Shown in pieces: positions 1-64,000 of a stretch of DNA of 64,000 nucleotides. Location: positions 1 through 64,000 of IMG/VR virus record IMGVR_UViG_3300050015_000167; one strand, 5' to 3'. The stretch comes from a virus. The notes below the pieces were generated by a model, which saw only the letters and a list, made by a program, of their open reading frames with translations, was not told the origin of the DNA and did not search any database. Numbering within the stretch: the first letter of the stretch is position 1; the number at the start of each line of letters is the position of its first letter. Both the position numbers and the translations under genes were made by a program.

Positions 1-417
1 CTCCTTAAAAACATTGGAGTATCCGACCACTCCGAAGTCATTGATGCTCTCCAAGTACTCCGGTGTAATGGAGTGGAAGACACCCTCTGGTTGCTCCGGA
101 GTACCGCATGTTTTGAAGACACGGCTCAGGCATGGGCGGAGTACAATAAGGTGAAGGCTCCGGCATGGGCGGAGTACAATAAGGTGAAGGCTCCGGCATG
201 GGCGGAGTACAATAAGGTGACGGCTCAGGCATGGGCGGAGTACGATAAGGTGACGGCTCAGGCACGGGCGGAGTACGATAAGGTGAAGGCTCAGGCACTG
301 GCGGAGTACGATAAGGTGAAGGCTCAGGCACTGGCGGAGTACGATAAGGTGAAGGCTCAGGCATGGGCGGAGTACAATAAGGTGAAGGCTCCGGCATTAG
401 AAAATATACTTTCGTAA
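1..417 (+). CDS. 3' part of a gene entering from the left edge; C-terminus made of eight 11-aa repeats AEY[ND]KV[KT]A[PQ]A[WLR]
   Basis: Frame 1 is open from base 1 to TAA 415-417. The 33-bp repeat is in frame. The next promoter begins at 422. Confidence 0.6.
   Translation, partial: LLKNIGVSDHSEVIDALQVLRCNGVEDTLWLLRSTACFEDTAQAWAEYNKVKAPAWAEYNKVKAPAWAEYNKVTAQAWAEYDKVTAQARAEYDKVKAQALAEYDKVKAQALAEYDKVKAQAWAEYNKVKAPALENILS
121..399. repeat. 33-bp tandem repeat, about 8.5 near-identical copies
   Basis: Unit GCGGAGTACAATAAGGTGAAGGCTCCGGCATGG (few variable positions) starts at 136, 169, 202, 235, 268, 301, 334 and 367. Confidence 0.9.
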
Positions 418-421
418 GTAT

Positions 422-456
422 TTGACATCCATCGCAGAATGTGAGATACTTGAAAT
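422..456 (+). promoter_or_regulatory. sigma70-like promoter abutting the start codon
   Basis: TTGACA 422-427; 17 bp; TGaGATACT (-10 at 445-450); 6 nt; ATG 457. Confidence 0.65.
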
Positions 457-885
457 ATGAAGACACAAGACGAACTACTCCTTGACTTAGTACGAAGCCT
501 CCCTGAACTAGTCCTAACTGGCAGCCGGTACTTCGGTACGGCCCGCCGAGATTCGGACTGGGACTTCATGTTGCCCGCTGGTCTGGAATACATGCTGCCG
601 GAATCGTTTTTCCTGAAGTCCGAGAATCGTGGTCACTACAACGATCCGTGCGTGGAACAAGTGTGGGAATCGTATGCGTTGAATGTCCATGTGCAAGTCG
701 TCACCGACATGGAAACCAAGATTGCCGCTCAGAAGATCATCCGTGACGCCGGCGCCCTTGTTGGTTTGGGAAAGGAACAGCAGAAGGCAGTCTGGACGGC
801 AGTTGTCAACGCCCTCCTAATTCGTCGGTGGCGGCCGGCCGATCTCTCAGCGGATACGTCTATTAGTTTTGGAAGTTCTTCCTAA
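457..885 (+). CDS. pol-beta-fold (minimal) nucleotidyltransferase-like protein
   Basis: TGSRYFGTARRDSDWDF gives GS-x10-DxD, the G[SG]...[DE]x[DE] signature of MNT-type nucleotidyltransferases. 142 aa, preceded by a promoter. Confidence 0.55.
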   Translation: MKTQDELLLDLVRSLPELVLTGSRYFGTARRDSDWDFMLPAGLEYMLPESFFLKSENRGHYNDPCVEQVWESYALNVHVQVVTDMETKIAAQKIIRDAGALVGLGKEQQKAVWTAVVNALLIRRWRPADLSADTSISFGSSS

Positions 886-985
886 TGTGCCCGAGTAACA
901 CTTGGGGAGAAACTCACCTTCCAAATACCCCGGCGTTAGTAGCGGACCACCCGCGAAACCGCCGGGTTTCTTTAGGCCCAAACTT

Positions 986-1042
986 TCGTTATGATAACAG
1001 AAACCACTTGACAACCATGTTAGTAACTGTTACACTTTAAAT
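986..1042 (+). promoter_or_regulatory. early promoter cassette (palindrome + sigma70-like promoter, leaderless geometry)
   Basis: CGTTATGATAACAG 987-1000; TTGACA 1008-1013; 17 bp; TACACT 1031-1036; 6 nt; ATG 1043. Confidence 0.65.
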
Positions 1043-1225
1043 ATGAATGAAACCGTGAAACCGTATCGTGATATGCCGGCCACATGGAACGCACGCAAAA
1101 AGTTGGTTCTTCTTCCTCCTGATTTGACCGAGGAATTCTGGCACGGTGGAGGACACAATTGTTCTGGAGTAGAAGGACCCTCAATGCGTAAATGGGCAAT
1201 TGAAACGTTCAAGTATTGGTTTTAG
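1043..1225 (+). CDS. hypothetical small early protein (60 aa)
   Basis: ORF starts exactly 6 nt after the -10 box. Confidence 0.5.
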   Translation: MNETVKPYRDMPATWNARKKLVLLPPDLTEEFWHGGGHNCSGVEGPSMRKWAIETFKYWF

Positions 1226-1264
1226 ATTGTTTCCTTTTAGATTCTTCAGAGCGTGCATTCCTGC

Positions 1265-1294
1265 TTGACTTTCAATAAACTAAAATGTTATACT
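1265..1294 (+). promoter_or_regulatory. sigma70-like promoter (leadered)
   Basis: TTGACT 1265-1270; 18 bp; TATACT 1289-1294; AGAGGTG precedes ATG 1314. Confidence 0.45.
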
Positions 1295-1313
1295 TGTATT
1301 AGAGGTGAATTGT

Positions 1314-1475
1314 ATGGCGATGACGGTTTCTGTATCAGTGGCCCAAGGCATTCAATACATTATAGGACAATCACTTATGGTAGGTGGCCAATGGCTCAAA
1401 ATTTGTGGTAAATTTCCAATAATGGATGAAACTGGGAAAGTTACCCATTATAACATTTTAGTGGAAAAGAGGTAA
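1314..1475 (+). CDS. hypothetical small protein (53 aa, below ORF-track cutoff)
   Basis: ATG 1314 with AGAGGTG Shine-Dalgarno; TAA 1473-1475; hand translation. Confidence 0.3.
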   Translation: MAMTVSVSVAQGIQYIIGQSLMVGGQWLKICGKFPIMDETGKVTHYNILVEKR

Positions 1476-1776
1476 TCATAGTGGGGTGGTCTGGATACAA
1501 AGAATATGTAAAAGAGGATGTTACTCTTGCCATTTTCTATGACGCGGGTCTAAAACGTTGGTATGCTTTCCGACCCGGAACAAATGATGCGGCAATATAT
1601 TTCCGTAGATGGTAATATATTCTTTTCGATATAGGTCCTACATGGTTCAAAACTTATGAGGATGCCAAATTGGAAGTAACCGCAAGAGGTTTCAAAGTAT
1701 TCTTTCCTAATATGATAAAGGAAATTATACCAGGGGAAGAACCTTGGTAACGGATGTAATAAAAAAAGGAAAATAA

Positions 1777-1953
1777 ATGATAAACGTTATATTGGTTGTT
1801 GCTTGGATTCTTGTAGTAACAATGGCGCTGACTTTCTGGATATCTCCAAAAGGATGCCGTTATCTTTCTCTTCGGTTATTTGCTCGTGCGGAGCAACTTG
1901 AAATTGGACGCAAAACGTATCATGATACAATTGCCTCCAATATGTATTTGTAG
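1777..1953 (+). CDS. hypothetical small membrane protein (58 aa)
   Basis: AAAGGA before ATG 1777; hydrophobic N-terminus MINVILVVAWILVVTMALTFWI; TAG 1951-1953. Confidence 0.35.
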   Translation: MINVILVVAWILVVTMALTFWISPKGCRYLSLRLFARAEQLEIGRKTYHDTIASNMYL

Positions 1954-1976
1954 AATCAGTTTTGGAGGTAGACTAA

Positions 1977-2186
1977 ATGCCATTCTGGGATGATGATTAC
2001 CCCGATTATGACCGTACTCCAGATGAATCTGAATTCCGTGATCCCGGGGGAAATTCTGCTCTACGTGCCGGTAAACGGACTAAACCGTGCCCTACATGTG
2101 GCAGAAAGAATGCTTTGACCGTAAAGGACGTTCAATTGGGTTATCAATGTGATCCGTGCGCGAATCGCGCCGAAAGAGGATTTTAA
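1977..2186 (+). CDS. small zinc-ribbon protein
   Basis: CPTC...CDPC pair of CxxC motifs; GGAGG before ATG 1977. Confidence 0.55.
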   Translation: MPFWDDDYPDYDRTPDESEFRDPGGNSALRAGKRTKPCPTCGRKNALTVKDVQLGYQCDPCANRAERGF

Positions 2187-2323
2187 TGGACAAAGCGCAT
2201 CTAGTTATGGAGAAGTATTTCGATACGGACGTGACCGATTACGAGTCGGCCATGGACGTATTTCTGGACAACGACGTTGATCCGGAGATTGCTCGTTTCA
2301 TCGCCAGCACGATGTTCCCATAA
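2186..2323 (+). CDS. hypothetical small acidic protein (45 aa)
   Basis: ATG overlaps the upstream TAA (TAATG). Followed by hairpin GAGGGC-AAAA-GCCCTC. Confidence 0.35.
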   Translation: MDKAHLVMEKYFDTDVTDYESAMDVFLDNDVDPEIARFIASTMFP

Positions 2324-2350
2324 GGAAGAGGGCAAAAGCCCTCAAGCATG

Positions 2351-2430
2351 TGTTATGATAACAAGAAGCTTACGTTATGATAACAAGAAACCAGTTGACA
2401 TCCATACCCGGCGCGTGCTATAATCTTAAT
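2351..2430 (+). promoter_or_regulatory. early promoter cassette with two palindromes
   Basis: TGTTATGATAACA 2351-2363 and CGTTATGATAACA 2373-2385; TTGACA 2395-2400; 18 bp; TATAAT 2419-2424; 6 nt; ATG 2431. Confidence 0.7.
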
Positions 2431-2685
2431 ATGATTACAATGGCTTTGAATGAAAACGAAGTAGCGTTGTTCCGATTCGCGTTTCAGAAGTGGGCAAAGA
2501 TTCCCGACTCCGATCCATACAAGTACTCAATTGCCGTGTACCTGACCAAGAATGAAATCCGCCTTTTGAGGCACGGATTAGATTTATGGATGGATGAGGA
2601 TTCATCTATTTTTCCTTCTCCAGAAACAAATGCGGGAACAGCATTATTCCACGCTATGATGGAATTTGAGGAATGCGAAGAATAG
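2431..2685 (+). CDS. hypothetical early protein (84 aa)
   Basis: ORF track gives 2377..2685, but 2377-2430 is the palindrome/promoter. ATG 2431 lies 6 nt after TATAAT. Confidence 0.55.
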   Translation: MITMALNENEVALFRFAFQKWAKIPDSDPYKYSIAVYLTKNEIRLLRHGLDLWMDEDSSIFPSPETNAGTALFHAMMEFEECEE

Positions 2686-2810
2686 AAACCATTTTCCTCA
2701 CCGCTGTAATGTTGATGGTGGCGATATTATTTTCCTATATCGTCACCCAAGCATTGATAGATATATTTTGGATTTTGTGGTATTGTTATCCTTTTGGTTT
2801 CTAAAGCCTC

Positions 2811-2823
2811 TGTTATCATAACG
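2811..2823. promoter_or_regulatory. solitary copy of the palindrome
   Basis: TGTTATCATAACG, about 125 bp upstream of the next -35 box. Confidence 0.5.
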
Positions 2824-2946
2824 TTAGTTTCCCCTACTTTAGCGTTACAGTTTGCGTTGTATTTTGGCCCATGCTGTAGTATCAGACTGTATGGACAAAT
2901 CGAACCTAGAGCATTGTAGCGCGATAAAATAAATGTAATTCGACTA

Positions 2947-2980
2947 TTGACAAGCATATATAGGTTTGATATTATAGATC
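2947..2980 (+). promoter_or_regulatory. sigma70-like promoter, leaderless geometry
   Basis: TTGACA 2947-2952; 17 bp; TATTAT 2970-2975; 5 nt; ATG 2981. Confidence 0.65.
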
Positions 2981-3283
2981 ATGAGCGAATTAAGAAACAA
3001 CACTGTTTCCACCGATAAATTCGATTACGCAAATCGAGTTTATTCCGCTGAAATTTCCGATTTAGGACAATCGTTCCGATTCACCCAAATTTACACGGAT
3101 GCAGCGGATCGTGGTTTCACCCTTCAATCCCGAACAGGGAAAGTTGCCAATTTCTTTGTAGCGCACCGGCACGAAGATGGTGAAGGTGATACTACTCATT
3201 GGACTTTATTGCCGACGCCAGAGGCGATCCGACAAAATCCTAACCTTCATGATGTCCATATAGTGCTGTTCAACCATGATTAG
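2981..3283 (+). CDS. hypothetical early protein (100 aa)
   Basis: ORF begins 5 nt after the -10 box. Confidence 0.6.
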   Translation: MSELRNNTVSTDKFDYANRVYSAEISDLGQSFRFTQIYTDAADRGFTLQSRTGKVANFFVAHRHEDGEGDTTHWTLLPTPEAIRQNPNLHDVHIVLFNHD

Positions 3284-3293
3284 GAGTTATCCA

Positions 3294-3527
3294 ATGTACG
3301 ATGGCTACGATGATTACGAATTAGATTCCAGAGAGGCGTTCTATGAACAGGATGACCTCGAAACCTTCAACCAGAATGAAGCGGATGATTACCGCAATGA
3401 GGGATCAGATGACAGTGACCTGGATTACGATCTTGATGCGGATTTGGACTTCTTGGACGAATTAGAAGACTTCCTTTATCACCGAGATGAAGCCACACGG
3501 CTCGGTGATGATATTTCCTATCAGTAA
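3294..3527 (+). CDS. extremely acidic small protein (Asp/Glu/Tyr-rich)
   Basis: AGGAG 3281-3285 then ATG 3294 (ORF track start 3276). Sequence MYDGYDDYELD...DSDLDYDLDADLDFLDELEDF. Confidence 0.6.
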   Translation: MYDGYDDYELDSREAFYEQDDLETFNQNEADDYRNEGSDDSDLDYDLDADLDFLDELEDFLYHRDEATRLGDDISYQ

Positions 3528-3620
3528 CCAACAAATTGGTCGAGACTCACGCTAATCGGTAAAACCTGGTAGTAGAATGGTTAGACAATAAGCCAGGTAG
3601 CTTCAATCACAAGGAATTCT

Positions 3621-3645
3621 CCGGCGACAGATGTTCGCCGGGTTT
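3621..3645 (+). terminator. hairpin with short T tract
   Basis: CCGGCGA-7 nt-TCGCCGG followed by GTTTCC. Confidence 0.5.
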
Positions 3646-3662
3646 CCTTGGCCTCAAGGTCT

Positions 3663-3720
3663 CGTTATCATAACAAATTCTTGCTTGACAGGATACAGTT
3701 ATTTGTGTTATGATTTAATC
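3663..3720 (+). promoter_or_regulatory. early promoter cassette
   Basis: CGTTATCATAACA 3663-3675; TTGACA 3685-3690; TATGAT 3709-3714; 6 nt; ATG 3721. Confidence 0.65.
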
Positions 3721-4047
3721 ATGATGAAACGTGATCCGAAACACCAGAAGAGATTCGAGAAACTGGCTTCTCTTCTCCTTTTGACCGTAGAGGAAGCCGA
3801 TGAATTGTGCCGGGCCGCCTCTTCCACATGGGAATACATCGCATACGATTGCCTCGCTGCCGATCCTGGTCGTGACATGAAAGCGGATGAAGTGATCGAA
3901 GTAGTCCTGGATGCGAACCATATTACTTCGAATACTCGCAATCTTTCCCCCAAAGTCCGCACACTGTTGGATTCGTACACGATGTCACCGACCATCCAGA
4001 AACTCCTCAAGGAATTCGTGTTCGTGTATAAGTCTTACGGAATGTAA
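3721..4047 (+). CDS. hypothetical early protein (108 aa)
   Basis: ORF track 3631..4047 runs through the promoter. ATG 3721 is 6 nt after the -10 box. Confidence 0.6.
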   Translation: MMKRDPKHQKRFEKLASLLLLTVEEADELCRAASSTWEYIAYDCLAADPGRDMKADEVIEVVLDANHITSNTRNLSPKVRTLLDSYTMSPTIQKLLKEFVFVYKSYGM

Positions 4048-4059
4048 AAGGAAACCAAA

Positions 4060-4437
4060 ATGATGAAACGTCAAGAGTTTACCGTGTCCTTTAAAATCGT
4101 GTCGTTCCTTTCCGAAAAAGATGTAATAGAATCCGTTAAAGCCCTTTTGGCTCTTACATCTCCAAATATGTTTTATTTGACCAAGAAGGAAACCGAATCC
4201 ATTACCATTTACAAATTGGAAGAAACCAAAAATTCATTCGTTTCCGAATTCGTCCTGAAAGCCATCTTCGATGACTATTCCGAGTATTGGGATGAATGTA
4301 ATGGAAGTTGGTCTCTCTATCTCGATACTGCCACAAGATATGTCACCGAGGAAGACGCACGGAACGTCCTTTTGCCAGTTACGGCAGTAATGGACGTTTT
4401 CCAAAACAAAGGCGTTATCACAATCAGGGAAGTTTAG
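4060..4437 (+). CDS. hypothetical protein (125 aa)
   Basis: AAAGGAAA before ATG; noticeably more AT-rich than its neighbours. Confidence 0.6.
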   Translation: MMKRQEFTVSFKIVSFLSEKDVIESVKALLALTSPNMFYLTKKETESITIYKLEETKNSFVSEFVLKAIFDDYSEYWDECNGSWSLYLDTATRYVTEEDARNVLLPVTAVMDVFQNKGVITIREV

Positions 4438-4444
4438 TCTCCCC

Positions 4445-4618
4445 ATGTATAAACTCACAGTAGAATACCAACCACATTTTGATCATTACCGTATTACTGT
4501 CAAACATAAGGGAAAGTACCGGATTGAGACTATTTGGGAACATTTTGCTATCAAAGAATTTGTTGCCGTTACCATCACCAATGCCACCTCTTGGATGATT
4601 AAACACGGCGGGTTCTAA
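4445..4618 (+). CDS. hypothetical small protein (57 aa)
   Basis: Hand translation MYKLTVEYQPHFDHYRITVKHKGKYRIE...; TAA 4616-4618. Confidence 0.4.
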   Translation: MYKLTVEYQPHFDHYRITVKHKGKYRIETIWEHFAIKEFVAVTITNATSWMIKHGGF

Positions 4619-5182
4619 TAGCACAATCCAACCGATCTATTAACACACCTCCTATTCATTATGAAACCAAAAATATTGTTTATTATCACCATTTCCATAT
4701 TGTTGAGTTTCATTCTGATATATGGTGTGCTTTGGATCCTTTGTTTCATTCTTTCAGAAATTTTATGAGATTCCCTTTACTCCTTTCATGTGCTATTTTA
4801 ATCGGTAAATTGGTCGGAGAAGGTATATTCCTGCTTCTCTTGAAAATATTCTGAAGGAATCCATTTTCCATAGCCATATTATTGTGGCGAGATATACTTA
4901 AGTGGCTGCTAAAGTAACAAAAAGAGGAAATAAAGGGAAAAGAATATATCGTGCCGAGAGGTAAGGAGTATCCACATGGTTGCTCCAATAATAGGGATGA
5001 AATGAGGATGAGGACCATTAGTGACCTCTTAAGTCCTTTGAGTCCATTGGAGTCCCTTTGGTTCCGTTGTCAGTCGACCCAGCACCCCAAAACTCCAGCG
5101 GTCCCAGTGGTCCCAGAGGACCTCTGTGGTTCCCAGTCCCTCTGTGTCCATTGTCCCTCTCCGGTTTTCTCCTCACAAGCTT

Positions 5183-5302
5183 CTGTTATCATAACGGACC
5201 CTTCCAGTCCACCAAGGTCCCGTTATCATAACGCCCTCTTGCCAATAATTCCCAAAAAACTTTGATATTCCGCTTGACAGTAGCCCCGGGGACTGCTATA
5301 TT
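5183..5302 (+). promoter_or_regulatory. two palindromes plus sigma70-like promoter (leadered)
   Basis: CTGTTATCATAACGG 5183-5197; CGTTATCATAACG 5221-5233; TTGACA 5274-5279; 17 bp; TATATT 5297-5302; 49-nt leader with AAGGAG before ATG 5352. Confidence 0.6.
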
Positions 5303-5351
5303 AGAAGAGTAGACAGAAACACACACTCGCAGAAAACGAAGGAGATACATT

Positions 5352-5777
5352 ATGAGTTTCAAACGAATCGAAGGCGTGCTGCCCAACGGCAACCCCAAGA
5401 CCCTTTTCCGCGCTATTGCGCTTAATACTCAACAGTTTGCCCTCGTCCAGAGCATCATTGCTTTCCACAATGGCGAGACCAAGCTCACCCGGAAACAGAT
5501 CCTCGCTTGCAACGAGACGTTGCGCCCCGGGAAAGCATACATGCCGTACTTCATTTCCAAGAACGTCGCGTGCCGCAGGGCCGGCGATGCGTTCGGGATC
5601 TATAACTTGTCCGGTCTGAAAGCTGCGTCCGGAAAGTCCGTCGCCGCTCCGACCCCCAAGAAGGAAAAGAAGGCGAAGGCTAAGAAGGAAGCGAAGGCTA
5701 AGCGTGGACAGCCGGCTGTGGAAACGCCGGCCGTCGAAGTGAGCACGGAAGTCGCCGTGGTCCCCGAAGTCGCATAA
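5352..5777 (+). CDS. protein with globular N-domain and Lys/Ala/Pro-rich basic tail; paralog of 9766..10221
   Basis: Tail is PKKEKKAKAKKEAKAKRGQP. Strong SD. Shares MSFKR.EG...LFRAI and LRPGKAYMPYFISKNVAC with 9766. Confidence 0.7.
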   Translation: MSFKRIEGVLPNGNPKTLFRAIALNTQQFALVQSIIAFHNGETKLTRKQILACNETLRPGKAYMPYFISKNVACRRAGDAFGIYNLSGLKAASGKSVAAPTPKKEKKAKAKKEAKAKRGQPAVETPAVEVSTEVAVVPEVA

Positions 5778-5797
5778 CCACCCAGTATATCACCAAA

Positions 5798-5826
5798 CGG
5801 AAAGGGTATCAAGCCCTTTCCGTTTT
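5798..5826 (+). terminator. rho-independent terminator
   Basis: CGGAAAGGG-7 nt-CCCTTTCCG followed by TTTT. Confidence 0.7.
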
Positions 5827-5843
5827 CCTTTTGGGGCAAGAAC

Positions 5844-5913
5844 CTGTTATCATAACAGGACCTTGACGATAAAACCACTTGACAATGTATTCAGAATGTG
5901 AGATACTGTGAAT
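5844..5913 (+). promoter_or_regulatory. early promoter cassette
   Basis: CTGTTATCATAACAG 5844-5858; TTGACA 5879-5884; 17 bp; TGaGATACT (-10 at 5902-5907); 6 nt; ATG 5914. Confidence 0.7.
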
Positions 5914-6150
5914 ATGAAACAGATCAGTATTCTCGAAGCCCAAGAGATCACCGCGGCCGCTGGCGCTGCCATTGCCGGCCTTCTGAAGACCTACGGTGTT
6001 ACCGTGAATGGTAAACTCGTGCCGCCCGGGCCGACGGTGCGTGGCTATGTGGCTTGGAATAAAAAGCTCAAGGCCGTATACAACCCGGCCATTACATGGC
6101 GTCCGGATGCGTTCTTGGGGGAAACCCAACAGTATGCCCTGGTGAGCTAG
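5914..6150 (+). CDS. hypothetical early protein (78 aa)
   Basis: ORF track starts at GTG 5908, inside the gap after the -10 box. ATG 5914 fits the 6-nt rule. Confidence 0.6.
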   Translation: MKQISILEAQEITAAAGAAIAGLLKTYGVTVNGKLVPPGPTVRGYVAWNKKLKAVYNPAITWRPDAFLGETQQYALVS

Positions 6151-6153
6151 GGA

Positions 6154-6232
6154 GAGGGCTTCGGCCCTCAAGGTCCTGTTATCATAACAGAATTATCTTG
6201 ACATCCATTGGTGTGCGTGCTACTATATGAAT
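6154..6232 (+). promoter_or_regulatory. hairpin + palindrome + promoter cassette
   Basis: GAGGGC-TTCG-GCCCTC 6154-6169; CTGTTATCATAACAG 6176-6190; TTGACA 6198-6203; 17 bp; TACTAT 6221-6226; ATG 6233. Confidence 0.7.
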
Positions 6233-6562
6233 ATGAAATTGATTATCAACGTAGCAAACGAGCGGTACGCCAACGTAGAGGTATCCGGTTTCAAGTTCGA
6301 GGTTGAACTCGAAAACGTACCGGAAGACCGCCAGTGGAAGATTGAGGAGCTCCGTGGGGAGCGCGACCGCCTACAGGTCGACTTCAATAACGTGGCTGAC
6401 CAGTTGAGCCAGGCACTCGCAACGATCCGCACCCAACGTACGGAAGCGGCGCCTGTCCGCAACAAAATCAACGCCATCAAGAAGGTCCGCGAACTGACCA
6501 ACATGGGCCTCAAGGAAGCCGTGGACCTCACCGATGCCATGGTTGTGGCGTTAAACCAGTAA
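6233..6562 (+). CDS. early protein with ribosomal L7/L12 C-terminal-domain-like segment
   Basis: INAIKKVRELTNMGLKEAVDLTDA resembles the IK.VR..TGLGLKEAKDLV segment of L7/L12. ORF track start 6227 abuts the -10 box. Confidence 0.55.
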   Translation: MKLIINVANERYANVEVSGFKFEVELENVPEDRQWKIEELRGERDRLQVDFNNVADQLSQALATIRTQRTEAAPVRNKINAIKKVRELTNMGLKEAVDLTDAMVVALNQ

Positions 6563-6589
6563 CCAACAAGACCGGAACCAGTCCGGTTA

Positions 6590-6616
6590 CCGGAGGGGAC
6601 AGCAACCCTCCGGTTT
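6590..6616 (+). terminator. rho-independent terminator
   Basis: CCGGAGGG-8 nt-CCCTCCGG followed by TTT; a second small hairpin at 6571-6587. Confidence 0.65.
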
Positions 6617-6632
6617 CCAAGGCCTCAAGGTC

Positions 6633-6689
6633 CTGTTATCATAACAGAAACCACTTGACACCAGGCCATTGGTGTGTTAGTATTAGATT
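6633..6689 (+). promoter_or_regulatory. early promoter cassette
   Basis: CTGTTATCATAACAG 6633-6647; TTGACA 6655-6660; 17 bp; TAGTAT 6678-6683; 6 nt; ATG 6690. Confidence 0.7.
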
Positions 6690-7274
6690 ATGAAACGCAT
6701 TACACTGTTGGCTTTGATGATTGCCTCTGCCTGCTACGGCCAGAGGGTTCAAACAATGGCAGGGAATCTGCCACGTGACCTCCTGGGACCTGTTGATATG
6801 CGGGACACCCGAACGGTTTGCAACGGACCGTGCATTTGGGGAAATGCGGACAGCGTTTTAATGCCGATCACCTTTTCCCCACCGGCCGGCTTCCGTGTGA
6901 AGATCTTGAGCCTCCGCGGCGATATGGTATCGTGGATCAAAAGCCTTCCGGGTGACAAAGCCACTCCGTTGGAGAGCATGGCCGGGACTTTGATGGGCTT
7001 CGAGGAAAACGATACCCAGACGGACCTGGCATGCACCTACTGTGCAATGCGTACCCCACTGTATATCCAAGACAGTGTGGGAGAAAAGTCTCCCAATCAC
7101 CGCGCCGACTTCAATTACGATGGTGTGGACCTGGTGCTGCCGGCCGATAACACCCTCAACCTCAAGATTGCGGCCTGGCTCAATACGACCGGAAAGCCAA
7201 TTCACATTGAAGCCACATACGTAATCAAGTTCCAATTCGTTCGAATCCGTGACAACGAAGAGGAGGCCAAGTAA
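6690..7274 (+). CDS. exported protein (194 aa) with Sec-type signal peptide
   Basis: N-terminus MKRITLLALMIASACYGQ; several Cys in the mature part. Confidence 0.65.
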   Translation: MKRITLLALMIASACYGQRVQTMAGNLPRDLLGPVDMRDTRTVCNGPCIWGNADSVLMPITFSPPAGFRVKILSLRGDMVSWIKSLPGDKATPLESMAGTLMGFEENDTQTDLACTYCAMRTPLYIQDSVGEKSPNHRADFNYDGVDLVLPADNTLNLKIAAWLNTTGKPIHIEATYVIKFQFVRIRDNEEEAK

Positions 7275-7390
7275 TGTTGTATCTCATCATCGCCGGTATA
7301 TGGATTATATTGTGTTGCCTTTCGGCGCTCTGGTTTTATTGTGCCAAGGCACAGGAACGGAGGCTCCGCAATATGCGGAAGGGGAGATAA
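7274..7390 (+). CDS. small single-pass membrane peptide (38 aa)
   Basis: TAATG overlap with the upstream gene; MLYLIIAGIWIILCCLSALWFYC then basic tail. Confidence 0.35.
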   Translation: MLYLIIAGIWIILCCLSALWFYCAKAQERRLRNMRKGR

Positions 7391-7403
7391 ACTCCCCAAG
7401 ACC

Positions 7404-7460
7404 CTGTTATCATAACAGAATTATCTTGACATCCCCAGTGGACTATGTTATCATTGTTAT
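7404..7460 (+). promoter_or_regulatory. early promoter cassette
   Basis: CTGTTATCATAACAG 7404-7418; TTGACA 7426-7431; 17 bp; TATCAT 7449-7454; 6 nt; ATG 7461. Confidence 0.7.
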
Positions 7461-7739
7461 ATGACAAGTTTAGAAATGCAGAAGGCCATCGGCCAGCCCG
7501 TGATATACGAGAGCCACGGCCTCCGTTTTGTATGCGTGGTGAGGGATGTAAAGGTCTCTTATGGACAACCACGCTTCCTGATTACGCCAATGATGGGAAC
7601 AGGAGAGACCTTTGTAGAGATTGGCACGATTTCACCGATGCCAGCGGATAAGAACCAATTGCGATATACACCGGAACGCCACGTGAGCCCGGGGTACGCT
7701 GCCCTCCCTAGTGGTCAGAACGGAATGATTGTCCGTTAG
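7461..7739 (+). CDS. hypothetical early protein (92 aa)
   Basis: Starts 6 nt after the -10 box. Confidence 0.6.
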   Translation: MTSLEMQKAIGQPVIYESHGLRFVCVVRDVKVSYGQPRFLITPMMGTGETFVEIGTISPMPADKNQLRYTPERHVSPGYAALPSGQNGMIVR

Positions 7740-7750
7740 TGAAATAGTTG

Positions 7751-7785
7751 TTGACATCCGCCAACGATTGTGAGATACTAATTAC
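7751..7785 (+). promoter_or_regulatory. sigma70-like promoter, leaderless geometry, no palindrome
   Basis: TTGACA 7751-7756; 17 bp; TGaGATACT (-10 at 7774-7779); 6 nt; ATG 7786. Confidence 0.65.
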
Positions 7786-7965
7786 ATGAGCAAATCGAGT
7801 AACACACCGGGCGCCGCACGAGCGCATTATGAGACGCGCAAAGCGAATCGCCCCGTCCAGATCTGGAAAAAGGCTTTGAAGTCGAAGCCCGGTGTCCCCT
7901 CCACGCGCATTGCCGCGGCCAAGGGTGAAGTGGGAGCCATCCCAGTCAAGTCGTTTTCGAAGTAA
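7786..7965 (+). CDS. hypothetical basic protein (59 aa, below ORF-track cutoff)
   Basis: Hand translation MSKSSNTPGAARAHYETRKANRPVQIWKK...; TAA 7963-7965. Confidence 0.45.
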   Translation: MSKSSNTPGAARAHYETRKANRPVQIWKKALKSKPGVPSTRIAAAKGEVGAIPVKSFSK

Positions 7966-7977
7966 AGGAGCCACACC

Positions 7978-8112
7978 ATGAAGGATTTCGCCGTCGTCAC
8001 GGATTGCCGGACGTATTTCGCTACGTCCGTTGCCGCTAACGTTTACGGATGGGCCACAGGCGGCACCGTCGAAGTCTGGACAAAGAACGGCTGGAAGCCG
8101 TTGAAGGGATAA
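7978..8112 (+). CDS. hypothetical small protein (44 aa)
   Basis: AAGGAG before ATG 7978; TAA 8110-8112. Confidence 0.4.
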   Translation: MKDFAVVTDCRTYFATSVAANVYGWATGGTVEVWTKNGWKPLKG

Positions 8113-8156
8113 GTTTCATACCCGGAGAAGTAGCGCTAAAATTCTCCGATCGCTAG

Positions 8157-8208
8157 CCGGAAGGTGAGCTATAGAGGTCTGCGACCTCCATTGGCCCTTC
8201 CGGTTTTT
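8157..8208 (+). terminator. compound hairpin terminator
   Basis: CCGGAAGG...CCTTCCGG enclosing GAGGTC-TGC-GACCTC, followed by TTTTT. Confidence 0.65.
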
Positions 8209-8224
8209 CTTTGTGACCAAGGTT

Positions 8225-8238
8225 CTATTATCATAACG
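8225..8238. promoter_or_regulatory. degenerate copy of the palindrome
   Basis: CTATTATCATAACG; no well-spaced promoter follows. Confidence 0.4.
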
Positions 8239-8402
8239 AAAGCTTGATATAGACCGCTCTAATAGCGTGGCCACTGTATACTAAATGATGCGATTTCTAC
8301 CCCTACAATGACGCTGGCTGCATTTGTCCATACCCCCTGATACTACAGCATGGGCCGGCCAGCCGACGCAGCCAAGGGCTCGGTATCGATAACGAATAGT
8401 GC

Positions 8403-8436
8403 TTGACTATTAGAACTACCTGTGTTAGTATAGATC
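8403..8436 (+). promoter_or_regulatory. sigma70-like promoter, leaderless geometry
   Basis: TTGACT 8403-8408; 17 bp; TAGTAT 8426-8431; 5 nt; ATG 8437. Confidence 0.65.
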
Positions 8437-8625
8437 ATGGCATTCAATGAAGTAGCTTTCAGAGCGGATCCCGATTCGTTTGATATCAGGGTTTGCGCGG
8501 AAGAGACCGTACTCGGTATGCCTGGTATGGCATTCTTACAATGGAGAGACGCATTCTTGGACACCAAGCCCGGCGTATTCATGCTCCACAAAGCCGAGTG
8601 TCTAATAGATCCATGCGGAAAATAG
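8437..8625 (+). CDS. hypothetical early protein (62 aa)
   Basis: Starts 5 nt after the -10 box. Confidence 0.5.
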   Translation: MAFNEVAFRADPDSFDIRVCAEETVLGMPGMAFLQWRDAFLDTKPGVFMLHKAECLIDPCGK

Positions 8626-8732
8626 TACACATGATGATCCTGTGGACATGGATGATGCCGTGTCCACAGACCCAAGTGGCAACGTTGATTGTCATAGGGA
8701 TATGGATATGGAATCGGAAAGCTTCCAAGGAC

Positions 8733-8783
8733 CCGTTATGATAACGGTGTCTATTAGAACGGAAGCTCCTGTTATGATAACGG
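8733..8783. promoter_or_regulatory. pair of palindromes 36 bp apart without an obvious promoter
   Basis: CCGTTATGATAACGG 8733-8747 (perfect 15-mer) and CTGTTATGATAACGG 8769-8783. Confidence 0.55.
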
Positions 8784-8800
8784 TACCTTGGGGCCTGGAA

Positions 8801-8835
8801 ATGCCCTCCGGGGAGAACCGGAGGGCATGGTTTTT
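8801..8835 (+). terminator. strong rho-independent terminator at the switch to leftward genes
   Basis: ATGCCCTCCGG-6 nt-CCGGAGGGCAT followed by GGTTTTT. Confidence 0.7.
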
Positions 8836-8978
8836 ACCGGGGCATTGCCCGCAGTCTGATGTGAGGTGGTGATGTCCAGGTCAGGGTCTCGGCGGCCCGC
8901 TGGCGTTTGCAATCTGCGATGAACCGTTTCCAGGTACGGAGTATGGACTTCATTTTACCCTCCCAGGAGAAACCCCGC

Positions 8979-9347
8979 TTATGCGGGGTTGAGCATTTTC
9001 GCTTTCGCTTTGGCTTCGATCATTTCGAGTAGCTGCCCGCGATACTTGGCAATCGTGGGGACGGGGACGGTGCCGCGTTTCCAGGGGCGGCGGCAATTGC
9101 GCAGGTCGTCGGCGGTCAGATGGCCCCCGGCGAGTATCACGCGAGCATAGTTCCCGAATTCGCGGGCGTCGGCGACCTGGAAGCCTACGGTGTTTTTGAC
9201 GTAGGTCTCGCCCGTCTGTTTTTCTACTTCGGTCTGGCGTTTATACAGTGCGACGATGGCCATCTCGACCCATGCGTCATTAGTCGAAAGCATATCGAGG
9301 ATCTTTGCTTTCGTCCAGTCGGTTACTTTGTTGTAATTAACGTACAT
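8979..9347 (-). CDS. hypothetical protein (122 aa)
   Basis: ORF track 8979..9398. Minus-strand TTGCAA-16 bp-TACTAT lies at 9384-9357, 9 nt before ATG 9347. The spacer contains a CGTTATCAT half-site. Confidence 0.55.
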   Translation of the reverse strand: MYVNYNKVTDWTKAKILDMLSTNDAWVEMAIVALYKRQTEVEKQTGETYVKNTVGFQVADAREFGNYARVILAGGHLTADDLRNCRRPWKRGTVPVPTIAKYRGQLLEMIEAKAKAKMLNPA

Positions 9348-9586
9348 AACATAATCATAGTAGCATGATAACGGGTGCTTGCAACATGTTTTTATCATAA
9401 TCGAACATTAAAATCTGTTAATGTTCCAACAGGGCCACCTGTGGTGCGCCCACTGTGGCGTGAGATATAAGCGCCCAGGGGCGGATTACAGCGTAGTCCA
9501 ACTATAGCGGAATTCCAAGCTTTTGTCAAGTATCCGAACATTAAAGTTTTTTAATAATTCAACGTCGAAAAAACTTCAGAATTCGC

Positions 9587-9620
9587 TTGACCCAGGGGGT
9601 GCGCTCTGCTACTATGAATC
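9587..9620 (+). promoter_or_regulatory. sigma70-like promoter, leaderless geometry
   Basis: TTGACC 9587-9592; 17 bp; TACTAT 9610-9615; 5 nt; ATG 9621. Confidence 0.6.
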
Positions 9621-9764
9621 ATGATTGAAACGACGATACAGAGCGCAAAAAACCTAATCGACTCGAATCCGGGCGCGGCCGCCGCTGCCATCGCCTTGGG
9701 AGTCTTTATCGCCGCCGCTTATCTCATCGTTTCGTTCTATAAAATTTACACAGGAGCTCACTAA
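9621..9764 (+). CDS. small membrane peptide (47 aa)
   Basis: Hand translation MIETTIQSAKNLIDSNPGAAAAAIALGVFIAAAYLIVSFYKIYTGAH; TAA 9762-9764. Confidence 0.4.
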   Translation: MIETTIQSAKNLIDSNPGAAAAAIALGVFIAAAYLIVSFYKIYTGAH

Positions 9765-9765
9765 A

Positions 9766-10221
9766 ATGTCATTCAAACGCCTCGAAGGTCTCACCGCGAA
9801 GGGTACGCCGATCACCCTGTTCCGCGCAATTGTTGTTAACGCCGAGCAATTCAAGCTGGCCCAAGATATGATCGCCGCCAACAACGGCGAGCCCCTGATG
9901 ACCCGCAAAGTCATCCTGTCCATGAATGAAGCCCTACGCCCCGGGAAAGCATACATGCCGTACTTCATTTCCAAGAACGTCGCCTGCAAGACCAAGACGT
10001 TCGGTGTTTACGACCTGTCTAAACTGAAGCTTTCGGCCGCCGCGAAGGCCGCTGCCGTCGAAACCCCCGCGCCCGAATCGACACCGATCTCCGCGCCGAA
10101 GACCAAGCGCGTCCGCGCAAAGCGCGAATCCAAGCCGAAGCTTGGGCAGCCCGAAACCCCCGTCGCCGAGTCGGTCGAGCACCCGCCCCTGGGCATCGAA
10201 GCCCCCGCCGTCACCGAGTAA
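9766..10221 (+). CDS. paralog of 5352..5777 (globular N-domain + basic/Pro-rich tail)
   Basis: AGGAG before ATG. Shares a 47-bp identical stretch (9937-9983) with 5523-5569. Confidence 0.7.
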   Translation: MSFKRLEGLTAKGTPITLFRAIVVNAEQFKLAQDMIAANNGEPLMTRKVILSMNEALRPGKAYMPYFISKNVACKTKTFGVYDLSKLKLSAAAKAAAVETPAPESTPISAPKTKRVRAKRESKPKLGQPETPVAESVEHPPLGIEAPAVTE

Positions 10222-10322
10222 GTTCTGATAGAATCTCCTCTCCCGAATCGCTCCCCGCTCCCCGGGGGGCTTTTTCAGGCCTACGCGTTATGTAAGTAAC
10301 CACTTACTTACTTCGCAAGGTC

Positions 10323-10336
10323 CCGTTATCATAACC
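10323..10336. promoter_or_regulatory. palindrome copy between convergent terminators
   Basis: CCGTTATCATAACC preceded by CAAGGTC. Confidence 0.5.
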
Positions 10337-10350
10337 GAAGCTTGGGCCTG

Positions 10351-10377
10351 AAAAAGCCCCCGACCGAAGCCGGGGGC
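10351..10377 (-). terminator. rho-independent terminator of the leftward gene
   Basis: Minus strand reads GCCCCCG-8 nt-CGGGGGC followed by TTTTT. Confidence 0.65.
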
Positions 10378-10393
10378 GAAGGACTGGGCGATT

Positions 10394-10717
10394 TTAGCAG
10401 AGTTTCGAAATTTGGGTCGACGCGGTGATAGCGCCCGTCTGAAAGCGGCCGAAGTGGCGAATAACGAAGGGCTGAACCTCGCGGAGGTCAACGTCGGGGT
10501 TGCTCTGCGGATACGTCATATTCGCGGAGATCCCGTTGTTTTTGAGAAGACGAAAGCGGGAGCGGCGAAGCTTGTAAGCGGCGAAGGTCGTCGGCGTCTC
10601 GCCCGCTAACAGTTTGGCGATAAGCTTCAACGAGCCGGCAATGTGGCCTTGCTTGCGGGCGAGGAGGTTGCTGTTTTTGCGCTGTTCCCGGCGCAGGGTT
10701 TTCTCGGTTTTGGTCAT
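10394..10717 (-). CDS. hypothetical basic protein (107 aa)
   Basis: GC-rich ORF followed by a terminator; Arg/Lys-rich N-terminus. Confidence 0.55.
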   Translation of the reverse strand: MTKTEKTLRREQRKNSNLLARKQGHIAGSLKLIAKLLAGETPTTFAAYKLRRSRFRLLKNNGISANMTYPQSNPDVDLREVQPFVIRHFGRFQTGAITASTQISKLC

Positions 10718-10725
10718 TTGTCTCC

Positions 10726-10890
10726 TTAGAAGTCTTCAGATGCAATGAAGGCGCGCCATGCGGGGAGCTCCCAGCCGTCGGGCGCATTGTAGTACAGATT
10801 CGAATGGGTCGAGCATTCCACGCGCAATTCAGCGATTAGCGCGGGGTCGTTTGTTTTCTTGACGTTGATGTAGTCGGCTAGCGTGCTCAT
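10726..10890 (-). CDS. hypothetical small protein (54 aa)
   Basis: ORF track 10726..10956. A minus-strand TTGACG promoter-like element lies inside 10891-10956, so ATG 10890 (MSTLADYINV) is preferred. Confidence 0.45.
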   Translation of the reverse strand: MSTLADYINVKKTNDPALIAELRVECSTHSNLYYNAPDGWELPAWRAFIASEDF

Positions 10891-11097
10891 ATTCAATCTC
10901 ACTGTACTGTATACACTATGGGCTAGTTCCGAGCGCACGTCAAGAGAAATCTGCATTATTCTTTATTAAGATTTGTTAATGAATACACTTTGTACACCTG
11001 TACAATCGTAGAATGCTCTGTGCTGCGTCGGGGCTCAAGTGAGTACAACTACTCAAGTTAGCATCGCCGAGCGCATCACAAGCTTAACACGCTGAAT

Positions 11098-11364
11098 ATG
11101 CATAGCTACACACGATGTACGAATGCTCTGGTTACCCCTGGTTTGACGCTGGCTGGGTTTCTGGGTCAATCTGATGGTTTAGCATGGGCCCAGGGTTATA
11201 AATCGATTCTAGAGCATTCTAGCGAATGGATTAAAGAAAAGGATGAGATTGAAGCGGCAATGTGTATGAAAGCAAAGGGGATAGGGGTTTGGGAGTATAT
11301 GCAAGTGAATTGCAGGTACTCGGAAGTTATTGAGGCCATTGGGGTTAGCTGGGAGTGCGTTTAG
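11098..11364 (+). CDS. hypothetical protein (88 aa) in the compositional transition zone
   Basis: ORF only; intermediate GC; no clear promoter or SD. Confidence 0.3.
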   Translation: MHSYTRCTNALVTPGLTLAGFLGQSDGLAWAQGYKSILEHSSEWIKEKDEIEAAMCMKAKGIGVWEYMQVNCRYSEVIEAIGVSWECV

Positions 11365-11542
11365 GGAATCATAAAAGTGGGAAATCGAGAGTAGATACTA
11401 TCGATTAAAGTTTGTGTTCGTATGTGTGTATCAAAGAATTCCCATTCCAAAAAATTTTTCTGGAGGACATAGAGGACTCAGTGGACCTTTGTGTCCATTC
11501 GTGATTCGAGAATATCATAATACTCAATGATAAATAGAGAAT

Positions 11543-11902
11543 ATGATAACCGAAACCGAATTGAAACTGATCCGTAAACAACAAAAAGAAGTTAGAGATC
11601 GATATAAACAAAATCATCCAGAAGGAGCAATGGACGCTCATCGTCAAAAGAAATACGGAATCACTCCTGAACAATTTCATTCTCTTATATTAAAACAAAA
11701 TAATTGTTGTGCGATTTGTGGTAAACCTGAGACCATAAAATGGAGAGGAAAAATTAAAAAACTTGCTATAGACCATAACCACGATACAGGAAAAATTCGT
11801 GGGTTATTATGTCATTTCTGTAATGTCGGTATAGGACAATTTAGAGATTCTTTACCATTACTACAAAAAGCTATGGACTATATCAAATTACATGATTCTT
11901 AA
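11543..11902 (+). CDS. endonuclease VII-type HNH endonuclease (free-standing)
   Basis: CAICGK...LAIDHNHDTGKIRGLLCHFCNVGIGQF matches the C.IC...DHdH.TG.vRGlLC..CN..lG signature of the T4 endo VII family. Confidence 0.8.
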   Translation: MITETELKLIRKQQKEVRDRYKQNHPEGAMDAHRQKKYGITPEQFHSLILKQNNCCAICGKPETIKWRGKIKKLAIDHNHDTGKIRGLLCHFCNVGIGQFRDSLPLLQKAMDYIKLHDS

Positions 11903-11919
11903 ACCAAAAAATTTTTTAC

Positions 11920-12090
11920 TTAGGAAATATTTTTAATTATAAACCAGGGATTTAATGCTTGTTCAGAAACATGTGCTATGCCTAAACCTTGTGGTGTTTT
12001 CACAAACACATAATCAGGAGGTAATGATATATCAACTTCTACAGGCTTACCAAAAATGGCTAGTAATTGCTCTTCCGTATCAATTATCAT
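11920..12090 (-). CDS. hypothetical small protein (56 aa)
   Basis: Hand translation MIIDTEEQLLAIFGKPVEVD...; starts 1 nt after the stop of 12092..13144. Confidence 0.3.
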   Translation of the reverse strand: MIIDTEEQLLAIFGKPVEVDISLPPDYVFVKTPQGLGIAHVSEQALNPWFIIKNIS

Positions 12091-12091
12091 G

Positions 12092-13144
12092 TTATGGCAT
12101 CTCCGGTAATTTATCTTTTACGTCCGAATGAAGCTTTTCAAATTGAGGCCAGAAATCTTTTGGATTGATATGATAACCGGTAAGATCACCAGTGCCATCA
12201 GGAAATGTAATTTCGTAATAGCCAAAGAACGCGCCACCCATATGAGCAACTGGCTTTTCATTTTCGTCCATAATATCGACCATCGAATCAGCAATCTTGA
12301 AACGACACTTACCTTTATGTACACCAGGATGCCAGTCGCAATACACAGGCACAGTGATATAACCTACTGGCTCTTTAGGCGCTTCTTTGTCCCAATTGAC
12401 GATTTCATCCTTTTCTATTTCGAATTCGATCTCTGGCAGAACTTCATCCACATCTGTTTCGATGTATGATATTCCGGGTGAGGGAAGCAAAGCTTTAACA
12501 GGTGTGTCAACATTATTATCAATTTCGACGCTGGATACTCCTGGTGAAATGTAGTTTCGGCCGTCTTCGCCAACCCATTCAGAAGTGTAGCCTTCTGGAC
12601 GTCTCAACTCTCTTCCTTCGGATTGAGTTTCTTTGATTATGGAATCTGTAGCAGTCAGAATGCTAATAGCCTCATCTTGATATGTGGCTTCGAAGACCTT
12701 ATCATGATCTGGTGACGGTAGACCGAAACTATCTCGGAACCATTGTGGAATAGGATCTTCTAGTTTTCCGTCGTCATTAATGACATTGAACATTTCGGAC
12801 ATACCCAATTGTTCAATTTCGTATTGGACAGAATTTCTATATGTAAAGCCAGAAGCGACCATCACAACAGCATTAGGATTATCATGAGCCCATTGAACAA
12901 TGGCATGAGCATTGGATTCCATAAGATCATTGCCTGGTAACATTCCACCGAAGTCATAGACAACCAGATCGGTTCCGGGATCGATAGAACCCGGGCACCA
13001 TACATGCTGGAACCTGATTTCTGCGGGAGCAAGTAGTTCGGTAAAGGTTCTCTTATGGGTCTCTACTTCATCCTCAGCGGTGACATCACCGAAGGCGTGA
13101 CCCATCGGGTCTACAAGAATCGCAACTTTAAGATGTATGTTCAT
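12092..13144 (-). CDS. hypothetical protein (350 aa)
   Basis: Long clean ORF; no motif recognised. Confidence 0.7.
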   Translation of the reverse strand: MNIHLKVAILVDPMGHAFGDVTAEDEVETHKRTFTELLAPAEIRFQHVWCPGSIDPGTDLVVYDFGGMLPGNDLMESNAHAIVQWAHDNPNAVVMVASGFTYRNSVQYEIEQLGMSEMFNVINDDGKLEDPIPQWFRDSFGLPSPDHDKVFEATYQDEAISILTATDSIIKETQSEGRELRRPEGYTSEWVGEDGRNYISPGVSSVEIDNNVDTPVKALLPSPGISYIETDVDEVLPEIEFEIEKDEIVNWDKEAPKEPVGYITVPVYCDWHPGVHKGKCRFKIADSMVDIMDENEKPVAHMGGAFFGYYEITFPDGTGDLTGYHINPKDFWPQFEKLHSDVKDKLPEMP

Positions 13145-13211
13145 AATAATATCATATCACAAAAAATCGTGGGTGTCAAGAGAATATACATATTCTTATA
13201 CGAGGATACTA

Positions 13212-13502
13212 ATGTTTGCTGATTTGATTCTCTATACCGAACCGGTAAGACCAGTTATTAATCCGATGTTCGATCTTTTTGCTTTTCTGGATTTGAAACA
13301 TATTCCGCCAATCCTACCTGCGAAGGTTGTGGACCATGTAGAATTGCGCTTACCAGAAAAGTGTAAAGAAATGGACTTCTTTCCAGATGATATTTGGGAT
13401 TTTATCTTGTGGCAGACAGAAGAGAAAGGTTATACGGTGGTTCGGTATGTAGATTCAAATTGGCTATATTGGGCCCTTTTGGTCAATAAATTAAAACACT
13501 AA
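13212..13502 (+). CDS. hypothetical protein (96 aa)
   Basis: ORF track 13137..13502 would overlap the divergent gene start; internal ATG 13212 preferred. Confidence 0.4.
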   Translation: MFADLILYTEPVRPVINPMFDLFAFLDLKHIPPILPAKVVDHVELRLPEKCKEMDFFPDDIWDFILWQTEEKGYTVVRYVDSNWLYWALLVNKLKH

Positions 13503-13563
13503 ATAGAAGTGATACCTTAATATAATAATAAAGGTCATCGAATTTAGAAAGGATCTAAAAACA

Positions 13564-13881
13564 ATGGCACAGACAGTAAGCGTTCAATATCAGATTAAGC
13601 AATACGGACTTCAGGGTAATGGTGCGGGAGCATTAGGAGCTCTACCTTATCAGTTGATTATCCACTTTCTTAGCGAATCTGAAGCAAGCGTAAAGAATGT
13701 ATTTCTTGGCGACTTCGACACGATTGCCCATGCAAAATATGCGGCAGTAGCATTTTTAACTAATGGATGGGTAACCGGTACTTTCTCAACAGCAGATACA
13801 TATTGGTCTCCTGCGGCAGCGGTAACAACGGCGGCAGAAGTTCTAAGTACGGTAGCCGTATTTACATTACAAGAAAGCTAA
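13564..13881 (+). CDS. small protein, paralog of 14388..14657
   Basis: Shares SEASVKNVFLGDF / SEASPKNVWLKDY and overall layout with the gene on the other side of the GIY-YIG gene. Confidence 0.6.
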   Translation: MAQTVSVQYQIKQYGLQGNGAGALGALPYQLIIHFLSESEASVKNVFLGDFDTIAHAKYAAVAFLTNGWVTGTFSTADTYWSPAAAVTTAAEVLSTVAVFTLQES

Positions 13882-13882
13882 A

Positions 13883-14407
13883 ATGAAACACAAGTATTCG
13901 GTGTATAAGCATACGAATACTATTTCTCGTAAAGCTTATATTGGATATACAAAGAAAACTATGAAACAAAGATGGAGCGACCATTTATATCGTTCCAGAA
14001 AATATAGTTTTGATAGAAAATTCGATAATGCTTTACGGGAATATCCGATGAATTTATGGGAAAATGAAATTTTATTTTCTGATATTAAAACTTTAGAAAA
14101 AGTCAAAAAATTAGAAATTGAAATGATTTCCAAATATGATACCTTCAATAATGGATACAATAGTAATCCAGGTGGAGGAGGTCACATACATTCTAAAGAA
14201 ACTAATTTGAAAATATCTAATTCTAAAAAGGGTCATTCTTATAATTTAGGATCTAAGCGTTCTGAAGAAACGAAAAAGAAAATGTCTCTTTCCAAGTTAG
14301 GAAATAAAAATTGTTTAGGACGTATTTTATCCAAAAAAACTAAAAAACAAATTAGTGTTTCTGAAAAGAAAACCAAAGGAGAAAAACGTGTTTCAATTTT
14401 ATATTAA
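13883..14407 (+). CDS. GIY-YIG homing endonuclease with NUMOD3-like repeats
   Basis: YSVYKHTN...KAYIGYTKKTMKQRWSDH (GIY-YIG); C-terminal KKGHSYNLGSKRSEETKKKMS repeats. Confidence 0.85.
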   Translation: MKHKYSVYKHTNTISRKAYIGYTKKTMKQRWSDHLYRSRKYSFDRKFDNALREYPMNLWENEILFSDIKTLEKVKKLEIEMISKYDTFNNGYNSNPGGGGHIHSKETNLKISNSKKGHSYNLGSKRSEETKKKMSLSKLGNKNCLGRILSKKTKKQISVSEKKTKGEKRVSILY

Positions 14408-14657
14408 ACGGTATGGAACATGGGGAGATAATGCGGATCTTACTAGTGCGTATCCTCCTACTTCGTTCCAATTAACACTCAGAGTGGTAGGCGTTTCAGA
14501 AGCCTCACCCAAAAACGTGTGGTTGAAAGACTATACCTCACTAGCACTAGCTAAAAATGGAGCGGCTGCATTATTCGCATCAGGAACAGTAACACCCTGG
14601 GTAGATAATGCCAACTCTTATGAAAGCTTAAGCGCAGTATTCACACCTACTTTCTAG
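14388..14657 (+). CDS. small protein, paralog of 13564..13881
   Basis: AAGGAG then GTG 14388 (ORF track start 14355); overlaps the 3' end of the endonuclease gene. Confidence 0.55.
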   Translation: MFQFYIKRYGTWGDNADLTSAYPPTSFQLTLRVVGVSEASPKNVWLKDYTSLALAKNGAAALFASGTVTPWVDNANSYESLSAVFTPTF

Positions 14658-14680
14658 GGTCAGTTTGTTGTGAATCCAAG

Positions 14681-14715
14681 AAAAAGGGTTGTCTCTTCGG
14701 AGACAACCCTTTTTC
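14681..14715. terminator. bidirectional rho-independent terminator
   Basis: AAAAA-GGGTTGTCTC-TTCG-GAGACAACCC-TTTTT between convergent gene sets. Confidence 0.8.
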
Positions 14716-14859
14716 ATTATACGGAGGGGATATGAAAGTTAAAAGCGTATTCATACCGTTATGGATTGGTTGGGGCATTTCAATAATGCCAAAAAGTAGT
14801 ATGAGAATGATTCAAGATAAACGGCCAGATTTATTTGGACCGAATTCTCCTTATAGCAT

Positions 14860-15219
14860 TCATGGTTTCTTTACGACAGGAACTTCAACAGGTAGTGGAA
14901 TAAATGCGCCAGTTTTTGAATTTTCCCAAAAAATATCGGCGCATGATCGACACAACCAACCAGAACCACCACAACCGCATGAAATAGGAATGTATCCTTC
15001 TAGACCATAAATTGTTGCTATACCTAGAAGTTCTCCATAAACATTATCATCTGTATGAGGTTCGCTCAAGAAACTGGCAACACCTGATGGAAGAATACTT
15101 CCCAATACAGAACCATCCATATCCCATATCATCAAGACCATTCCTTTTACATCTATACCCTTATAGGATGACCGCATATTCTTAACTAATTCTGGTGTTA
15201 ATCTTATAATATTTTTCAT
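14860..15219 (-). CDS. hypothetical Cys-rich protein (119 aa)
   Basis: ATGA-coupled to 15216..15599. The overlapping + ORF 14732..15010 is judged spurious. Confidence 0.55.
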   Translation of the reverse strand: MKNIIRLTPELVKNMRSSYKGIDVKGMVLMIWDMDGSVLGSILPSGVASFLSEPHTDDNVYGELLGIATIYGLEGYIPISCGCGGSGWLCRSCADIFWENSKTGAFIPLPVEVPVVKKP

Positions 15220-15599
15220 AACAATATATTTTCCATACTGGAGCGAATTTGATTAATTCTTTCTATATTACCTATTTCAGCATACTTTTGTATTGCCAAC
15301 TCATAAAGTTCTACTTGAATGTCAGGAAACAAAGAAATAGTTGGCATCAATGAAATTTCATCGATTTGTTCAGCTTGAGTGGTAATCTTTTCATATTGTG
15401 CTTGGTCTTCAATCTCATGTCGGATAGAAAACTTTCCGATGAAATAAGCAATGAAAGAAAGTGCTGCTGCTAATCCAAGTGCCGGAATCATAGCGGTTAA
15501 AGGAATATGAATGACACACCAAAAACAAAGTGCGAAGATAATAATTCCTGATAAGATGGTTGGTTTAAATGTAAAATTCATTTTGTATGATACTCTCAT
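15216..15599 (-). CDS. membrane protein (127 aa, two predicted TM helices)
   Basis: Hydrophobic stretches ILSGIIIFALCFWCVIHI and MIPALGLAAALSFIAYFIG. Confidence 0.6.
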   Translation of the reverse strand: MRVSYKMNFTFKPTILSGIIIFALCFWCVIHIPLTAMIPALGLAAALSFIAYFIGKFSIRHEIEDQAQYEKITTQAEQIDEISLMPTISLFPDIQVELYELAIQKYAEIGNIERINQIRSSMENILL

Positions 15600-15927
15600 T
15601 TCACATATTCATTATATGTTTTGACTAAATGGTCAAATGCTATAAACACAGATAAAAAACATCGGTTTATAAACATATCAATTTTTTGCTTTTGACTATA
15701 AACTATTGGAGGAGGAATAACTTGTTTCTCAAAATAAGATAGTGGAATAGGAATAAATGCTGATTTCAATTCATCACCATCTGAAGTTTGATATGGATTT
15801 ACATAAGTATTTTTATAATAAGGATTATTACCATGGGTTGTACCCTGATGGCATGTAGGTCCTGTAAAATTATAATTATCGATATTATATGATACTGTAT
15901 AACCAGTTGGACCTTTTCTTCAGACAT
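15596..15927 (-). pseudogene. gene interrupted by a frameshift at an A4 run just after its start
   Basis: ATG 15927 (MSEEK) is out of frame by one with a 105-codon open frame (RKGPTGYTVSYNIDNYNFTGPT...NEYVK). That frame ends in ATGA overlap with 15599. Confidence 0.35.
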
Positions 15928-15929
15928 AA

Positions 15930-16130
15930 CTATTCTCCAGAATAAACCATATTTTCTACTTCTTCAAGAAGCATATCATGATAACGGTCAAGAGTAATAT
16001 CAAATTGTGAGAGTGTCATAACCAATCTATCATTGAAATCTTCCATATCATTCGGTGAAATGAACTCTGGATCATAATTATTCAAAAGTTCATGAACTGC
16101 TTCAAGTAAATTATTTTCATTGGTTGTCAT
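15930..16130 (-). CDS. hypothetical acidic protein (66 aa)
   Basis: First gene of the leftward set. Confidence 0.5.
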   Translation of the reverse strand: MTTNENNLLEAVHELLNNYDPEFISPNDMEDFNDRLVMTLSQFDITLDRYHDMLLEEVENMVYSGE

Positions 16131-16178
16131 TTGGTTTCTCGGTGAAATATTTCGTTCATTCTTATTATCTCATAAATC

Positions 16179-16967
16179 TTGGTGGATGTCAAGCTAAATA
16201 TAGATACTATGTTAAATTCCTATTTTAATTTTTTTAAAGCAGCAAATGAGCAGAATCTTGTAGAAGATTTGGTTATTGAATCCATTCAAATTTATGGAAT
16301 GGATATCAATTATATACCCAAGACTTTAGTAGATTATAATGCGTTGCTCGGTGAAGATCCACAAAAAGCATTCCAACAATATTATACAATTGAATCGTAT
16401 ATGGAAAATATTGAAGGATTCACTGGTATGGGAAATTTCTTGAGCAAGATGGATCTTAACATAGACAAACAAGCCACATTCGTTTTTTCTAAACGAAGAT
16501 TTGATGAAGAGATTTTAGGATTAAATTGGAAAGGTGATTGGGTTTCAACCGTAACATATAATATAAATGATGCGGTACATTATCAAGGAATAATTTATAT
16601 TAGTGTTTATAATTCTAATTTAGGAAATATTCCTGGTTCTAATGCTAATTGGAGTGTAATGCTTCAAGTTCGTCCAAAAGAAGGAGATTTAATTTATCTT
16701 CCTCTTACTCATGATATCTTTGAAATCTTATTTGCCGATCATGAAGAAGTTTTCTATCAATTAGGAAAAATTTATGTTTGGAAAATTACCGCAGAAAAAT
16801 GGCGCGCTAATCATGAAGTTTTCGAAACAGGTAACGCTGAAATCGATGCCATCGCTGCCGAGTTGGATGAAGAAGATGGAGTAACAAAAGATCCGATAGC
16901 AGATAACTCCACTATTGAAGACCGTATGACATCTTTTCTTAATTTGGATCCAAAATCACCATTTTAA
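16179..16967 (+). CDS. g14: neck protein, g14-like (by position upstream of g15), with a CBM5/12-like insertion
   Basis: 262 aa, directly upstream of g15-g16 as in T4. EQNLVEDLVIESIQIYGMDINYIPK motif. Start codon uncertain (TTG/GTG). Confidence 0.5.
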   Translation: MVDVKLNIDTMLNSYFNFFKAANEQNLVEDLVIESIQIYGMDINYIPKTLVDYNALLGEDPQKAFQQYYTIESYMENIEGFTGMGNFLSKMDLNIDKQATFVFSKRRFDEEILGLNWKGDWVSTVTYNINDAVHYQGIIYISVYNSNLGNIPGSNANWSVMLQVRPKEGDLIYLPLTHDIFEILFADHEEVFYQLGKIYVWKITAEKWRANHEVFETGNAEIDAIAAELDEEDGVTKDPIADNSTIEDRMTSFLNLDPKSPF

Positions 16968-16976
16968 AAAAATATA

Positions 16977-17498
16977 ATGTATATAATTTATAAGCATACA
17001 AATATCGTTTCTGGAAAATCGTATATAGGATATACAAATAAAACTATAGAAGAAAGATGGAAAATTCATTTACAACGTTCAAAAAATAATTATAAATGGA
17101 AATTCGATAAGGCTCTACGAAAGTATCCAGAAAATTCTTGGAATCATGAAATTTTATGTGAATGTGATACTTTAAAAGAAGCTAATCAAAAAGAAATTGA
17201 AATGATTTCCGTATATAAATCATATAAATATGGTTATAATTCTACATTAGGTGGAGATGGTGGTAGAACTAAAGGAATGACCGGTAAGAAACATTCGGAA
17301 AAAACTAAAGAAAAAATGAGAAGGTCTCGTTTAGGAAAGAAACTTTCTAAAGAAACGAAAAAGAAAATATCATTATCTTGTAAAGGAAAAATAGGTCATC
17401 CAATGTCGTCAGAACATAAAGCTAAATTATTATTATGTCATCTTGGTAAAGATTTAAAAAATAAAAAATTAGCTAAAGGATGTGTCTATGCTCGGTAA
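16977..17498 (+). CDS. GIY-YIG homing endonuclease with NUMOD3-like repeats
   Basis: MYIIYKHTNIVSGKSYIGYTNKTIEERWKIH; inserted between g14-like and g15. Confidence 0.85.
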   Translation: MYIIYKHTNIVSGKSYIGYTNKTIEERWKIHLQRSKNNYKWKFDKALRKYPENSWNHEILCECDTLKEANQKEIEMISVYKSYKYGYNSTLGGDGGRTKGMTGKKHSEKTKEKMRRSRLGKKLSKETKKKISLSCKGKIGHPMSSEHKAKLLLCHLGKDLKNKKLAKGCVYAR

Positions 17499-18231
17499 TG
17501 ATGTGTTTAATTTTCATACAATTGAGAAGATAATTTCTGCCTTTGGGTATATATTTTCAGATATATCTTTCCAGAGAATAGATCCCAATACATCTGCTGT
17601 TAAAACTATTAAGGTTCCAATCAGTCAATCAGCCAAAGAAAAATGGGCTGTACGTGATTTAGAAGATCCAAATGCTGGTGATGAATCACGCCAAAGACAT
17701 GTCCAGATTGTTTTACCCCGAATGGGATATGAAATGATTAATTTCTCTTTCGATCCCACGAGACAATTAACTCCAGTCAATTATCGCGTTCAATCTTCAG
17801 GTAATGGTCCTTCAGCATTAGTACAATTGAATCCTGTTCCTCAAATATTTGATTTTGAATTATATTTACAAACTCGTACATTAAGTGATTCATATGCTAT
17901 TGTTGAACAGATAGCCGCATTCTTTCATCCTGATTATGTTGTGCCCATCATTGATATTCCTGAAATGAATATTCGTAGAGATATCGTTTTTACTATGACT
18001 GGAAAATCTCATTCTGATAGTTATGAAGGTTCATTAATGGATAAACGTATTATTGAATGGACCTTTAATTTTCAAGCACAAGGTCATATTTATCCACCAA
18101 TTAGAGAAAAGAAAGTTATCACGAATACCAAAGTTTTCATGGACAATAGAGAAAGCGTACAACTTACTACGGATCCTCCTGCTCCGAATATTGATGAATC
18201 TTACGATATCATTGAAACTATAGTACCCTAA
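17482..18231 (+). CDS. g15: tail sheath stabiliser / tail completion protein g15
   Basis: FGYIFSDISFQRID...IKVPISQSAKEKW...VQIVLPRMGYEMINFSFD parallels T4 gp15 (LFSNIQIKRQ...IRVPITYASKEHF...ETILPRINLHLVDFSY). Confidence 0.75.
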   Translation: MSMLGNDVFNFHTIEKIISAFGYIFSDISFQRIDPNTSAVKTIKVPISQSAKEKWAVRDLEDPNAGDESRQRHVQIVLPRMGYEMINFSFDPTRQLTPVNYRVQSSGNGPSALVQLNPVPQIFDFELYLQTRTLSDSYAIVEQIAAFFHPDYVVPIIDIPEMNIRRDIVFTMTGKSHSDSYEGSLMDKRIIEWTFNFQAQGHIYPPIREKKVITNTKVFMDNRESVQLTTDPPAPNIDESYDIIETIVP

Positions 18232-18235
18232 ATAT
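18228..18235 (+). promoter_or_regulatory. CTAAATAT motif overlapping the g15 stop, 4 nt before the terS ATG
   Basis: GTACCCTAAATAT-TAAT-ATG 18240. Confidence 0.3.
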
Positions 18236-18239
18236 TAAT

Positions 18240-18779
18240 ATGGCAAAAGGACAAAGAGGGCGACCTCCCAAGCAAACAACATCACAGAAGATTACCAGTG
18301 CCTTGGATATAGCGCAAGAAGAAATTACATCTTTGATGCCTATTGAACAACAGAATGCTTTGGTTCCTGTAATACAAACACCAGAAGTTATCGTGGCTGA
18401 ATCTCCACAGATTGTAAAAGATGCCAAAGATGATTATGATTTTGCCAGAAATAATTTACATAATCTTTTAAGTAAGGGTAATAAACTATTGGAAGGTATG
18501 TCGGATTTATGTAGTGAGAGTGATTCACCCAGAGCATTTGAAGTTGCCGGAAATCTTATAAAAACTTTAGTTGAAGGTACAAGAGAGTTAATGACTCTTC
18601 AAAAAGATATTAGAGACGTAGAAAAGAAGAATTCTCCTGATATTACTCCTGTTACTATTGAAAATGCTGAAGAGGTTAATCAATATCATTTGGAAGGCAC
18701 TACAATGGAAATGCTTGAGGCCTTAAATGAAATACGGCGAAAGAAAATAGAAAATCAACAAACCAAGGAAACAAAATAA
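18240..18779 (+). CDS. g16: terminase small subunit g16
   Basis: [14 protein letters not shown]...[19 protein letters not shown]...[10 protein letters not shown] parallels T4 gp16 (DDYGVVRRNMH...NADSPRHMEVFATLMGQM...ILKLHKDMKD). Confidence 0.75.
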
Positions 18780-19924
18780 TGGCTAATCCAAAAACACCAA
18801 TATATCCGAGTGCTCTTGCTACTGACCTTGATTTAAAGGTTGTTACGGATAATGCCTTTTCACCATTAGCTGCCGGTATTGATGGAGTCGTTACAGATAT
18901 ACCTTTCAATACTAATAGCGTATTTACCTTCCCTTGTCTTATTGCCTTGGAAAATGAAGTTATTTTAGCTGTAGGTCCTATTGTTGGTATTAACATTACA
19001 AATTGTCAAAGAGGATATATTGGTAGTGCTGTTCCTCACGCATTTAATATCGTCGGATTTGCTTATATCTTTGGTGACAATATTAATCAAATAACGGCTG
19101 AAATTAAAGCTATCGAAACCGCACTTGGAATATCTATTGTTAATGTAGTAAAACCGGGTGATGCGGCTGCTGGTGATTTGACTGGTACCTATCCGAACCC
19201 AACATTAGTAGCAACAGCAGTTACTCCAGGAACATATGGAACAGGTGTAGCTACTCCAGTAATTATTGTAGATCAAAAAGGAAGAATTACAAGTTTAACA
19301 ACTACTCCTACTTTGGGAGCAACAGGACCTACAGGACCTACTGGTTATACTGGTCCTGGTAACTTTACAGGATATACTGGATATACAGGGGTAACAGGAC
19401 CTACCGGTTTTACTGGTTTTACTGGTCCTGGTAATTTCACAGGATATACAGGACCCATTGGTCCTACTGGAGCAACTGGACCTACTGGTTTCACAGGATT
19501 CACTGGTCCTGGTAATTTTACAGGATATACAGGATATACAGGACCTACTGGTTATACAGGAATAACAGGACCCACTGGTTATACAGGATCTGGTAACTTC
19601 ACTGGTTATACTGGTTATACAGGACCTACAGGAGCAGGAGCAACAGGACCTACTGGGTTTACTGGATATACAGGAGCAGGAGCAACAGGACCCACTGGGT
19701 TTACTGGACCTGTAGGATATACTGGTCCGGGTAATTTCACAGGATATACTGGACCTACTGGTCCAAGTCAATGGACAACATCTGGTAGTGATATTTCTTT
19801 TGTATCAGGACGAATTATTATAAATGCTCCTACTTATGCTACAGATGGGGCCGCCGGTTCAGGAGGTCTTACAACCGGTATGGTTTATAAGCATTCAGAT
19901 GGTAGTCTTCAAGTCAAACTTTAA
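18779..19924 (+). CDS. collagen-like (G-X-T) fibre protein A
   Basis: About 180-aa N-domain nearly identical to that of 19949..21763, then about 150 aa of GPT/GYT/GFT triplets with 5 GNFTG interruptions (about 19316-19765). Confidence 0.85.
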
Positions 19925-19936
19925 GGATAAAGAGAA

Positions 19937-19944
19937 CTAAATAC
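19937..19944 (+). promoter_or_regulatory. CTAAATAC motif 4 nt before the start codon
   Basis: AACTAAATAC-TTTT-ATG 19949. Confidence 0.3.
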
Positions 19945-19948
19945 TTTT

Positions 19949-21763
19949 ATGGCTAATCCAAATACTCCAGTATATCCGAGTGCTCTTGCTACCGATTTGA
20001 ATTTAAAAGTCGTTACCGATAATGCTTTTTCTCCATTAGCTGCCGGTATTGATGGAGTAGTCACCGATATACCTTTTAATACCAATACTGTTTTTACATT
20101 CCCTTGTCTCATTGCTTTAGAGAATGAAATTATCTTGGCCGTTGGACCTATTGTTGGTATCAATATTACAAATTGTCAAAGAGGATATATTGGTAGTGCT
20201 GTTCCTCATGCGATGAATGTTGTAGGATTTGCTTATATCTTTAGTGACAATATCAATCAGATAACAGCCGAAATTAAAGCTATTGAGACCGCTTTAGGGG
20301 TAAATTTAGGTAATGTTGTTACTCCAAGTACGGCAGCCGGTGGTGATCTCGTAGGATTTTATCCTAACCCAACATTAGCAGCAACCGCAGTTACACCAAA
20401 TATATATGGTGATAATACCCATATTCCTGTAATTACTGTTGACCAAAAAGGACGCATAACAAATGTAAACCCTGTTCTTATTGGCGGCGCAACTGGTCCC
20501 ACAGGTTATACAGGGTATACTGGTTCTGCTGGTCCTACAGGATATACTGGGTTCACTGGCCCGGGTAATTTTACAGGTCCTACTGGTTATACAGGTCCTA
20601 CTGGTTATACAGGAGATACTGGTCCAGGTAACTTTACGGGTTATACAGGTTATACTGGATTTACAGGTTCAACTGGTTATACTGGTCCTATGGGATCTAC
20701 AGGACCAGGTAACTTTACAGGTTACACTGGTTATACAGGTTACACTGGACCAGCAATCACAGGCCCTACCGGTTATACGGGTTACACAGGAGCAGGAAAC
20801 TTTACTGGATATACAGGACCTACTGGATATACTGGTTTCACTGGTGCCACAGGTCCTGTAGGATATACAGGTGCTACAGGTTTTACTGGATATACGGGGA
20901 TGGGTTCAACCGGACCCACTGGTCCCGGTAACTTTACAGGATATACTGGTCCTACTGGTTTTACAGGTTATACGGGTGCGACAGGATTTACTGGTCCGGG
21001 TAACTTTACTGGATATACGGGACCTACAGGATATACAGGAGCTACTGGTTATACAGGTCCAGGTAACTTCACGGGATATACGGGTTACACCGGACCCACA
21101 GGATTCACTGGTCCTATAGGACCTACAGGTTATACAGGATTCACTGGCCCAGGTAACTTTACGGGATATACGGGTTATACTGGAGAAACTGGTCCTACGG
21201 GGTACACTGGTCCTGGAAACTTTACAGGACCTACAGGTTATACTGGTCCCGGTAATTTCACAGGATACACCGGACCAACAGGATATACCGGACCCGGTAA
21301 CTTTACAGGTTATACAGGATATACTGGTCCTAATGGACCTACAGGTGCGACCGGTTATACTGGTCCTATCGGTCCTACTGGAGCAACTGGTTATACTGGT
21401 CCTGGTAACTTTACAGGATATACGGGATATACGGGATATACAGGATATACTGGTCCAGGCAACTTTACCGGTTATACAGGATATACAGGACCTATTGGTC
21501 CCACGGGTTATACGGGGTACACTGGATATACTGGCCCTGGCGCAAGTTCATATGCGGTTCTTATTGGAGATGCTGCCGCAAGTACATTTACTGTTACTCA
21601 TAATTTGAATGCGGCGCATGTTTTTGTTTCGGTAAAAGATGCTACCTCAACATATCTTGTATTTCCAGATATTTCGATTACATCAAATAATGCTATTTCT
21701 GTAGCTTTTTCTATTATACCAACTCTTAACCAATATCTTGTTTCGGTTATAGGATTCGCATAA
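19949..21763 (+). CDS. collagen-like (G-X-T) fibre protein B
   Basis: Same N-domain, about 350 aa of G-X-T triplets with 13 GNFTG interruptions (about 20484-21540), about 70-aa C-terminal beta-rich domain. Confidence 0.85.
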
Positions 21764-21767
21764 AAAT

Positions 21768-22877
21768 ATGGCGAGAATATTTAATATTTCTCCTAATTGG
21801 CAGATTGATTGTGAAACTGCCAATTTTGGAAGTCAGGTTACTACGGATCAAATTAGTTTACCTAATTGGAATAATCTTGCTTTATTATTATCAAGAGGTA
21901 TCACTGGAGGAACTGTATTTACAAATCCTATAGCATCTACTTATAGTATAATATCTAATACCTATTATGGTGGAGTTTTAGCACCTAATGGTGATATACA
22001 TTTTGTTCCTCTAAATGCTGTTGTAGGACAAAAGATTTCTGCTGCTGGTGTTGTTTCTACTTACAGTTTGGTATATACCGTTGGTAGTATGAACACTGGT
22101 GGAGTTTTATCGCCTAATGGTGATATACATTTTGTACCTTATACTGCTTCTGTAGGACAAAAAATAAATTCTTCAGGTGTAGTATCAACTTATAGTTTGG
22201 TATATACCACCGCAACGGCTTATGTTGGTGGAGTTTTAGCGCCTAATGGTGATATACATTTTATACCATTTTTTGGTAGTGTAGGACAAAAAGTGTCCGT
22301 GGCTGGTGTTGTTTCTACTTATAGTTTAGTATATACTACCGCTAATGCATATTCTGGTGGAGTTTTAGCACCTAATGGTGATATATATTTTATGCCCAGG
22401 TCGGCTACTGTAGGACAAAAAGTATCTTCTACTGGTGTGGTATCGACATATAGTTTGGTATATACTACCGCTTCTGCTTGTACTGGTGGTGTAATTGATC
22501 CTAATGGTAATATACATTTGGTGCCTCAAAATGCTTCTGTAGGACAGAAAATATCTATTACGGGTGTTGTTTCTACTTATAGCTTGGTATATACTACCGC
22601 TAATGCATATTCTGGTGGAGTTTTAGCACCTAATGGTGATATACACTTTATACCGTTATCTGCTGCTGTCGGACAAAAAGTATCTCCTGCTGGTGTGGTT
22701 TCTACTTATAGTTTGGCATATACCGCTCCCACCGCGCATCTTGGTGGAATACTTTTACCTAATGGTGATATACATTTTATACCATTTTTTGGTAGTGTAG
22801 GACAAAAATTAACAACAGGAGCAGGTGTTAATTTTGGTATAGGAACTTGTTGTTCTCCTTATCTAAATAAATTTTAG
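21768..22877 (+). CDS. 7 x 43-aa repeat protein (beta-propeller-like), paralog 1
   Basis: Seven GGVLAPNGDIHF[VI]P...VGQK[IV]S..GVVSTYSLVYTT units; C-terminus CCSPYLNKF. Confidence 0.8.
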   Translation: MARIFNISPNWQIDCETANFGSQVTTDQISLPNWNNLALLLSRGITGGTVFTNPIASTYSIISNTYYGGVLAPNGDIHFVPLNAVVGQKISAAGVVSTYSLVYTVGSMNTGGVLSPNGDIHFVPYTASVGQKINSSGVVSTYSLVYTTATAYVGGVLAPNGDIHFIPFFGSVGQKVSVAGVVSTYSLVYTTANAYSGGVLAPNGDIYFMPRSATVGQKVSSTGVVSTYSLVYTTASACTGGVIDPNGNIHLVPQNASVGQKISITGVVSTYSLVYTTANAYSGGVLAPNGDIHFIPLSAAVGQKVSPAGVVSTYSLAYTAPTAHLGGILLPNGDIHFIPFFGSVGQKLTTGAGVNFGIGTCCSPYLNKF

Positions 22878-22885
22878 GAACTATT

Positions 22886-24013
22886 ATGGCAAACAATTCA
22901 ATCTCGACAGAATGGAATTCAGAAGTAACCTCACAAAATTGGGGTTTATATCCTTCTGGTGATAATAGTTCAATCGATACCGCATTAGTCGCATGGTATA
23001 ATTTACAGAATCTTATTGGAAAAAGTACGAACAGAGGAACAACATTTGCGAATGGAGTTATTTCTACTTACAGTCTGGTTTATACAACTACTAATGCCTA
23101 TATTAGTGGAGTACTTTCACCTAATGGAGATATTCATTTTATACCTTTTAGTGCTCCTGTAGGACAAAAAATAAATTCTTCTGGTGTTGTATCTACTTAT
23201 AGTTTGGTATATACTACTACATCTAATTATGCTGGTGGAGTACTCGCCCCTAATGGTGATATTCATTTTGTTTCTTACAATGCTGCTAAAGGACAAAAAA
23301 TAAATTCTTCTGGTATTGTTTCTACATATAGTTTGGTATATACAACCACTGGTGCCTATGTTGGTGGAGTACTTTCACCTAATGGTGACATACATTTTGT
23401 TCCTTTTAATGCTGTTGTAGGACAAAAGATTTCTGCTGCTGGTGTGGTTTCTACTTATAGTTTGGTATATACTGCGTCTGGTACGTACCAAGGGGGCACA
23501 CTTGCTCCTAATGGTGATATTCATTTTGTACCTTATTCTGCTACTATAGGTCAAAAGATATCTGCTGCTGGTGTTGTATCAACTTATAGCTTAATATATA
23601 CTACTGTTGGTGCGTATGATGGTGGAGTACTTGCTCCTAATGGGGATACACATTTTGTGCCTCGCGCCGCAATAGTAGGACAAAAAATATCTATTACTGG
23701 TGTTGTTTCAACCTATAGTTTGGTATATACTGCTGCTACGGCATATACAGGTGGTGTACTCGCCCCTAATGGTGATATACATTTTGTTCCTCAATCTGCT
23801 GCTGTAGGACAAAAGATTTCTGCTGCTGGTGTGGTTTCTACTTATAGTTTGGTATATACTACTACGGGTGCTTATTATGGTGGAGTACTTTCACCCAATG
23901 GTGATATTTATTTTATTCCTTTATCATCCGTTGTAGGACAAAAAATATCTACATTACCTGTTATTCCTTTTGATAATGCTCTTTGTCTTTCCCCTTTCTT
24001 TAATAAATTCTAA
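22886..24013 (+). CDS. 7 x 43-aa repeat protein, paralog 2
   Basis: Seven repeats; C-terminus CLSPFFNKF. Confidence 0.8.
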   Translation: MANNSISTEWNSEVTSQNWGLYPSGDNSSIDTALVAWYNLQNLIGKSTNRGTTFANGVISTYSLVYTTTNAYISGVLSPNGDIHFIPFSAPVGQKINSSGVVSTYSLVYTTTSNYAGGVLAPNGDIHFVSYNAAKGQKINSSGIVSTYSLVYTTTGAYVGGVLSPNGDIHFVPFNAVVGQKISAAGVVSTYSLVYTASGTYQGGTLAPNGDIHFVPYSATIGQKISAAGVVSTYSLIYTTVGAYDGGVLAPNGDTHFVPRAAIVGQKISITGVVSTYSLVYTAATAYTGGVLAPNGDIHFVPQSAAVGQKISAAGVVSTYSLVYTTTGAYYGGVLSPNGDIYFIPLSSVVGQKISTLPVIPFDNALCLSPFFNKF

Positions 24014-24017
24014 ATAC
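24010..24017 (+). promoter_or_regulatory. CTAAATAC motif overlapping the upstream stop, 4 nt before the start codon
   Basis: TTCTAAATAC-CATT-ATG 24022. Confidence 0.3.
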
Positions 24018-24021
24018 CATT

Positions 24022-25140
24022 ATGATAAGAGATATTTCCCCAACATTTTTAACAGAAGTTGCTGCCCTCACAAGAGGAACTATACCTACAGGTAACGATA
24101 GTTCTATATCAACTAATCTTGTTTCTTGGACGGGATTTCAGAAACTTCTAAAAGAAGGTGTGAATGGTGGATCTCTATTCAATAATACTGTAGTTTCTAC
24201 TTATAGTTTGGTATATACGAATATTAATAATTCTGCTGGTGGTGTTCTTTCTCAAAATGGAGATATACATTTTATACCAAGATCTTCAGTTGTAGGACAA
24301 AAGATATCGGCTTCTGGTGTTGTTTCAACCTATAGTTTGGTATATACAACTGCTAATGCGTATCATGGAGGAGTACTTGCGCCTAATGGTGATATTCATT
24401 TTGTACCCTTACTTGCGAATAGAGGACAAAAAGTTTCTTCTGCCGGTGTTGTTTCAACCTATAGCTTGGCATATACCGCAGGAAATTATCAAGGCGGTGT
24501 TCTTGCGCCTAATGGTGATATACATTTTGGTCCTCAAGTTGGACCAGGACAAAAAATTTCTGCTGCCGGTGTTGTTTCAACCTATAGTTTGGTATATACG
24601 GTTACTAATGCTTATGTTGGTGGTGTTCTTGCGCCTAATGGTGACATACATTTTGTACCCTATTCTGCTGTTGTAGGACAAAAAATTTCAGCATTAGGTG
24701 TTGTAACCACATATAGTTTGGTATATACAACCGCGGGTGCTTATTATGGTGGAGTACTTTCCCCTAATGGGGATATTCATTTGATACCTAATTCTGCTGT
24801 TGTAGGACAAAAAATATCTATTACTGGTGTAGTATCCACTTATAGTTTGGTATATACAACCGCGGTTGCTTATATTGGTGGTGTACTCGCCCCTAATGGT
24901 GATATACATTTTGTTCCTCAATCTGCTGCTGTAGGACAAAAGATTTCTGCTGCTGGTGTGGTTTCTACTTATAGTTTGGTATATACTAATTCCTTTTCTT
25001 TTATGAGTGGCACACTTGCGCCTAATGGTGATATTCATTTTGTACCCTATTCTTCTGTTGTGGGACAAAAAATTTCAACTAATCCAGGAGTAAAATTTAC
25101 CCTGGGTATTTGTATGAGCCCATTTTTAAATAAATTTTAA
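24022..25140 (+). CDS. 7 x 43-aa repeat protein, paralog 3
   Basis: Seven repeats; C-terminus CMSPFLNKF. 112 bp (24877-24988) are identical to 23750-23861. Confidence 0.8.
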   Translation: MIRDISPTFLTEVAALTRGTIPTGNDSSISTNLVSWTGFQKLLKEGVNGGSLFNNTVVSTYSLVYTNINNSAGGVLSQNGDIHFIPRSSVVGQKISASGVVSTYSLVYTTANAYHGGVLAPNGDIHFVPLLANRGQKVSSAGVVSTYSLAYTAGNYQGGVLAPNGDIHFGPQVGPGQKISAAGVVSTYSLVYTVTNAYVGGVLAPNGDIHFVPYSAVVGQKISALGVVTTYSLVYTTAGAYYGGVLSPNGDIHLIPNSAVVGQKISITGVVSTYSLVYTTAVAYIGGVLAPNGDIHFVPQSAAVGQKISAAGVVSTYSLVYTNSFSFMSGTLAPNGDIHFVPYSSVVGQKISTNPGVKFTLGICMSPFLNKF

Positions 25141-25160
25141 TCTGAATAAATATTATCACT

Positions 25161-26501
25161 ATGTACAACCGCGACAAAATTATTGAAACGATGCACCAAA
25201 TTAAAGATGAGTCTGATACTATTGCTCCTTATGTTGTAATAGCACAACCAAGAAGAATTAAAGAAGAGACTCCCGCCCAAAATTTTGATGGGTATGATAA
25301 CTTACATGTTGACTTACATGGGTTTAGTCATGGATATGTTGATATTGCTGGAGAAAAAGTAGATGTTGCCAGAAATTATTTAATGGAACAGGCTCTACAA
25401 AGTGGAGCCAAATATTTATTTTTTATCGGTGAAGATACAGTAGTTCCTATGAACGCCTTTAAAGTACTTCATAAGACAGCCGAAGAAAATCCTGAAGCGA
25501 TCATTGCTGGCGTTTATTATATAAAATTATCAGATGCTATGATTATGGTAAGAACAGGTGATTGGATCACTATACCTAATGTTGATCCGGGCCAATTGTT
25601 AGAAGCATGGCAAACAGGTATGGATTGTATGATGATTCCTATTACTGTTCTTCAAAAAATAAAAGATTCTTTTCCAGAATTACCATTTTGTTGTATCGGT
25701 AATAATGTAGATGGAATTCCTTTTATTGGAGAAGATAATTTCTTTGCTCATTTAGTTCATAAACTTGGTATCAAAATACTTGTTAATACTGATGTTCAAT
25801 GTTTACATATGGATATTGGTAATGGTAAATATACAGCGCATCCCGATGTGGATTTGAAAAATTACTTTACAAATATTCCTGTTACTGAAAGACTTACTAT
25901 AGCAGATAAGAAATATATTGATGACCGGTGGCTTAATAGATTACCAGAAGGTACAAGCAATTCTAAAAAATATCAACTTGACGATTTTATCAAACTTGGT
26001 TACCCCGTTAAATTCAATATGGGTTGCGGCCGCGATAAATTTGAGGGATATATTGGTATAGACAAATATAATGATGCTGCGGATATTAAAGAAGATGTAA
26101 CCAAATTATCTCTTCCATATTCTTGTGCTGATGAAATTTATGCCTCGCATTTAATTGAGCATATTCCTAATTTTCAAATTCCTGAAGTATTAACTTCATG
26201 GTTTAATATATTAAAACCAGAAGGACAATTAATTTTAGAAACTCCTAATCTGGAAGAATTATGTAAAGATTTTGAGACAGCCACAGAACAAGAACGATAT
26301 ATGATTTCATTGTGTATTTTTGGAGCAATTAATACTGATGGAAAGCAATTTGAAAACGGAACAGCAAGTCCACATTTATGGGGTTTTTATCCTAAAATAT
26401 TAGTAGAGATTCTTGAAAAAATAGGGTTCAAAGAAATAACTGTTCTACCACAAAAGGGATTACATCCTGGTAAGAATTTTAGAATAGAGGCGAAAAAATG
26501 A
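25161..26501 (+). CDS. glycosyltransferase-like N-domain fused to class I SAM-dependent methyltransferase
   Basis: N-part is GT-A-like (YLFFIGEDTVVP). C-part FNMGCGRDKFEGYIGIDK...ASHLIEHIP...LKPEGQLILETPN is a typical methyltransferase. Confidence 0.6.
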   Translation: MYNRDKIIETMHQIKDESDTIAPYVVIAQPRRIKEETPAQNFDGYDNLHVDLHGFSHGYVDIAGEKVDVARNYLMEQALQSGAKYLFFIGEDTVVPMNAFKVLHKTAEENPEAIIAGVYYIKLSDAMIMVRTGDWITIPNVDPGQLLEAWQTGMDCMMIPITVLQKIKDSFPELPFCCIGNNVDGIPFIGEDNFFAHLVHKLGIKILVNTDVQCLHMDIGNGKYTAHPDVDLKNYFTNIPVTERLTIADKKYIDDRWLNRLPEGTSNSKKYQLDDFIKLGYPVKFNMGCGRDKFEGYIGIDKYNDAADIKEDVTKLSLPYSCADEIYASHLIEHIPNFQIPEVLTSWFNILKPEGQLILETPNLEELCKDFETATEQERYMISLCIFGAINTDGKQFENGTASPHLWGFYPKILVEILEKIGFKEITVLPQKGLHPGKNFRIEAKK

Positions 26502-26941
26502 ATGTAACTATTTCCCTAGAAGGATTAAGAAGTTTAGATGCTCCAGAAACCCGGGTCTTGGCTGATATTGCCGTCACCTACAATTCTATTGTATATAATT
26601 GGCAAGTATATATTCCTACTAATACAACAAATTTAGGTGATTTTTTACAGAGTATCAGTGGTTTAATTACGGCTGATATTGATGAAAAGGAAGCCATCTG
26701 GGCTGCTTTAACACCAAAAACTCGTACTATTGATACTGGTATGGATAGTATTACTGTTGCTATTAATAAATCGGAAATTGTTAAGGCAACTATTCCCGAT
26801 TACTATGCTTTGCGTCGGGCAGCCTATCCATCAATTTTAGACCAAATAGGAGCATTATGGAAAGGACCAAAAGATCCTGATTATATTGCTATGCAGCAAG
26901 CCATAGAAACCGTAAAAAATAATATTCCTAAAAAATCATAA
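26498..26941 (+). CDS. hypothetical protein (147 aa)
   Basis: ATGA-coupled to the upstream gene. Confidence 0.6.
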   Translation: MNVTISLEGLRSLDAPETRVLADIAVTYNSIVYNWQVYIPTNTTNLGDFLQSISGLITADIDEKEAIWAALTPKTRTIDTGMDSITVAINKSEIVKATIPDYYALRRAAYPSILDQIGALWKGPKDPDYIAMQQAIETVKNNIPKKS

Positions 26942-26942
26942 T

Positions 26943-28682
26943 ATGACAGAAACTTATCTTGGAAATTCGAGTTTAAAAGATACCAATGTAAAAATCTCTT
27001 GGACACCAAAACGGCTCGCAGAACTACAAAAATGCGAGGAAGATCCCGTGTATTTTATCACGAAATATATCCAAGTAGTAACCATTGACGAAGGTGTAAC
27101 TGATTTTAAACTTTGGGATTTCCAAGCTAAATTGATTGAAACCGTACACGGTAATCGCTATGTTATTACCGTCATGCCTCGTCAAAGTGGTAAATCTACC
27201 ACGATGATTGCTTACTTCCTACATTATATTCTTTTCAACAAATATAAGCGTGTTGGTATCTTGGCTAATAAACGTGATACTGCTATAGAATTACTTTCCC
27301 GTCTTCAATTGGCTTTTGAGTTGTTACCAATGTGGTTACAACAGGGTGTGAAAGTTTGGAATAAAACAAGAATTGAATTAGAAAATGGTTGTATTATTGA
27401 AGCCCATGCTACTTCTGGCGCATCTGTTCGTGGAAAGACATTCAATATTATTTTCTTGGATGAATTTGCTCACATTGAACCAAAATTAGCAGATAAATTT
27501 TGGACATCTACATTTCCTGTTATTTCACAAGGTACAACATCTAAAGTTATAATTGTTTCTACTCCTAATGGAGTTAATCTATTTCATGATTTATGGACAA
27601 AAGCACAATTAGATCATTCGCATAAAGATTGGAACCAATTTATTCCTATTCAAGTTCATTATACTGAAGTTCCTGGTAGAGAAAAAGCTGAATGGGCTGA
27701 AAAGATGGTATCAATTATTGGACAAGATAGATTTGACCAAGAATTTGGTTGTGAGTTTTTGGGATCAGGTGCTACTCTTATTAACGGTAGATTTTTAAAA
27801 CTTTTACCAATTCGATCACCCTTATACTCTCAAAATGGATTAGATGTTTATGAAAATCCTGTTAAAACAATAAATGAACCTCATGTTTATGTTATTACGG
27901 TTGATACAGCACAAGGAAAACAATTAGATTATTCTGCGCTTTGTGTTATGGATGTTACTTCTTCTCCTTATAAAATAGTCGCTAAATATAGGAGTAATGT
28001 AATTCCTCCTGTATTATTTGCCGATCAGATTATACCTATCGCAAAACGGTATAATAATGCTTTCATTCTTATAGAAATGGATGGTCCTGGTTTTCAAGTT
28101 GCGGATGATTTACATCATATTCATGAATATGAAAATATCATGATGGTAGCAACAAAAGGCCGTTCAGGACAAATTTTAGCTACAGGTTTTGGTAATACAG
28201 GAAAAAATGTCCAAAGAGGATTAAAAATGAGTACTCCTGTTCGTAGGACAGGTTGTGCTAATCTTAAAACTCTGATAGAGAATAAAAAATTAGAAATATA
28301 TGATAATGATATTAAAAATGAATTAAATTCCTTTGAATTAAAAGGAGATAAATACCAAGCCGCAGAAGGACACCATGATGATTTAGTAATGACTCTTGTT
28401 ACCTTTTGTTGGTTAACAACCCAAAAACATTTTAGGGATCTCGTGGATTCTGCTGTTAGAGACGATCTATTAGATGAATATGCTCCAAATTTCGATCATG
28501 ATTTGACACCATATGGATGGCTTGAAATTCATCAAGATGTAGAAGAAATTATGTTAACTAAAAAGGATATTTGGAAAAGTGCCCAAAGTGATATTTGGGA
28601 ACATTATGCCGAAAGAGAACGCATAAAAGCCACCATTGATATGGACCGATTAAAACGATTACAAGATTATGGCTGGGCTTAA
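26943..28682 (+). CDS. g17: terminase large subunit g17
   Basis: Walker A MPRQSGKST; Walker B IIFLDEFAH; 579 aa; position before the sheath gene. Confidence 0.9.
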   Translation: MTETYLGNSSLKDTNVKISWTPKRLAELQKCEEDPVYFITKYIQVVTIDEGVTDFKLWDFQAKLIETVHGNRYVITVMPRQSGKSTTMIAYFLHYILFNKYKRVGILANKRDTAIELLSRLQLAFELLPMWLQQGVKVWNKTRIELENGCIIEAHATSGASVRGKTFNIIFLDEFAHIEPKLADKFWTSTFPVISQGTTSKVIIVSTPNGVNLFHDLWTKAQLDHSHKDWNQFIPIQVHYTEVPGREKAEWAEKMVSIIGQDRFDQEFGCEFLGSGATLINGRFLKLLPIRSPLYSQNGLDVYENPVKTINEPHVYVITVDTAQGKQLDYSALCVMDVTSSPYKIVAKYRSNVIPPVLFADQIIPIAKRYNNAFILIEMDGPGFQVADDLHHIHEYENIMMVATKGRSGQILATGFGNTGKNVQRGLKMSTPVRRTGCANLKTLIENKKLEIYDNDIKNELNSFELKGDKYQAAEGHHDDLVMTLVTFCWLTTQKHFRDLVDSAVRDDLLDEYAPNFDHDLTPYGWLEIHQDVEEIMLTKKDIWKSAQSDIWEHYAERERIKATIDMDRLKRLQDYGWA

Positions 28683-28694
28683 AATCCAGGAAAC

Positions 28695-28702
28695 TATAAA
28701 TA
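28695..28702 (+). promoter_or_regulatory. T4-type late promoter motif TATAAATA
   Basis: Exact TATAAATA 7 nt before ATG 28709; g55 late sigma is encoded in this window. Confidence 0.45.
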
Positions 28703-28708
28703 TAACAG

Positions 28709-29176
28709 ATGCAACACATTCATCATATTGAGCCGAAATATTTGATAGGAGAAGATAATTCACCTGATAATCTTACACCTCCAATTTCGGTAGCTTTACA
28801 TGCGGCTTTGCACCAAGATCTTTATGAACATTTTGGAAATACGGAAGATTTAAGAGCCTATAAAATGTTATTAGGAGAATCTTTGAGTGGTATTATGGAT
28901 TCTGAGAAATACCGAAATAAATTATCTGAATCGCAAAAAGGAAATAAAAATAGGTTAGGAACAAAACATTCGGAAGAATCTATATTAAAAATAAGTAATA
29001 AATTAAAATTAAGAAAACATTCGGATGAATCCAAAATAAAAAGTTCCAAAACACAGAAAGGTAAAATACTTTCTAAAGAACACATAGAAAATATGTCGGC
29101 ATCTTTGAAGGGAAGGAAACTTTCTAAAGAACATCGAGAAAATATTGGAAAAGCCATAAAAGCTAAAATGCTCTAA
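28709..29176 (+). CDS. HNH homing endonuclease with NUMOD-like repeats; paralog of 56883..57383
   Basis: HHIEPKYLIGEDNSPDNLTPPISVALHAALH; C-terminal KHSEES/SKEH repeats; sits between g17 and g18. Confidence 0.75.
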   Translation: MQHIHHIEPKYLIGEDNSPDNLTPPISVALHAALHQDLYEHFGNTEDLRAYKMLLGESLSGIMDSEKYRNKLSESQKGNKNRLGTKHSEESILKISNKLKLRKHSDESKIKSSKTQKGKILSKEHIENMSASLKGRKLSKEHRENIGKAIKAKML

Positions 29177-29228
29177 AAAGTATATCCAATAAATAGTTTA
29201 TAGAATTTAGATATAAGGAGATACATAA

Positions 29229-31487
29229 ATGGGATTTCAACTTTCCCCAGGCGTTGCCATTGCCGAAATTGATTTGTCAACAGTAGTTACCGGAGTCGCC
29301 ACTACAGGTGGAGTTATTGCTGGACCTCTTCAATGGGGACCAGCTAACGTAAGAACACTTGTAGATAGCGAAATTACTTTAGTCAATACTTTCGGTAAAC
29401 CAACAAATGACACCGCAGAGGTCTTTATGACCGCGGCAAGTTTCTTACAATATGGAAATAACTTAAATGTTGTTCGCGTATTGTCTGCAAATGCAAGAAA
29501 TGCGGCAGTATTAAATGATGGTGTCGCGCATGTCGTAATTACAACTTCTGGTGCGGGCTACACCCACGTACCAACGTTGGCTTTTTCAAGTGGTGCGGCT
29601 ACCGCTACATGTACAGTTTTAAATGGAGGAATCAATAGCGTAACAATTACTGCTACGGGTTCAGGATATTCAATTACAGTTCCTCCAACAATTACTATCA
29701 CACCAACTAGTGGAGATATTATCACTACACCAGCCGTATTAACTGCTGTTGTCGGTGTTCAGATTAAAAACCAAGATGATTATGAACAGAATTTTGCTGC
29801 CGGACAAGCAATGGCCGGTGATTTCGTTGCAAAATATGCTGGTGCATTAGGTAACGGTATTCAAGTTGCTATTTGTGATGATGCTTCTCAATTCCCTACA
29901 TGGCCTTATAAGGGTCTTTTCACAAGTGCTCCTGGTACTTCTGATTATGCAGCCGCCAATGGTGGAACAAATGATGAATTACACATTGTTGTAATTGACA
30001 ATGTTGGAATTATCAGTGGAACTCCTGGTGATATTCTCGAAACGTATGCTTTCGCATCAAAAGCTGCCGATGCCAAAGATGCCCAGGGAGAATCTATCTA
30101 TTACCCAACAGTAATTGATCGTAAATCTTCATGGATTCGCTGGTTAGATTTTCCAGCCGCTGGAACAAATTGGGGACAGAATGCACATAATGTTACCTTT
30201 ACTCAATTAACTCCTTCAGCAACTAAAGCTTCTAAAGATCTTTTGGTTGCTAATGCTGGAATTACTTACACAGCCGTTGCTTCTGGTTCTGGTGGAAATT
30301 CTATAACTGTTGCTTATGTTCAACAAGCTGGTACCACTCATCCATTGACTGTTTCTGTAGTTGGTAATGTAATTACTGTCAATCTACAGGTAGTTGCTTC
30401 CGTTATCGCTTCAATAGCCACTTCAGTTAAAGCTGCTGTTGATGCCGTCGCCTCTGGATTAGTAACAACAGCGTTAGATGGTACTGGTGCAGATTTAGTT
30501 ACTGCTTTTGGTCCTACTGCTTTAGCTGGTGGTTATGATGCTACGACCTACTTGGTAATCCTTGAAGGTGGAGCCGATGCCAATACTTATGGAAGTACTG
30601 TTGGAACCGTAACAGATGGAATCATTATGGAAGGTTATGATTTATTCAACGTTGATGAATTTGATTTTGCGTTGATTTTGACTGCCAACCATAGTTCAAC
30701 TGTCGCTATTCATTGTATCAATGATATTTCAGAATCTCGTATGGATTCAGTGACATTCTTATCACCTCCTAAGGATGCCGTTGTAAATAATGCTGGAAAT
30801 GAAGTTACAGATGTTGTAGCTTATCGGAATACTCTTCCAAGTTCAAGCTATGCTTTCTTAGATAGCAATTGGATCAAGAAATACGACAAATACAATGATC
30901 TTTACCGCTGGGTACCTGCAAACGGTGATGTAGCTGGTCTTTGTGTAAGAACAGACTTTACTCGTGATCCATGGTTCTCACCCGCTGGTTTAAATCGCGG
31001 AAATATTAAGGGTGTTACGTCTCTTGCTTGGAATCCAAAACAAGCTTATCGTGATGTTCTTTATCAATCTGGAGTTAACCCAATCGTTGCTTTCCCTGGC
31101 CAAGGTGCTGTATTATTTGGCGATAAAACATTACAATCTAAGCCAAGTGCTTTTGATCGTATTAACGTTCGGCGTTTATTCATAGTAATTGAAAAGGCTA
31201 TCAGCCGTGCGGCTAAGTATACTTTGTTTGAATTCAATGATGAAGTTACCAGAGCACAGTTCCGTGGCTTGATTGATCCATTTTTACGTGATATTCAAGG
31301 AAGACGCGGACTATACAACTATAAGGTTGTTTGTGACGCATCGAATAACACACCACAAATGATTGACACCAATTCTTTCCAAGGTGACATTTATTTGCAA
31401 CCAGCAAAATCTATCAATTTCATTAAGTTAAACTTTATCGCCACACGTACTGGCGTTAGTTTCGATGAAATTGTTGGTAAATTCTAA
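29229..31487 (+). CDS. g18: tail sheath protein g18
   Basis: C-terminus GDKTLQSKPSAFDRINVRRLF...LFEFNDEVTRAQF...VVCDASNNTPQMID...INFIKLNF is the conserved sheath signature. Confidence 0.88.
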   Translation: MGFQLSPGVAIAEIDLSTVVTGVATTGGVIAGPLQWGPANVRTLVDSEITLVNTFGKPTNDTAEVFMTAASFLQYGNNLNVVRVLSANARNAAVLNDGVAHVVITTSGAGYTHVPTLAFSSGAATATCTVLNGGINSVTITATGSGYSITVPPTITITPTSGDIITTPAVLTAVVGVQIKNQDDYEQNFAAGQAMAGDFVAKYAGALGNGIQVAICDDASQFPTWPYKGLFTSAPGTSDYAAANGGTNDELHIVVIDNVGIISGTPGDILETYAFASKAADAKDAQGESIYYPTVIDRKSSWIRWLDFPAAGTNWGQNAHNVTFTQLTPSATKASKDLLVANAGITYTAVASGSGGNSITVAYVQQAGTTHPLTVSVVGNVITVNLQVVASVIASIATSVKAAVDAVASGLVTTALDGTGADLVTAFGPTALAGGYDATTYLVILEGGADANTYGSTVGTVTDGIIMEGYDLFNVDEFDFALILTANHSSTVAIHCINDISESRMDSVTFLSPPKDAVVNNAGNEVTDVVAYRNTLPSSSYAFLDSNWIKKYDKYNDLYRWVPANGDVAGLCVRTDFTRDPWFSPAGLNRGNIKGVTSLAWNPKQAYRDVLYQSGVNPIVAFPGQGAVLFGDKTLQSKPSAFDRINVRRLFIVIEKAISRAAKYTLFEFNDEVTRAQFRGLIDPFLRDIQGRRGLYNYKVVCDASNNTPQMIDTNSFQGDIYLQPAKSINFIKLNFIATRTGVSFDEIVGKF

Positions 31488-31507
31488 AGGCTATAGGAGA
31501 AATTATA

Positions 31508-32092
31508 ATGCCAGTAAGAAGTATTACAGGTTTTAGAGCCGCATTAGTTGGTAGCGGTACAAGACCAAACCTTTTCCAAATCGTATTGAGATTTCCCGTA
31601 TTAGCCGCCTCTGGTGCTGCCGATGGGTTAGTAACTCTATTATCTGAATCTTCATCTATTCCAGCCGATAAAATCGGTGAAATTGAAGTTCCTTATATGG
31701 GGCGTAAAACCTATTATCCTGGTGATCGTGATTTTGATCCATGGACAGTTACCATCATGAGCGATGAAAATTGGTTAATCCGCGATGCATTTCAGCGTTG
31801 GTTAAGCGCATTGAATAGTCACGTTGGTAACGTCCGTGATTTTGCGGCCGCAACACCATCTGATTATACAACCGATGCGTTAGTCCAACAGTTATCGAAG
31901 TTAGATTTACCCCCAATTGCACAATATAACATGAAGGGGTGTTTTCCAACAGAAGTTGGAGCTATGGAATTAGATTGGGGAACAAATAACACCATTCAAA
32001 AATTCCAAGTAACTTTCCGTTATCAGTGGTGGGATGCAGTTTCAGTTAATGGTCCTACAACTGACGGTGATGGTGGTCCTTTAGCGGGCTAA
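31508..32092 (+). CDS. g19: tail tube protein g19
   Basis: RPNLFQIVLRFP...SSSIPADKIGEIEVPYMGRK...FDPWTVTIMSDE pattern of the gp19 family; position after the sheath gene. Confidence 0.8.
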   Translation: MPVRSITGFRAALVGSGTRPNLFQIVLRFPVLAASGAADGLVTLLSESSSIPADKIGEIEVPYMGRKTYYPGDRDFDPWTVTIMSDENWLIRDAFQRWLSALNSHVGNVRDFAAATPSDYTTDALVQQLSKLDLPPIAQYNMKGCFPTEVGAMELDWGTNNTIQKFQVTFRYQWWDAVSVNGPTTDGDGGPLAG

Positions 32093-32099
32093 TCATCGT

Positions 32100-32107
32100 T
32101 ATAAATA
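32100..32107 (+). promoter_or_regulatory. T4-type late promoter motif TATAAATA
   Basis: Exact match 52 nt upstream of portal ATG 32159. Confidence 0.45.
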
Positions 32108-32114
32108 TTCTCAG

Positions 32115-32139
32115 AAGGGAAGCCTAATAAGCTTCCCTT
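32115..32139 (+). other. stem-loop in the tube-portal spacer
   Basis: AAGGGAAGC-7 nt-GCTTCCCTT; no real T tract. Confidence 0.4.
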
Positions 32140-32158
32140 AACTGAGTTTAGGAAAATA

Positions 32159-33754
32159 ATGGCAAACAAAAAATTTATTATAGAAGCATTTAAACTTTTG
32201 GGATTTCAAATTGGAGATCGTAGCCCAATCCAAAAATTTAAATCATTCGCTATACCACAAAATACCGATGGAGCCAGTCAAGTAGCATCTGGTGGTATTT
32301 ACGGCACATATGTCGATTTAGAAGGCACCGCCAAAAATGAAGCGGAACTTATAACTCGTTACCGTGATATGGCAATGCAGCCGGAATGTGAGCAAGCTTT
32401 AGAAGATATTATTACGGATACAGTAGTACAGGAAGATAATAAACCAGCCGTCCAAATCAATTTAGAAAAATTGGATGTTACTGATTCAATCAAAACCCAA
32501 ATTCGAGAATGTTTCGATGAAATTCTAAAGCTCCTGAATTTCAACGAAGATGGAATGGAAATCTTTCGGCGTTGGTATGTTGATGGTCGTTTATTTTATC
32601 ATATCTTAGTTGATAAAGATAATCCAGATGATGGTATTCAAGAATTACGTTATTTAGATCCACGCAGAGTAAGAAAGATTAGAGAAATTAAAAAGAAGTT
32701 AGGAGAAGGTGGAGTTGAAATTGTTGATTCCATTCTCGAATATTATCTCTATAATGAACGTGGTATTGTAAATGTTGAAAGTACTACGGCTGTTGGTGTT
32801 AAAATTGCTCCAGATTCAATTTGTTATGTTCATTCAGGACAAATTGATAGCACGCGCAATATGGTAGTAAGTTATTTACATAAGGCAATCAAACCTTTAA
32901 ACCAATTACGTGCTATGGAAGATGCTCACGTAATTTATCGGTTAAGCCGTGCTGCGGAACGTAGAGTATTCTACATTGATGTTGGTAATATGCCAACTAA
33001 TAGAGCCGAACAGTATATTAAAGTTATCATGAATGACTTCCGTAATAAGTTAGTTTATGATTCAAATACTGGTGAAGTCCGGGATGATAAGAAATTCTTA
33101 TCCATGCAAGAAGATTTCTTTTTGCCCAGACGTGAAGGTGGAAGAGGTACAGAAGTAACAACCTTACCCGCTGGTACTAATTTAGGGCAAATTGAAGATA
33201 TTATGTATTTCCAAGAACGGTTATACAAATCTTTACATGTTCCTACTTCTCGTTTGAAGTCCGGTGATGGTATGGGTATGGGAAGATCTGCGGAAATCTC
33301 ACGCGATGAAATCAAGTTTTCGAGATTTATTACCAAATTACGTAAGCGTTTCGAGCACCTATTTAAAGAATTACTAAAGATCCAATTATTGTTCCGTGGT
33401 ATCATTGTTTCAGATGATTGGGAAACATTTAGAGAAGGTATCTTCTTTGATTTCCAAAAAGATTCAGTTTTTACTGAAGCTAAAGAACAAGAAATTTGGA
33501 CAACGAGAATTGAACTATTGCAAGCATTTGATCCAGGATCTATTGTAGATCGTTATGTATCTCGGGAATGGTTGAAGAAAAATGTAATGCGATTCTCTCA
33601 AGAAGAAATCGAATTAATGCAAAAACAAATCGACGCTGAAAAGCCTCTCGCTGATGAGGAAGCTGAAAAAGCGGCATCATTAGAAACTGGCGCATTCTTT
33701 GATACTGAAGATAATGCCCAAGAAACTGTACCAAAGAAAAAGGCGGCCAAATGA
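32159..33754 (+). CDS. g20: portal protein g20
   Basis: 531 aa, position g19-g20-g21, acidic C-terminus; typical T4-type portal size. Confidence 0.8.
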   Translation: MANKKFIIEAFKLLGFQIGDRSPIQKFKSFAIPQNTDGASQVASGGIYGTYVDLEGTAKNEAELITRYRDMAMQPECEQALEDIITDTVVQEDNKPAVQINLEKLDVTDSIKTQIRECFDEILKLLNFNEDGMEIFRRWYVDGRLFYHILVDKDNPDDGIQELRYLDPRRVRKIREIKKKLGEGGVEIVDSILEYYLYNERGIVNVESTTAVGVKIAPDSICYVHSGQIDSTRNMVVSYLHKAIKPLNQLRAMEDAHVIYRLSRAAERRVFYIDVGNMPTNRAEQYIKVIMNDFRNKLVYDSNTGEVRDDKKFLSMQEDFFLPRREGGRGTEVTTLPAGTNLGQIEDIMYFQERLYKSLHVPTSRLKSGDGMGMGRSAEISRDEIKFSRFITKLRKRFEHLFKELLKIQLLFRGIIVSDDWETFREGIFFDFQKDSVFTEAKEQEIWTTRIELLQAFDPGSIVDRYVSREWLKKNVMRFSQEEIELMQKQIDAEKPLADEEAEKAASLETGAFFDTEDNAQETVPKKKAAK

Positions 33755-33903
33755 ACCAAATAAGATACGGAGCAACACCGGCTCATGTACATGTACGACA
33801 AGAAATGGAACCAGTAGTAAAAGAAGAATCTCTTCCTAATGCTGTTAAAGAACTAGAACCTGAAAAAATTAAAGTATCCTGGGAGATCGAAGATGGTAAG
33901 TAA
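33751..33903 (+). CDS. small protein (50 aa) in the g67/g68 position
   Basis: ATGA overlap with the portal stop; hand translation MNQIRYGATPAHVHVRQEMEP... Confidence 0.35.
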   Translation: MNQIRYGATPAHVHVRQEMEPVVKEESLPNAVKELEPEKIKVSWEIEDGK

Positions 33904-34513
33904 TATCATTCTGGCTTGCGAAAATAAAGACTCACATTCCTTAATTAAGAGTGTTGATCGGTCCCTCACAGAAAAAGTAGTAGATGCCTTGCAGAAGAAA
34001 AAACAAGAAATTGGAAAGTCTCTTTTTGAATCGGCAAAACTTCAGACTAAATTAGCTGAAGACACTTACGAAAATTATGAACCCAAGGTACAAGAAGCCA
34101 TTGACTACGTAGTAGAATCCATCTTAGAAGGTGGACTCGAATTAGAAAATACTCTATGTATGGCATCAAAACAATATGCTGTCAAGGAAGAATCATTGAG
34201 AGAATATTTTGACCATTTATTGGAAACTACTAAAACCGAGGTCCAAGTAGATAGTACCAGTTCAAATGATGGTGACAATAAACGCGGTCTAAGAGATGAT
34301 GAAGATACCAATAAACGTGTCCGTTATGAATCAACAATTACATTGGTTACAGGACAAAAATTGGTATTGAATGAAGTTTCCTTGTTTGCTGTTAATTCAT
34401 TCGTTGAAAATTTGACAGAAAGCGACCGAGTTGCTTTCCACACATCATTAACTAAAGATAAAGCTAATTGCATTAAGACCATTGGATTTTGCCAAAAAAT
34501 GGTAAAGAGCTAA
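33893..34513 (+). CDS. hypothetical acidic protein (206 aa), possible prohead core component by position
   Basis: Lies between portal and prohead protease, where T4 has g67/g68. Confidence 0.45.
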   Translation: MVSNIILACENKDSHSLIKSVDRSLTEKVVDALQKKKQEIGKSLFESAKLQTKLAEDTYENYEPKVQEAIDYVVESILEGGLELENTLCMASKQYAVKEESLREYFDHLLETTKTEVQVDSTSSNDGDNKRGLRDDEDTNKRVRYESTITLVTGQKLVLNEVSLFAVNSFVENLTESDRVAFHTSLTKDKANCIKTIGFCQKMVKS

Positions 34514-34534
34514 ATAATATAAGTGGAGCCAAAT

Positions 34535-34762
34535 ATGACAGATACAAAACTCATTACTGCTATCGAAAGTAAAAACCACTTAGAAGCTTACGAATTATTG
34601 GAAAAAACATTATATCGTAAAGCTGGTGTTCTTTTAGAAGAGAAGAAAAAGGTTGTGGCTGCCAAAACATGGCCTACTATCAAAGAATCCGATGAGAAAG
34701 AAGTTCTCAAGGCGTCCAGACGAAAATCTCTAAAGGAAAAATTAAAGAAAGTTAAAGAGTAG
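34535..34762 (+). CDS. small helical protein, possible prohead core protein by position
   Basis: GTGGAG SD then ATG 34535 (ORF track start 34523); MTDTKLITAIESKNHLEAYELLEKTLYRKAG. Confidence 0.45.
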   Translation: MTDTKLITAIESKNHLEAYELLEKTLYRKAGVLLEEKKKVVAAKTWPTIKESDEKEVLKASRRKSLKEKLKKVKE

Positions 34763-34766
34763 TATT

Positions 34767-35453
34767 ATGCCAACTTTAAATGGAGAAAACGCCCAAATCT
34801 TAATAGAATCGTGTGATGAATTCCAATTCATTAAAGAAGATTTTAATGGAGTAAAACATCATATGGTTGAAGGTATTTTTCTTCAACAGGAGATGGTCAA
34901 TAAAAACCGAAGAAAATATACTAAAGATATAATGGAACCTGAAGTAAATCGTTATATCAATGAAATGGTAACAAGAAATCGGGCAGTAGGAGAATTAGGA
35001 CATCCAGAAGGGCCCACAATTAATCCTGAAAGAGTTTCACATAAAATTGTTTCTTTAATCCAAGATAATAATAATTTTATTGGTAAAGCAAGAATATCAA
35101 ATTCACCATTTGGTAAAATTGTACAGAACTTTTTAGATGAAGAAATTTTATTTGGTGTTTCTTCAAGAGCTATTGGATCATTAAGAAAAGTTAATAGTAT
35201 CGATATTGTCCAATCTGATTTTAGATTAGCTACAGCGGCCGATATTGTTATGGATCCATCCGCACCAGATGCATTCGTGCGTGGAATTATGGAAAACAAA
35301 GAATATATCTTTGCTGATGGTCTAATCCAAGAACAGAATTTAGAAAAATGGAAAAATGCTATTAAATCCGCTTCCATGAATAGTTTACATGAAGCGTCAT
35401 TAAATGCTTATTCAGAATTCCTATCAGATTTGGATAAACGATTCAAAATTTAA
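34767..35453 (+). CDS. g21: prohead core protease g21
   Basis: NRAVGELGHPEGPTINPERVSHKI matches the GELGHP...H region of T4-type prohead proteases. Confidence 0.8.
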   Translation: MPTLNGENAQILIESCDEFQFIKEDFNGVKHHMVEGIFLQQEMVNKNRRKYTKDIMEPEVNRYINEMVTRNRAVGELGHPEGPTINPERVSHKIVSLIQDNNNFIGKARISNSPFGKIVQNFLDEEILFGVSSRAIGSLRKVNSIDIVQSDFRLATAADIVMDPSAPDAFVRGIMENKEYIFADGLIQEQNLEKWKNAIKSASMNSLHEASLNAYSEFLSDLDKRFKI

Positions 35454-35458
35454 ATAAC

Positions 35459-35466
35459 CATAAATA
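35459..35466 (+). promoter_or_regulatory. late-promoter-like motif CATAAATA
   Basis: One mismatch to TATAAATA, 38 nt before ATG 35504. Confidence 0.3.
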
Positions 35467-35503
35467 TGATTACTAATCAATTGATTTATACAAGGAGCGA
35501 TTA

Positions 35504-36919
35504 ATGAAGTCCTTTCAAGAAAAATTGGAACGGATTCTCCGCGAAGGTAATACCGGCGTTCTAACAGAGAACGACCAAGAATTAAGCCCTACAAGTGTTT
35601 GTCCTGAAAAGGGTGAAGACGTTACAAAGGGAGTAATTGATGGTACTGGTAAAATCGACGCTACGGGTCCAGTGAAACATACGGGAGATAGTACCTTAAA
35701 GACTACTCCAGGAGTTAGCGCAACGGAAGGACCTACTGGTCATATTCCTGTTAATTCTGATCTACCTCGTGGACAAAATGACGGTCTTGGAACCAGTAAT
35801 GGACCAGGAAAAAACAGTCTTCCTCCAACACCCAAAGTTTATGGGTTACATGAAGAGGAAGAAGATAAGAAAGAAGTAAAAGAAGAAAAGAAAGAACTTC
35901 CTCCTTTTATGAAAAAGGGTCATAAGGAACCAGATGCCGATAACAAGGGCGGAAAATCCGATCATGACGCTGATAACAAAAAAGGTCTCAAAGAAGAGGA
36001 AGAAGACAAGAAAGGTTTGAAGGAAGAAGGCGAATCACAAGCTGCCGCAACTTTAAAACTTAAACCTCAAGGTGCCGGTGAAAAAGCTGACAAATTGAAG
36101 GAAGAAACTGACCAAGAAGAAGGTCCAAAAGATACCACAAAACTTGGTATTAAAGAAGAGGAAGAAGACAAGAAAGCTGATGAAAAGGCCGTTAAAGAAG
36201 CCACAAATGAACTTTTCAAAGGTGAGACTATTTCTGAAGTATTAAAGGAAAAGACTGCTACTATCTTCGAATCAACACTTTCTCAACGCATCAAAGAATA
36301 TCGTAGTATTTTGACCGAAAGATTTACAAAGAAACTTAATGCCCGCGTACAAACCATTCGGGAAGAATTGACCGAATCAGTTAATGGACATTTAGATTTA
36401 GTTGTTGAAAATTGGGTCAAAGAAAATGAAGTACCTTTGGAAAAGGCTATCAAGGCTGAATTAGTAGAAGAATTTATTGGCGACTTGAAAAACTGTTTCG
36501 AAAGTCACTATATTGATTTACCTCAAGAAAAGGTCGACGTTGTAACAGAAATGTCCAATCGTATCGGTCAGCTTGAAACAAAACTAAATGAACAAATTAC
36601 CATAGGCGTTAACTTGCAAAAACAGGTTAAACTTTATGAACGTTCTGAAGTTTTTGATAAAGTATCAAAGGGTTTGGCATCTACTCAAGTTGAAAAACTT
36701 AGAAGTTTGTCAGAAAACGTTGAATATAAAACTGGAAAACAGTTTGAAACTGCGTTAAAAACTTTGAAAGAGAATGTAGAAAATTCTACAACTAAAACCA
36801 ATGTTGAACCAAAAAGAACTTTAACGGAACAGACCTTAGATCAAAATACAGAAGTAGTAGAAAATTCTGGAATGTTTGATTCTGTTAAAGAATCTATGGC
36901 TCGGATGGCTAAAAGATAA
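35504..36919 (+). CDS. g22: prohead scaffold protein g22
   Basis: Lys/Glu-rich low complexity plus a long coiled-coil C-half; located between g21 and g23. Confidence 0.7.
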   Translation: MKSFQEKLERILREGNTGVLTENDQELSPTSVCPEKGEDVTKGVIDGTGKIDATGPVKHTGDSTLKTTPGVSATEGPTGHIPVNSDLPRGQNDGLGTSNGPGKNSLPPTPKVYGLHEEEEDKKEVKEEKKELPPFMKKGHKEPDADNKGGKSDHDADNKKGLKEEEEDKKGLKEEGESQAAATLKLKPQGAGEKADKLKEETDQEEGPKDTTKLGIKEEEEDKKADEKAVKEATNELFKGETISEVLKEKTATIFESTLSQRIKEYRSILTERFTKKLNARVQTIREELTESVNGHLDLVVENWVKENEVPLEKAIKAELVEEFIGDLKNCFESHYIDLPQEKVDVVTEMSNRIGQLETKLNEQITIGVNLQKQVKLYERSEVFDKVSKGLASTQVEKLRSLSENVEYKTGKQFETALKTLKENVENSTTKTNVEPKRTLTEQTLDQNTEVVENSGMFDSVKESMARMAKR

Positions 36920-36924
36920 GGAAT

Positions 36925-36932
36925 TATAAATA
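36925..36932 (+). promoter_or_regulatory. T4-type late promoter motif TATAAATA
   Basis: Exact match 52 nt upstream of capsid ATG 36984, which has an AAGGAG SD. Confidence 0.5.
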
Positions 36933-36983
36933 GTTCCATACAAGTTAATTAGTTTTGTTTAAAGAATTAAGGAGAATTATTAA

Positions 36984-38303
36984 ATGAGAGATTCAATGAC
37001 CACAGATAAATTGGTCGAAAAGTGGGCACCGGTTCTCGATGATGAGAATTTTGGCAAGTTGACTAATCGCCATAAACGCCGCGTAGTTGCGACAGTTATG
37101 GAAAATCAACAAGAAGAATATACAAAAACTCGCCAAATCTTGTCGGAAGCCGCTCCAACACTAAGTACTGGTGCTGGAATCGCTAATTTCGATCCAATCT
37201 TGATTTCATTAGTAAGACGTGCAATGCCCAATCTTATTGCGTATGATGTTTGCGGCGTTCAACCCATGGTTGGACCAACTGGCTTAATCTTCGCTATGAA
37301 GTCACGTTATACCAGCAAGACCGGTACAGAAGCTTTATTCAATGAAGCTGATACCGCGTTTACTGGTCAGACAGCAACAGCCCCAACAGCCGGTTTCGGT
37401 GGAACAGCCCATGCTGGTACGGATCCCGTATCTACTGGTTTCCCTCCAACTGCTTCTGGTTATACAACTGGTCGTCCTATGACAACCGGACAAGGTGAAG
37501 CTTTGGGAGATCAAGTTGGACCTGATTTCAACCAAATGGCATTCTCAATCGACAAGATTTCCGTTGAAGCAAAGACCCGCGCATTGAAAGCTGAGTATTC
37601 AGTTGAAGTTGCCCAAGATCTAAAAGCTATCCATGGTCTTGACGCTGAAACAGAATTAGCGAATATTCTTTCCGCTGAAATCTTAACCGAAATCAACCGG
37701 GAAATTATCCGTACCATTTACTTCATCGCCGTCCCTGGTGCAGCACAAACCACAGTTCCTGGCACATTCGACTTAGATGTTGACGCAAACGGTCGTTGGT
37801 CAGTTGAGAAGTTTAAGGGTTTGATGTTCCAAGTAGAACGCGAAGCCAATGCTATTGCAAAGGCAACCCGTCGTGGTAGAGGGAATGTTATCATCTGTTC
37901 ATCAGACGTTGCTAGTGCGCTAGTAATGGCTGGTAAATTAGATTATACTCCTGCTATCCAAAGTGACCTAACTGTTGACGATACTGGCAACACATTCGCT
38001 GGTGTTCTAAACGGACGTTTCAGAGTTTATATCGATCCTTACTTTGGTAATGGTGGTGTAAACGAAGAATTCTTATTGGTTGGCTATAAGGGTGCTAATG
38101 CGTATGATGCCGGTTTGTTCTATTGCCCATACGTTCCTCTACAGTTGTTTAGAGCACAAGATCCACATAGCTTCCAGCCAAAAATCGCATTTAAGACAAG
38201 ATATGCTGTTGCTCCAAATCCATTCTGGAGTGATGCTAATGCTACGCTTCAAGCGAATAGTTCCGCATATTACAGAATGATTAAAATCACTAATTTGTTA
38301 TAG
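36984..38303 (+). CDS. g23: major capsid protein g23
   Basis: LIAYDVCGVQPMVGPTGLIFAMKSRY signature of gp23; 439 aa; follows the scaffold gene. Confidence 0.9.
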   Translation: MRDSMTTDKLVEKWAPVLDDENFGKLTNRHKRRVVATVMENQQEEYTKTRQILSEAAPTLSTGAGIANFDPILISLVRRAMPNLIAYDVCGVQPMVGPTGLIFAMKSRYTSKTGTEALFNEADTAFTGQTATAPTAGFGGTAHAGTDPVSTGFPPTASGYTTGRPMTTGQGEALGDQVGPDFNQMAFSIDKISVEAKTRALKAEYSVEVAQDLKAIHGLDAETELANILSAEILTEINREIIRTIYFIAVPGAAQTTVPGTFDLDVDANGRWSVEKFKGLMFQVEREANAIAKATRRGRGNVIICSSDVASALVMAGKLDYTPAIQSDLTVDDTGNTFAGVLNGRFRVYIDPYFGNGGVNEEFLLVGYKGANAYDAGLFYCPYVPLQLFRAQDPHSFQPKIAFKTRYAVAPNPFWSDANATLQANSSAYYRMIKITNLL

Positions 38304-38336
38304 ATACAAAGAATTGTGGCTTAGTTTTAAACTCAA

Positions 38337-38365
38337 AAGGGAAATCGAAAGGTTTCCCTTTCTTT
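38337..38365 (+). terminator. rho-independent terminator after g23
   Basis: AAGGGAAA-8 nt-TTTCCCTT followed by TCTTT. Confidence 0.65.
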
Positions 38366-38391
38366 AGAAGCATCAAAAACTTAAAATTATC

Positions 38392-38426
38392 TTGACAACT
38401 TCGGACGACTGTGATATAATGGTCTC
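38392..38426 (+). promoter_or_regulatory. sigma70-like promoter, leaderless geometry, in the AT-rich backbone
   Basis: TTGACA 38392-38397; 17 bp; TGaTATAAT (-10 at 38415-38420); 6 nt; ATG 38427. Confidence 0.65.
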
Positions 38427-39344
38427 ATGATAGAAAATAAACCGTACACATACATTTACTATACTACTGATATGATTCCTTTTTATGTAGGAAAAGGGAC
38501 CGATAAACGAGCATATAAACATTTAACTGAATCTTTAGAAAAAACCAACAATCCAGAAAAAGTAAAAGAAATACAAAAAATTCTTGAATCTGGCAAAACA
38601 CCCATTATAAAAATAATGTATGCTGAAACCGAGTCTGAAGCCTTTGAATTAGAAGAATTTTTGACCTATCATTGGGGATTACGTCACAAAGGTGGAATTC
38701 TTACTAATATGCAATATGGTGGTGAAAATGGTAAATTTGTTGGTTTTGCTGATTTACCTAGAACACAAAAACATAAAAAGAAAATTAGTAAAGCAACCAA
38801 AAAATATAATAATTCTCATCCAGAAAAATGGGAAAAATTTACTAATCAACAGAAAAAAGAACCTAAATCTCCAAAAGCTTGTAAGAAAATGTCCGAAACT
38901 AAACTTAAATTGTATGCAGAACACCCGGAACTCCATCCCCGCCTTGGGAAACAACAATCAGAATATTCTATTCAAGTTTCAAGAGAAGTTAATTCTGGTA
39001 CATGGGAAATAACCTTCCCCGATCACCATAAAGAATTGATAACTAATTTGAAACTGTTTTGTAAAGAACATTCCATTAATCATGGAAATCTTGCAAACGG
39101 ATCTGCTGCTGGATATAAAGCAATCAATTTAAATCCCAATAAAAAGAAAGCCAAAACTCAATCAGCAAAAGACGCCATTTCTAATGCAAGATCATGTTCC
39201 TATCAAATTATTTTTCCTGATAACCACATTGAGATCATATCTAATCTTTCTAAATGGCGAGAAAACAATAATATCAAACGTGATAATTTAATGACACCAA
39301 AAGGTAATTCTCAAGGTTACCATGCCACAAAAATTGAATCCTAA
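38427..39344 (+). CDS. GIY-YIG family homing endonuclease (305 aa)
   Basis: YTYIYYTTDMIPFYVGKGTDKRAYKH...EAFELEEFL...LTNMQYGG. Confidence 0.7.
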   Translation: MIENKPYTYIYYTTDMIPFYVGKGTDKRAYKHLTESLEKTNNPEKVKEIQKILESGKTPIIKIMYAETESEAFELEEFLTYHWGLRHKGGILTNMQYGGENGKFVGFADLPRTQKHKKKISKATKKYNNSHPEKWEKFTNQQKKEPKSPKACKKMSETKLKLYAEHPELHPRLGKQQSEYSIQVSREVNSGTWEITFPDHHKELITNLKLFCKEHSINHGNLANGSAAGYKAINLNPNKKKAKTQSAKDAISNARSCSYQIIFPDNHIEIISNLSKWRENNNIKRDNLMTPKGNSQGYHATKIES

Positions 39345-39350
39345 AGTACC

Positions 39351-39358
39351 CTAAATAC
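39351..39358 (+). promoter_or_regulatory. CTAAATAC motif 4 nt before the start codon
   Basis: GTACCCTAAATAC-TAAC-ATG 39363. Confidence 0.3.
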
Positions 39359-39362
39359 TAAC

Positions 39363-39575
39363 ATGCCAATAGATATCATTCACGGAAAAGGTTATAGAAT
39401 TGGAGAATCTGATAGAATAATCGGAGATTCTACTGCTGACCCAGAAGGTTTTATAGTTCTTAATCAACAAAATGGTAAATTATTTCTTGTTGCTGGTGGT
39501 ATATGGACTGATGGTGGAACTTTTTCTAATGCCAATTTTACTCAAGAATATTTTGATACCTGGATTTTAAGTTAA
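39363..39575 (+). CDS. small protein, N-terminal paralog of 39585..40031
   Basis: GKGYRIGESDRIIGDSTADPEGFIVLNQ versus PKYRIGNSGRIIGSSAVPPEGFILLNL. Confidence 0.55.
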   Translation: MPIDIIHGKGYRIGESDRIIGDSTADPEGFIVLNQQNGKLFLVAGGIWTDGGTFSNANFTQEYFDTWILS

Positions 39576-39584
39576 AGGACAATT

Positions 39585-40031
39585 ATGTCAGTTTCAGCAT
39601 ATCGTATACCAAAATACCGTATAGGAAATTCAGGAAGAATTATTGGTTCTTCTGCGGTTCCTCCAGAAGGATTTATATTACTGAATTTGAGTGATAATAA
39701 TTGTTATATTGTTTCTGGAGGATTATGGACAACTCTCGATATAATTCCTAATCCTATAGTAATAGTTTTTAATTTATCATCAAATGTTTCTAGTCAAAGT
39801 GTTTTTACTTTTTATGTTGATCCTATTTCTGGTTCAGATTCAAATACTGGGTTAACAAAATATGATGCATGGTTGACAACAGAACATTCAGATTTACAAA
39901 TTTTACTTCCAGGACAAACCATAGGTTATTTACAATCTGGTTCCTGGGTTCTTTACCGGACACTAAATATGACCGTAGATCAAACAAATATGACCGCAGA
40001 TAATATGACGGCTGGAGCTAATCAATTCTAA
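39585..40031 (+). CDS. hypothetical protein (148 aa), paralog of 39363..39575
   Basis: Shared N-terminal 50 aa. Confidence 0.55.
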   Translation: MSVSAYRIPKYRIGNSGRIIGSSAVPPEGFILLNLSDNNCYIVSGGLWTTLDIIPNPIVIVFNLSSNVSSQSVFTFYVDPISGSDSNTGLTKYDAWLTTEHSDLQILLPGQTIGYLQSGSWVLYRTLNMTVDQTNMTADNMTAGANQF

Positions 40032-40032
40032 T

Positions 40033-40830
40033 ATGAAAACACTATTTCTTTCTCTATTTCTTTGTGTTGGGTTATTTGGACAGATAGTTAATATACCTAC
40101 TAATATAGGAATTAAAAATCTTCCTGGTGCTATTAATTCTAATTATTCAACCACATCACAATTTATATCTGGCACCTCTATACCATTATCTTGTGTCTCT
40201 ACCTCTAATATAGCATTTTATAAAACGGATAGCAAGGCATATTATGATTGTATTAATAATTTGTATCTCCTAAGAATTAATGCTGATGCGTCAGGTAACG
40301 TATCGGTGGGGGCTACGGTGCTTGGCCCAAAGACCATCGGGGCGGGGGCAAACCAACTCCCAGCAGCGGCAACCTGTACGCGCTGCATGACGATGGTTAC
40401 TGATGCGGCGAGCGCCTCCGATTGCACCGTTGGATCAGGCAGCAGCATAGCGGTCTGTTATTCGAACGGTACGTTGTGGGGGCCACTGGGCGCGGGTGCT
40501 ACCCCCGTGCCCACTCCCAGCACCACCATCACTCTCACAGCGCCACGCGGGTACGCGATCTGTACTGGCACATGCACGGTGACTTTGCCCGTGCCAGCGG
40601 CCGGTTACGAATTCTGCGTTATGAACGACGACGCCGTGGCGACGGCGATCACTCTTGCCGCTCTCGGGTCTGGTGCCATGTATGAGAACGCGATTCGCAC
40701 GGCGTATGGAACGCCGGGGACTGGGACTATGGTGCTTGCGGCTGCACAAGGGAATGCTATGTGCCTCGTGGGTAGAGATGTCACTCACTACCTGACGGTT
40801 TCGTACACCGGCTCTCCAACGGTGAACTAA
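40033..40830 (+). CDS. mosaic exported protein: AT-rich 5' part (signal peptide + about 85 aa) fused in frame to a GC-rich Cys/Gly/Thr-rich C-domain
   Basis: MKTLFLSLFLCVGLFGQ signal peptide. Composition switches at about 40285-40300 inside the ORF without a frame break. Confidence 0.7.
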   Translation: MKTLFLSLFLCVGLFGQIVNIPTNIGIKNLPGAINSNYSTTSQFISGTSIPLSCVSTSNIAFYKTDSKAYYDCINNLYLLRINADASGNVSVGATVLGPKTIGAGANQLPAAATCTRCMTMVTDAASASDCTVGSGSSIAVCYSNGTLWGPLGAGATPVPTPSTTITLTAPRGYAICTGTCTVTLPVPAAGYEFCVMNDDAVATAITLAALGSGAMYENAIRTAYGTPGTGTMVLAAAQGNAMCLVGRDVTHYLTVSYTGSPTVN

Positions 40831-40831
40831 C

Positions 40832-42058
40832 ATGAGACGCTTACTCATCGGATTTCTGGCGATTTCGCTGTTCGGGCAATCGCTGATGAAGATTGTTAAC
40901 CAGGGCGATCCGAAGGCCTCCTGGTATACCACCCACACCACCGGGTTTGCCCCCGTGTACTCAAAAACTGGGAGCACGCTTATTTGGGCGTGGCCGGATG
41001 GGACTTTCGATAGCAGCAATTCTCCTACGAAAACTCTCGCATCCGGAACGAAGCGCGTTGAGGTCCAATCGCAGGATGGATTTGGTGCTGTAACGGCTAT
41101 CGATGTTAACTCGATGGATCTCACGGGGAGCATCCCCTCGCTGTCGGCCAACACGGCGCTGACGGTCTTCGACGCGCACGGCAACCAGCTCACGGGGAGC
41201 ATCCCCTCGCTGTCGGCCAACACGGCGCTGACGGTCTTCGACGCGGGCGGCAACCAGCTCACGGGGAGCATCCCCTCGCTGTCGGCCAACACGGCGCTGT
41301 CGTACTTCGACGCGGGCGGCAACCAGCTCACGGGGAGCATCCCCTCGCTGTCGGCCAACACGGCGCTGACGGTCTTCTACGCGCACGGCAACCAGCTCAC
41401 GGGGAGCATCCCCTCGCTGTCGGCCAACACGGCGCTGACGGTCTTCTACGCGCACGGCAACCAGCTCACGGGGAGCATCCCCTCGCTGTCGGCCAACACG
41501 GCGCTGTCGTACTTCTACGCGGGCGGCAACCAGCTCACGGGGAGCATCCCCTCGCTGTCGGCCAACACGGCGCTGACGGTCTTCTACGCGGGCGGCAACC
41601 AGCTCACGGGGAGCATCCCCTCGCTGTCGGCCAACACGGCGCTGACGGTCTTCTACGCGCACGGCAACCAGCTCACGGGGAGCATCCCCTCGCTGTCGGC
41701 CAACACGGCGCTGACGGTCTTCTACGCGGGCGGCAACCAGCTCACGGGGAGCATCCCCTCGCTGTCGGCCAACACGGCGCTGACGGTCTTCTACGCGGGC
41801 GGCAACCAGCTCACGGGCTCAATCCCCGGCAGTTTTGCGACTCAACAGACTTTGGCGAATCTGGATATATCGACTAATGCCCTCCCATCCTCCGACATCG
41901 ATCAGATTCTCGCGGATCTGGTGGTAAGTCTGAGTATCAGTGGCCGTGTGGTGTGCGATGTGGAATTGGGCGGTGGGACTAATGGACCACCAACGGGCCA
42001 GGGCATCACGGACAAGGCCACTCTTATCGCAGGCGGGTGGACGGTGGTGACCAATTGA
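40832..42058 (+). CDS. leucine-rich-repeat protein with signal peptide
   Basis: MRRLLIGFLAISLFGQ, then ten 23-aa units GNQLTGSIPSLSANTAL[TV/SY]F[DY]A[HG] (N.L.G.IP..L LRR signature). Confidence 0.8.
   Translation: MRRLLIGFLAISLFGQSLMKIVNQGDPKASWYTTHTTGFAPVYSKTGSTLIWAWPDGTFDSSNSPTKTLASGTKRVEVQSQDGFGAVTAIDVNSMDLTGSIPSLSANTALTVFDAHGNQLTGSIPSLSANTALTVFDAGGNQLTGSIPSLSANTALSYFDAGGNQLTGSIPSLSANTALTVFYAHGNQLTGSIPSLSANTALTVFYAHGNQLTGSIPSLSANTALSYFYAGGNQLTGSIPSLSANTALTVFYAGGNQLTGSIPSLSANTALTVFYAHGNQLTGSIPSLSANTALTVFYAGGNQLTGSIPSLSANTALTVFYAGGNQLTGSIPGSFATQQTLANLDISTNALPSSDIDQILADLVVSLSISGRVVCDVELGGGTNGPPTGQGITDKATLIAGGWTVVTN
41117..41820. repeat. 69-bp tandem repeat, about 10 near-identical copies
   Basis: GGCAACCAGCTCACGGGGAGCATCCCC... 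recurs at 41180, 41249, 41318, 41387, 41456, 41525, 41594, 41663, 41732 and 41801. Confidence 0.9.
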
Positions 42059-42453
42059 GACGCACGCTGCCCTGGATCATCGTCGCTGGGTTGTTCTGCC
42101 TATTGATGTCCCCATACCTTCGGGCGCAGGAGAAGCCCACGAGCATCTGGTGGGTACACGGGGCCGTGGTCGCTCATATGATGAGTGCCACTCAGGACGG
42201 ATTGTCAAGCTGGAAACAGTCGGAGGCGAACCCGATCTACACCACTCAGGCAGGTCCGCAGGCGGGGCATTTCTACCGCACTGGCGCGGGCAGGATGACG
42301 GCGTCAACGCTCAGTGTGGTGGCGGTGAGTGAAGTCGTCGCGCATTTCAAACCGGGCTGGAAAAAGTACATCGCTGCTCTCAATTTCGGCGCAGCCACGG
42401 CGCACGTCGGAGTCACGGCAAGCAACGTGGTTCGCAATCCTTACTACAGGTAA
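42055..42453 (+). CDS. exported or membrane protein (132 aa)
   Basis: TTG 42055 overlaps the TGA of the LRR gene (ORF track start GTG 42037). N-terminus MRRTLPWIIVAGLFCLLMSPYLRAQE. Confidence 0.5.
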   Translation: MRRTLPWIIVAGLFCLLMSPYLRAQEKPTSIWWVHGAVVAHMMSATQDGLSSWKQSEANPIYTTQAGPQAGHFYRTGAGRMTASTLSVVAVSEVVAHFKPGWKKYIAALNFGAATAHVGVTASNVVRNPYYR

Positions 42454-42536
42454 CGTATTTAATCGCGGTTTTTGCTATGGAAATTCTCCACAATTCGGAA
42501 AGCAGGGGCAGCGCAAGAGGCCCCGCCCCGCTCGGG

Positions 42537-43562
42537 TCACAGGTACGACGGCGCGTGCTGGCGGTAGTCTGCGGTGTGGGCGTGCTGGCTGCGATGAACG
42601 TAAATCATCGTGCTCTGCACGTAGACGTGGCCGAGCTGGTCCTTGATGGTCAGCATGTGGGCTCCCCTGTTTGCCATGTTGGTGGCGAGCGAGTGGCGCA
42701 TCAGGTGTGGCCAGACGCGGCGGTCAATGCCCGCCCGCTTGGCCAGGACTCGCACGATCTTACGCACGTCCTGCGATTGCAGTTGATGGCCGTGGCGCTT
42801 CGTGACGAACAGCAGGTCATCGGGCATCAGGGTCTTTCCCTTGGTAGTCAGTTGAGCCTTTCGCCAAGCGAGGTACTCTTCGAGCAACCCCAGGCACTCT
42901 CCGGTTACGGCGGCGTCCCGTTGCTTGTTGAATTTGCATTCCTCCATGCGGAGGATGCCGTTGGGGATGTCAATGTCACGGATGCGGAGGTTGCAAAGCT
43001 CGTTGTTCCGAATTCCCGAATAGGCCATCGTGGAGATGAGCGCCTTCTCGCGGATGCTTGTCGTCGAGTGCAGGAGGATTGCCACCTCGGCTTCCGTCAA
43101 TGTAACAGGGACGCTGTTGGTTCGCTTCGGTGGCCGCATCAGATCGATGGGGTTGCCGATGTACTCGCAAAAGCGTTCCATCGTGCTGCACATGATCGAA
43201 ATATAGCCGGGGGAGTTCTTGCCGTCCGAGCGCATGAGCGCGATGAACGATTCCAGATCGCCGTGGGAAGGATTGCTCCCGATCAGCGGATGGGCGCGGC
43301 GCAGCACGCCAAGGTAGAGCGCGGCTGTCCGGTTGTTGACTTTGCAGTGAGTGTACAGGTACGTCTCGAAACTACTCAGGAGACGCTTGCATTCTTCGGA
43401 AACAGGGGTAGACTTTTGTTTAGCCATTGTGGCCCGCTCCAACGGGCTGGTGGTCAGAGCCGCCGCTTGACTGCGAATCTTGCGGTGGCTCGATTCCCAC
43501 TCTACCCCAATTGGCAACGTTCCACCACGGTTGATCGTTGCTTCCAGTACCAACATGGTCAT
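42537..43562 (-). CDS. tyrosine recombinase / integrase (XerC/D-like), GC-rich copy
   Basis: AYSGIRNNELCNLR...HLMRHSLATNMANRGAHMLTIKDQLGHVYVQSTMIYVH carries the R...HxxR...Y catalytic pattern. Confidence 0.85.
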   Translation of the reverse strand: MTMLVLEATINRGGTLPIGVEWESSHRKIRSQAAALTTSPLERATMAKQKSTPVSEECKRLLSSFETYLYTHCKVNNRTAALYLGVLRRAHPLIGSNPSHGDLESFIALMRSDGKNSPGYISIMCSTMERFCEYIGNPIDLMRPPKRTNSVPVTLTEAEVAILLHSTTSIREKALISTMAYSGIRNNELCNLRIRDIDIPNGILRMEECKFNKQRDAAVTGECLGLLEEYLAWRKAQLTTKGKTLMPDDLLFVTKRHGHQLQSQDVRKIVRVLAKRAGIDRRVWPHLMRHSLATNMANRGAHMLTIKDQLGHVYVQSTMIYVHRSQHAHTADYRQHAPSYL

Positions 43563-43631
43563 GGGGTACGCCCATGGTCGAAAGTTTAGGCAACGGTCTT
43601 ACTGTTTTACGTTACTTGTAAATAATATTAC

Positions 43632-43688
43632 TTGACAACACAAGAGAATCTGTAGTATTGTAGGATTATGACTACTACAGATTCTCTT
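43632..43688 (+). promoter_or_regulatory. promoter plus 16-bp perfect inverted repeat bracketing the recombinase start
   Basis: TTGACA 43632-43637; 18 bp; TATTGT 43656-43661; 6 nt; ATG 43668. Inverted repeat AAGAGAATCTGTAGTA 43642-43657 / TACTACAGATTCTCTT 43673-43688. Confidence 0.6.
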
Positions 43689-44503
43689 AAATCATTTGAA
43701 ACCTTTCTTTACGTTACTTTAGGATTAGCAGAAACACCACCGATGGTTATACTAATGTTATTAAACGCGCATTACCTTTTATTGGTGATAATTTTACCAT
43801 TGATAATGTAAATCACTATATAATGAATCTTAGGAAAAATAACAAAACCTCTTCGTATATTCAAAATATTTGTGTATCTTTAGAAAGATATGGAGAATTT
43901 ATTGGTATTCCTATTAAATTAGGGCGACCTAAAAAATCAAATCAAATATTAAAATCTCCATTATCTGAAGCTGAAATAACAATAATTATAGAAGCAACTA
44001 AAAATATTAGAGAAAAATCAATTTTATCTCTATTAGCATATTCTGGAATAAGAAATCAAGAATTGTGTTCTTTAAGGATCAGAAATTTAAATTTAGCCCA
44101 ACAATCTGTATTTGTCGAAAATGGAAAAGGACATAAATCTAGGTTAGTTTTTATTTCTGGAAATTGTTGCGAATTATTACAAAAATACTTGCATACCACT
44201 CGTATCGATATTAGTCCAGATGAATTGTTATTTCTAACCTTGCGTAATAATTTACCATTAGAACCACAGGATTTGCGTAAAATAATCAAAACTGTTGCAA
44301 AAAGAACTAAAATCACCAAAAGGATTCATCCTCATCTTTTTCGTCATAGTTTAGCAACAAACATGCTTAATAGAGGAGCAAATCTTATGACTATTAAAGA
44401 ACAATTAGGACATAAGTATATTGAAACTACAATGATTTATATTCATAGTACCCAACAAAGAGTCCAGGCAGAATATCGCATGTTTACACCAAGTTACATG
44501 TAA
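43668..44503 (+). pseudogene. AT-rich paralog of the tyrosine recombinase, needing a -1 frameshift near 43725-43740
   Basis: 43668-43811 (MTTTDSLKSFETFLY...) and the frame of 43823..44503 align consecutively with the GC-rich copy. C-part HLFRHSLATNMLNRGANLMTIKEQLGHKYIETTMIYIH is intact. Confidence 0.6.
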
Positions 44504-44569
44504 ACATAAATAAGGAAATATATCAACCTTCGGTCATACCAAAGGTTATTACGCAAACAAAGTAACACC

Positions 44570-44577
44570 CTAAATAC
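44570..44577 (+). promoter_or_regulatory. CTAAATAC motif upstream of the glycosyltransferase gene
   Basis: ACACCCTAAATAC, 8 nt before ATG 44586. Confidence 0.25.
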
Positions 44578-44585
44578 TAGTACCA

Positions 44586-45662
44586 ATGAAACCAAACAAA
44601 CTTAAAATTCTTACAGTTTTTAAAAATCCTCAAATCGATGAACCAACAGCATGTCACCAAGGATTAGGTGTCACTGCTACACGATTAACTTTAGCTTTCA
44701 AATCTTTAGGTTTAGATGCTGATTGTTTTCCTGTTAAAAATGGAGAATACTTGTGGCAAAAATTATCTACAGATTGGAAAGAATATAATCATGTAATTTT
44801 ATGTGCACCTTTTATTGATGCAACCTTTCTTAAAAAACTATTTTCCTTTTTTAAAAATAAAAAATTTGCTTTGATATATCATTCTAATTTAGGATTTTTA
44901 ACTCAAGATAGATTTGCTGTATTATCCCTTGGTTTATATTTTGAATTAGAAGAATCTTGTCCTAATTTTAGAATAGCTACTAATTGTTTGGAATTTTCTA
45001 AAAGTATCGAACAAGCAACGGGTAAAAAATTTTTATATTTACCTAATTTATTTCCTCTTCCTAATAAAATGCCCTCAAAACATTTTATTTGGACACACAA
45101 ACATACATTAAATATTGGATTATTTGGGGCGGCCCGCATTTTGAAAAATTGGTTAACTGCTGGTGTGGCTACCATGATAATTTCAAAAACATTACAAGCG
45201 GAAACATTTTTACATATTAATACGTCTAGAGATGAAAATGCAGGTAATCTGAGAGAAAATTTAAGAAGTTTAATAGATTTAAATCCTCATGTGCATATTA
45301 TTGAAGTTCCTTGGTTAGGACATGAAAAATTTCTAGAATATTTACCAAAATTAGATTTATTGATGCAACCAAGTTTTACAGAGACATTTAATAATGTTAC
45401 CGCTGAAGGTGTTTCTTGTACTGTTCCTAGTGTTGTTTCCGATGCTATTGTATGGGCTCCTGAAAATTGGAAAGCTAGATCAGATAGTGCTACTGATGTT
45501 GCACGAGTAGGATTAAACTTACTTCATGATTCTGATTCTTACAAAAATGGTTGGAAAAAACTCAAAGATTATAATGAAAAAGCTATTGAGGAATGGTTTA
45601 AATGGTTTGAAATTAAAAAAGATTGTAATTTTTGGAATAAATTAACAGGTTGGTTATCCTAA
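44586..45662 (+). CDS. GT-B fold glycosyltransferase (GT1/GT4-like)
   Basis: LLMQPSFTETFNNVTAEGVSCTVPSVVSD matches the PS..E.fg....EA...G.PvV region of GT-B enzymes. Confidence 0.55.
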   Translation: MKPNKLKILTVFKNPQIDEPTACHQGLGVTATRLTLAFKSLGLDADCFPVKNGEYLWQKLSTDWKEYNHVILCAPFIDATFLKKLFSFFKNKKFALIYHSNLGFLTQDRFAVLSLGLYFELEESCPNFRIATNCLEFSKSIEQATGKKFLYLPNLFPLPNKMPSKHFIWTHKHTLNIGLFGAARILKNWLTAGVATMIISKTLQAETFLHINTSRDENAGNLRENLRSLIDLNPHVHIIEVPWLGHEKFLEYLPKLDLLMQPSFTETFNNVTAEGVSCTVPSVVSDAIVWAPENWKARSDSATDVARVGLNLLHDSDSYKNGWKKLKDYNEKAIEEWFKWFEIKKDCNFWNKLTGWLS

Positions 45663-45666
45663 TTTC

Positions 45667-46257
45667 ATGAGCCAAATCTTTACAAATGAATCACAGAACC
45701 TCGGAGCCTTTAATAGGCAACAAAAGAATGTAAATCCTCTTCTACCGAATAAATTTACATTTTTCTTGACTAAATTACCAGAATTGTCTATGGCAGCTAA
45801 AAGTTCTAATATTCCTGGTATTTCATTACCAAGTTTTAAACAAGTCACCAGTTTGAACCCTATTCCACGTAGTGGATTAAATCTAACATTTGAAGCATTA
45901 GAAATCACATTTATTGTAGATGAAGACCTTAATAATTGGTCCGAATTAGCCAATTGGATGCGATTGATGGCCATGGTAAAAACTGGTACAGATTACAGTG
46001 AAGTTAAAATTGAACAATTACAACCTGGTCCGGAAGGTGGTTTAGTATCAGATGCTCAATTGGTAATTTTAACAAATGAATCTGTACCTAATATTGTGTT
46101 TTTCTTTAGGGATGCATTTCCAGTATATTTGAGTGAATTACGTTTAACTAACGATACTTCTACTCCAGTACCTTTAGAAGCAACCGTACGTTTCGAATAT
46201 ACTTACTATGATTTTTCTTCAATTAATCCAGAATTGGAACCTGATAATAACGTCTAA
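45667..46257 (+). CDS. gp19-family tail tube-associated protein, g3-like by position
   Basis: NKFTFFLTKLP...SSNIPGISLP parallels PNLFQIVLRFP...SSSIPADKI of the tube gene. Sits before uvsY, as g3 does in marine T4-like phages. Confidence 0.5.
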   Translation: MSQIFTNESQNLGAFNRQQKNVNPLLPNKFTFFLTKLPELSMAAKSSNIPGISLPSFKQVTSLNPIPRSGLNLTFEALEITFIVDEDLNNWSELANWMRLMAMVKTGTDYSEVKIEQLQPGPEGGLVSDAQLVILTNESVPNIVFFFRDAFPVYLSELRLTNDTSTPVPLEATVRFEYTYYDFSSINPELEPDNNV

Positions 46258-46284
46258 AGGCTATATTATGGAAAGGATTTTACA

Positions 46285-46713
46285 GTGACATTACAGGAAT
46301 TACAAGATAAAGTAAAAAAAGATTTGAAAATCCAACATGATGAATTGGTTTATGAAGCAGTAAGAACTCCGGATATACATCATGAATATAATCGAATGTT
46401 AATGACCGAAAAATTAGCATTAAAGAAATTAGAACGCGATTGGGATATTCTTTATCTCAAGCAATGGGAATATTATAGAAAAAAAGCTGATCCGGAAATC
46501 TATGAGAAGAAACCATTACTCAAAAAGATTATGGATACAGATGTCAAACTTTATCTTGCTGCGGATGAAGACTTATTGAATTTACGAGCGCATATGGATA
46601 GTAAGGAAGAACTTATTGATTTCCTAAAACGCACTATGGACCAAGTGGCACAAAGGACTTGGTTAATTAAAAACTCTGTGGATTATATGAGGTATTTAGG
46701 CGGAGAAAAGTAA
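46285..46713 (+). CDS. uvsY: recombination mediator UvsY
   Basis: 142 aa. MTLQELQDKVKKDLKI...YEA parallels T4 UvsY MRLEDLQEELKKDVFI...YEA. GTG start after GGAAAGGA. Confidence 0.6.
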   Translation: MTLQELQDKVKKDLKIQHDELVYEAVRTPDIHHEYNRMLMTEKLALKKLERDWDILYLKQWEYYRKKADPEIYEKKPLLKKIMDTDVKLYLAADEDLLNLRAHMDSKEELIDFLKRTMDQVAQRTWLIKNSVDYMRYLGGEK

Positions 46714-46726
46714 AACTTTTCAAATA

Positions 46727-46734
46727 CATAAATA
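46727..46734 (+). promoter_or_regulatory. late-promoter-like motif CATAAATA
   Basis: 22 nt before ATG 46756. Confidence 0.3.
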
Positions 46735-46755
46735 TGGTTTACAGGAGATCGGATA

Positions 46756-47112
46756 ATGATAGAACCAACATGTTACGATATTACCATACCAAAAGGTGCT
46801 ACCTACGATCAAACTTTCACATGGAAGGATGATTCGGGTAATATTTACGATTTAAGTTCATATACAGCAAGGATGCAAATCCGAGTTGCTATTAATGCAC
46901 CAGATCCTGCTGTAATTAATCTTACAACAGAAAATGGTGGTATTACCTTATCTGGAACAAATCCTAATATTTCTTTGTATATCAGTGATACAGATACTTC
47001 CGCAATTAAAATTTCGTCTGGATTTTATGATTTAGAACTTAAAGAACCAGATAATATCGTTATTCGTTTATTACAAGGAAAAGTTAAATTTTCTCCAGAG
47101 GTTACCAGATAA
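46756..47112 (+). CDS. hypothetical beta-rich protein (118 aa)
   Basis: AGGAG SD; ATGA-type coupling to the next fibre gene. Confidence 0.6.
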
Positions 47113-47804
47113 TGAGTTTATCTACAAATTTACAAAAAAATGTTATTGAAGTTCTTAAACCCATTCGTGTTGATTTGGTAGAAGTTGCTGTAAACGGACC
47201 TCAAGGACCAAAAGGACCTACAGGTTATACAGGATATACAGGATTCACTGGTCCTGGTAACTTTACTGGTTATACTGGTTATACAGGACCATTAGGACCT
47301 ATTGGACCTACAGGATATACTGGTTATACTGGACCGGGTAACTTTACTGGATATACAGGACCCACTGGTTATACAGGTTTCACTGGGCCGGCAGCGTCAT
47401 TAACAACCTCTACCGGAACATTAGGTGCTGATGTCACTATGACTACTGCGGGTACAGCATATGATGGACCTACAACTTCAGCACTTGCAACAGGAACATG
47501 GTTAATAATATCGCATGTAACTATAGATACTGCCGCAACTAATAGTTCACAAAATTTGACAGCTAAATTATGGAATGGAACTACTGTAATAGCTTCATGT
47601 GAAATGTCTACTCCTTCTGTTTCGGCACCTAATGATGTTGGTTATAGTACGATTACATTAGCTGGTATTGCAACTACTAATAATGATACCTGGCGAATAA
47701 CTTGTTTTACAACAAAAGCAAATTCTGTAATATTGCGAAACCCTGCTAATAGTAGTCCCGGTGCAAATAATGCAAGTCAAATTATAGCCGTTAAAATAGG
47801 GTAA
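47112..47804 (+). CDS. collagen-like (G-X-T) fibre protein C with about 135-aa globular C-domain
   Basis: [28 protein letters not shown]... about 47196-47390; 2 GNFTG interruptions. Confidence 0.8.
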
Positions 47805-47822
47805 ATATTCAAAGTTTACGCT

Positions 47823-47830
47823 CATAAATA
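47823..47830 (+). promoter_or_regulatory. late-promoter-like motif CATAAATA
   Basis: 14 nt before ATG 47844. Confidence 0.3.
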
Positions 47831-47843
47831 GATATAGAACATT

Positions 47844-49607
47844 ATGAGCGTAAACTTTTCAGTAGTTTTGATTTGCCGCAATGAGGCAAAAACACTTCCC
47901 CGTCTGTTAAAATCTTTGGAAGAATTTCAAAAGAAAGATGGAGAAGTTATCTTACTTGACACCGGTTCAACTGATAATACACCATCTATCGCAAGATCTC
48001 TTGGATGTAAAGTTACTGAAGTAGGTGAACGATTCCTAACAACAATTGATGAAGACTTGGCAGAAAAGATTAATACCAGGTTTGTAATCGAGAATGAACA
48101 ACCTATAGTCAAAGTAGGTGATAAACTCTTTGATTATTCCTCTGCCCGTAACTTTGCTGCCACTCTTTCCTCTAATGACATGTGTGCTATGCCTGATTGT
48201 GATGAGGCTTATACCATGTTAAACATTGATGCTATACAAAAAGTCATTGAACAAGGATGCGAACAATTAGAATATCATTTTGTGTTCTCTCATTATCCTG
48301 ATGGTTCACCAGCTATTCAATTTATGCATTCCAAGTTTTATAATCGCACCAAAATGAAGTGGGTTGGCGTAGTACATGAAGTACTTTCTGGTGACGCAAA
48401 ACGGATGTACCTTGACACTTCTATCATCAAATTAGAACATTGGCAAGAACCATCAGAGCACCGCTCTCGATATCTGACTGGATTAGCTCTGGATTGCTAT
48501 TTGAACCAAGAAAATGACAGAAATTCACATTATTTGGGTCGTGAGCTAGTTTGGACAGGTAGACACAAGTCCGGCATCAAAGAATTACAAAGGCACGTAG
48601 AAATGCGTAAATTTCCTATGGAACGCGCACAATCTATGATTTTCATTGGTGATGCTTATGAAATGCTTGGAGATGAGCAAAATGCTCTAAAATGGTACAA
48701 TCAGTCATTTTTAGATGATGGTACTCGTAGAGAACCACTTTTACGCATGGCACAACACTTTTGGAAGAAAAATGATGCTTTGAAAGTAGCATGTTATTGT
48801 GCGGCAGCAATGGAAATTGGTGAAGTCAGTTTCTATGCTAATTATGCCGCTCATTATACCTTTGAACCTCATGAATTGATGTACTGGGCAAAATGGTATC
48901 TTGGAGATAAAGAAGAATCTAAATTACATTGGGAAAAATGTCTTGCTTATACTCCTCTTTCTCCTAAATATTTACATGATGCCCGTTTCTATATTAAACT
49001 ACCCAAGGTGTCTATTGTAATTCCTACTCTCGGAAGAGAAGAAAAATTACAACGTTGTATTGATGCTATCAAGAAAAATGCTAATTATCCTGAAGAAGCC
49101 TATGAAATCATCGTTGAACATGATTCCTTTGAGACCAGACAAGGGGTTCCAAAGACTTTGAAGGCTGGAGTAGATAAAAGTACCGGTGAATTAGTCATGT
49201 TTCTTGGAAATGACTGTATTCCAGAAGAAAACTTCTTAATTCTTGCTGTATTGAGAATGTTAAAAGAATTCCCACGTTGTGGTGGTTTAATCGGTCTAAA
49301 TGACGGTCCTACCAATCAAACTGTAGCAAAACACTGGTTAGCCTCAAAAAACCTATTGAAACATTTGGATGGAGAATTTTTCTGTACCTTATATCATCAT
49401 GTCGGTTGCGATAATGAATTGACGGGACGGTGTCTGAAAATGTCTAAATATTATTGGTGTGAAGAGGCAAAGGTAAAACACGATCATTTTGTCAGTGGTG
49501 CTGAGTTTGATGATGTATATAAACTTGGATGGAATGAAAAGTGTGTTGCCGAGGACAGGAAACTCCTTGCTGAACGTGCCAAATTGTTAGACTTTGAGAT
49601 ATTATAA
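47844..49607 (+). CDS. double GT2 glycosyltransferase with central TPR-like region
   Basis: FSVVLICRNEAKTLPRLL...ILLDTGSTDNT at the N-terminus; VSIVIPTLGREEKLQRCIDAI...IIVEHDS at the C-terminus. Confidence 0.7.
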   Translation: MSVNFSVVLICRNEAKTLPRLLKSLEEFQKKDGEVILLDTGSTDNTPSIARSLGCKVTEVGERFLTTIDEDLAEKINTRFVIENEQPIVKVGDKLFDYSSARNFAATLSSNDMCAMPDCDEAYTMLNIDAIQKVIEQGCEQLEYHFVFSHYPDGSPAIQFMHSKFYNRTKMKWVGVVHEVLSGDAKRMYLDTSIIKLEHWQEPSEHRSRYLTGLALDCYLNQENDRNSHYLGRELVWTGRHKSGIKELQRHVEMRKFPMERAQSMIFIGDAYEMLGDEQNALKWYNQSFLDDGTRREPLLRMAQHFWKKNDALKVACYCAAAMEIGEVSFYANYAAHYTFEPHELMYWAKWYLGDKEESKLHWEKCLAYTPLSPKYLHDARFYIKLPKVSIVIPTLGREEKLQRCIDAIKKNANYPEEAYEIIVEHDSFETRQGVPKTLKAGVDKSTGELVMFLGNDCIPEENFLILAVLRMLKEFPRCGGLIGLNDGPTNQTVAKHWLASKNLLKHLDGEFFCTLYHHVGCDNELTGRCLKMSKYYWCEEAKVKHDHFVSGAEFDDVYKLGWNEKCVAEDRKLLAERAKLLDFEIL

Positions 49608-49997
49608 ATGATGGAACAAATTATATTACCAGAGCATGGACATCCAGATTACAATAAAATCTACGCTAAACTTTGGAGATTAAATAATCCAAATTATAAC
49701 AAAGATTATCATTCAAAAAAGAAAATAGAACATAATGATAAAATTTTTGAATGTAGATGGAAGGGACGTGGAATAAAAGATTTTGATTATGAACGATATT
49801 TGGTCCTTTTAAAGAAACAAAAAGGAAAATGTAAGATCTGTAAGTGTGTTCTTAATCCACCATATGTAGATCATAACCATAATACAGGAAAAGTTCGAGG
49901 ATTACTGTGTCGTGGATGTAATGTGGCCTTGGGTACTTTCCAAGATAGTATAAAAATACTTAAAAATGCGGTAAAATATCTAGAAAACTCCAAATGA
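49608..49997 (+). CDS. endonuclease VII-type HNH endonuclease; paralog of 11543..11902
   Basis: CKICKC...VDHNHNTGKVRGLLCRGCNVALGTF. Confidence 0.8.
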   Translation: MMEQIILPEHGHPDYNKIYAKLWRLNNPNYNKDYHSKKKIEHNDKIFECRWKGRGIKDFDYERYLVLLKKQKGKCKICKCVLNPPYVDHNHNTGKVRGLLCRGCNVALGTFQDSIKILKNAVKYLENSK

Positions 49998-51532
49998 TAC
50001 CAGAAACACTAAAAGAAAAAACTATTTACGTTCGTAAGAAAAATGAGACCTACTTGGAAGTCTTAGCCGTAGATTCTATATTATCCAGTCTTAGCGATTT
50101 CTTTAGTTTTTTTGTTCCTGGATATAAATTCATGCCCAAATTTCGCATGAAAATGTGGGATGGAAAATTAAGATTATTTAACAAAAATAATGGAGAACTA
50201 TACGTCGGTCTCCTTCCTCACATCAAAGCCTATAGTAGTATGCATGAATACCAAATTGTATATACGTGTGGTGATCTTGATATTGAGGAAGAATTTTCTG
50301 TTTCGGAAGCTGAAGAATTTGCCAGTAAGCTTAAATTGCACGCTAAACGTAGAGAAGGGGACAAAGAGGTCTTTAAACCAATTATTCCTCACGATTATCA
50401 AATAGCGGCATTTCGTCATGCAGTACAAACCAAAAGATGCTTACTACTTTCTCCTACTGCTAGTGGTAAGTCATTGATTATTTATCTTCTGATTAGATAT
50501 TATCAAGAAATAGTCAAAGGCAAGATTTTAATTATTGTTCCCACAGTAAATCTCGTTAGTCAGTTATATTCTGACTTCGGAGAGTACTCCTATGACGATA
50601 CATGGGATGTTCGCAATGAAGCCCATATGGTTTATCAAGGACAAGATAAAGGATCTGAAAAACAGGTTATTATTTCTACTTGGGAATCAATATACAAATT
50701 AGGAATTGGATACTTTGAACAATTTGATGTTGTAATTGGTGATGAAGCTCACGGATTCAAAGCCAATTCTCTAACATCAATCATGCAGAAATCTTATAAA
50801 GCTGCATATCGGTTCGGAACAACTGGTACATTAGATGGCACTAAAACACACAAATTAGTCCTTGAAGGATTATTTGGTAAAGTTTATAAAGTTACGACAA
50901 CAAAAGAATTACAAGAGCAAGGTACATTAGCAAAAATGTTAATAACTTGTCTAATGTTACATTATCCTGAGGATGTATGTAAGAAAATGAAAGGTGCCAA
51001 GTATCAAGATGAAGTATCTTTCATCGTTGAACATGAAGGTAGAAATAAATTTTTACGTAATCTTACATTATCATTGAAGGGTAATACACTCGTTCTCTTC
51101 AATCTTGTAGAACGACATGGAAAATTATTATATGAGGATATTAGAGACCACGCACATAATGAAAGAAAAGTTTTCTTTATTTCAGGTAAAGTTGATGCTG
51201 AAGACCGAGAAACTTTTAGAAAAATTATGGAATCCCAGACTGATGCTATCATTGTTGCCTCTTATGGTACTTTCTCAACTGGTGTTAATATTCGGAATCT
51301 ACACAACGTTGTTCTTGCTTCTCCTTCAAAAAGCCGTATTCGCGTGCTACAGAGTTTGGGTAGGGGATTGCGAAAGGGAGAAACCAAAGACACATTGAAT
51401 TTATATGATGTGTCTGATATCCTTCAATATAAGGCACACAAGAATCATACTTTGAAACATTTTATGAAACGGATTGAGATATATAATAGTGAGAAGTTTG
51501 ATTTTAATATTTTCAAAGTAAGGTTGAAATAA
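49994..51532 (+). CDS. uvsW: UvsW helicase
   Basis: FFSFFVPGYKFMPKFRMKMWDGKLRLF, LLSPTASGKSL, VIGDEAH, VASYGTFSTGVNIRNLH and LQSLGRGLR run parallel to T4 UvsW along the whole length. Confidence 0.85.
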   Translation: MIPETLKEKTIYVRKKNETYLEVLAVDSILSSLSDFFSFFVPGYKFMPKFRMKMWDGKLRLFNKNNGELYVGLLPHIKAYSSMHEYQIVYTCGDLDIEEEFSVSEAEEFASKLKLHAKRREGDKEVFKPIIPHDYQIAAFRHAVQTKRCLLLSPTASGKSLIIYLLIRYYQEIVKGKILIIVPTVNLVSQLYSDFGEYSYDDTWDVRNEAHMVYQGQDKGSEKQVIISTWESIYKLGIGYFEQFDVVIGDEAHGFKANSLTSIMQKSYKAAYRFGTTGTLDGTKTHKLVLEGLFGKVYKVTTTKELQEQGTLAKMLITCLMLHYPEDVCKKMKGAKYQDEVSFIVEHEGRNKFLRNLTLSLKGNTLVLFNLVERHGKLLYEDIRDHAHNERKVFFISGKVDAEDRETFRKIMESQTDAIIVASYGTFSTGVNIRNLHNVVLASPSKSRIRVLQSLGRGLRKGETKDTLNLYDVSDILQYKAHKNHTLKHFMKRIEIYNSEKFDFNIFKVRLK

Positions 51533-51957
51533 TGCCAGAAGAATATGAACCAGTACCAGAAAATACCACTGCCACAATAGAACCAATTTTTACTGAAGAT
51601 GAATTAATGAACCTTCGTTCCATTAAATTGATGAATGGTGATAATATATTGGCTTGTATTTTGGCTATAGATGAAAACAAACTTATTATTAAACGGCCAT
51701 GCCAAAAAATAGTTTTTATGGGAGAAGATAATTCTACTAAACTGTTACTAACAAAATGGCAATCACATGCTCTGAATGAAAATCACACGATCATGGCACA
51801 TGCCATTGTAGGTTATTGTATGGTTACTTTGGATATGATTGAATTCTATATTAAGAGTGTTCAACAACAGATCATTGATGAGTGCAAACAGAAAGAACCG
51901 GTTTCACCGTTCCCATCATGGATGGATTTACCTCTCAATAAGAGCCAAATCAACTAA
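51532..51957 (+). CDS. hypothetical protein (141 aa)
   Basis: ATGA-type coupling to uvsW. Confidence 0.55.
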   Translation: MPEEYEPVPENTTATIEPIFTEDELMNLRSIKLMNGDNILACILAIDENKLIIKRPCQKIVFMGEDNSTKLLLTKWQSHALNENHTIMAHAIVGYCMVTLDMIEFYIKSVQQQIIDECKQKEPVSPFPSWMDLPLNKSQIN

Positions 51958-52089
51958 TTTCTCTATAGGTACCTCTAAGTACTTACCATACCATAATCAT
52001 AGGCTACACACTCAGTATAGCAAATGTCAAGGGGGAAGTCAAGGGTTTTTTGAAAATAAATTAAACTTTGTTGGAACTTCATTATTTTG

Positions 52090-52118
52090 TTGCGTTTAGG
52101 CTTTGACTATGCTATAAT
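52090..52118 (+). promoter_or_regulatory. sigma70-like promoter
   Basis: TTGCGT 52090-52095; 17 bp; TATAAT 52113-52118; about 28-nt leader with GAGAGG before TTG 52147. Confidence 0.5.
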
Positions 52119-52146
52119 GGTATTAGAGTAAAATTGAGAGGGATGA

Positions 52147-52644
52147 TTGAGGGAATTCAACACTTTTGTATCCAAAATAAAACATGATGCCAGTTTAAGA
52201 GGAGAAACCGTGTATAATACGGGAAAACCTTGTAAACGAGGACATTTGGCCGACAGATTGATCTCTAATGGACTTTGTATTGTTTGTTTTGAATCCAAAA
52301 ATAAAAGACATTTTGAATGGATGCACAATCCTAATTTAGAAGAAAGAAAATGTCGGTTAATTACACAAGCAAGGCAAAATGCCAAACAAAAAGGATTAGA
52401 ATTTCTAATTAACAAAGATGATTTAGAATGGCCTATAAATTGTCCTATTTTAGGTTTTGGGTTAGATTATTTTGGTGTTAGCGGACATAAAATGTTATCT
52501 CCTTCTTTTGATCGTGTTGATTCAACGAAAGGTTATATTAAAGGAAATGTTTTTGTTATTTCTAACAGAGCCAATTCATTTAAAGGAAATATGACAATAG
52601 AAAATGTTAGAAATATGTTGAGGTATATGGAACATGGCATCTAA
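52147..52644 (+). CDS. HNH homing endonuclease
   Basis: CPILGFGLDY...LSPSFDRVDSTKGYIKGNVFVISNRANSFKG is typical of phage HNH_3-type enzymes; TTG start uncertain. Confidence 0.7.
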   Translation: MREFNTFVSKIKHDASLRGETVYNTGKPCKRGHLADRLISNGLCIVCFESKNKRHFEWMHNPNLEERKCRLITQARQNAKQKGLEFLINKDDLEWPINCPILGFGLDYFGVSGHKMLSPSFDRVDSTKGYIKGNVFVISNRANSFKGNMTIENVRNMLRYMEHGI

Positions 52645-53275
52645 GGTACAATATGTAAATAATTCCGAATTTTTGGCCGCATTCATACGATACCTCCCAG
52701 TTATTCGTCCACTCCGAAAGAAACATAAAGCACTTTGTAAAAAACTCCTAAAACAAGGAGTGAAGAAATCTGAATTACCCAAGTTTGCTCGTCCACAAAC
52801 GGCCGATTATGATTTCATCGGTGAATGTCTATTGAAGATTGCCACTCATCTTGCCCGAAAATATACATTCATTGGTTCATTTTCTTCCTTGCAAGAAGAC
52901 ATGATTGGAGATGCATTAGAGAACGCAATCATGTATATGGATAATTTTGATCCTAAAAAATCTAAAAATCCCTTCGCATATTTCACACAGATTATGACCT
53001 ATGCTTTCTATCGTAGAATGGCTAAAGAATCTAAACAAAATTATATTAAACAAAAAAGTTTGGAAAGTGCTATTGATTTCTTTGCGGTTCAAGGTGGTGA
53101 TTCTGGTGATTATGCAAACACTTATATTAAGTTTATTCGTGATGCCAAAAGCGATATCATAAAAGATTTCGAAGAAAGTAAGCGAAATAAAAAGAAACCA
53201 TCTTCCCCATCAAAGAGTAAGAAGGTTGAAAATCCTGGAATTGAGAAATTCATGGTGGTAAATGAAAACCTTTAA
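52634..53275 (+). CDS. g55: late transcription sigma factor g55
   Basis: VQYVNNSEFLAAF and KNPFAYFTQIMTYAFYRRM parallel T4 gp55 (YNYVNNKELLQAI, KNPHAYITQACFNAFVQRI). Confidence 0.8.
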   Translation: MASKVQYVNNSEFLAAFIRYLPVIRPLRKKHKALCKKLLKQGVKKSELPKFARPQTADYDFIGECLLKIATHLARKYTFIGSFSSLQEDMIGDALENAIMYMDNFDPKKSKNPFAYFTQIMTYAFYRRMAKESKQNYIKQKSLESAIDFFAVQGGDSGDYANTYIKFIRDAKSDIIKDFEESKRNKKKPSSPSKSKKVENPGIEKFMVVNENL

Positions 53276-54347
53276 TACCTCCAAGGGTAAAGTAGCAATC
53301 ATAACCGACACACATTTTGGAGCTAGGGCAGATAGTCCAGTATTTCATGATTATTTTATGCGGTTCTTTGACGATGAATTCTTTCCGTTCTTGGAAAGAG
53401 AAGGAATCAAAGTTGTATTGCATCTTGGAGATTTTACTGACCGACGAAAATATATCAATTTTGTTACTTTGAATAAGGTGAGAAATTACTTTATCCGTAG
53501 AATTAAAGAGATGGAAATTACTTTGATCTGTACGGTAGGTAATCATGATACGTACTATAAAAATACCAACGAAATTAATTCCATGCATGAATTATTTTCA
53601 AATATAGATCATATTCATATCCTAACTGAAGTTGAAGAGGTTATGTTCGATAAAACGAAGGTTTTATTGGTACCTTGGATCAATGAAAGTAATTACGAAT
53701 CATCCATTGCAAAGATTCAGTCATCCGATGCTGAAATCCTTATGGGACATTTAGAGATCAAAAAGTTTCTAATGAACCGGGGACAAACATCTGAAACAGG
53801 ATTCGACGCAACAATGTTTGATAAATTCAAATTGGTTGCTTCGGGACATTTTCATCATAAATCTGATGCAAAGAATATATTTTATCTTGGTGCTCCATAT
53901 GAATTGACCTTTGCAGACATTAATGATCCTAGAGGTTATCATAGTTGGGAAATAAATTCAACCGAACTAGATTTTCACCAGAATCCTTATAAGATGTTTT
54001 ATAAGGTTTTTTATAACGATAAAGATGCCACTTTACCTTCTTTGTTGAAAAAGATCAGTAATAAATTCCAAGGATCGTACGTTAAGGTTGTTGTTCAAAA
54101 TCGTATGAATCCTGTATTTTTTGATAAGTTTATGGAAAAATTATTTTCTTTAGGTCCAGCAGATATCAAAATTGAGGATGATGATAGATTGGTTGGTAAT
54201 GAAGAAATGATTATTGATACTGCGGCAGAAGATACTTTAACCATTCTCAATAAATATGTTGATGGATTAGAAATTGATTCTAATAAAGATAAAATTAAGG
54301 AAGAATTGCGCACCTTGTATATTGAGGCGCAAAATGCAGAAAAATAA
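53262..54347 (+). CDS. g47: recombination nuclease g47 (Mre11/SbcD-like)
   Basis: Phosphoesterase motifs DTHFG, LGDFTD, GNHD, GHLE and GHFH. Confidence 0.85.
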   Translation: MKTFNTSKGKVAIITDTHFGARADSPVFHDYFMRFFDDEFFPFLEREGIKVVLHLGDFTDRRKYINFVTLNKVRNYFIRRIKEMEITLICTVGNHDTYYKNTNEINSMHELFSNIDHIHILTEVEEVMFDKTKVLLVPWINESNYESSIAKIQSSDAEILMGHLEIKKFLMNRGQTSETGFDATMFDKFKLVASGHFHHKSDAKNIFYLGAPYELTFADINDPRGYHSWEINSTELDFHQNPYKMFYKVFYNDKDATLPSLLKKISNKFQGSYVKVVVQNRMNPVFFDKFMEKLFSLGPADIKIEDDDRLVGNEEMIIDTAAEDTLTILNKYVDGLEIDSNKDKIKEELRTLYIEAQNAEK

Positions 54348-54742
54348 TGGAAATAACAACTGTACCTACATTTACAGCAACCATTTATCTTGGATACAAA
54401 TACCACTATGATGGAAAAGAAATATATCCAAAAGAAGTTTTTAATTTCATTCAAAATTGGGTGAATGAAATTAGTATGTGTGTTTCGGTAAGATCTATAG
54501 AATTTCAATATAAAGGTGGATGGGAAAATGGTTTAGCTATTACTTTCATTAATTACCCAAGATTTCCTTCCACACCAGAAAAGATCAAAGCAAACGCATT
54601 GGACCTTGCTGAAAAATTGACCATTCTTTGTAAACAATACCGGGTTACCATTGTGTGTACAGATGAAACGATAATGATATCTAATACACCAGAACTTAAT
54701 AATGAATTTCCTGATAAGGAGAAAACCGTTGATAGTCTTTAA
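54347..54742 (+). CDS. hypothetical protein (131 aa) between g47 and g46
   Basis: ATGG/TAATGG coupling to g47. Confidence 0.55.
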   Translation: MEITTVPTFTATIYLGYKYHYDGKEIYPKEVFNFIQNWVNEISMCVSVRSIEFQYKGGWENGLAITFINYPRFPSTPEKIKANALDLAEKLTILCKQYRVTIVCTDETIMISNTPELNNEFPDKEKTVDSL

Positions 54743-56447
54743 AAAGATAAGATGGCGTAATTTCCTATCAACTGGGGATGAGTATACAGAAATTGAATTA
54801 AATAAATCACCCACAACATTGATTATGGGAAAAAATGGATCGGGAAAATCTACTCTTTTAGATGCCCTTACATTTGCTCTATTTGGGGATGCTTTTAGAA
54901 ATGTTAATATTCCTGCCCTCATAAATGATACGAATGAAAATGAAATGGAAGTTAATGTTGAATTCTCAATTGGTAGAACCAACTATAAGATCCGGCGTGG
55001 ATTAAAGCCTCGCCTATTCGAAATCTTCATCAACAATATCCTATTAAATCAAGATTCAAAAGCCCGTGATTATCAGAAGCATTTAGAACAGAATATACTA
55101 AAGTTGAATAAGAAGTCATTCAACCAGGTTGTCGTTCTTGGTAGCGCATCATTCGTTCCTTTCATGCAATTGACTTGTGCTGACCGCAGATACATTATTG
55201 AAGATCTATTAGATATCCAGATCTTCTCGGCAATGAATTTGGCTCTCAAACAACGTGTTGCGGAGATGAAAGATGAATATATTTCAATTGCTAATGGAAT
55301 TGAGATTCAAAACGAAAAGATCTCTCTTGTTAAAAGCTATTTGAAAAAATTGCGGTCGGATAGTGTCAATGCTATCGCCGAAAAGAAAACTATCATCGAA
55401 GATAATTTAGAACAAAAAGAAGCTGATAGAGAAGCTATTGATGAAATACGGCAAGAAATTGATGATTTATTAGCAACTATTACCGATCAACCGAAAATTC
55501 AAGATAATATCAGAAGATTGGAAACTTCGGAAGATAAATTGAAAGTTACGAAAACCAAAGCTGAAAAGGAACGCAAATTCTTTGAAAATAATAATGAATG
55601 TCCTACATGTAAACAAGGAATTGATGAAAATTTCAAAGAAGGAATGGTTACAACTAAAACAGCATTAGTTAAAGAAATTGAAACGGCATTAGAACAATTA
55701 CAAACCGATTTGAATAAATCTGAAACAAGATTGGAAGAGATTGTTAATATCGTTAAAGTTACGGAAATTAAATCTCAGGAAATTAGTAACCTTAAAAATT
55801 CTATTCACGCAATCGATAATTTCATTTCTAAAGTCAAAAAAGAAATTGAAGATCTCCAAGAACGTGATGGAGATACTGGTGATCAGGAAAAGAAGTTAAA
55901 AAATCTTCAAGATGAATTAGAAATATTAATTGAACAAAGAGAGACGATTACATCCAGAAAACACTATTTAGATATCGTTTCGATCATGTTGAAGGATAGT
56001 GGTATCAAAACTAAGATCATTCGTCAATATTTACCGATTATCAATAAATATGTTAACCGATATCTTAGTGCGATGGATTTCTTCGCTAACTTCAATTTGG
56101 ATGAAAATTTCAAAGAAATCATTCATATTCGTGGGAGTAAAGAAAGAACGTATTACCAATTATCTGAGGGACAAAAACTTCGGATAGATTTAGCTATATT
56201 ATTTACATGGCGAGAAGTAGCTAAACTAAAAAATAGTGCCAATACTAACCTTCTCCTAATGGATGAAATATTCGAGAGCAGCCTTGACCCGACAGGTGTA
56301 GAAGATTTCCTTAAGTTAATACAAAATCTAAGTAGAGATATTAATATCTTTATAATAAGTCCTCAGGGAGATCAACTTATCGATAAATTCAATAATGTAA
56401 TTAAGTTTACCGAATCTCAAGGTTTCTCTGTAATGGAGCAGAACTAA
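54702..56447 (+). CDS. g46: recombination ATPase g46 (Rad50/SbcC-like)
   Basis: Walker A GKNGSGKST; CPTC zinc hook in the coiled coil; DSGIKTKIIRQYLPIINKYVNRYL, LSEGQK and LLLMDE. The true start may be TTG 54729 after AAGGAG. Confidence 0.85.
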   Translation: MNFLIRRKPLIVFKKIRWRNFLSTGDEYTEIELNKSPTTLIMGKNGSGKSTLLDALTFALFGDAFRNVNIPALINDTNENEMEVNVEFSIGRTNYKIRRGLKPRLFEIFINNILLNQDSKARDYQKHLEQNILKLNKKSFNQVVVLGSASFVPFMQLTCADRRYIIEDLLDIQIFSAMNLALKQRVAEMKDEYISIANGIEIQNEKISLVKSYLKKLRSDSVNAIAEKKTIIEDNLEQKEADREAIDEIRQEIDDLLATITDQPKIQDNIRRLETSEDKLKVTKTKAEKERKFFENNNECPTCKQGIDENFKEGMVTTKTALVKEIETALEQLQTDLNKSETRLEEIVNIVKVTEIKSQEISNLKNSIHAIDNFISKVKKEIEDLQERDGDTGDQEKKLKNLQDELEILIEQRETITSRKHYLDIVSIMLKDSGIKTKIIRQYLPIINKYVNRYLSAMDFFANFNLDENFKEIIHIRGSKERTYYQLSEGQKLRIDLAILFTWREVAKLKNSANTNLLLMDEIFESSLDPTGVEDFLKLIQNLSRDINIFIISPQGDQLIDKFNNVIKFTESQGFSVMEQN

Positions 56448-56857
56448 TGAATACCAGAAACGAACAATATTTTATGGATCGTATCAGAATATATGAAATG
56501 CTGACAAAGGAAGAACAATATGCTTCAGGTTGGGGAGAACCTGAATATGGGGAAGATAAAACTCATCCAGTATTTCCTGAACATGCTGTAAGTTCTGAAA
56601 CAGGTCAACCTTTCTCCCTAATTGAATGGATCAATTTTACTCAGAAATATTTGGATGAAGCAAGATTAGCCGAAAGTAATTATTGTCCTGATACTGCATC
56701 CGTTCGAATTAGAGTTTTGAAAGCTGCATCTTTATTGGTTACGGCTTTGCAAGTACATGGTAAACTTGAGGATTATAAAAACCTTGCGGGTGTGAGTAGT
56801 ACCAATTATCCTATAAACCATGGGGGATTAGCAGTTTTAAAAGACTTGCAATCCTAG
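56447..56857 (+). CDS. hypothetical protein (136 aa)
   Basis: TAATG overlap with g46. Confidence 0.55.
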   Translation: MNTRNEQYFMDRIRIYEMLTKEEQYASGWGEPEYGEDKTHPVFPEHAVSSETGQPFSLIEWINFTQKYLDEARLAESNYCPDTASVRIRVLKAASLLVTALQVHGKLEDYKNLAGVSSTNYPINHGGLAVLKDLQS

Positions 56858-56874
56858 TTCGTTTGTGCTATAAT
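56846..56874 (+). promoter_or_regulatory. sigma70-like promoter in front of the HNH gene
   Basis: TTGCAA 56846-56851; 17 bp; TGcTATAAT (-10 at 56869-56874); 8 nt; ATG 56883. Confidence 0.55.
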
Positions 56875-56882
56875 AGTATTAT

Positions 56883-57383
56883 ATGCATGTTCATCACATT
56901 CAACCGAAATATTTAATTGGGGAAGATAATTCACCATATAATCTTACTCCTCCTATTTCGGTTGCAATGCACGCGGCTTTACATAAAGATCTATTCGAAC
57001 ATTTCGGTAATCCTGAAGATGAATTTGCATATAAAGGATTATTGGGTGAATCTCTCAGAGGTATTAGACATACTCCAGAAATGAGGAAGAAAATGTCTGA
57101 ATCTCATTTAGGTAAATCTTCTGGAATGAAAGGTAAGAAGCATTCCAAAGAAACTAAAGAACAGATGTCCAAAACTCATACCGGAATGATTTGTTCTGAA
57201 GAATCTAAACAGAAGGTTACTAATTCCAAATTAGGAAAGAAACGTAAACCATTTTCTGATGAATGGAAAAAGAAAATGAGTGACGCCCATAAGGCTAGAA
57301 AACGTAAGCCTATGTCCGAAGAAACAAAAAAGAAAATCTCTGAATCTACTAAAGGACGAATTCCTTGGAACAAAAAGAAATAA
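56883..57383 (+). CDS. HNH homing endonuclease with NUMOD-like repeats; paralog of 28709..29176
   Basis: HHIQPKYLIGEDNSPYNLTPPISVAMHAALH; repeats KKHSKETKEQMS. Confidence 0.75.
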   Translation: MHVHHIQPKYLIGEDNSPYNLTPPISVAMHAALHKDLFEHFGNPEDEFAYKGLLGESLRGIRHTPEMRKKMSESHLGKSSGMKGKKHSKETKEQMSKTHTGMICSEESKQKVTNSKLGKKRKPFSDEWKKKMSDAHKARKRKPMSEETKKKISESTKGRIPWNKKK

Positions 57384-59080
57384 AATATTATTATGATAGA
57401 AATGCTTACATTATTGATAATACTTCAATTAATGTAACTTTTGAAGAATTACTGTTGATGCATTCCAAGGATTTTGAAATTTGGGTTACTAACATGCGTT
57501 CTGAAGTATTGCGCGTATGGGATACCTATGGAATTCCACCTTTAGCTGGATTAACAGAATATGATATGTGTGAGGAGTTTCGAAAAATGAGTGGAACTCC
57601 TGGCGTAACAATTTCATTACACAAAGCAAAATCTGGTGGTACAAAACCATACATAGATCAATTAGATGGAAAAGCTAATGTAATCATCAATGACGGTTAT
57701 ATGGGTTCGTGTGTGAATCAATTCTTTCCAACTATGATGCGTGCAAAGATAAATTACCAGACGAAGGTCACGGAGGAAGGATCATTTAAAGGATATGCTG
57801 TTTATGATCTTTTTGCTAATGACAAGTACCTTACTAGAATGATTAAAAGTGGCCGGCGACACTTTAAAAAAGATTCTTTTTATAGATATTCTTGTTCTAT
57901 TCCTGCTAATTCTAGTTTAGGATTAATTCCAGCAGATACAGGAAAACAATGGGTACAACTTTTCAAACAAGATTTCATAAAGTTTGCTGATTATGGTTAT
58001 TGGTTGAGTCGAGTAGAACCACCAGAAGATGGAGAAGTTGGTAGCGGTTATACTTCTGTTGATGCCTCTAAGTTCCTCTGGTTGAGTAAAGCCGAGATCA
58101 TTGAATTAGTTCATTTAGGAATAGTTGGAAGAGAAAATCTAACAAACCTAATATCATTTAATACTGATTTGGATGAAATAGGAAGAAGTGGTTCATTTTT
58201 AGAAAATACTTTAGGAACGCTTGCTACTGAATTAAAAGATGATGAACAATACCATATTCGTTTCTATAAAAAATCTACTAGGATATTTCCTTTAGGATTT
58301 ACAGCTTTTAAGATAGGATTTATCCAAGTAGCGGTAAACTTTCCCCCAATGATTGCGAAATATTTGTATGAAAAATATACCAACCATTGTAAGGAACAAA
58401 AAACAATAAACATTTATGACCCTTCGAGTGGATGGGGTGGACGTATTGTTGGGGCGATGACTGTATTGGATGATAGACACATTAATTATGTGGGAACTGA
58501 TCCAAATACAGATAATTTCATTCCCGATTTAGGAATTACACGTTATGAGTATTTGGCTAATTTTGTCAATAACTCATTAAAGAGATTTGGTTATGAACCC
58601 CACACATATGAAGTTTTCCAACTCGGATCTGAAGTTATTGGAAAAGAAAAGCGATTTAAGAAATATAAGGGAAAACTCGATCTTGTGTTCACCTCACCTC
58701 CGTATTTTAATCGAGAAGGCTATTCAGAGGATGAAACTCAATCCTTAAAGAAGTTTCCTCAATATGATGCATGGAGAGAAGGATTCTTAAAGCCTACTCT
58801 TACGACAGCATACACTTATTTGAAACCAGACCGTTTCTTACTTTGGAACATTGCAGATATCAAAGTAGGTGAGCAATATTATCCTTTAGAACAAGATAGT
58901 AAGGATATTCTCGAAAAATTGGGCGCTGAATTTGTTGGTGTTGAAAAGATGGTTCTTGCTAACATGCCCGGTGCGAACCGTATAGGTGATGATGGAATGC
59001 CAACATGCAAGAATTTCTGCAAAGTGAACGGTAAGTTCCATAAGACTGAGTTAATCTTTGTATTCAGGAAACCAAAATGA
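57365..59080 (+). CDS. DNA methyltransferase (N6A/N4C type) with about 340-aa unassigned N-terminal region
   Basis: Motif I-like IYDPSSGWGGRIVGA and motif IV DLVFTSPPYFN; TTG start uncertain. Confidence 0.65.
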   Translation: MEQKEIKYYYDRNAYIIDNTSINVTFEELLLMHSKDFEIWVTNMRSEVLRVWDTYGIPPLAGLTEYDMCEEFRKMSGTPGVTISLHKAKSGGTKPYIDQLDGKANVIINDGYMGSCVNQFFPTMMRAKINYQTKVTEEGSFKGYAVYDLFANDKYLTRMIKSGRRHFKKDSFYRYSCSIPANSSLGLIPADTGKQWVQLFKQDFIKFADYGYWLSRVEPPEDGEVGSGYTSVDASKFLWLSKAEIIELVHLGIVGRENLTNLISFNTDLDEIGRSGSFLENTLGTLATELKDDEQYHIRFYKKSTRIFPLGFTAFKIGFIQVAVNFPPMIAKYLYEKYTNHCKEQKTINIYDPSSGWGGRIVGAMTVLDDRHINYVGTDPNTDNFIPDLGITRYEYLANFVNNSLKRFGYEPHTYEVFQLGSEVIGKEKRFKKYKGKLDLVFTSPPYFNREGYSEDETQSLKKFPQYDAWREGFLKPTLTTAYTYLKPDRFLLWNIADIKVGEQYYPLEQDSKDILEKLGAEFVGVEKMVLANMPGANRIGDDGMPTCKNFCKVNGKFHKTELIFVFRKPK

Positions 59081-59226
59081 AACCATTATTTGAAGGACTC
59101 GTATATAACGGTCCTGGTGTTTCACCACTTATAGCTCCATCTGAGCTAGTATTTTACCTACGCTATCGGTACCAATCAGAATACCAGATAGATCGTTGGG
59201 AAGATGAAGGCGGATCATGCCTGTAA
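59077..59226 (+). CDS. hypothetical small protein (49 aa)
   Basis: ATGA overlap with the methyltransferase stop; hand translation. Confidence 0.3.
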   Translation: MKPLFEGLVYNGPGVSPLIAPSELVFYLRYRYQSEYQIDRWEDEGGSCL

Positions 59227-59423
59227 ATTATCACCAATGTTTATCGATTCAATATAAACATGGTATAGCTCCTAAGTTACCTTTTAATGTAGAAGATATT
59301 GAAGTTTGGTTAGCAATCAAAAATTTTCCTGAAAGAGTATTGTGTCCTTCAAGTCCTTATATGTGTCATAATGATAGGTGTGGTTGTAGACAAAATATAA
59401 AATATAGGAATGTGATAAGATAA
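59217..59423 (+). CDS. hypothetical Cys-rich protein (68 aa)
   Basis: Overlap-coupled chain of small ORFs. Confidence 0.45.
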   Translation: MPVNYHQCLSIQYKHGIAPKLPFNVEDIEVWLAIKNFPERVLCPSSPYMCHNDRCGCRQNIKYRNVIR

Positions 59424-59608
59424 TGGAAGAATTTACATTTGAAATTGAAAAAATTGATATTGTATTCCGGCCAAAAAGGTTTCTGACTTGTATTGATTTC
59501 AAATGTCCTAGATGCCGAAAAGAAATATTACAAGGACCTTATATGAAACGTAGAGTAGGAAAACATTGGAAACTTCATACGGAGAAAAATAATGGAAGTA
59601 CCTTTTAG
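59423..59608 (+). CDS. hypothetical small protein with a CPRC motif (61 aa)
   Basis: TAATG coupling to the upstream ORF. Confidence 0.45.
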   Translation: MEEFTFEIEKIDIVFRPKRFLTCIDFKCPRCRKEILQGPYMKRRVGKHWKLHTEKNNGSTF

Positions 59609-59816
59609 TCAACAAGAAATTGATGCCATTAAACAACTGGCACAAATGATGGATGTTTCTCCCCATCAGGTAATCATTCAAGCCGTCAGAATGTACCAAC
59701 TATACAAGATGGGTAAAGTACAATTACTTTTCCCAAGAGTTATAAGTGGTTGTAGTTATGAAGTGGTTGAAGACACTCCGGCACCAGAAGACATACCAAT
59801 TGTTGCTCCAGTTTAA
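59592..59816 (+). CDS. hypothetical protein (74 aa)
   Basis: Overlap-coupled to the preceding ORF. Confidence 0.45.
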   Translation: MEVPFSQQEIDAIKQLAQMMDVSPHQVIIQAVRMYQLYKMGKVQLLFPRVISGCSYEVVEDTPAPEDIPIVAPV

Positions 59817-59956
59817 GAATTGAATTTTCTTTGGATTGCGTCGATAACAACAAAGGATCCGAAGAGTCCAAGAACGATAAGAACAGTCATACTAATATTT
59901 ATGCCTAAAGCACTCATTTTAAAGGGTTTTCCACACAATGATGGATTTTACAACAT

Positions 59957-61000
59957 ATGAAGCAAGCAATGAGTTTTGATGATGTAATTTTAGTACCCAA
60001 GAGGACCTTTGGTGGTTCCAGATCTCAAGTAAATTTGAGTACCATTATTTGTGGAAGAGAAATGAAGATCCCTATTTTCTCTGCCAATATGTCTTCTGTT
60101 ACAGAAGCCAAGATGGCTGTTGCTATGCGTAGGCATGGTGGTTTAGGTATTCTTCATCGCATGTGTTCAATTCATGAACAAGAAAGAATGTTAATTGAAA
60201 TAAATGCTGGAATATCAGAGGCCGATGTTATACATACACCTGTTTATGTTTCTATTGAAGGAACTTTAAATGAAGCCATTGATAGAATTTTGGGCACATA
60301 TCTTGAGAATCCTTATGGATATTGTATTGATATTGCCCATGCTGATTCTCCAGATGTAGAATTAACAGTTAAAGGTATCGTAGATCGTTATCCAAATCTT
60401 AATTTGATTATTGGTAACTATGCGACACCTGAAGGAATTCTCAATCTTATTAATTCGGTTCCTAAATTAGATCTTTCTAAAGTTGCATTTAAAGTAGGTA
60501 TTGGTAGCGGTAGCCAATGTACAACACGAATAGTAACTGGTTGTGGATTACCTACTCTTGAAAGTATGTTTAGGATTAGAGAAAAATTAATTCCAACAAT
60601 TACACTTATCGCTGATGGTGGATTTAAGAACTCTGGTGATATCGTAAAAGCTTTAGCTGCCGGAGCCAATGCTGTAATGTTAGGTAGTTTGCTTGCTGGA
60701 ACCAAAGAAACACCAGGTAATGTAATCAAGACATCTTCCGGGTTATTTAAAGTATATCGCGGTTCGGCTTCATTTGGCCAGAAATTTGAAGTAGGAAAGA
60801 ATGGTCATATTGAGGGAGAGGAAAGTCTTGTTCCTTATAAGAGCCAACTTACAACTACAATGACACAATTGATTGAAGGAATGAAATCTGGTTTCTCTTA
60901 TTGTGGTGCGATGAATATTTTGGAACTTCAAGAGAATGCCGAATTTGTTCATATCACTAATTCGGGTTATAAAGAAGGAACTCCTTTCGGTTCTAAATAG
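59957..61000 (+). CDS. IMPDH/GMP reductase family enzyme without CBS insert (GuaC-like)
   Basis: FDDVILVPKRT..GSRSQVNL, catalytic loop GIGSGSQCTTR, IADGGFKNSGDIVKALAAGANAVMLGSLLAG. 347 aa, the same length class as bacterial GuaC. Confidence 0.8.
   Translation: MKQAMSFDDVILVPKRTFGGSRSQVNLSTIICGREMKIPIFSANMSSVTEAKMAVAMRRHGGLGILHRMCSIHEQERMLIEINAGISEADVIHTPVYVSIEGTLNEAIDRILGTYLENPYGYCIDIAHADSPDVELTVKGIVDRYPNLNLIIGNYATPEGILNLINSVPKLDLSKVAFKVGIGSGSQCTTRIVTGCGLPTLESMFRIREKLIPTITLIADGGFKNSGDIVKALAAGANAVMLGSLLAGTKETPGNVIKTSSGLFKVYRGSASFGQKFEVGKNGHIEGEESLVPYKSQLTTTMTQLIEGMKSGFSYCGAMNILELQENAEFVHITNSGYKEGTPFGSK
60993..61000 (+). promoter_or_regulatory. CTAAATAG motif overlapping the stop codon, 5 nt before ATG 61006
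   Basis: TTCTAAATAG-TTTTG-ATG. Confidence 0.25.
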
Positions 61001-61002
61001 TT

Positions 61003-61575
61003 TTGATGAAACTTTCAGGAATTTATATTATAATTAATACTAAGACTAATCATTTTTATATTGGTTCAGCCGTTAATTTCCAGAAACGATGGAATACACA
61101 TAAAAGATTACTTAGAAAGAATGAACATCATTGTCAACATTTACAGAATTCTTGGAATATTGATGGAGAAAAATATTTTGAATTCTATGTAATAGAATAT
61201 ACAAAAGATAACTCAACGCTAATCGAATTAGAACAAAAATGGATTAATAAATTTTGGAATCAAGACGTTCTTTTTAATACCTGTCAATTCGCGTATTCCT
61301 CTAAAGGAAGAATACCTTGGAATAAAGGTAAAACCGGAGTTCAAGTTGCATGGAATAAAGGATTACATTGTTCTAAGGAAACCAAAAAGAAATTGTCTAT
61401 TTTTAATTTGGGAAAGAAATTATCTCAAGAAACAAAAGATAAGATTTCTAAAACATCAAAAGGAAAAATTATTTCCGAAAAAACAAAAAAGAAAATATCA
61501 AAAGCCAAGAAAGGACATGAAGTTTCTTTAAAGACAAGAAAGAAAATTTCTAATACTTTAAAATGTAAAACTTGA
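61003..61575 (+). CDS. GIY-YIG homing endonuclease with NUMOD3-like repeats
   Basis: SGIYIIINTKTNHFYIGSAVNFQKRWNTH; C-terminal ETKKKLS/ETKDKIS/KTKKKIS repeats; probable start ATG 61006. Confidence 0.85.
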   Translation: MMKLSGIYIIINTKTNHFYIGSAVNFQKRWNTHKRLLRKNEHHCQHLQNSWNIDGEKYFEFYVIEYTKDNSTLIELEQKWINKFWNQDVLFNTCQFAYSSKGRIPWNKGKTGVQVAWNKGLHCSKETKKKLSIFNLGKKLSQETKDKISKTSKGKIISEKTKKKISKAKKGHEVSLKTRKKISNTLKCKT

Positions 61576-61606
61576 CATTATAGCCCAAACGTGCTATAAT
61601 TGATTT
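61572..61606 (+). promoter_or_regulatory. sigma70-like promoter, 6 nt before the GTG start
   Basis: TTGACA 61572-61577 (overlaps the upstream TGA); 17 bp; TGcTATAAT (-10 at 61595-61600); 6 nt; GTG 61607. Confidence 0.55.
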
Positions 61607-63919
61607 GTGACTACAACCCCCGTCAACGTACAAGCGAAAAAGATGCTTGCCAAGATTTTGGCAACGGAAAATATTACCATTGTCCATGCAGGTGTCCGTA
61701 CCGCTACCTTTGATTTGAAACGCCGGATACTTACTCTTCCAATTTGGAAGGATATGTCCGGTGATGTTTATGATTTACTATTGATGCATGAAGTTGCCCA
61801 CGCATTATTTTCCTCTAATATAGGACCTCTACTTCTACCTGCTTGTGAAAAGATTGATCCAAAATTCCCTAAAGCTGCAAAGCGTTTTATTAATGTTGTC
61901 CTTGATGCTAAAGATGAACGTTTAATAAAAGCAACATATCCTGGTGGTAGAGGATCATTCATTCGTGGTTATGCTGAATTGATAGAACGCAATTTCTTCG
62001 GCACCAAAGATCAGGATATTAATGATTTTGGAATCGTTGATCGTCTTAATATGTATTTCAAGACAGGAAATTTAGATATTGAATTTTCAGATAAAGAAAT
62101 GGATTTTATTCGTGAAATTGAAAAAGTTATGACGTTCGAAAAGGTTGTAAATATTTGCGAACGTCTTTACCAATATGCCAAGGAAGAACGAGATAGAAAA
62201 AAGGCTGAAGAGGAAGAAGACGGCGAAGATGAGTCCGAAGAAAAGAATCAAGATAGCACGGAACAGAAAAAGAATAAGAGTTCAAAGTCCAAAGAAGAGG
62301 ACGATGAAGACGATGAACTAATAGATCCGGACGATGAATCTGGAGATGAATCAGGAGACGGTGAAGAAACCGACGAAGATTCAGGAGAAACTGAAGATGA
62401 AACCGATGAAGCCGGCGAAACCACTGAAGCCGAAGAAACCGACGAAGATGCTACGGACGATGAAGACGAAAAATCCTCTGAAACCGATAAAACCAAAACT
62501 ACCGAAGATAACGTAGATGATTCTCCAATTGAATCGGTAACAGATAAAACTTGGGAAGAAACTCAAGAGGATCTCTGTGATCCTAATGCACGGCCAATAT
62601 TATATTTGGGAATTCCTATACCTAAATTAAATAAAATTATTGTCCCGTATAAAACAGTACATGAAGAGATTCGTAAGTTTTATACTTCTGGAGAAATTAT
62701 CAAGCAACATACTATTGAATTTGATCGATTTAAACAAGAAAATAAACCGGTTGTCGATTGGTTGATTAAAGAATTTGAATTACATAAATCTGCCGATCAA
62801 TATGCCAGAACAAAGACGGCAAAAACTGGTATATTAAATCTCAATCGTTTGAGTCAATATAAGTTTTCTGATGATATGATGTTAAAGGTATCTGCTATTA
62901 CGGGCGGGCAAAATCATGCGTTAGAGATCTTTATTGATTGGAGTGGTTCTATGAATAGTCATGTTTTGGGAACTATTCATCAGGTAATTAATCTTGCAAC
63001 TTTTGCTCGTAAAGAACAAATACCTTTTAATGCATATACTTTTGGTTCTTTGTGCGTTCATTCTAAACAAAAGGATTATAGTTTTAGCCATGCTAATATG
63101 GATGAATTTGAACATCATCCTAATGATTTCGCATTCTTTGTTGGATTTAAATTAAGACAAATACTTTCTAATAAAATGTCAGCTTCAGAATTTAATGAAG
63201 CTTGCGTTAATTTATTAATGTTGGCATCTGGTGCTACGAGAGGATATAGTACAAATAGATTTATTTGTAATATGCCTGGTCTTCCTAAAAATGATTGTAT
63301 GGGTGGAACACCATTGAATGAGGCAATGACAGCGGCATCATATATTGTTGATGAATTACGCCTTAAATCTAATATACAAATTGTGAATGTTATTTTCATT
63401 ACTGATGGTGAAGCTACTACAGATGGAAGATATGTTCGAAATGAATTTGGTGATTGTAGTACAATTGACTATGGAAAAGAAGATGTATTTTTAAGAGATA
63501 CAAATACACATATAGATTATCCATTAGGTAATGATGGTATAGAGAATACACGTCAATTTATTAATATATTGCGAAACCGAACCAAAGTTAATGTTATTGG
63601 GTTTTTCATTTCTGGAGATAAAGAAGATAAAATAGATGAAACTATTTCCAAATATTGTCATACTCGTTGGTTAAAAACTGAAGAGAAGGAAAAACTTCAT
63701 AAGGAATTAATAGATAATAATTTTATTTTGGTAAAAGATATGGGTTATAGTGAATTCTATTTGATACCTGGAGGAAGTAAATTACGAATTAATCTTCCTA
63801 GAACACAATTGAATCCTATGATGAGTACCCACCAGATGGTTACAGCAATGACTCAACATGGTTTAGAACAACGAAAACAAAGGGTAGTTTTAACCAGATT
63901 CATTAAGTTGATATCCTAG
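61607..63919 (+). CDS. vWA-domain protein, CobT-like, with N-terminal HExxH motif and a long poly-acidic tract
   Basis: HEVAH near the N-terminus; E/D-rich tract about 62190-62525; MIDAS-like IFIDWSGSMNSH and a later ITDGEAT. Confidence 0.65.
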   Translation: MTTTPVNVQAKKMLAKILATENITIVHAGVRTATFDLKRRILTLPIWKDMSGDVYDLLLMHEVAHALFSSNIGPLLLPACEKIDPKFPKAAKRFINVVLDAKDERLIKATYPGGRGSFIRGYAELIERNFFGTKDQDINDFGIVDRLNMYFKTGNLDIEFSDKEMDFIREIEKVMTFEKVVNICERLYQYAKEERDRKKAEEEEDGEDESEEKNQDSTEQKKNKSSKSKEEDDEDDELIDPDDESGDESGDGEETDEDSGETEDETDEAGETTEAEETDEDATDDEDEKSSETDKTKTTEDNVDDSPIESVTDKTWEETQEDLCDPNARPILYLGIPIPKLNKIIVPYKTVHEEIRKFYTSGEIIKQHTIEFDRFKQENKPVVDWLIKEFELHKSADQYARTKTAKTGILNLNRLSQYKFSDDMMLKVSAITGGQNHALEIFIDWSGSMNSHVLGTIHQVINLATFARKEQIPFNAYTFGSLCVHSKQKDYSFSHANMDEFEHHPNDFAFFVGFKLRQILSNKMSASEFNEACVNLLMLASGATRGYSTNRFICNMPGLPKNDCMGGTPLNEAMTAASYIVDELRLKSNIQIVNVIFITDGEATTDGRYVRNEFGDCSTIDYGKEDVFLRDTNTHIDYPLGNDGIENTRQFINILRNRTKVNVIGFFISGDKEDKIDETISKYCHTRWLKTEEKEKLHKELIDNNFILVKDMGYSEFYLIPGGSKLRINLPRTQLNPMMSTHQMVTAMTQHGLEQRKQRVVLTRFIKLIS

Positions 63920-63930
63920 CCAAATATTTC

Positions 63931-63959
63931 TTGACTTTTGGCTTGATATAATGTATAAT
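63931..63959 (+). promoter_or_regulatory. sigma70-like promoter at the right edge
   Basis: TTGACT 63931-63936; 17 bp; TATAAT 63954-63959; the target gene lies beyond the window. Confidence 0.45.
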
Positions 63960-64000
63960 AGTAAAGTGTGATTAAACATAGCAATTGAGGTATTTAATAA

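Follow-up and report, generated by a model that had tools for sequence, protein, structure and literature searches.

The window analysed here is a 64-kb (64,000-nt) stretch of the IMG/VR virus record IMGVR_UViG_3300050015_000167, from an AT-rich T4-like phage. Its g23-like capsid gene, preceded by the T4 late-promoter motif TATAAATA at 36925, and its g3-like gene bracket a variable interval whose features are collected in Table 1. A perfect TTGACA-17-TATAAT promoter-like site (38392-38420) lies between the capsid gene and the homing-endonuclease-like gene. The two small paralogues that follow have homologues (64% and 50% identity) in the closest relative, contig L122, in the same order and ahead of an array of signal-peptide genes. 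Within the interval lies a GC-rich island, and further GC-rich stretches occur elsewhere in the window. All the ORFs assigned to this block in an earlier note are present, including the leftward recombinase ORF at 42537-43562 (-).

Table 1. Features of the interval between the g23-like and g3-like genes (window coordinates).
Feature	Position	Strand	Remarks
Major capsid protein, g23-like, left anchor	36984..38303	+	tblastn 58-60% to Melnitz, Pelagibacter and cyanomyovirus capsid proteins
GIY-YIG homing-endonuclease-like gene	38427..39344	+	PF22945, E 4e-9
Two small AT-rich paralogues, 70 aa and 148 aa	39363..40031	+	Travel with exported-protein cassette
Hybrid ORF, 265 aa	40033..40830	+	AT-rich resident leader fused in frame to GC-rich fibre-like C-terminal part
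Site A, CAGGTAACGTAT	40292..40303	+	At left junction; read in frame as S-G-N-V
Leucine-rich-repeat (LRR) protein with signal peptide, GC-rich	40832..42058	+	PF12799, E 3e-29; PF00560, E 2e-24
p132, small exported or membrane helical protein	42055..42453 (ORF 42037/42055)	+	16 homologues
Site B, second exact CAGGTAACGTAT	42447..42458	+	Overlaps p132 stop codon, cargo/integrase-module boundary
GC-rich Xer-like tyrosine recombinase, 296 aa (probable start), apparently intact	42537..43427	-	PF00589, E 7e-33
Conserved non-coding region upstream of GC-rich recombinase, island's right end	43428..43598	-	Similarity to contig L113
Site C, CAAGTAACGTAA, 10/12 inverted copy of the 12-mer	43607..43618	-	9 nt outside right junction
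Perfect palindrome, 16-nt arms and 15-nt spacer	43642..43688	.	Inverted repeat I5; unique in window
Resident AT-rich Xer-like recombinase	43668..44503	+	PF00589, E 1e-39; 45% identical to GC-rich recombinase
Site D, AAAGTAACGTAA, 9/12 copy	43709..43720	-	In AT-rich recombinase just before frameshift
Glycosyltransferase-like gene	44586..45662	+	Weak PF13692 match; 52-60% identity to relatives' copies
g3-like gene, right anchor	45667..46257	+	69-76% identity to relatives' copies

The GC content of 300-nt segments rises from 0.30 at 40000-40299 to 0.64 at 40300-40599, stays at 0.55-0.69 up to 43599 and falls back to 0.28 at 43600-43899, with the right border at 43598/9. At 45-nt resolution the left-hand switch occurs between 40273 (0.51) and 40288 (0.62). 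The in-frame left border described earlier is thereby sharpened to 40288-40297, inside the hybrid ORF, where GC goes from about 30% to 64%, and the island extends over about 40290-43598 (3.3 kb). GC3 changes within that single ORF, from 0.16 (40033-40296) to 0.66 (40297-40830); it is 0.83 in the LRR gene, 0.74 in p132 and 0.78 in the GC-rich recombinase as opposed to 0.17 in its AT-rich homologue, so that island values of 0.66-0.83 face values of 0.13-0.34 in phage genes.

The resident leader of the hybrid ORF consists of a signal peptide and a small N-terminal domain and reaches to about 40291; a 37-aa match of 51% identity links its N-terminus to that of a chimeric 843-aa ORF in L122. Residues ~88-265 are 92% identical to P0001, a GC-rich protein of 357 aa, and the donor's own reading frame is kept across the junction, which falls at a domain boundary. 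In an AlphaFold2 model the N-terminal 160 residues have low confidence, and residues about 160-265 form a beta-sandwich with pLDDT above 90. This predicted structure matches the N-terminal region of phage CBA120 TSP4 (E 4e-4), the Pa223 capsid spike and 58 viral models annotated as fibre, collagen or Mtd; as modelled, the domain fused on at the C-terminus is a beta-sandwich of the phage fibre/spike type. It belongs to an unnamed family of ~105 aa with 149 homologues at E <= 1e-3 (60-82% identity in the domain; 10 columns invariant, 37 nearly invariant), whose signature, PRGYAxCT..CTV..P.PAAGYEFC..NDD..ENxxRTxYGT..HYLT, is present in the hybrid ORF. All family members have signal-peptide-like N-termini, and members with the same kind of N-terminus occur inside a P22/SU10-like structural module.

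Downstream, the LRR gene is a member of the leucine-rich repeat proteins by its Pfam matches; it contains about 12 tandem 69-nt (23-aa) units that are 93-98% identical, a count taken from the window's assembly alone. Searches of p132 against Pfam, PHROG and NCBIfam gave no match; its AlphaFold2 model, a signal helix plus three helices, had no significant Foldseek match. A 69% identical copy of p132 occurs on a circularly permuted element (about 13.2 kb, 69% GC).

The two recombinases lie head-to-head, one at the right end of the island and the other just outside it. Both belong to PF00589 (114 bits for the GC-rich and 136 bits for the AT-rich protein, against a cut-off of 27) and show the motifs HLMRHS/HLFRHS, LGH and MIYVH/MIYIH. 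Their scores fall below the NCBIfam cut-offs for XerA (166 and 182 vs 220 bits), XerC (129 and 145 vs 335) and XerD (125 and 138 vs 330); judged by sequence, both resemble Xer proteins in size and architecture without belonging to them. Integron integrase models were likewise rejected (TIGR02249/NF011946: 84 and 98 vs 265, 53 and 57 vs 435), and a repeat scan found no attC-like structured repeats. Homologues of the GC-rich recombinase, 70-94% identical and encoded on GC-rich contigs, are 286-296 aa long; the true start of the ORF proposed earlier is probably the ATG at 43427 (MAKQKST...). With this start, 43428-43598 becomes conserved non-coding DNA. Identity to L113 is about 90% here, against 79.5% for the match as a whole; an 11-nt indel relative to L113 shows that the region cannot be coding, and tRNA and Rfam searches gave no match to it. 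The AT-rich recombinase has a 1-nt frameshift near 43728, in its N-terminal domain, with an in-frame remainder at 43823-44503; the frameshifted sequence is the same in two further contigs, L002 and L003. The palindrome overlaps both its start codon and a promoter-like site (43632-43661).

Parts of the island recur at 98.5-100% identity in independent GC-rich contigs assembled from other samples. One of them, L004, comes from another run and has 55-65% GC throughout. Its identity to the island is 98.5% over 40297-40835 and 99.4% beyond 40324; here the same C-terminal part belongs to a full-length GC-rich gene, that of P0001, whose GC-rich N-terminus is a different one, and the LRR gene that comes next has the same start (first 36 aa identical). 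Another, L129, a scaffold labelled WOOD18, matches 41905-43417 at 100% identity. These identities, together with the absence of the block from relatives, show that it is foreign and recently acquired, and they uphold the earlier proposal of a recent modular swap that placed a foreign C-terminal domain and cargo on a resident N-terminus. Among 185,579 species genomes the conserved C-terminal domain was found only in Acidobacteriota MAGs, and it occurs in 23 IMG/VR contigs, all of 51-63% GC. Homologues of the integrase converge with variable spike/fibre-like cargo in GC-rich contigs, so the suggestion that the recombinase accompanied the swap is also supported: the same integrase module faces variable terminal cargo genes in these relatives. 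Donors of this type are P22-like temperate phages or elements of Acidobacteriota whose terminal cargo genes converge on an Xer-like integrase. We infer that the host is an acidobacterium, against which stands the unusually large gap between a 33%-GC phage and a 56-62%-GC host.

Related phages confirm the 7.2-kb insertion between g23 and g3 described earlier. In three relatives with capsid proteins 83-87% identical, g23 lies directly beside g3, 78-128 bp away; the interval is empty in L012 and L093/L094 and holds the glycosyltransferase-like gene as its sole gene in L091/L092. Across six relatives (capsid proteins 83-90% identical) the gap ranges from 78 bp to 14 kb, which marks the locus as a plastic (hypervariable) region in the sense used for T4-like genomes. 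The 14-kb interval belongs to L122 (capsid 90%), which carries an independent island of its own, 5.4 kb long and GC-rich, likewise joined in frame to a homologous N-terminus of AT-rich composition. The locus is thus a hot spot, with an independent, parallel in-frame swap in a sister phage.

The module boundaries are marked by a short repeat. The exact 12-mer CAGGTAACGTAT occurs only twice in the window, at sites A and B; CARGTAACGTA with at most one mismatch has 7 matches against 1.5 expected, a number that 0 of 100 shuffles reached, and such a motif is shared by 0.1% of random window triples. Homology at DNA level between the integrase module and contigs L112 and L113 stops at site B, a boundary defined after the motif had been noticed, and in both contigs a 12-mer-related sequence likewise lies across a stop codon, there of a different cargo gene. 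The donor-like L004 already has, at the corresponding place in the coding sequence, a degenerate 12-mer (CAGGGAAC-AAT-GTAG), so the A/B match could partly reflect coding conservation and chance. The exact direct repeats flank the cargo only: sites A and C are inverted relative to each other, site B remains intact between cargo and integrase, and no single simple attP x attB event yields this order. We looked for an excised circle or an empty site and found neither. The 12-mer at module boundaries suggests integrase-mediated recombination, short of proof.

Taken together, we favour, at a probability of roughly 60%, the reading that the island is a captured piece of a GC-rich Acidobacteriota-type element, joined by site-specific recombination of the integrase family, in a phage with an acidobacterial host and with products that act at the surface. 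The captured piece comprises the 3' part of a fibre-like gene, the LRR gene, the small helical membrane/exported protein and the Xer-like integrase with its conserved flank, and it sits in the hypervariable g23-g3 locus. At its left end the reading frame runs, across a domain boundary, from the 5' part of a resident exported-protein gene into the captured DNA; the resident part supplies the signal peptide and small N-terminal domain, so that the phage now makes the hybrid protein and two foreign exported proteins. The joints would be made by this integrase family at CAGGTAACGTAT-like sites. Direct repeats A and B around 2.15 kb of cargo are what integration of a circle would leave, and the corresponding 2.15-kb circle would carry the junction p132 end - CAGGTAACGTAT - CGGTGGGG.

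A tentative competitor, for which we see an appreciable but distinctly smaller chance, makes the integrase a passenger on the captured fragment. Here T4-type general recombination would use short stretches of similar sequence shared by the resident fibre-like gene and a prophage in the same cell or a co-infecting phage, in-frame products would be selected, and the 12-mer matches would be microhomologies or coincidence. In T4-like phages, plastic regions and mosaic fibre genes are reportedly well known. This phage encodes UvsY, next after the g3-like gene (PF11056, precomputed annotation), and a homing endonuclease gene adjoins the locus. The sister island contains neither a recombinase nor the 12-mer motif, so the integrase is not required for such a capture. 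The AT-rich part of the L122 chimera has stretches of 36-63 aa in common with GC-rich phage fibre-like genes (56-67% identical), so homeologous crossover points exist, and 5 of the 8 mismatches to L004 cluster in 27 nt beside the junction, as in a heteroduplex patch. Such recombination, however, leaves unexplained why the island's end and a motif copy lie just 9 nt apart, beside a homologous resident integrase. It must also account for the repeat itself: two of the three module boundaries carry the 12-mer exactly and the remaining one has a 10/12 copy, for which the chance is roughly 1e-3 or less, and in unrelated GC-rich contigs integrase-module homology ends at the same element.

A mis-join of an AT-rich phage and a GC-rich genome during metagenome assembly is very improbable. 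All evidence comes from assemblies, the junctions being supported by contigs and not reads; the two supporting samples may be related, and the near-identical 69-nt LRR repeats at 41150-41787 are spanned by the window contig alone. Against this, a second assembler recovered both junctions at 100% identity in Logan contigs of run SRR35915826 (L001, window 37932-41149; L002, 41788-48500), and the right one is also present, again at 100% identity, in a JGI contig from sample 3300050020 (L003, 42678-45391). The same phage lies on both sides with the gene order of its relatives, the fusion keeps the donor's frame at a domain boundary, and a like junction occurs on a 180-kb contig from another sample. 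The island is a real feature and a form of the mosaicism known from phages.

We give just as little credit to a phase-variable receptor-binding protein whose C-terminal segments are flipped or exchanged by the recombinase within one genome, as in the R64 shufflon, where the tyrosine recombinase Rci acts and sfx sites lie inside pilV. The locus resembles it in having a tyrosine recombinase beside a gene for an exported adhesin-like protein, with a short, site-like in-frame repeat at the boundary between constant N-terminal and variable C-terminal parts, and with inverted copies C and D on the other side. Yet alternative segments are absent: the opposite strand holds only the recombinase, and the locus does not qualify as a shufflon. 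Nor are the sites placed for productive inversion, since recombining A with B, C or D would lead to a stop codon 2-6 codons past the site, and the variable part is compositionally foreign, imported from another genome and 98-100% identical to other genomes' DNA. An ancestral block whose GC content is imposed by protein composition, plausible in so far as Gly, Ala and Thr abound in the fibre-like and LRR proteins, is ruled out by the GC3 values, which differ even between the homologous recombinases, by the block's absence from all relatives and by near-identical DNA within GC-rich flanks elsewhere.

T4-like phages are said to have mosaic tail-fibre or receptor-binding genes and plastic regions in which a conserved N-terminal part is combined with an exchanged C-terminal part. 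The present case is similar in its joint at module boundaries and in its variable locus, which has conserved core genes on either side and homing endonuclease genes close by. It differs in that the exchanged segment derives from a genome of very different type (a 30-point GC gap), the proteins have Sec-type signal peptides, the locus is g23-g3 and not the tail-fibre cluster, and an integrase travelled with the cargo. Lambdoid phages reportedly carry morons, and P22 the order tailspike - conversion genes - attP - int. Like morons, the island is a discrete block of deviating composition between conserved genes, and like P22 the donor lineage has terminal late genes and cargo that converge on an integrase, separated from it by a short conserved site. 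By contrast, the island's first gene lacks its own start and can be expressed only as a fusion, and the recipient is a T4-like phage, a type that to our knowledge does not integrate. Integron cassettes and the Xer-dependent pdif modules of Acinetobacter plasmids share short sites at gene-module borders beside an Xer/integron-like tyrosine recombinase and direct repeats around promoter-less cargo; the present locus differs in having no attC-like folded site, integrase scores far below the integron cut-offs, 12-mers without the 11-6-11 dif layout and a single observed cargo unit.

Where the products act can be read from two sides. Sec-type N-termini, together with twin-arginine signals on some neighbouring genes in the GC-rich phages, point to the envelope, and the fibre/spike fold of the C-terminal domain and its family's position in a P22/SU10-like structural module point to the virion. 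Because the island is joined in frame to the resident 5' part, the phage makes a hybrid protein with a foreign beta-sandwich C-terminus, and the island products may bind or remodel the host cell surface.

The composition step at the island is a sharp and real feature. In 300-nt windows, GC content rises from 0.30 at 40000-40299 to 0.64 at 40300-40599, stays at 0.55-0.69 up to 43599, and falls to 0.28 at 43600-43899. At 45-nt resolution the left switch lies between 40273 and 40288, inside the ORF at 40033-40830 (the hybrid ORF), whose frame is unchanged across it. All island ORFs listed in the earlier note were found in the window; GC3 values for these and the surrounding phage genes are collected in the table. 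The leftward recombinase was indeed present, but its proposed start at 43562 had to be corrected: because its homologues are only 286-296 aa long, translation probably begins at the ATG at 43427, and 43428-43598 is probably non-coding sequence upstream of it. The window itself belongs to an environmental T4-like myovirus, with a capsid protein at most 60% identical to that of any GenBank phage, a T4 late-promoter motif preceding g23, and UvsY following the g3-like gene.

Features of the island and its surroundings, with GC3 for coding segments and sequence matches for the repeated 12-mer
Feature	Position	Strand	GC3	Sequence	Remark
Hybrid ORF, resident 5' part	40033-40296		0.16		
Hybrid ORF, 3' part	40297-40830		0.66		
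LRR gene	40832-42058		0.83		
p132, small exported protein	42055-42453		0.74		
Leftward recombinase, GC-rich	42537-43427		0.78		start probable
Recombinase homologue, AT-rich	43668-44503	+	0.17		directly right of island
Phage genes around island			0.13-0.34		
Site A	40292-40303	+		CAGGTAACGTAT, exact	left junction, in frame S-G-N-V
Site B	42447-42458	+		CAGGTAACGTAT, exact	overlaps p132 stop codon
Site C	43607-43618	-		CAAGTAACGTAA, 10/12	9 nt outside right junction
Site D	43709-43720	-		AAAGTAACGTAA, 9/12	within 5' end of AT-rich recombinase

We compared assemblies, rather than reads, across the junctions, locating the relevant contigs by exact-protein look-up. Logan contigs from run SRR35915826 cover window positions 37932-41149 and 41788-48500, and a JGI contig from sample 3300050020 covers 42678-45391, all at 100% identity, so each junction is reproduced by at least one other assembly. 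Both flanks of the island belong to the same phage, with the gene order seen in its relatives. Both Logan contigs stop inside the near-identical 69-nt LRR repeats (41120-41970; 93-98% identical to each other); the LRR repeat number, and formally also the link between the two island halves, come from the window assembly alone. The repeat number may vary in the population.

The interval between g23 and g3 proved to be variable across IMG/VR relatives whose capsid proteins are 83-90% identical. It measures 78-128 bp and holds no gene in L012 and L093/L094, carries only a glycosyltransferase-like gene in L091/L092 and two unrelated genes in L115, and reaches ~14 kb in the closest relative, the sister phage L011/L122 (a 180-kb contig). 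The content of this locus thus varies where an ancestral block would be uniformly placed, and the mosaic swap proposed in the earlier note stands. The 14 kb of L122 (IMGVR_UViG_3300050015_000276) consist, in order, of homing-endonuclease-like genes and the glycosyltransferase-like gene, homologues of the small AT-rich paralogues p70 and p148, five AT-rich signal-peptide proteins, and an 843-aa ORF whose N-terminus, MKSFLLIFCAFSLWGQIVDLPNNIPVKNIP, shares homology with the N-terminus of ORF 40033 in the window. This ORF passes in frame from ~45% to 70% GC within 15 nt at ~11825 and opens, within L122 10987-17130, a 5.4-kb island of 57-69% GC that ends directly before g3. The cargo differs from that of the window (253-aa and 952-aa proteins, both with signal peptides), the 5.4-kb island holds no recombinase, and the window and L122 junctions share no motif beyond chance-level 7-mers. 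The L122 island is a second, independent capture at the same locus. Genes upstream in L011 (e.g. 16846-18108) contain internal stretches of 48-55% GC, suggestive of earlier exchanges. A metagenome scan with the p70/p148 alignment returned one weak match.

Homology marks the island as foreign and recently acquired, with its origin in GC-rich genomes. The hybrid protein has 149 homologues, nearly all of which align with its last 105-110 residues alone (60-82% identity). The best, the 357-aa protein P0001, is 92% identical over hybrid residues ~88-265 and has a GC-rich N-terminal region and signal peptide of its own. P0001 is encoded on L004, a contig from a different run with 55-65% GC along its whole length. 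Window 40297-40835 is 98.5% identical to L004, and the LRR gene that follows is the same in both. Of the eight mismatches, five fall within 40299-40323, and identity downstream is 99.4%. A further contig, L129, with a scaffold name (WOOD18) that we take to denote a Stordalen Mire sample, is 100% identical to window 41905-43417. When L004 1671-1757 is set against window 40830-40835, L004 has 106 extra nt between the fibre-like and LRR genes, bounded by a 15-nt direct repeat, GGTGAAYTAACATGA; judged from this alignment, the window looks like the product of a deletion between L004-type 15-nt repeats that left the genes 1 nt apart.

Among GTDB species genomes, the conserved C-terminal domain of the hybrid protein was found in Acidobacteriota MAGs only. 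It is also present in 23 IMG/VR viral contigs, all of 51-63% GC and none of them T4-like. The GenBank phages yielded neither a protein match to this domain nor a DNA match to the locus, and the island had no match in PLSDB plasmids. Two family members sit inside a P22-coat/SU10-adaptor/gp10-like structural module on a 30-kb contig of 61% GC, and on other GC-rich viral contigs a member lies within an array of large proteins with Sec-type, sometimes twin-arginine, signals. In the GC-rich viral contigs L139 (5894-14320) and L145 (6892-17035, with a twin-arginine signal at 10348-11205), the structural genes are likewise followed by arrays of very large proteins, of up to 1474 aa, bearing Sec-type signals; the members of this class that we tested are not annotated in Pfam, PHROG or NCBIfam. 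The GC-rich recombinase has relatives (70-94% identical) on GC-rich contigs, where their genes are convergent with those of large, variable proteins bearing signal peptides. In L113 this protein is 747 aa long; in L112 and a 12-kb ENA contig the proteins have SGNH/GDSL domains, and the ENA contig also encodes an RNase T-like exonuclease and a faint tail-needle match. P22-like temperate phages place their terminal late genes and cargo before a site and a leftward int, and the donor-type gene order has this same layout. A ~13.2-kb GC-rich (69%) element, probably a small plasmid or phage-like in nature, was recovered as circularly permuted contigs (L130/L131/L132) from several samples; besides a p132 homologue (69% identical) it carries a DUF5681 protein, a different integrase of 336 aa and numerous small ORFs.

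The AT-rich recombinase homologue beside the island is 45% identical to the GC-rich one. Its first 19 codons, from 43668, lie in another frame, with one base missing in a GAAAC run near 43728, and the frameshift sequence is identical in both other assemblies. A perfect palindrome with 16-nt arms (43642-57/43673-88) overlaps its promoter-like site and start codon. This gene was not found at the g23-g3 locus of any relative examined. In size and best matches the two recombinases resemble Xer proteins, and they score under the XerA, XerC, XerD and integron-integrase cut-offs; an IMG/VR search gave no close relative of either. We found no tRNA-linked att site in the window or the integrase-bearing loci, no long direct or inverted repeats flanking the island, and only a chance-level Rfam match over it. 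A 19-nt inverted repeat (39337-55/43708-26) was rejected as chance level, since a rough hand estimate puts the expectation at ~3 such pairs for a region of this length.

A repeated 12-mer (sites A-D in the table) lies near the module boundaries, and its exact form occurs twice in the 64-kb window, at A and B. The DNA-level match between the integrase module and L112 and L113 stops exactly at site B, a boundary set after the motif had been seen; related elements in L113 (TAGGCAACATAA) and L112 (TAGGCACTGTAT) each overlap the stop codon of a different cargo gene. A search for CARGTAACGTA with at most one mismatch gave 7 matches against 1.5 expected, a count that 0 of 100 shuffles reached. In simulations, random pairs of 41-nt windows had an exact 11-mer in common in 0.2% of cases, and random triples had one in common, allowing up to one mismatch, in 0.1%. 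Sites A and B form direct repeats around the 2.15-kb cargo, which matches what circle integration leaves behind, and B and C flank the integrase module as inverted copies. Such an integration would predict an empty site reading GATGCGT-CAGGTAACGTAT-TTTAATCGCGG and a cargo-circle junction reading CCTTACTA-CAGGTAACGTAT-CGGTGGGGGC. Integrase-mediated joining is the more likely mechanism, albeit unproven, and we word it with caution because boundary B was defined post hoc, L004 has a degenerate form of the 12-mer at the coding position that site A occupies here, the observed site order does not follow from any single simple att event, and the sister L122 island has no such motif. No convincing copy of the motif was seen downstream of the AT-rich integrase, and an exact search of IMG/VR with the p132 end plus core sequence gave no match.

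An AlphaFold2 model of the hybrid protein (121 sequences) is confident for residues ~160-265 only, which form a beta-sandwich. This domain matches the N-terminal region of CBA120 tailspike 4 (E 4e-4), the Pa223 capsid spike, a tailspike depolymerase and 58 viral models, several of them annotated as side tail fibre, collagen-like or Mtd-like. The LRR protein consists of ~12 nearly identical 23-residue repeats. The p132 model shows a signal helix and a three-helix bundle, with no significant Foldseek match and no detectable relatives of known function; Pfam, PHROGs and NCBIfam did not assign a function to the hybrid protein, to p132 or to the sister-island proteins. All three exported island proteins start with M-K/R, a hydrophobic run and G/A-Q, and the same signal-like N-termini recur in the sister AT-rich array proteins, the podovirus-module family members and chromosomal acidobacterial members. 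On our reading of these sequences and models, the island proteins may be surface-binding or surface-modifying, adapted to the acidobacterial envelope, and either virion-mounted or cell-exported. We infer a host among the Acidobacteriota because of the donor taxonomy, the common signal-peptide style and the repeated GC-rich captures; the phage-host GC gap, which would be unusually large, counts against it.

Elsewhere in this 33%-GC phage, window 1-1000 and 5000-11000 contain stretches of 50-64% GC with small ORFs, a paralogue pair (5352-5777, 9766-10221) and a protein (6690-7274) that has a signal peptide and ends in ...CYGQ; the stretches may represent further captures of foreign DNA. The tandem repeat at 38-466 encodes PEPSPYRTPPV-like units when read on one strand, and its opposite strand encodes an AEYNKVKA-like repeat. 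Before a GIY-YIG endonuclease gene lies a perfect sigma-70 consensus promoter (38392-38420); with an HNH endonuclease-like ORF (11543-11902) and a second GIY-YIG-like ORF (13883-14407), the phage thus carries several homing-endonuclease-like genes. A mismatch search also found the 12-mer CAGGTAACTTTA/CA four times in ~540 nt (20625-21161); it is unrelated to the island sites and is probably a repeat inside a gene.

The island belongs with known fibre-gene mosaicism, morons and the plastic regions of T4-like phages. A shufflon was rejected, as alternative segments are absent at the locus, and an integron was rejected on both integrase and sites. Unusual here are the size of the GC gap, a resident signal-peptide leader that was used in frame on two independent occasions, the presence in a T4-like phage of an imported integrase next to its decayed resident homologue, and the 12-mer at module borders. 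A more far-reaching reading, to which we give about one chance in seven, is that this presumably lytic T4-like lineage maintains an Xer-like integrase, with short core sites, to capture modules rather than for lysogeny: a leader ORF (signal peptide plus small domain) would end in an in-frame site that takes start-less C-terminal cassettes and cargo from other phages of the same host. Such an in-frame acquisition platform would combine features of shufflons and integrons, and through it a virulent phage would sample the surface-binding repertoire of temperate phages.

The island represents gene flow into a T4-like phage from temperate phages or elements of the Acidobacteriota type, over a GC difference of 30 points, with both borders mapped to ~10 bases and a second independent event at the same locus. 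The arrays of fibre-like, LRR and enzyme-like proteins with Sec/Tat signals are undescribed in Pfam, PHROGs and NCBIfam. No acidobacterial T4-like phage was present in the GenBank phage collection searched, and our literature searches turned up no description of such phages; the island offers a host assignment that can be tested for this uncultured lineage, which was seen in contigs with peat and lake sample labels. T4-like phages are regarded as strictly lytic. If the 12-nt sites are true crossover sites, a phage of this type would build hybrid exported or fibre proteins with a tyrosine recombinase, which would bear on the evolution of host range and surface interactions in soil viruses.

Follow-up and report, generated by a model that had tools for sequence, protein, structure and literature searches.

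The stretch of DNA analysed here (the window) covers 64,000 nucleotides of the IMG/VR virus record IMGVR_UViG_3300050015_000167 and belongs to an AT-rich, T4-like phage from soil. The locus under study is a mosaic in the hyperplastic region between the genes for the major capsid protein (MCP) and gp3 of this uncultured myovirus of ~33% GC. An accessory block extends there from the major capsid gene to the GT358, gp3-like and uvsY genes (38304..44585). In related T4-like phages with an 86% identical MCP the whole 38.3-44.6 kb block is absent, the MCP gene being followed by the gp3-like gene either directly (relatives L098 and L099) or after GT358 (L096 and L097). Because these relatives lack it, the interval was regarded as a hyperplastic hot spot.

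The block includes a GIY-YIG homing-endonuclease-like gene (38427..39344, plus strand; PF22945 LEM-3_GIY-YIG, E = 4.4e-9). Two copies of a repeated motif, AAAGTA..ACCCTAAATACTA (39342..39362, plus strand, and 44558-44580), bracket the part that runs from orf70 to an AT-rich recombinase gene, and the right copy follows a terminator-like hairpin located 3' of that gene (44524..44548, reported on the minus strand). The sequence CCCTAAATACTA occurs exactly at 39349 and 44568 only, and a third copy with 1 mismatch precedes the gene at 18240.

Within this block lies a foreign tract of 3.3 kb (~40297..43598) with 60.7% GC, against 30-32% in its flanks, the change being abrupt at both ends (about 40285 and 43598). 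At its left edge the tract joins a resident gene in frame, and the resulting ORF encodes a chimeric, fibre-like protein of 265 aa (40033..40830, plus strand) in which the N-terminal 84 aa, with a hydrophobic leader, are AT-rich and the C-terminal 180 aa are GC-rich, the GC content passing within the ORF from 0.30 to 0.63. Over residues 76-265 it shares 92% identity with the protein P0119, whose N-terminus differs and is GC-rich, and the C-terminal 110 aa are predicted to form a beta-sandwich (pLDDT 85-93) that resembles domains of phage tailspikes and fibres. L014, a GC-rich contig assembled from a different sample, carries the same pair of genes, fibre-like (with a GC-rich N-terminus) and leucine-rich repeat (LRR), with 98.5% nucleotide identity over 40297-40835 and 97.6% over 40815-40939.

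The LRR protein (40832..42058, plus strand; PF12799/PF00560) is built of 11 tandem 69-nt repeats (family D1) and has an N-terminal hydrophobic leader ending in LFGQ, its first 36 aa being identical in L014. It is followed by a small GC-rich ORF (42037..42453, plus strand; 138 aa from GTG or 115 aa from the ATG at 42106) with a signal-peptide-like N-terminus, for which family searches gave no match. This ORF is convergent with a GC-rich recombinase gene and stands where relatives have spike or SGNH-hydrolase genes. Four genes are thus represented in the tract: a fibre-type gene by its 3' two-thirds, the LRR gene, the small gene for a secreted protein, and the recombinase gene, which is intact and has its native structured leader. 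At the other end, the contig L007 is 79.5% identical to 42468-43598, and this homology stops at the right edge of the tract, 43598.

The divergent arrangement of a GC-rich recombinase copy on the minus strand (42537..43562; GC 0.587, GC3 0.778) and an AT-rich copy on the plus strand (43668..44503; GC 0.285, GC3 0.167), as described in the first-pass annotation, was confirmed from ORFs and composition. The start of the GC-rich gene had to be moved, since 118 of 118 homologs (270-315 aa in length) begin at the equivalent of MAKQK, which most likely places it at 43427 and gives a protein of 296 aa (42537..43427). The spacer between both genes, previously given as 105 bp, was accordingly corrected to 240 bp (43428-43667). 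This copy is intact, with homologs of up to 80% identity at equal length, and its closest solved structure is XerA 5hxy.

The leader of the GC-rich gene contains two hairpins on the minus strand. Hairpin 2 (43432..43447), a few nt 5' of the AUG, has a 5-bp stem (GCCCG/CGGGC) with the Shine-Dalgarno sequence GGAG in its loop; its position is conserved in relatives, where compensatory stems GUGCG/CGCAC, GCCUG/CAGGC and AGCCU/AGGCU are found, an argument that rests on stems read sequence by sequence, as the leader alignment has indels between subgroups. Hairpin 1 (43457..43491) is an inverted repeat at -64..-30 from the start with no second copy in the window. In nearly all of 25 family loci, the best inverted repeat in -90..+10 was found at about -66..-26, with differing sequences. 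A T-arm-like sequence upstream of the gene, GGAATCGAGCC, had raised the suspicion of a tRNA fragment or attP, but ARAGORN found no tRNA there, and Rfam gave no match in the upstream region at the gathering threshold or at E <= 10.

The AT-rich copy is frameshifted, as had been claimed: frame 1 reads MTTTDSLKSFETFLYVTLGLAE and frame 3 goes on as NTTDGYTNVIKRALPFIG. The gene carries a 1-nt deletion at 43731-43735 that splits it into ORFs of 47 and 226 aa, and addition of one A to GAAAC at this position yields a 278-aa protein that aligns with the family from end to end and has all catalytic residues. Its nearest relative is only 54% identical, and the closest of the relatives whose sequences were read (P0240-P0265) are Ala/Arg-rich, like proteins of GC-rich genomes. 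The AT-rich copy is an old resident, held long enough to take on the composition of the phage (29% GC, GC3 17%). It is probably now decaying, possibly since the new GC-rich copy makes it redundant. A deletion between 12-nt direct repeats at 43606 and 43708 was also considered and rejected, as the conserved N-terminal helix would be lost; with up to 2 mismatches allowed, the 12-nt motif shows no enrichment.

The extreme change in composition could in principle come from a chimeric assembly, and the frameshift from a sequencing error or a programmed ribosomal event. Both tract junctions are reproduced at 100% identity in Logan contigs of SRR35915826, and the right one also in a contig of JGI 3300050020; separate contigs (L003, L004 and L005) from two assemblers cross the junctions, the ORF is open through the left one, and the assemblies break at the LRR repeats instead. 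The AT-rich copy, frameshift included, is likewise 100% identical in the SRR35915826 contigs and the JGI 3300050020 contig; the three assemblies may come from one sample or project, which leaves some chance of a systematic error in the consensus at the frameshift. The run there is only AAA. Nor does the stretch GCA GAA ACA CCA CCG contain an X XXY YYZ slippery heptamer for a programmed -1 ribosomal frameshift, none being present at 43725-43740. An artefact of any of these kinds is very improbable.

Both copies belong to the tyrosine recombinase superfamily (PF00589; E = 7e-33 for the GC-rich and 1e-39 for the AT-rich copy), with R126, R244, H245 and H267 invariant and K165 and Y276 nearly invariant in the family, and all of them kept in both copies. 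Their proposed relationship was upheld as homology (45% identity over 232 aa by BLASTP, E = 3e-75; 44% over 280 aa with the repaired AT-rich copy) and not as recent paralogy, each being about equally close to many other family members. Like the arm-less recombinases of the Xer type, they are short (278-296 aa), with a SAM-like N-domain followed by the catalytic domain, and their best profile and structure matches are to XerA. The NCBIfam equivalog cut-offs are far from reached, with scores for the GC-rich and AT-rich copy of 166 and 182 bits against 220 for XerA_Arch, 129 and 145 against 335 for XerC, 125 and 138 against 330 for XerD, and 86 and 88 against 267 for XerS. Integron integrases are a poor match as well (TIGR02249, 84 and 98 bits against 265, in two separate stretches), and the repeat search found no attC-like repeats. 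As Xer-type models cover the 278-296 aa end to end, the proteins are not of the lambda integrase type. In contrast to Xer proteins, the family is marked by a conserved C-terminal tail of its own, YRxxAPSY(L/M), and is encoded in phages or mobile DNA beside fibre genes, with several copies per metagenome-assembled genome (MAG).

Relatives were found in Acidobacteriota genomes and in phage contigs of high GC content, most often with fibre or spike genes as neighbours, and a genome scan located the family mainly in MAGs of Ca. Solibacter, Bryobacteraceae, Terracidiphilus and Acidobacteriaceae. The closest recombinases (70-94% aa identity) come from GC-rich contigs, in which their genes converge on large genes for fibres, spikes or SGNH hydrolases, and some of them sit within clear phage structural modules. 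In six Acidobacteriaceae MAG loci, homology is limited to the leader and the gene (-68/-77 to +843/+876), with unrelated flanks; in the Solibacter group, the upstream endpoints of homology vary. The C-terminal domain of the fibre was not found together with the recombinase in the MAG loci. Scans of IMG/VR with both recombinases and with GT358 gave no close relatives; for the recombinases, this result together with the absence of the block from close T4-like relatives is consistent with the earlier statement that T4-type phages normally lack integrases. INPHARED phages gave no match by megablast and blastn to the region or to the other GC-rich tract.

The start of the AT-rich gene is covered by a perfect 16-bp inverted repeat (43642..43688, plus strand) around a -10 box and the ATG, as the first-pass annotation stated; the arms (43642-57 and 43673-88) are 100% complementary and 15 nt apart. 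Folded as RNA, the full repeat reaches -23.8 kcal/mol (z = -5.2) with the AUG paired. Perfect repeats of >= 16 nt within 50 nt are present at three loci of the window and in none of sixty Markov simulations; the 16-mer itself has no further copy within the window, only one chance match with 3 mismatches. A predicted sigma-70-like promoter, TTGACA-18-TATTGT (43632..43661, plus strand), has its -35 box before the left arm and its -10 box at the border of arm and loop. It is the best match (10/12) in 39-46 kb, a match to the consensus only, and such sites are no commoner over the region than in shuffles. The predicted start lies 7 nt past the -10 box, at 43668, which is the A of the ATG. A twin architecture was found at 47811-47858, where a late-promoter-like CATAAATA occupies the border of arm and loop and the AUG of an unrelated gene at 47844 lies in the stem.

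Stem, paired AUG and promoter-like site correspond to a start-sequestering hairpin with an internal promoter of the kind used by T4, notably for mobile endonuclease genes (I-TevI, I-TevII, I-TevIII, segB and mobE), and also for e, soc, 25, 26 and 39 (PMC2988022). As in T4, a stable stem-loop covers the initiation region, the transcript from the promoter-like site would lack the 5' arm, the gene concerned encodes a DNA-cutting enzyme of foreign origin in a T4-type genome, and the second example in the window has a late-promoter-like box. The differences are that the T4 precedents use late promoters (TATAAATA) whereas the internal promoter here is sigma-70-like, that the predicted transcript is leaderless, and that the arms are perfect and long (16 bp). 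Transcripts from the promoter between the arms would begin at the AUG without the left arm and could be translated as leaderless mRNA, whereas read-through transcripts would carry both arms, with the AUG buried in a 21-bp stem; leaderless translation in the phage host is assumed as the premise of this model. The repeat is most likely a device for gene expression, an ordinary hairpin of the T4 kind that conceals the start codon, and not a recombination site. Among the three roles offered earlier for the locus, regulation or occlusion of the start codon thus has the best support, from the promoter site, the fold, the twin and the T4 precedent.

The same repeat could instead be a DNA operator for the recombinase or another dimeric protein, or the AT-rich copy's own crossover site. 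The arms, at -26..-11 and +6..+21 of the predicted start, are well placed for occlusion, members of the family keep an inverted repeat upstream of the gene, and in T4 I-TevI represses its own promoter through an operator (PMC2988022). Against this, the upstream repeats of the family have loops of anything between 3 and 15 nt, a variation more in keeping with hairpins than with fixed dimer sites, and the same architecture is present at the unrelated gene at 47844. Known core sites of tyrosine recombinases have overlap regions of 6-8 bp, far from the 15-bp spacer found here. An operator or crossover site at this position is therefore rather doubtful.

The role proposed for the pair as an integrative element next to a resident homolog was borne out as far as a recent 3.3-kb foreign tract does adjoin an old homolog; the repeat search revealed no direct repeats of the att kind at either end of the tract. 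In its strict form, the recombinase of the tract would have integrated the 3.3 kb upstream of the resident gene; as a variant, a single crossover between the antiparallel upstream sites of both genes would have produced the head-to-head order, followed by an illegitimate left join. In favour of this, the recombinase gene is the last one of the tract on the right, its 5' region being next to the junction, and the gene behaves as a discrete unit, its homology in the six Acidobacteriaceae MAG loci ending at leader and gene. At the edge, 43598, the module common to the tract and L007 ends, and the same position falls on a GCAACGNTC half-site (43590..43598, plus strand), the third of three at 43514-43598; this motif has 4 matches in the window versus 0.8 expected. 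Fifty bp inside the edge, an imperfect 28-bp palindrome of the form 11-6-11, GCAACGTTCCA CCACGG TTGATCGTTGC (43514..43541), has the same arms (match 9/11) around its 6-bp centre and is a weak candidate for a dif-like site. Such an upstream site recalls XerS, whose gene is genetically linked to its difSL site (PMC2731167).

The palindrome is conserved in L007 and absent from the 70%-identical L117, which led to its rejection as a family-wide site, and the fetched loci contained no second copy except in identical contigs. Also against strict integration, no candidate site has a second copy in the window, no direct repeat is common to the two tract ends, the left end falls inside a gene that is uninterrupted in L014, and the upstream endpoints of homology in the Solibacter group are variable. 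A hybrid att at the junctions (right GCAACG...CGTTAC, left GTAACG...CGGTGC) was rejected because its lengths are inconsistent; CGGTGC is part of normal coding sequence in L014, and the resemblance was taken as chance. An exact scan of the JGI metagenome collection with the right AT-rich flank returned 0 matches, and therefore no empty-site variants were obtained. The arrangement resembles the int-att modules of lambdoid and P22-type phages in that, in GC-rich phage contigs, the recombinase gene converges on fibre or spike genes; one of these contigs, L008, is P22-like in coat, portal and terminase. Unlike in those modules, the family lacks an arm-binding domain, neither an att site nor the ends of a prophage were found, and the structural genes of L008 go on at both sides. 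Taken together, integration of the tract by its own recombinase, in either form, is unlikely.

A switch of the neighbouring fibre/LRR cassette by inversion, in the manner of Rci or Rin, was also among the earlier proposals. Like the Rci/Rin shufflons and the fibre inversions of the Gin/Cin type, the locus has a site-specific recombinase gene beside receptor-binding genes, a proximity that recurs in the family, and a tyrosine-recombinase shufflon acting on phage receptor-binding genes has reportedly been described in Bifidobacterium prophages. The repeat searches and the ORF map revealed neither inverted repeats flanking the segment nor alternative 3' cassettes in the opposite orientation, nor any candidate site that recurs within the window, and in the relatives L007, L008 and L117 one convergent gene is present and cassettes are absent. 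The only long-range inverted pair (39337-55/43708-26, 17/19) overlaps the recurrent gene-start motif, to which its left arm belongs, and when the inversion was worked by hand a stop codon was left before the body of the recombinase and the frame was not repaired. An invertible promoter of the Fim type does not fit the repeat at the AT-rich gene either, the 15-nt separation of its arms being too short for inversion by known tyrosine recombinases. A cassette switch is largely refuted, and its probability is accordingly very small.

The whole locus is probably best read as an old, frameshifted resident recombinase, a recently acquired GC-rich tract, and a hairpin that hides a start codon and is not a crossover site. 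The tract would have been captured very recently, as one contiguous piece, from a GC-rich phage or prophage of Acidobacteriota whose fibre or spike genes run up against the 3' end of the recombinase gene; the fibre-type fold of the chimeric C-terminus agrees with a donor of this type. The hot spot and modular shuffling of the T4 type would be enough to account for the capture. Such shuffling, mediated by PeSL, has been described in hyperplastic regions of T4-like phages (PMC4122927), and here too core genes enclose a variable region in which the block is found, with repeated motifs resembling terminators and promoters on both sides. In contrast to PeSL, the motif is a late-type gene start, was seen in three copies only and is absent from the tract's own ends. 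Under pure hot-spot capture, it would be by chance that two recombinases of the same family stand side by side and head to head. A recombinase-assisted crossover at the right end of the tract is possible, and the coincidence of its edge with the end of L007 homology and a GCAACGNTC half-site, one of three within 85 bp, hints at a site-specific step.

A broader reading, to which we give little credence, is that the family is a self-contained mobile cassette, formed by a structured leader with its site and an arm-less Xer-like recombinase, that resides in the fibre-gene clusters of Acidobacteriota phages and captures or exchanges receptor-binding cassettes between unrelated phages. If this were true, a crossover of two cassettes at their upstream sites would have given the head-to-head pair and brought a new fibre tip to a T4-like phage of the virulent type. 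The family leader, with its hairpins and the Shine-Dalgarno sequence in a loop, and the cassette-like distribution in Acidobacteriota genomes merit a dedicated study.

The inverted repeat by itself represents ordinary T4-style regulation. The wider meaning of the locus lies in a very recent transfer into a T4-like phage over a gap of 30 points in GC content, and in the in-frame remodelling of a fibre-like protein, which is direct evidence of how soil phages may change their host-interaction modules. The gene content points indirectly to Acidobacteriota as host of this AT-rich T4-like lineage. The old resident copy shows that T4-like phages can keep Xer-like recombinase genes for long periods, and lysogeny-like integration, concatemer resolution and cassette capture are candidate roles for such enzymes in a type of phage regarded as strictly virulent.

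The gene content of the window points to a T4-like myovirus, marked by a Gp23-type major capsid protein (MCP) gene at 36984-38303 (PF07068, E = 1e-141), a tail-tube/gp3-like gene and UvsY. The MCP was at most 60% identical to those of deposited phages and, as in T4 late promoters, its gene was preceded by TATAAATA. Backbone GC content was about 30-36%, apart from a few richer tracts. GC-rich tracts of this kind at 1-1000 and 5000-11000 (51-57% GC) held short ORFs only, and gave no tRNA, Rfam or phage-database match and no Pfam match except a partial L7/L12 C-terminal one at 6227-6562. At 14680-14715, just 5' of a gene starting at 14732, lies a perfect hairpin (16-bp stem, 4-nt loop) with a T-run after it, probably an intrinsic terminator.

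In T4-like relatives with an 86% identical MCP, either nothing or the GT358 gene alone lies between the MCP and gp3-like genes; therefore, 38304-44585 is accessory in the window. A repeated gene-start motif (CCCTAAATACTA plus upstream similarity; AAAGTA..ACCCTAAATACTA) lies a few nucleotides 5' of the ATGs of orf70 (39363-39575), GT358 and a gene at 18240, at 39342-39362, 44558-44580 and 18226-18237, respectively. The first two copies flank a 5.2-kb block, from orf70 to an AT-rich tyrosine recombinase gene, that is missing from the relatives, an arrangement similar to PeSL-type shuffling in T4-like hyperplastic regions. Within the accessory segment, orf70 and orf148 (39585-40031) resemble tandem paralogs, with a common motif, YRIG.S.RIIG.S...PEGFI.LN, at the N-terminus. 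Immediately 3' of the MCP gene is a free-standing gene for a GIY-YIG homing-endonuclease-like protein (38427-39344), just as segD adjoins gene 23 in T4.

Inside this block, GC content stepped up from 0.30 to 0.63 near 40285 and down from 0.56 to 0.30 at about 43598, and the tract between had 60.7% GC compared to 30-32% in its flanks. The left step fell inside an ORF (40033-40830) with an uninterrupted reading frame. Residues 76-265 of its product were 92% identical to a 357-aa homolog (P0119) with a different, GC-rich N-terminus, and from 40297 onwards the DNA was 98.5% identical to L014, a contig from another sample, which runs on into the same LRR gene, the first 36 residues being identical to those of the window. 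The C-terminal 110 residues form a widespread domain (149 matches), predicted to fold as a beta-sandwich (pLDDT 85-93) resembling tailspike and fibre domains, with structure matches to CBA120 TSP4 (probability 1.0) and many viral fibre models. The tract therefore supplied the ORF with a new fibre-type domain at its C-terminus, and brought with it the genes for an LRR protein (23-aa repeat, 11 tandem copies), a small secreted protein and a recombinase. An assembly artefact is unlikely, as one further contig (L003) spans the left junction and two (L004 and L005) the right one (Logan SRR35915826 and JGI 3300050020); assemblies were broken only within the LRR repeats.

The motif LFGQ ends a hydrophobic leader in both the AT-rich N-terminus of the chimeric ORF (40033-40090) and the GC-rich LRR protein (40832-40880). 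Among homologs of the fibre-type domain, many likewise have a signal-peptide-like N-terminus, with AQ at its end; virion fibres do not usually carry one.

The GC-rich tract was captured, so that the foreign DNA expected of an integrative element inserted beside a resident homolog was present, but the repeat search found neither direct repeats at its ends nor inverted repeats flanking it. The latter, with the lack of a second site copy, also spoke against a recombinase-driven switch of surface proteins: no second copy was found in the window for the 16-mer that overlaps the start of the AT-rich gene, leader hairpin 1 or the 28-bp palindrome. A recombinase-assisted crossover at the right end of the tract is a rival that appears unlikely. 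It is hinted at by the right edge, which coincides with the end of homology to L007, a related recombinase locus, and falls at a GCAACGNTC half-site; of the three copies of this half-site in 43514-43598, two form the arms of the 28-bp palindrome, which has 11-6-11 geometry. However, the palindrome is not kept in the related locus L117, and the left edge lies inside a gene that is uninterrupted in L014. For capture of the tract, hot-spot or illegitimate recombination would suffice.

The two recombinase ORFs of opposite composition described in the first-pass annotation, with their homology, the frame change and a perfect 16-bp inverted repeat, were all found at the coordinates given there. Their divergent arrangement was confirmed. 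For the GC-rich gene (minus strand), the start shared by all relatives makes 43427 (MAKQK, 296 aa) the most likely one, and the spacer, given as 105 bp, would then be 240 bp. The two proteins were 44% identical, and each was about equally close to many other family members; they are two lineages of one family and not recent paralogs. In the AT-rich copy (43668-44503, plus strand), one A added to GAAAC (43731-43735) gave a 278-aa protein that aligned with the family end to end and kept all catalytic residues. No slippery heptamer was present at the frame change, so the lesion is a plain 1-nt deletion, and the identical sequence was recovered from Logan (two contigs) and JGI (one contig) assemblies. 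The 226-aa ORF of this copy is listed for a JGI contig 176,794 bp long. From its GC3 of 17%, a nearest relative only 54% identical, and the Ala/Arg-rich make-up, typical of GC-rich genomes, of its closest relatives (those whose sequences were read), we infer that the AT-rich copy has long resided in an AT-rich genome.

Both copies are arm-less, Xer-like enzymes. XerA was their best profile model, with a score under its cut-off, and XerA 5hxy their nearest solved structure; a family-specific C-terminal tail was common to both. The contigs that held relatives of the GC-rich copy (70-94% identical) were themselves GC-rich, and in them the recombinase gene converged with large genes for fibres, spikes or SGNH hydrolases; remoter members lay within phage structural modules, such as L015 and L008 (P22-type coat, portal, terminase). 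The closest genome matches were all Acidobacteriota MAGs (Ca. Solibacter, Bryobacteraceae, Terracidiphilus and Acidobacteriaceae), with several family members each, again close to fibre-like genes, in agreement with a report that genes for XerD-like integrases are abundant in Ca. Solibacter (PMC3469429).

Homology of the window to three related loci (L007, L116 and L117) was limited to the gene and short flanks (42448-42468 to 43440-43598), and among six Acidobacteriaceae loci it spanned only -68/-77 to +843/+876. The gene, together with its leader and terminator, behaves as a discrete mosaic unit. Acidobacteriaceae MAG contigs L022, L023, L025, L026, L027 and L067 share a cassette of roughly 0.95 kb, comprising a structured leader, the recombinase gene and a terminator hairpin, at 88-91% identity, and have unrelated flanks; directly upstream of the cassette in L026 is another, different gene for a tyrosine recombinase. 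The nearest relative of the GC-rich copy (L116, 1-600; 94% aa identity) has its 5' end cut off by an IS3-type transposase gene (HTH_Tnp_1).

The 16-bp repeat (arms 43642-43657 and 43673-43688) is read as a putative expression control, on the basis of promoter-like geometry, fold, a twin elsewhere in the window, T4 precedent, family leaders and its 15-bp spacer; a role as operator is the lesser alternative. Regulation or occlusion of the start codon, one option of the first-pass annotation, is thus its best reading. The best sigma-70-like site in 39-46 kb consists of TTGACA (43632-37), an 18-nt spacer occupied by the left arm, and TATTGT (43656-61), and the start predicted from it, 7 nt past the -10, falls on the A of the AT-rich copy's ATG (43668). 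As RNA, the full repeat was predicted to form a 21-bp stem in which the AUG is paired (-23.8 kcal/mol, z = -5.2). The window had just three loci with a perfect repeat of 16 nt or longer within 50 nt, and the simulations had none. No core site of a tyrosine recombinase is known to have a spacer like this one of 15 bp.

The same design recurs on an unrelated gene. At 47811-47858, a perfect inverted repeat (17-bp arms, 14-nt loop) surrounds the start codon (47844) of a glycosyltransferase-like gene (587 aa). A late-promoter-like CATAAATA lies where arm and loop meet, and the AUG, within the right arm, is paired in the predicted fold (-21.3 kcal/mol). In T4, this arrangement is found for I-TevI, I-TevII, I-TevIII, segB, mobE, e and soc (PMC2988022). 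The GC-type relatives keep a structured leader with a conserved CYCTRACCA motif, hairpin 1 being centred near -45 in nearly all loci; the loop of hairpin 2 presents the SD GGAG, and its stem shows compensatory changes.

The locus combines known phenomena: phage mosaicism in a hyperplastic region, an Xer-like phage recombinase and a T4-style hairpin. It is worth study on two counts: a very recent transfer, between genomes far apart in GC content, rebuilt a fibre-like gene, and a T4-like phage has kept Xer-like recombinases over the long term.
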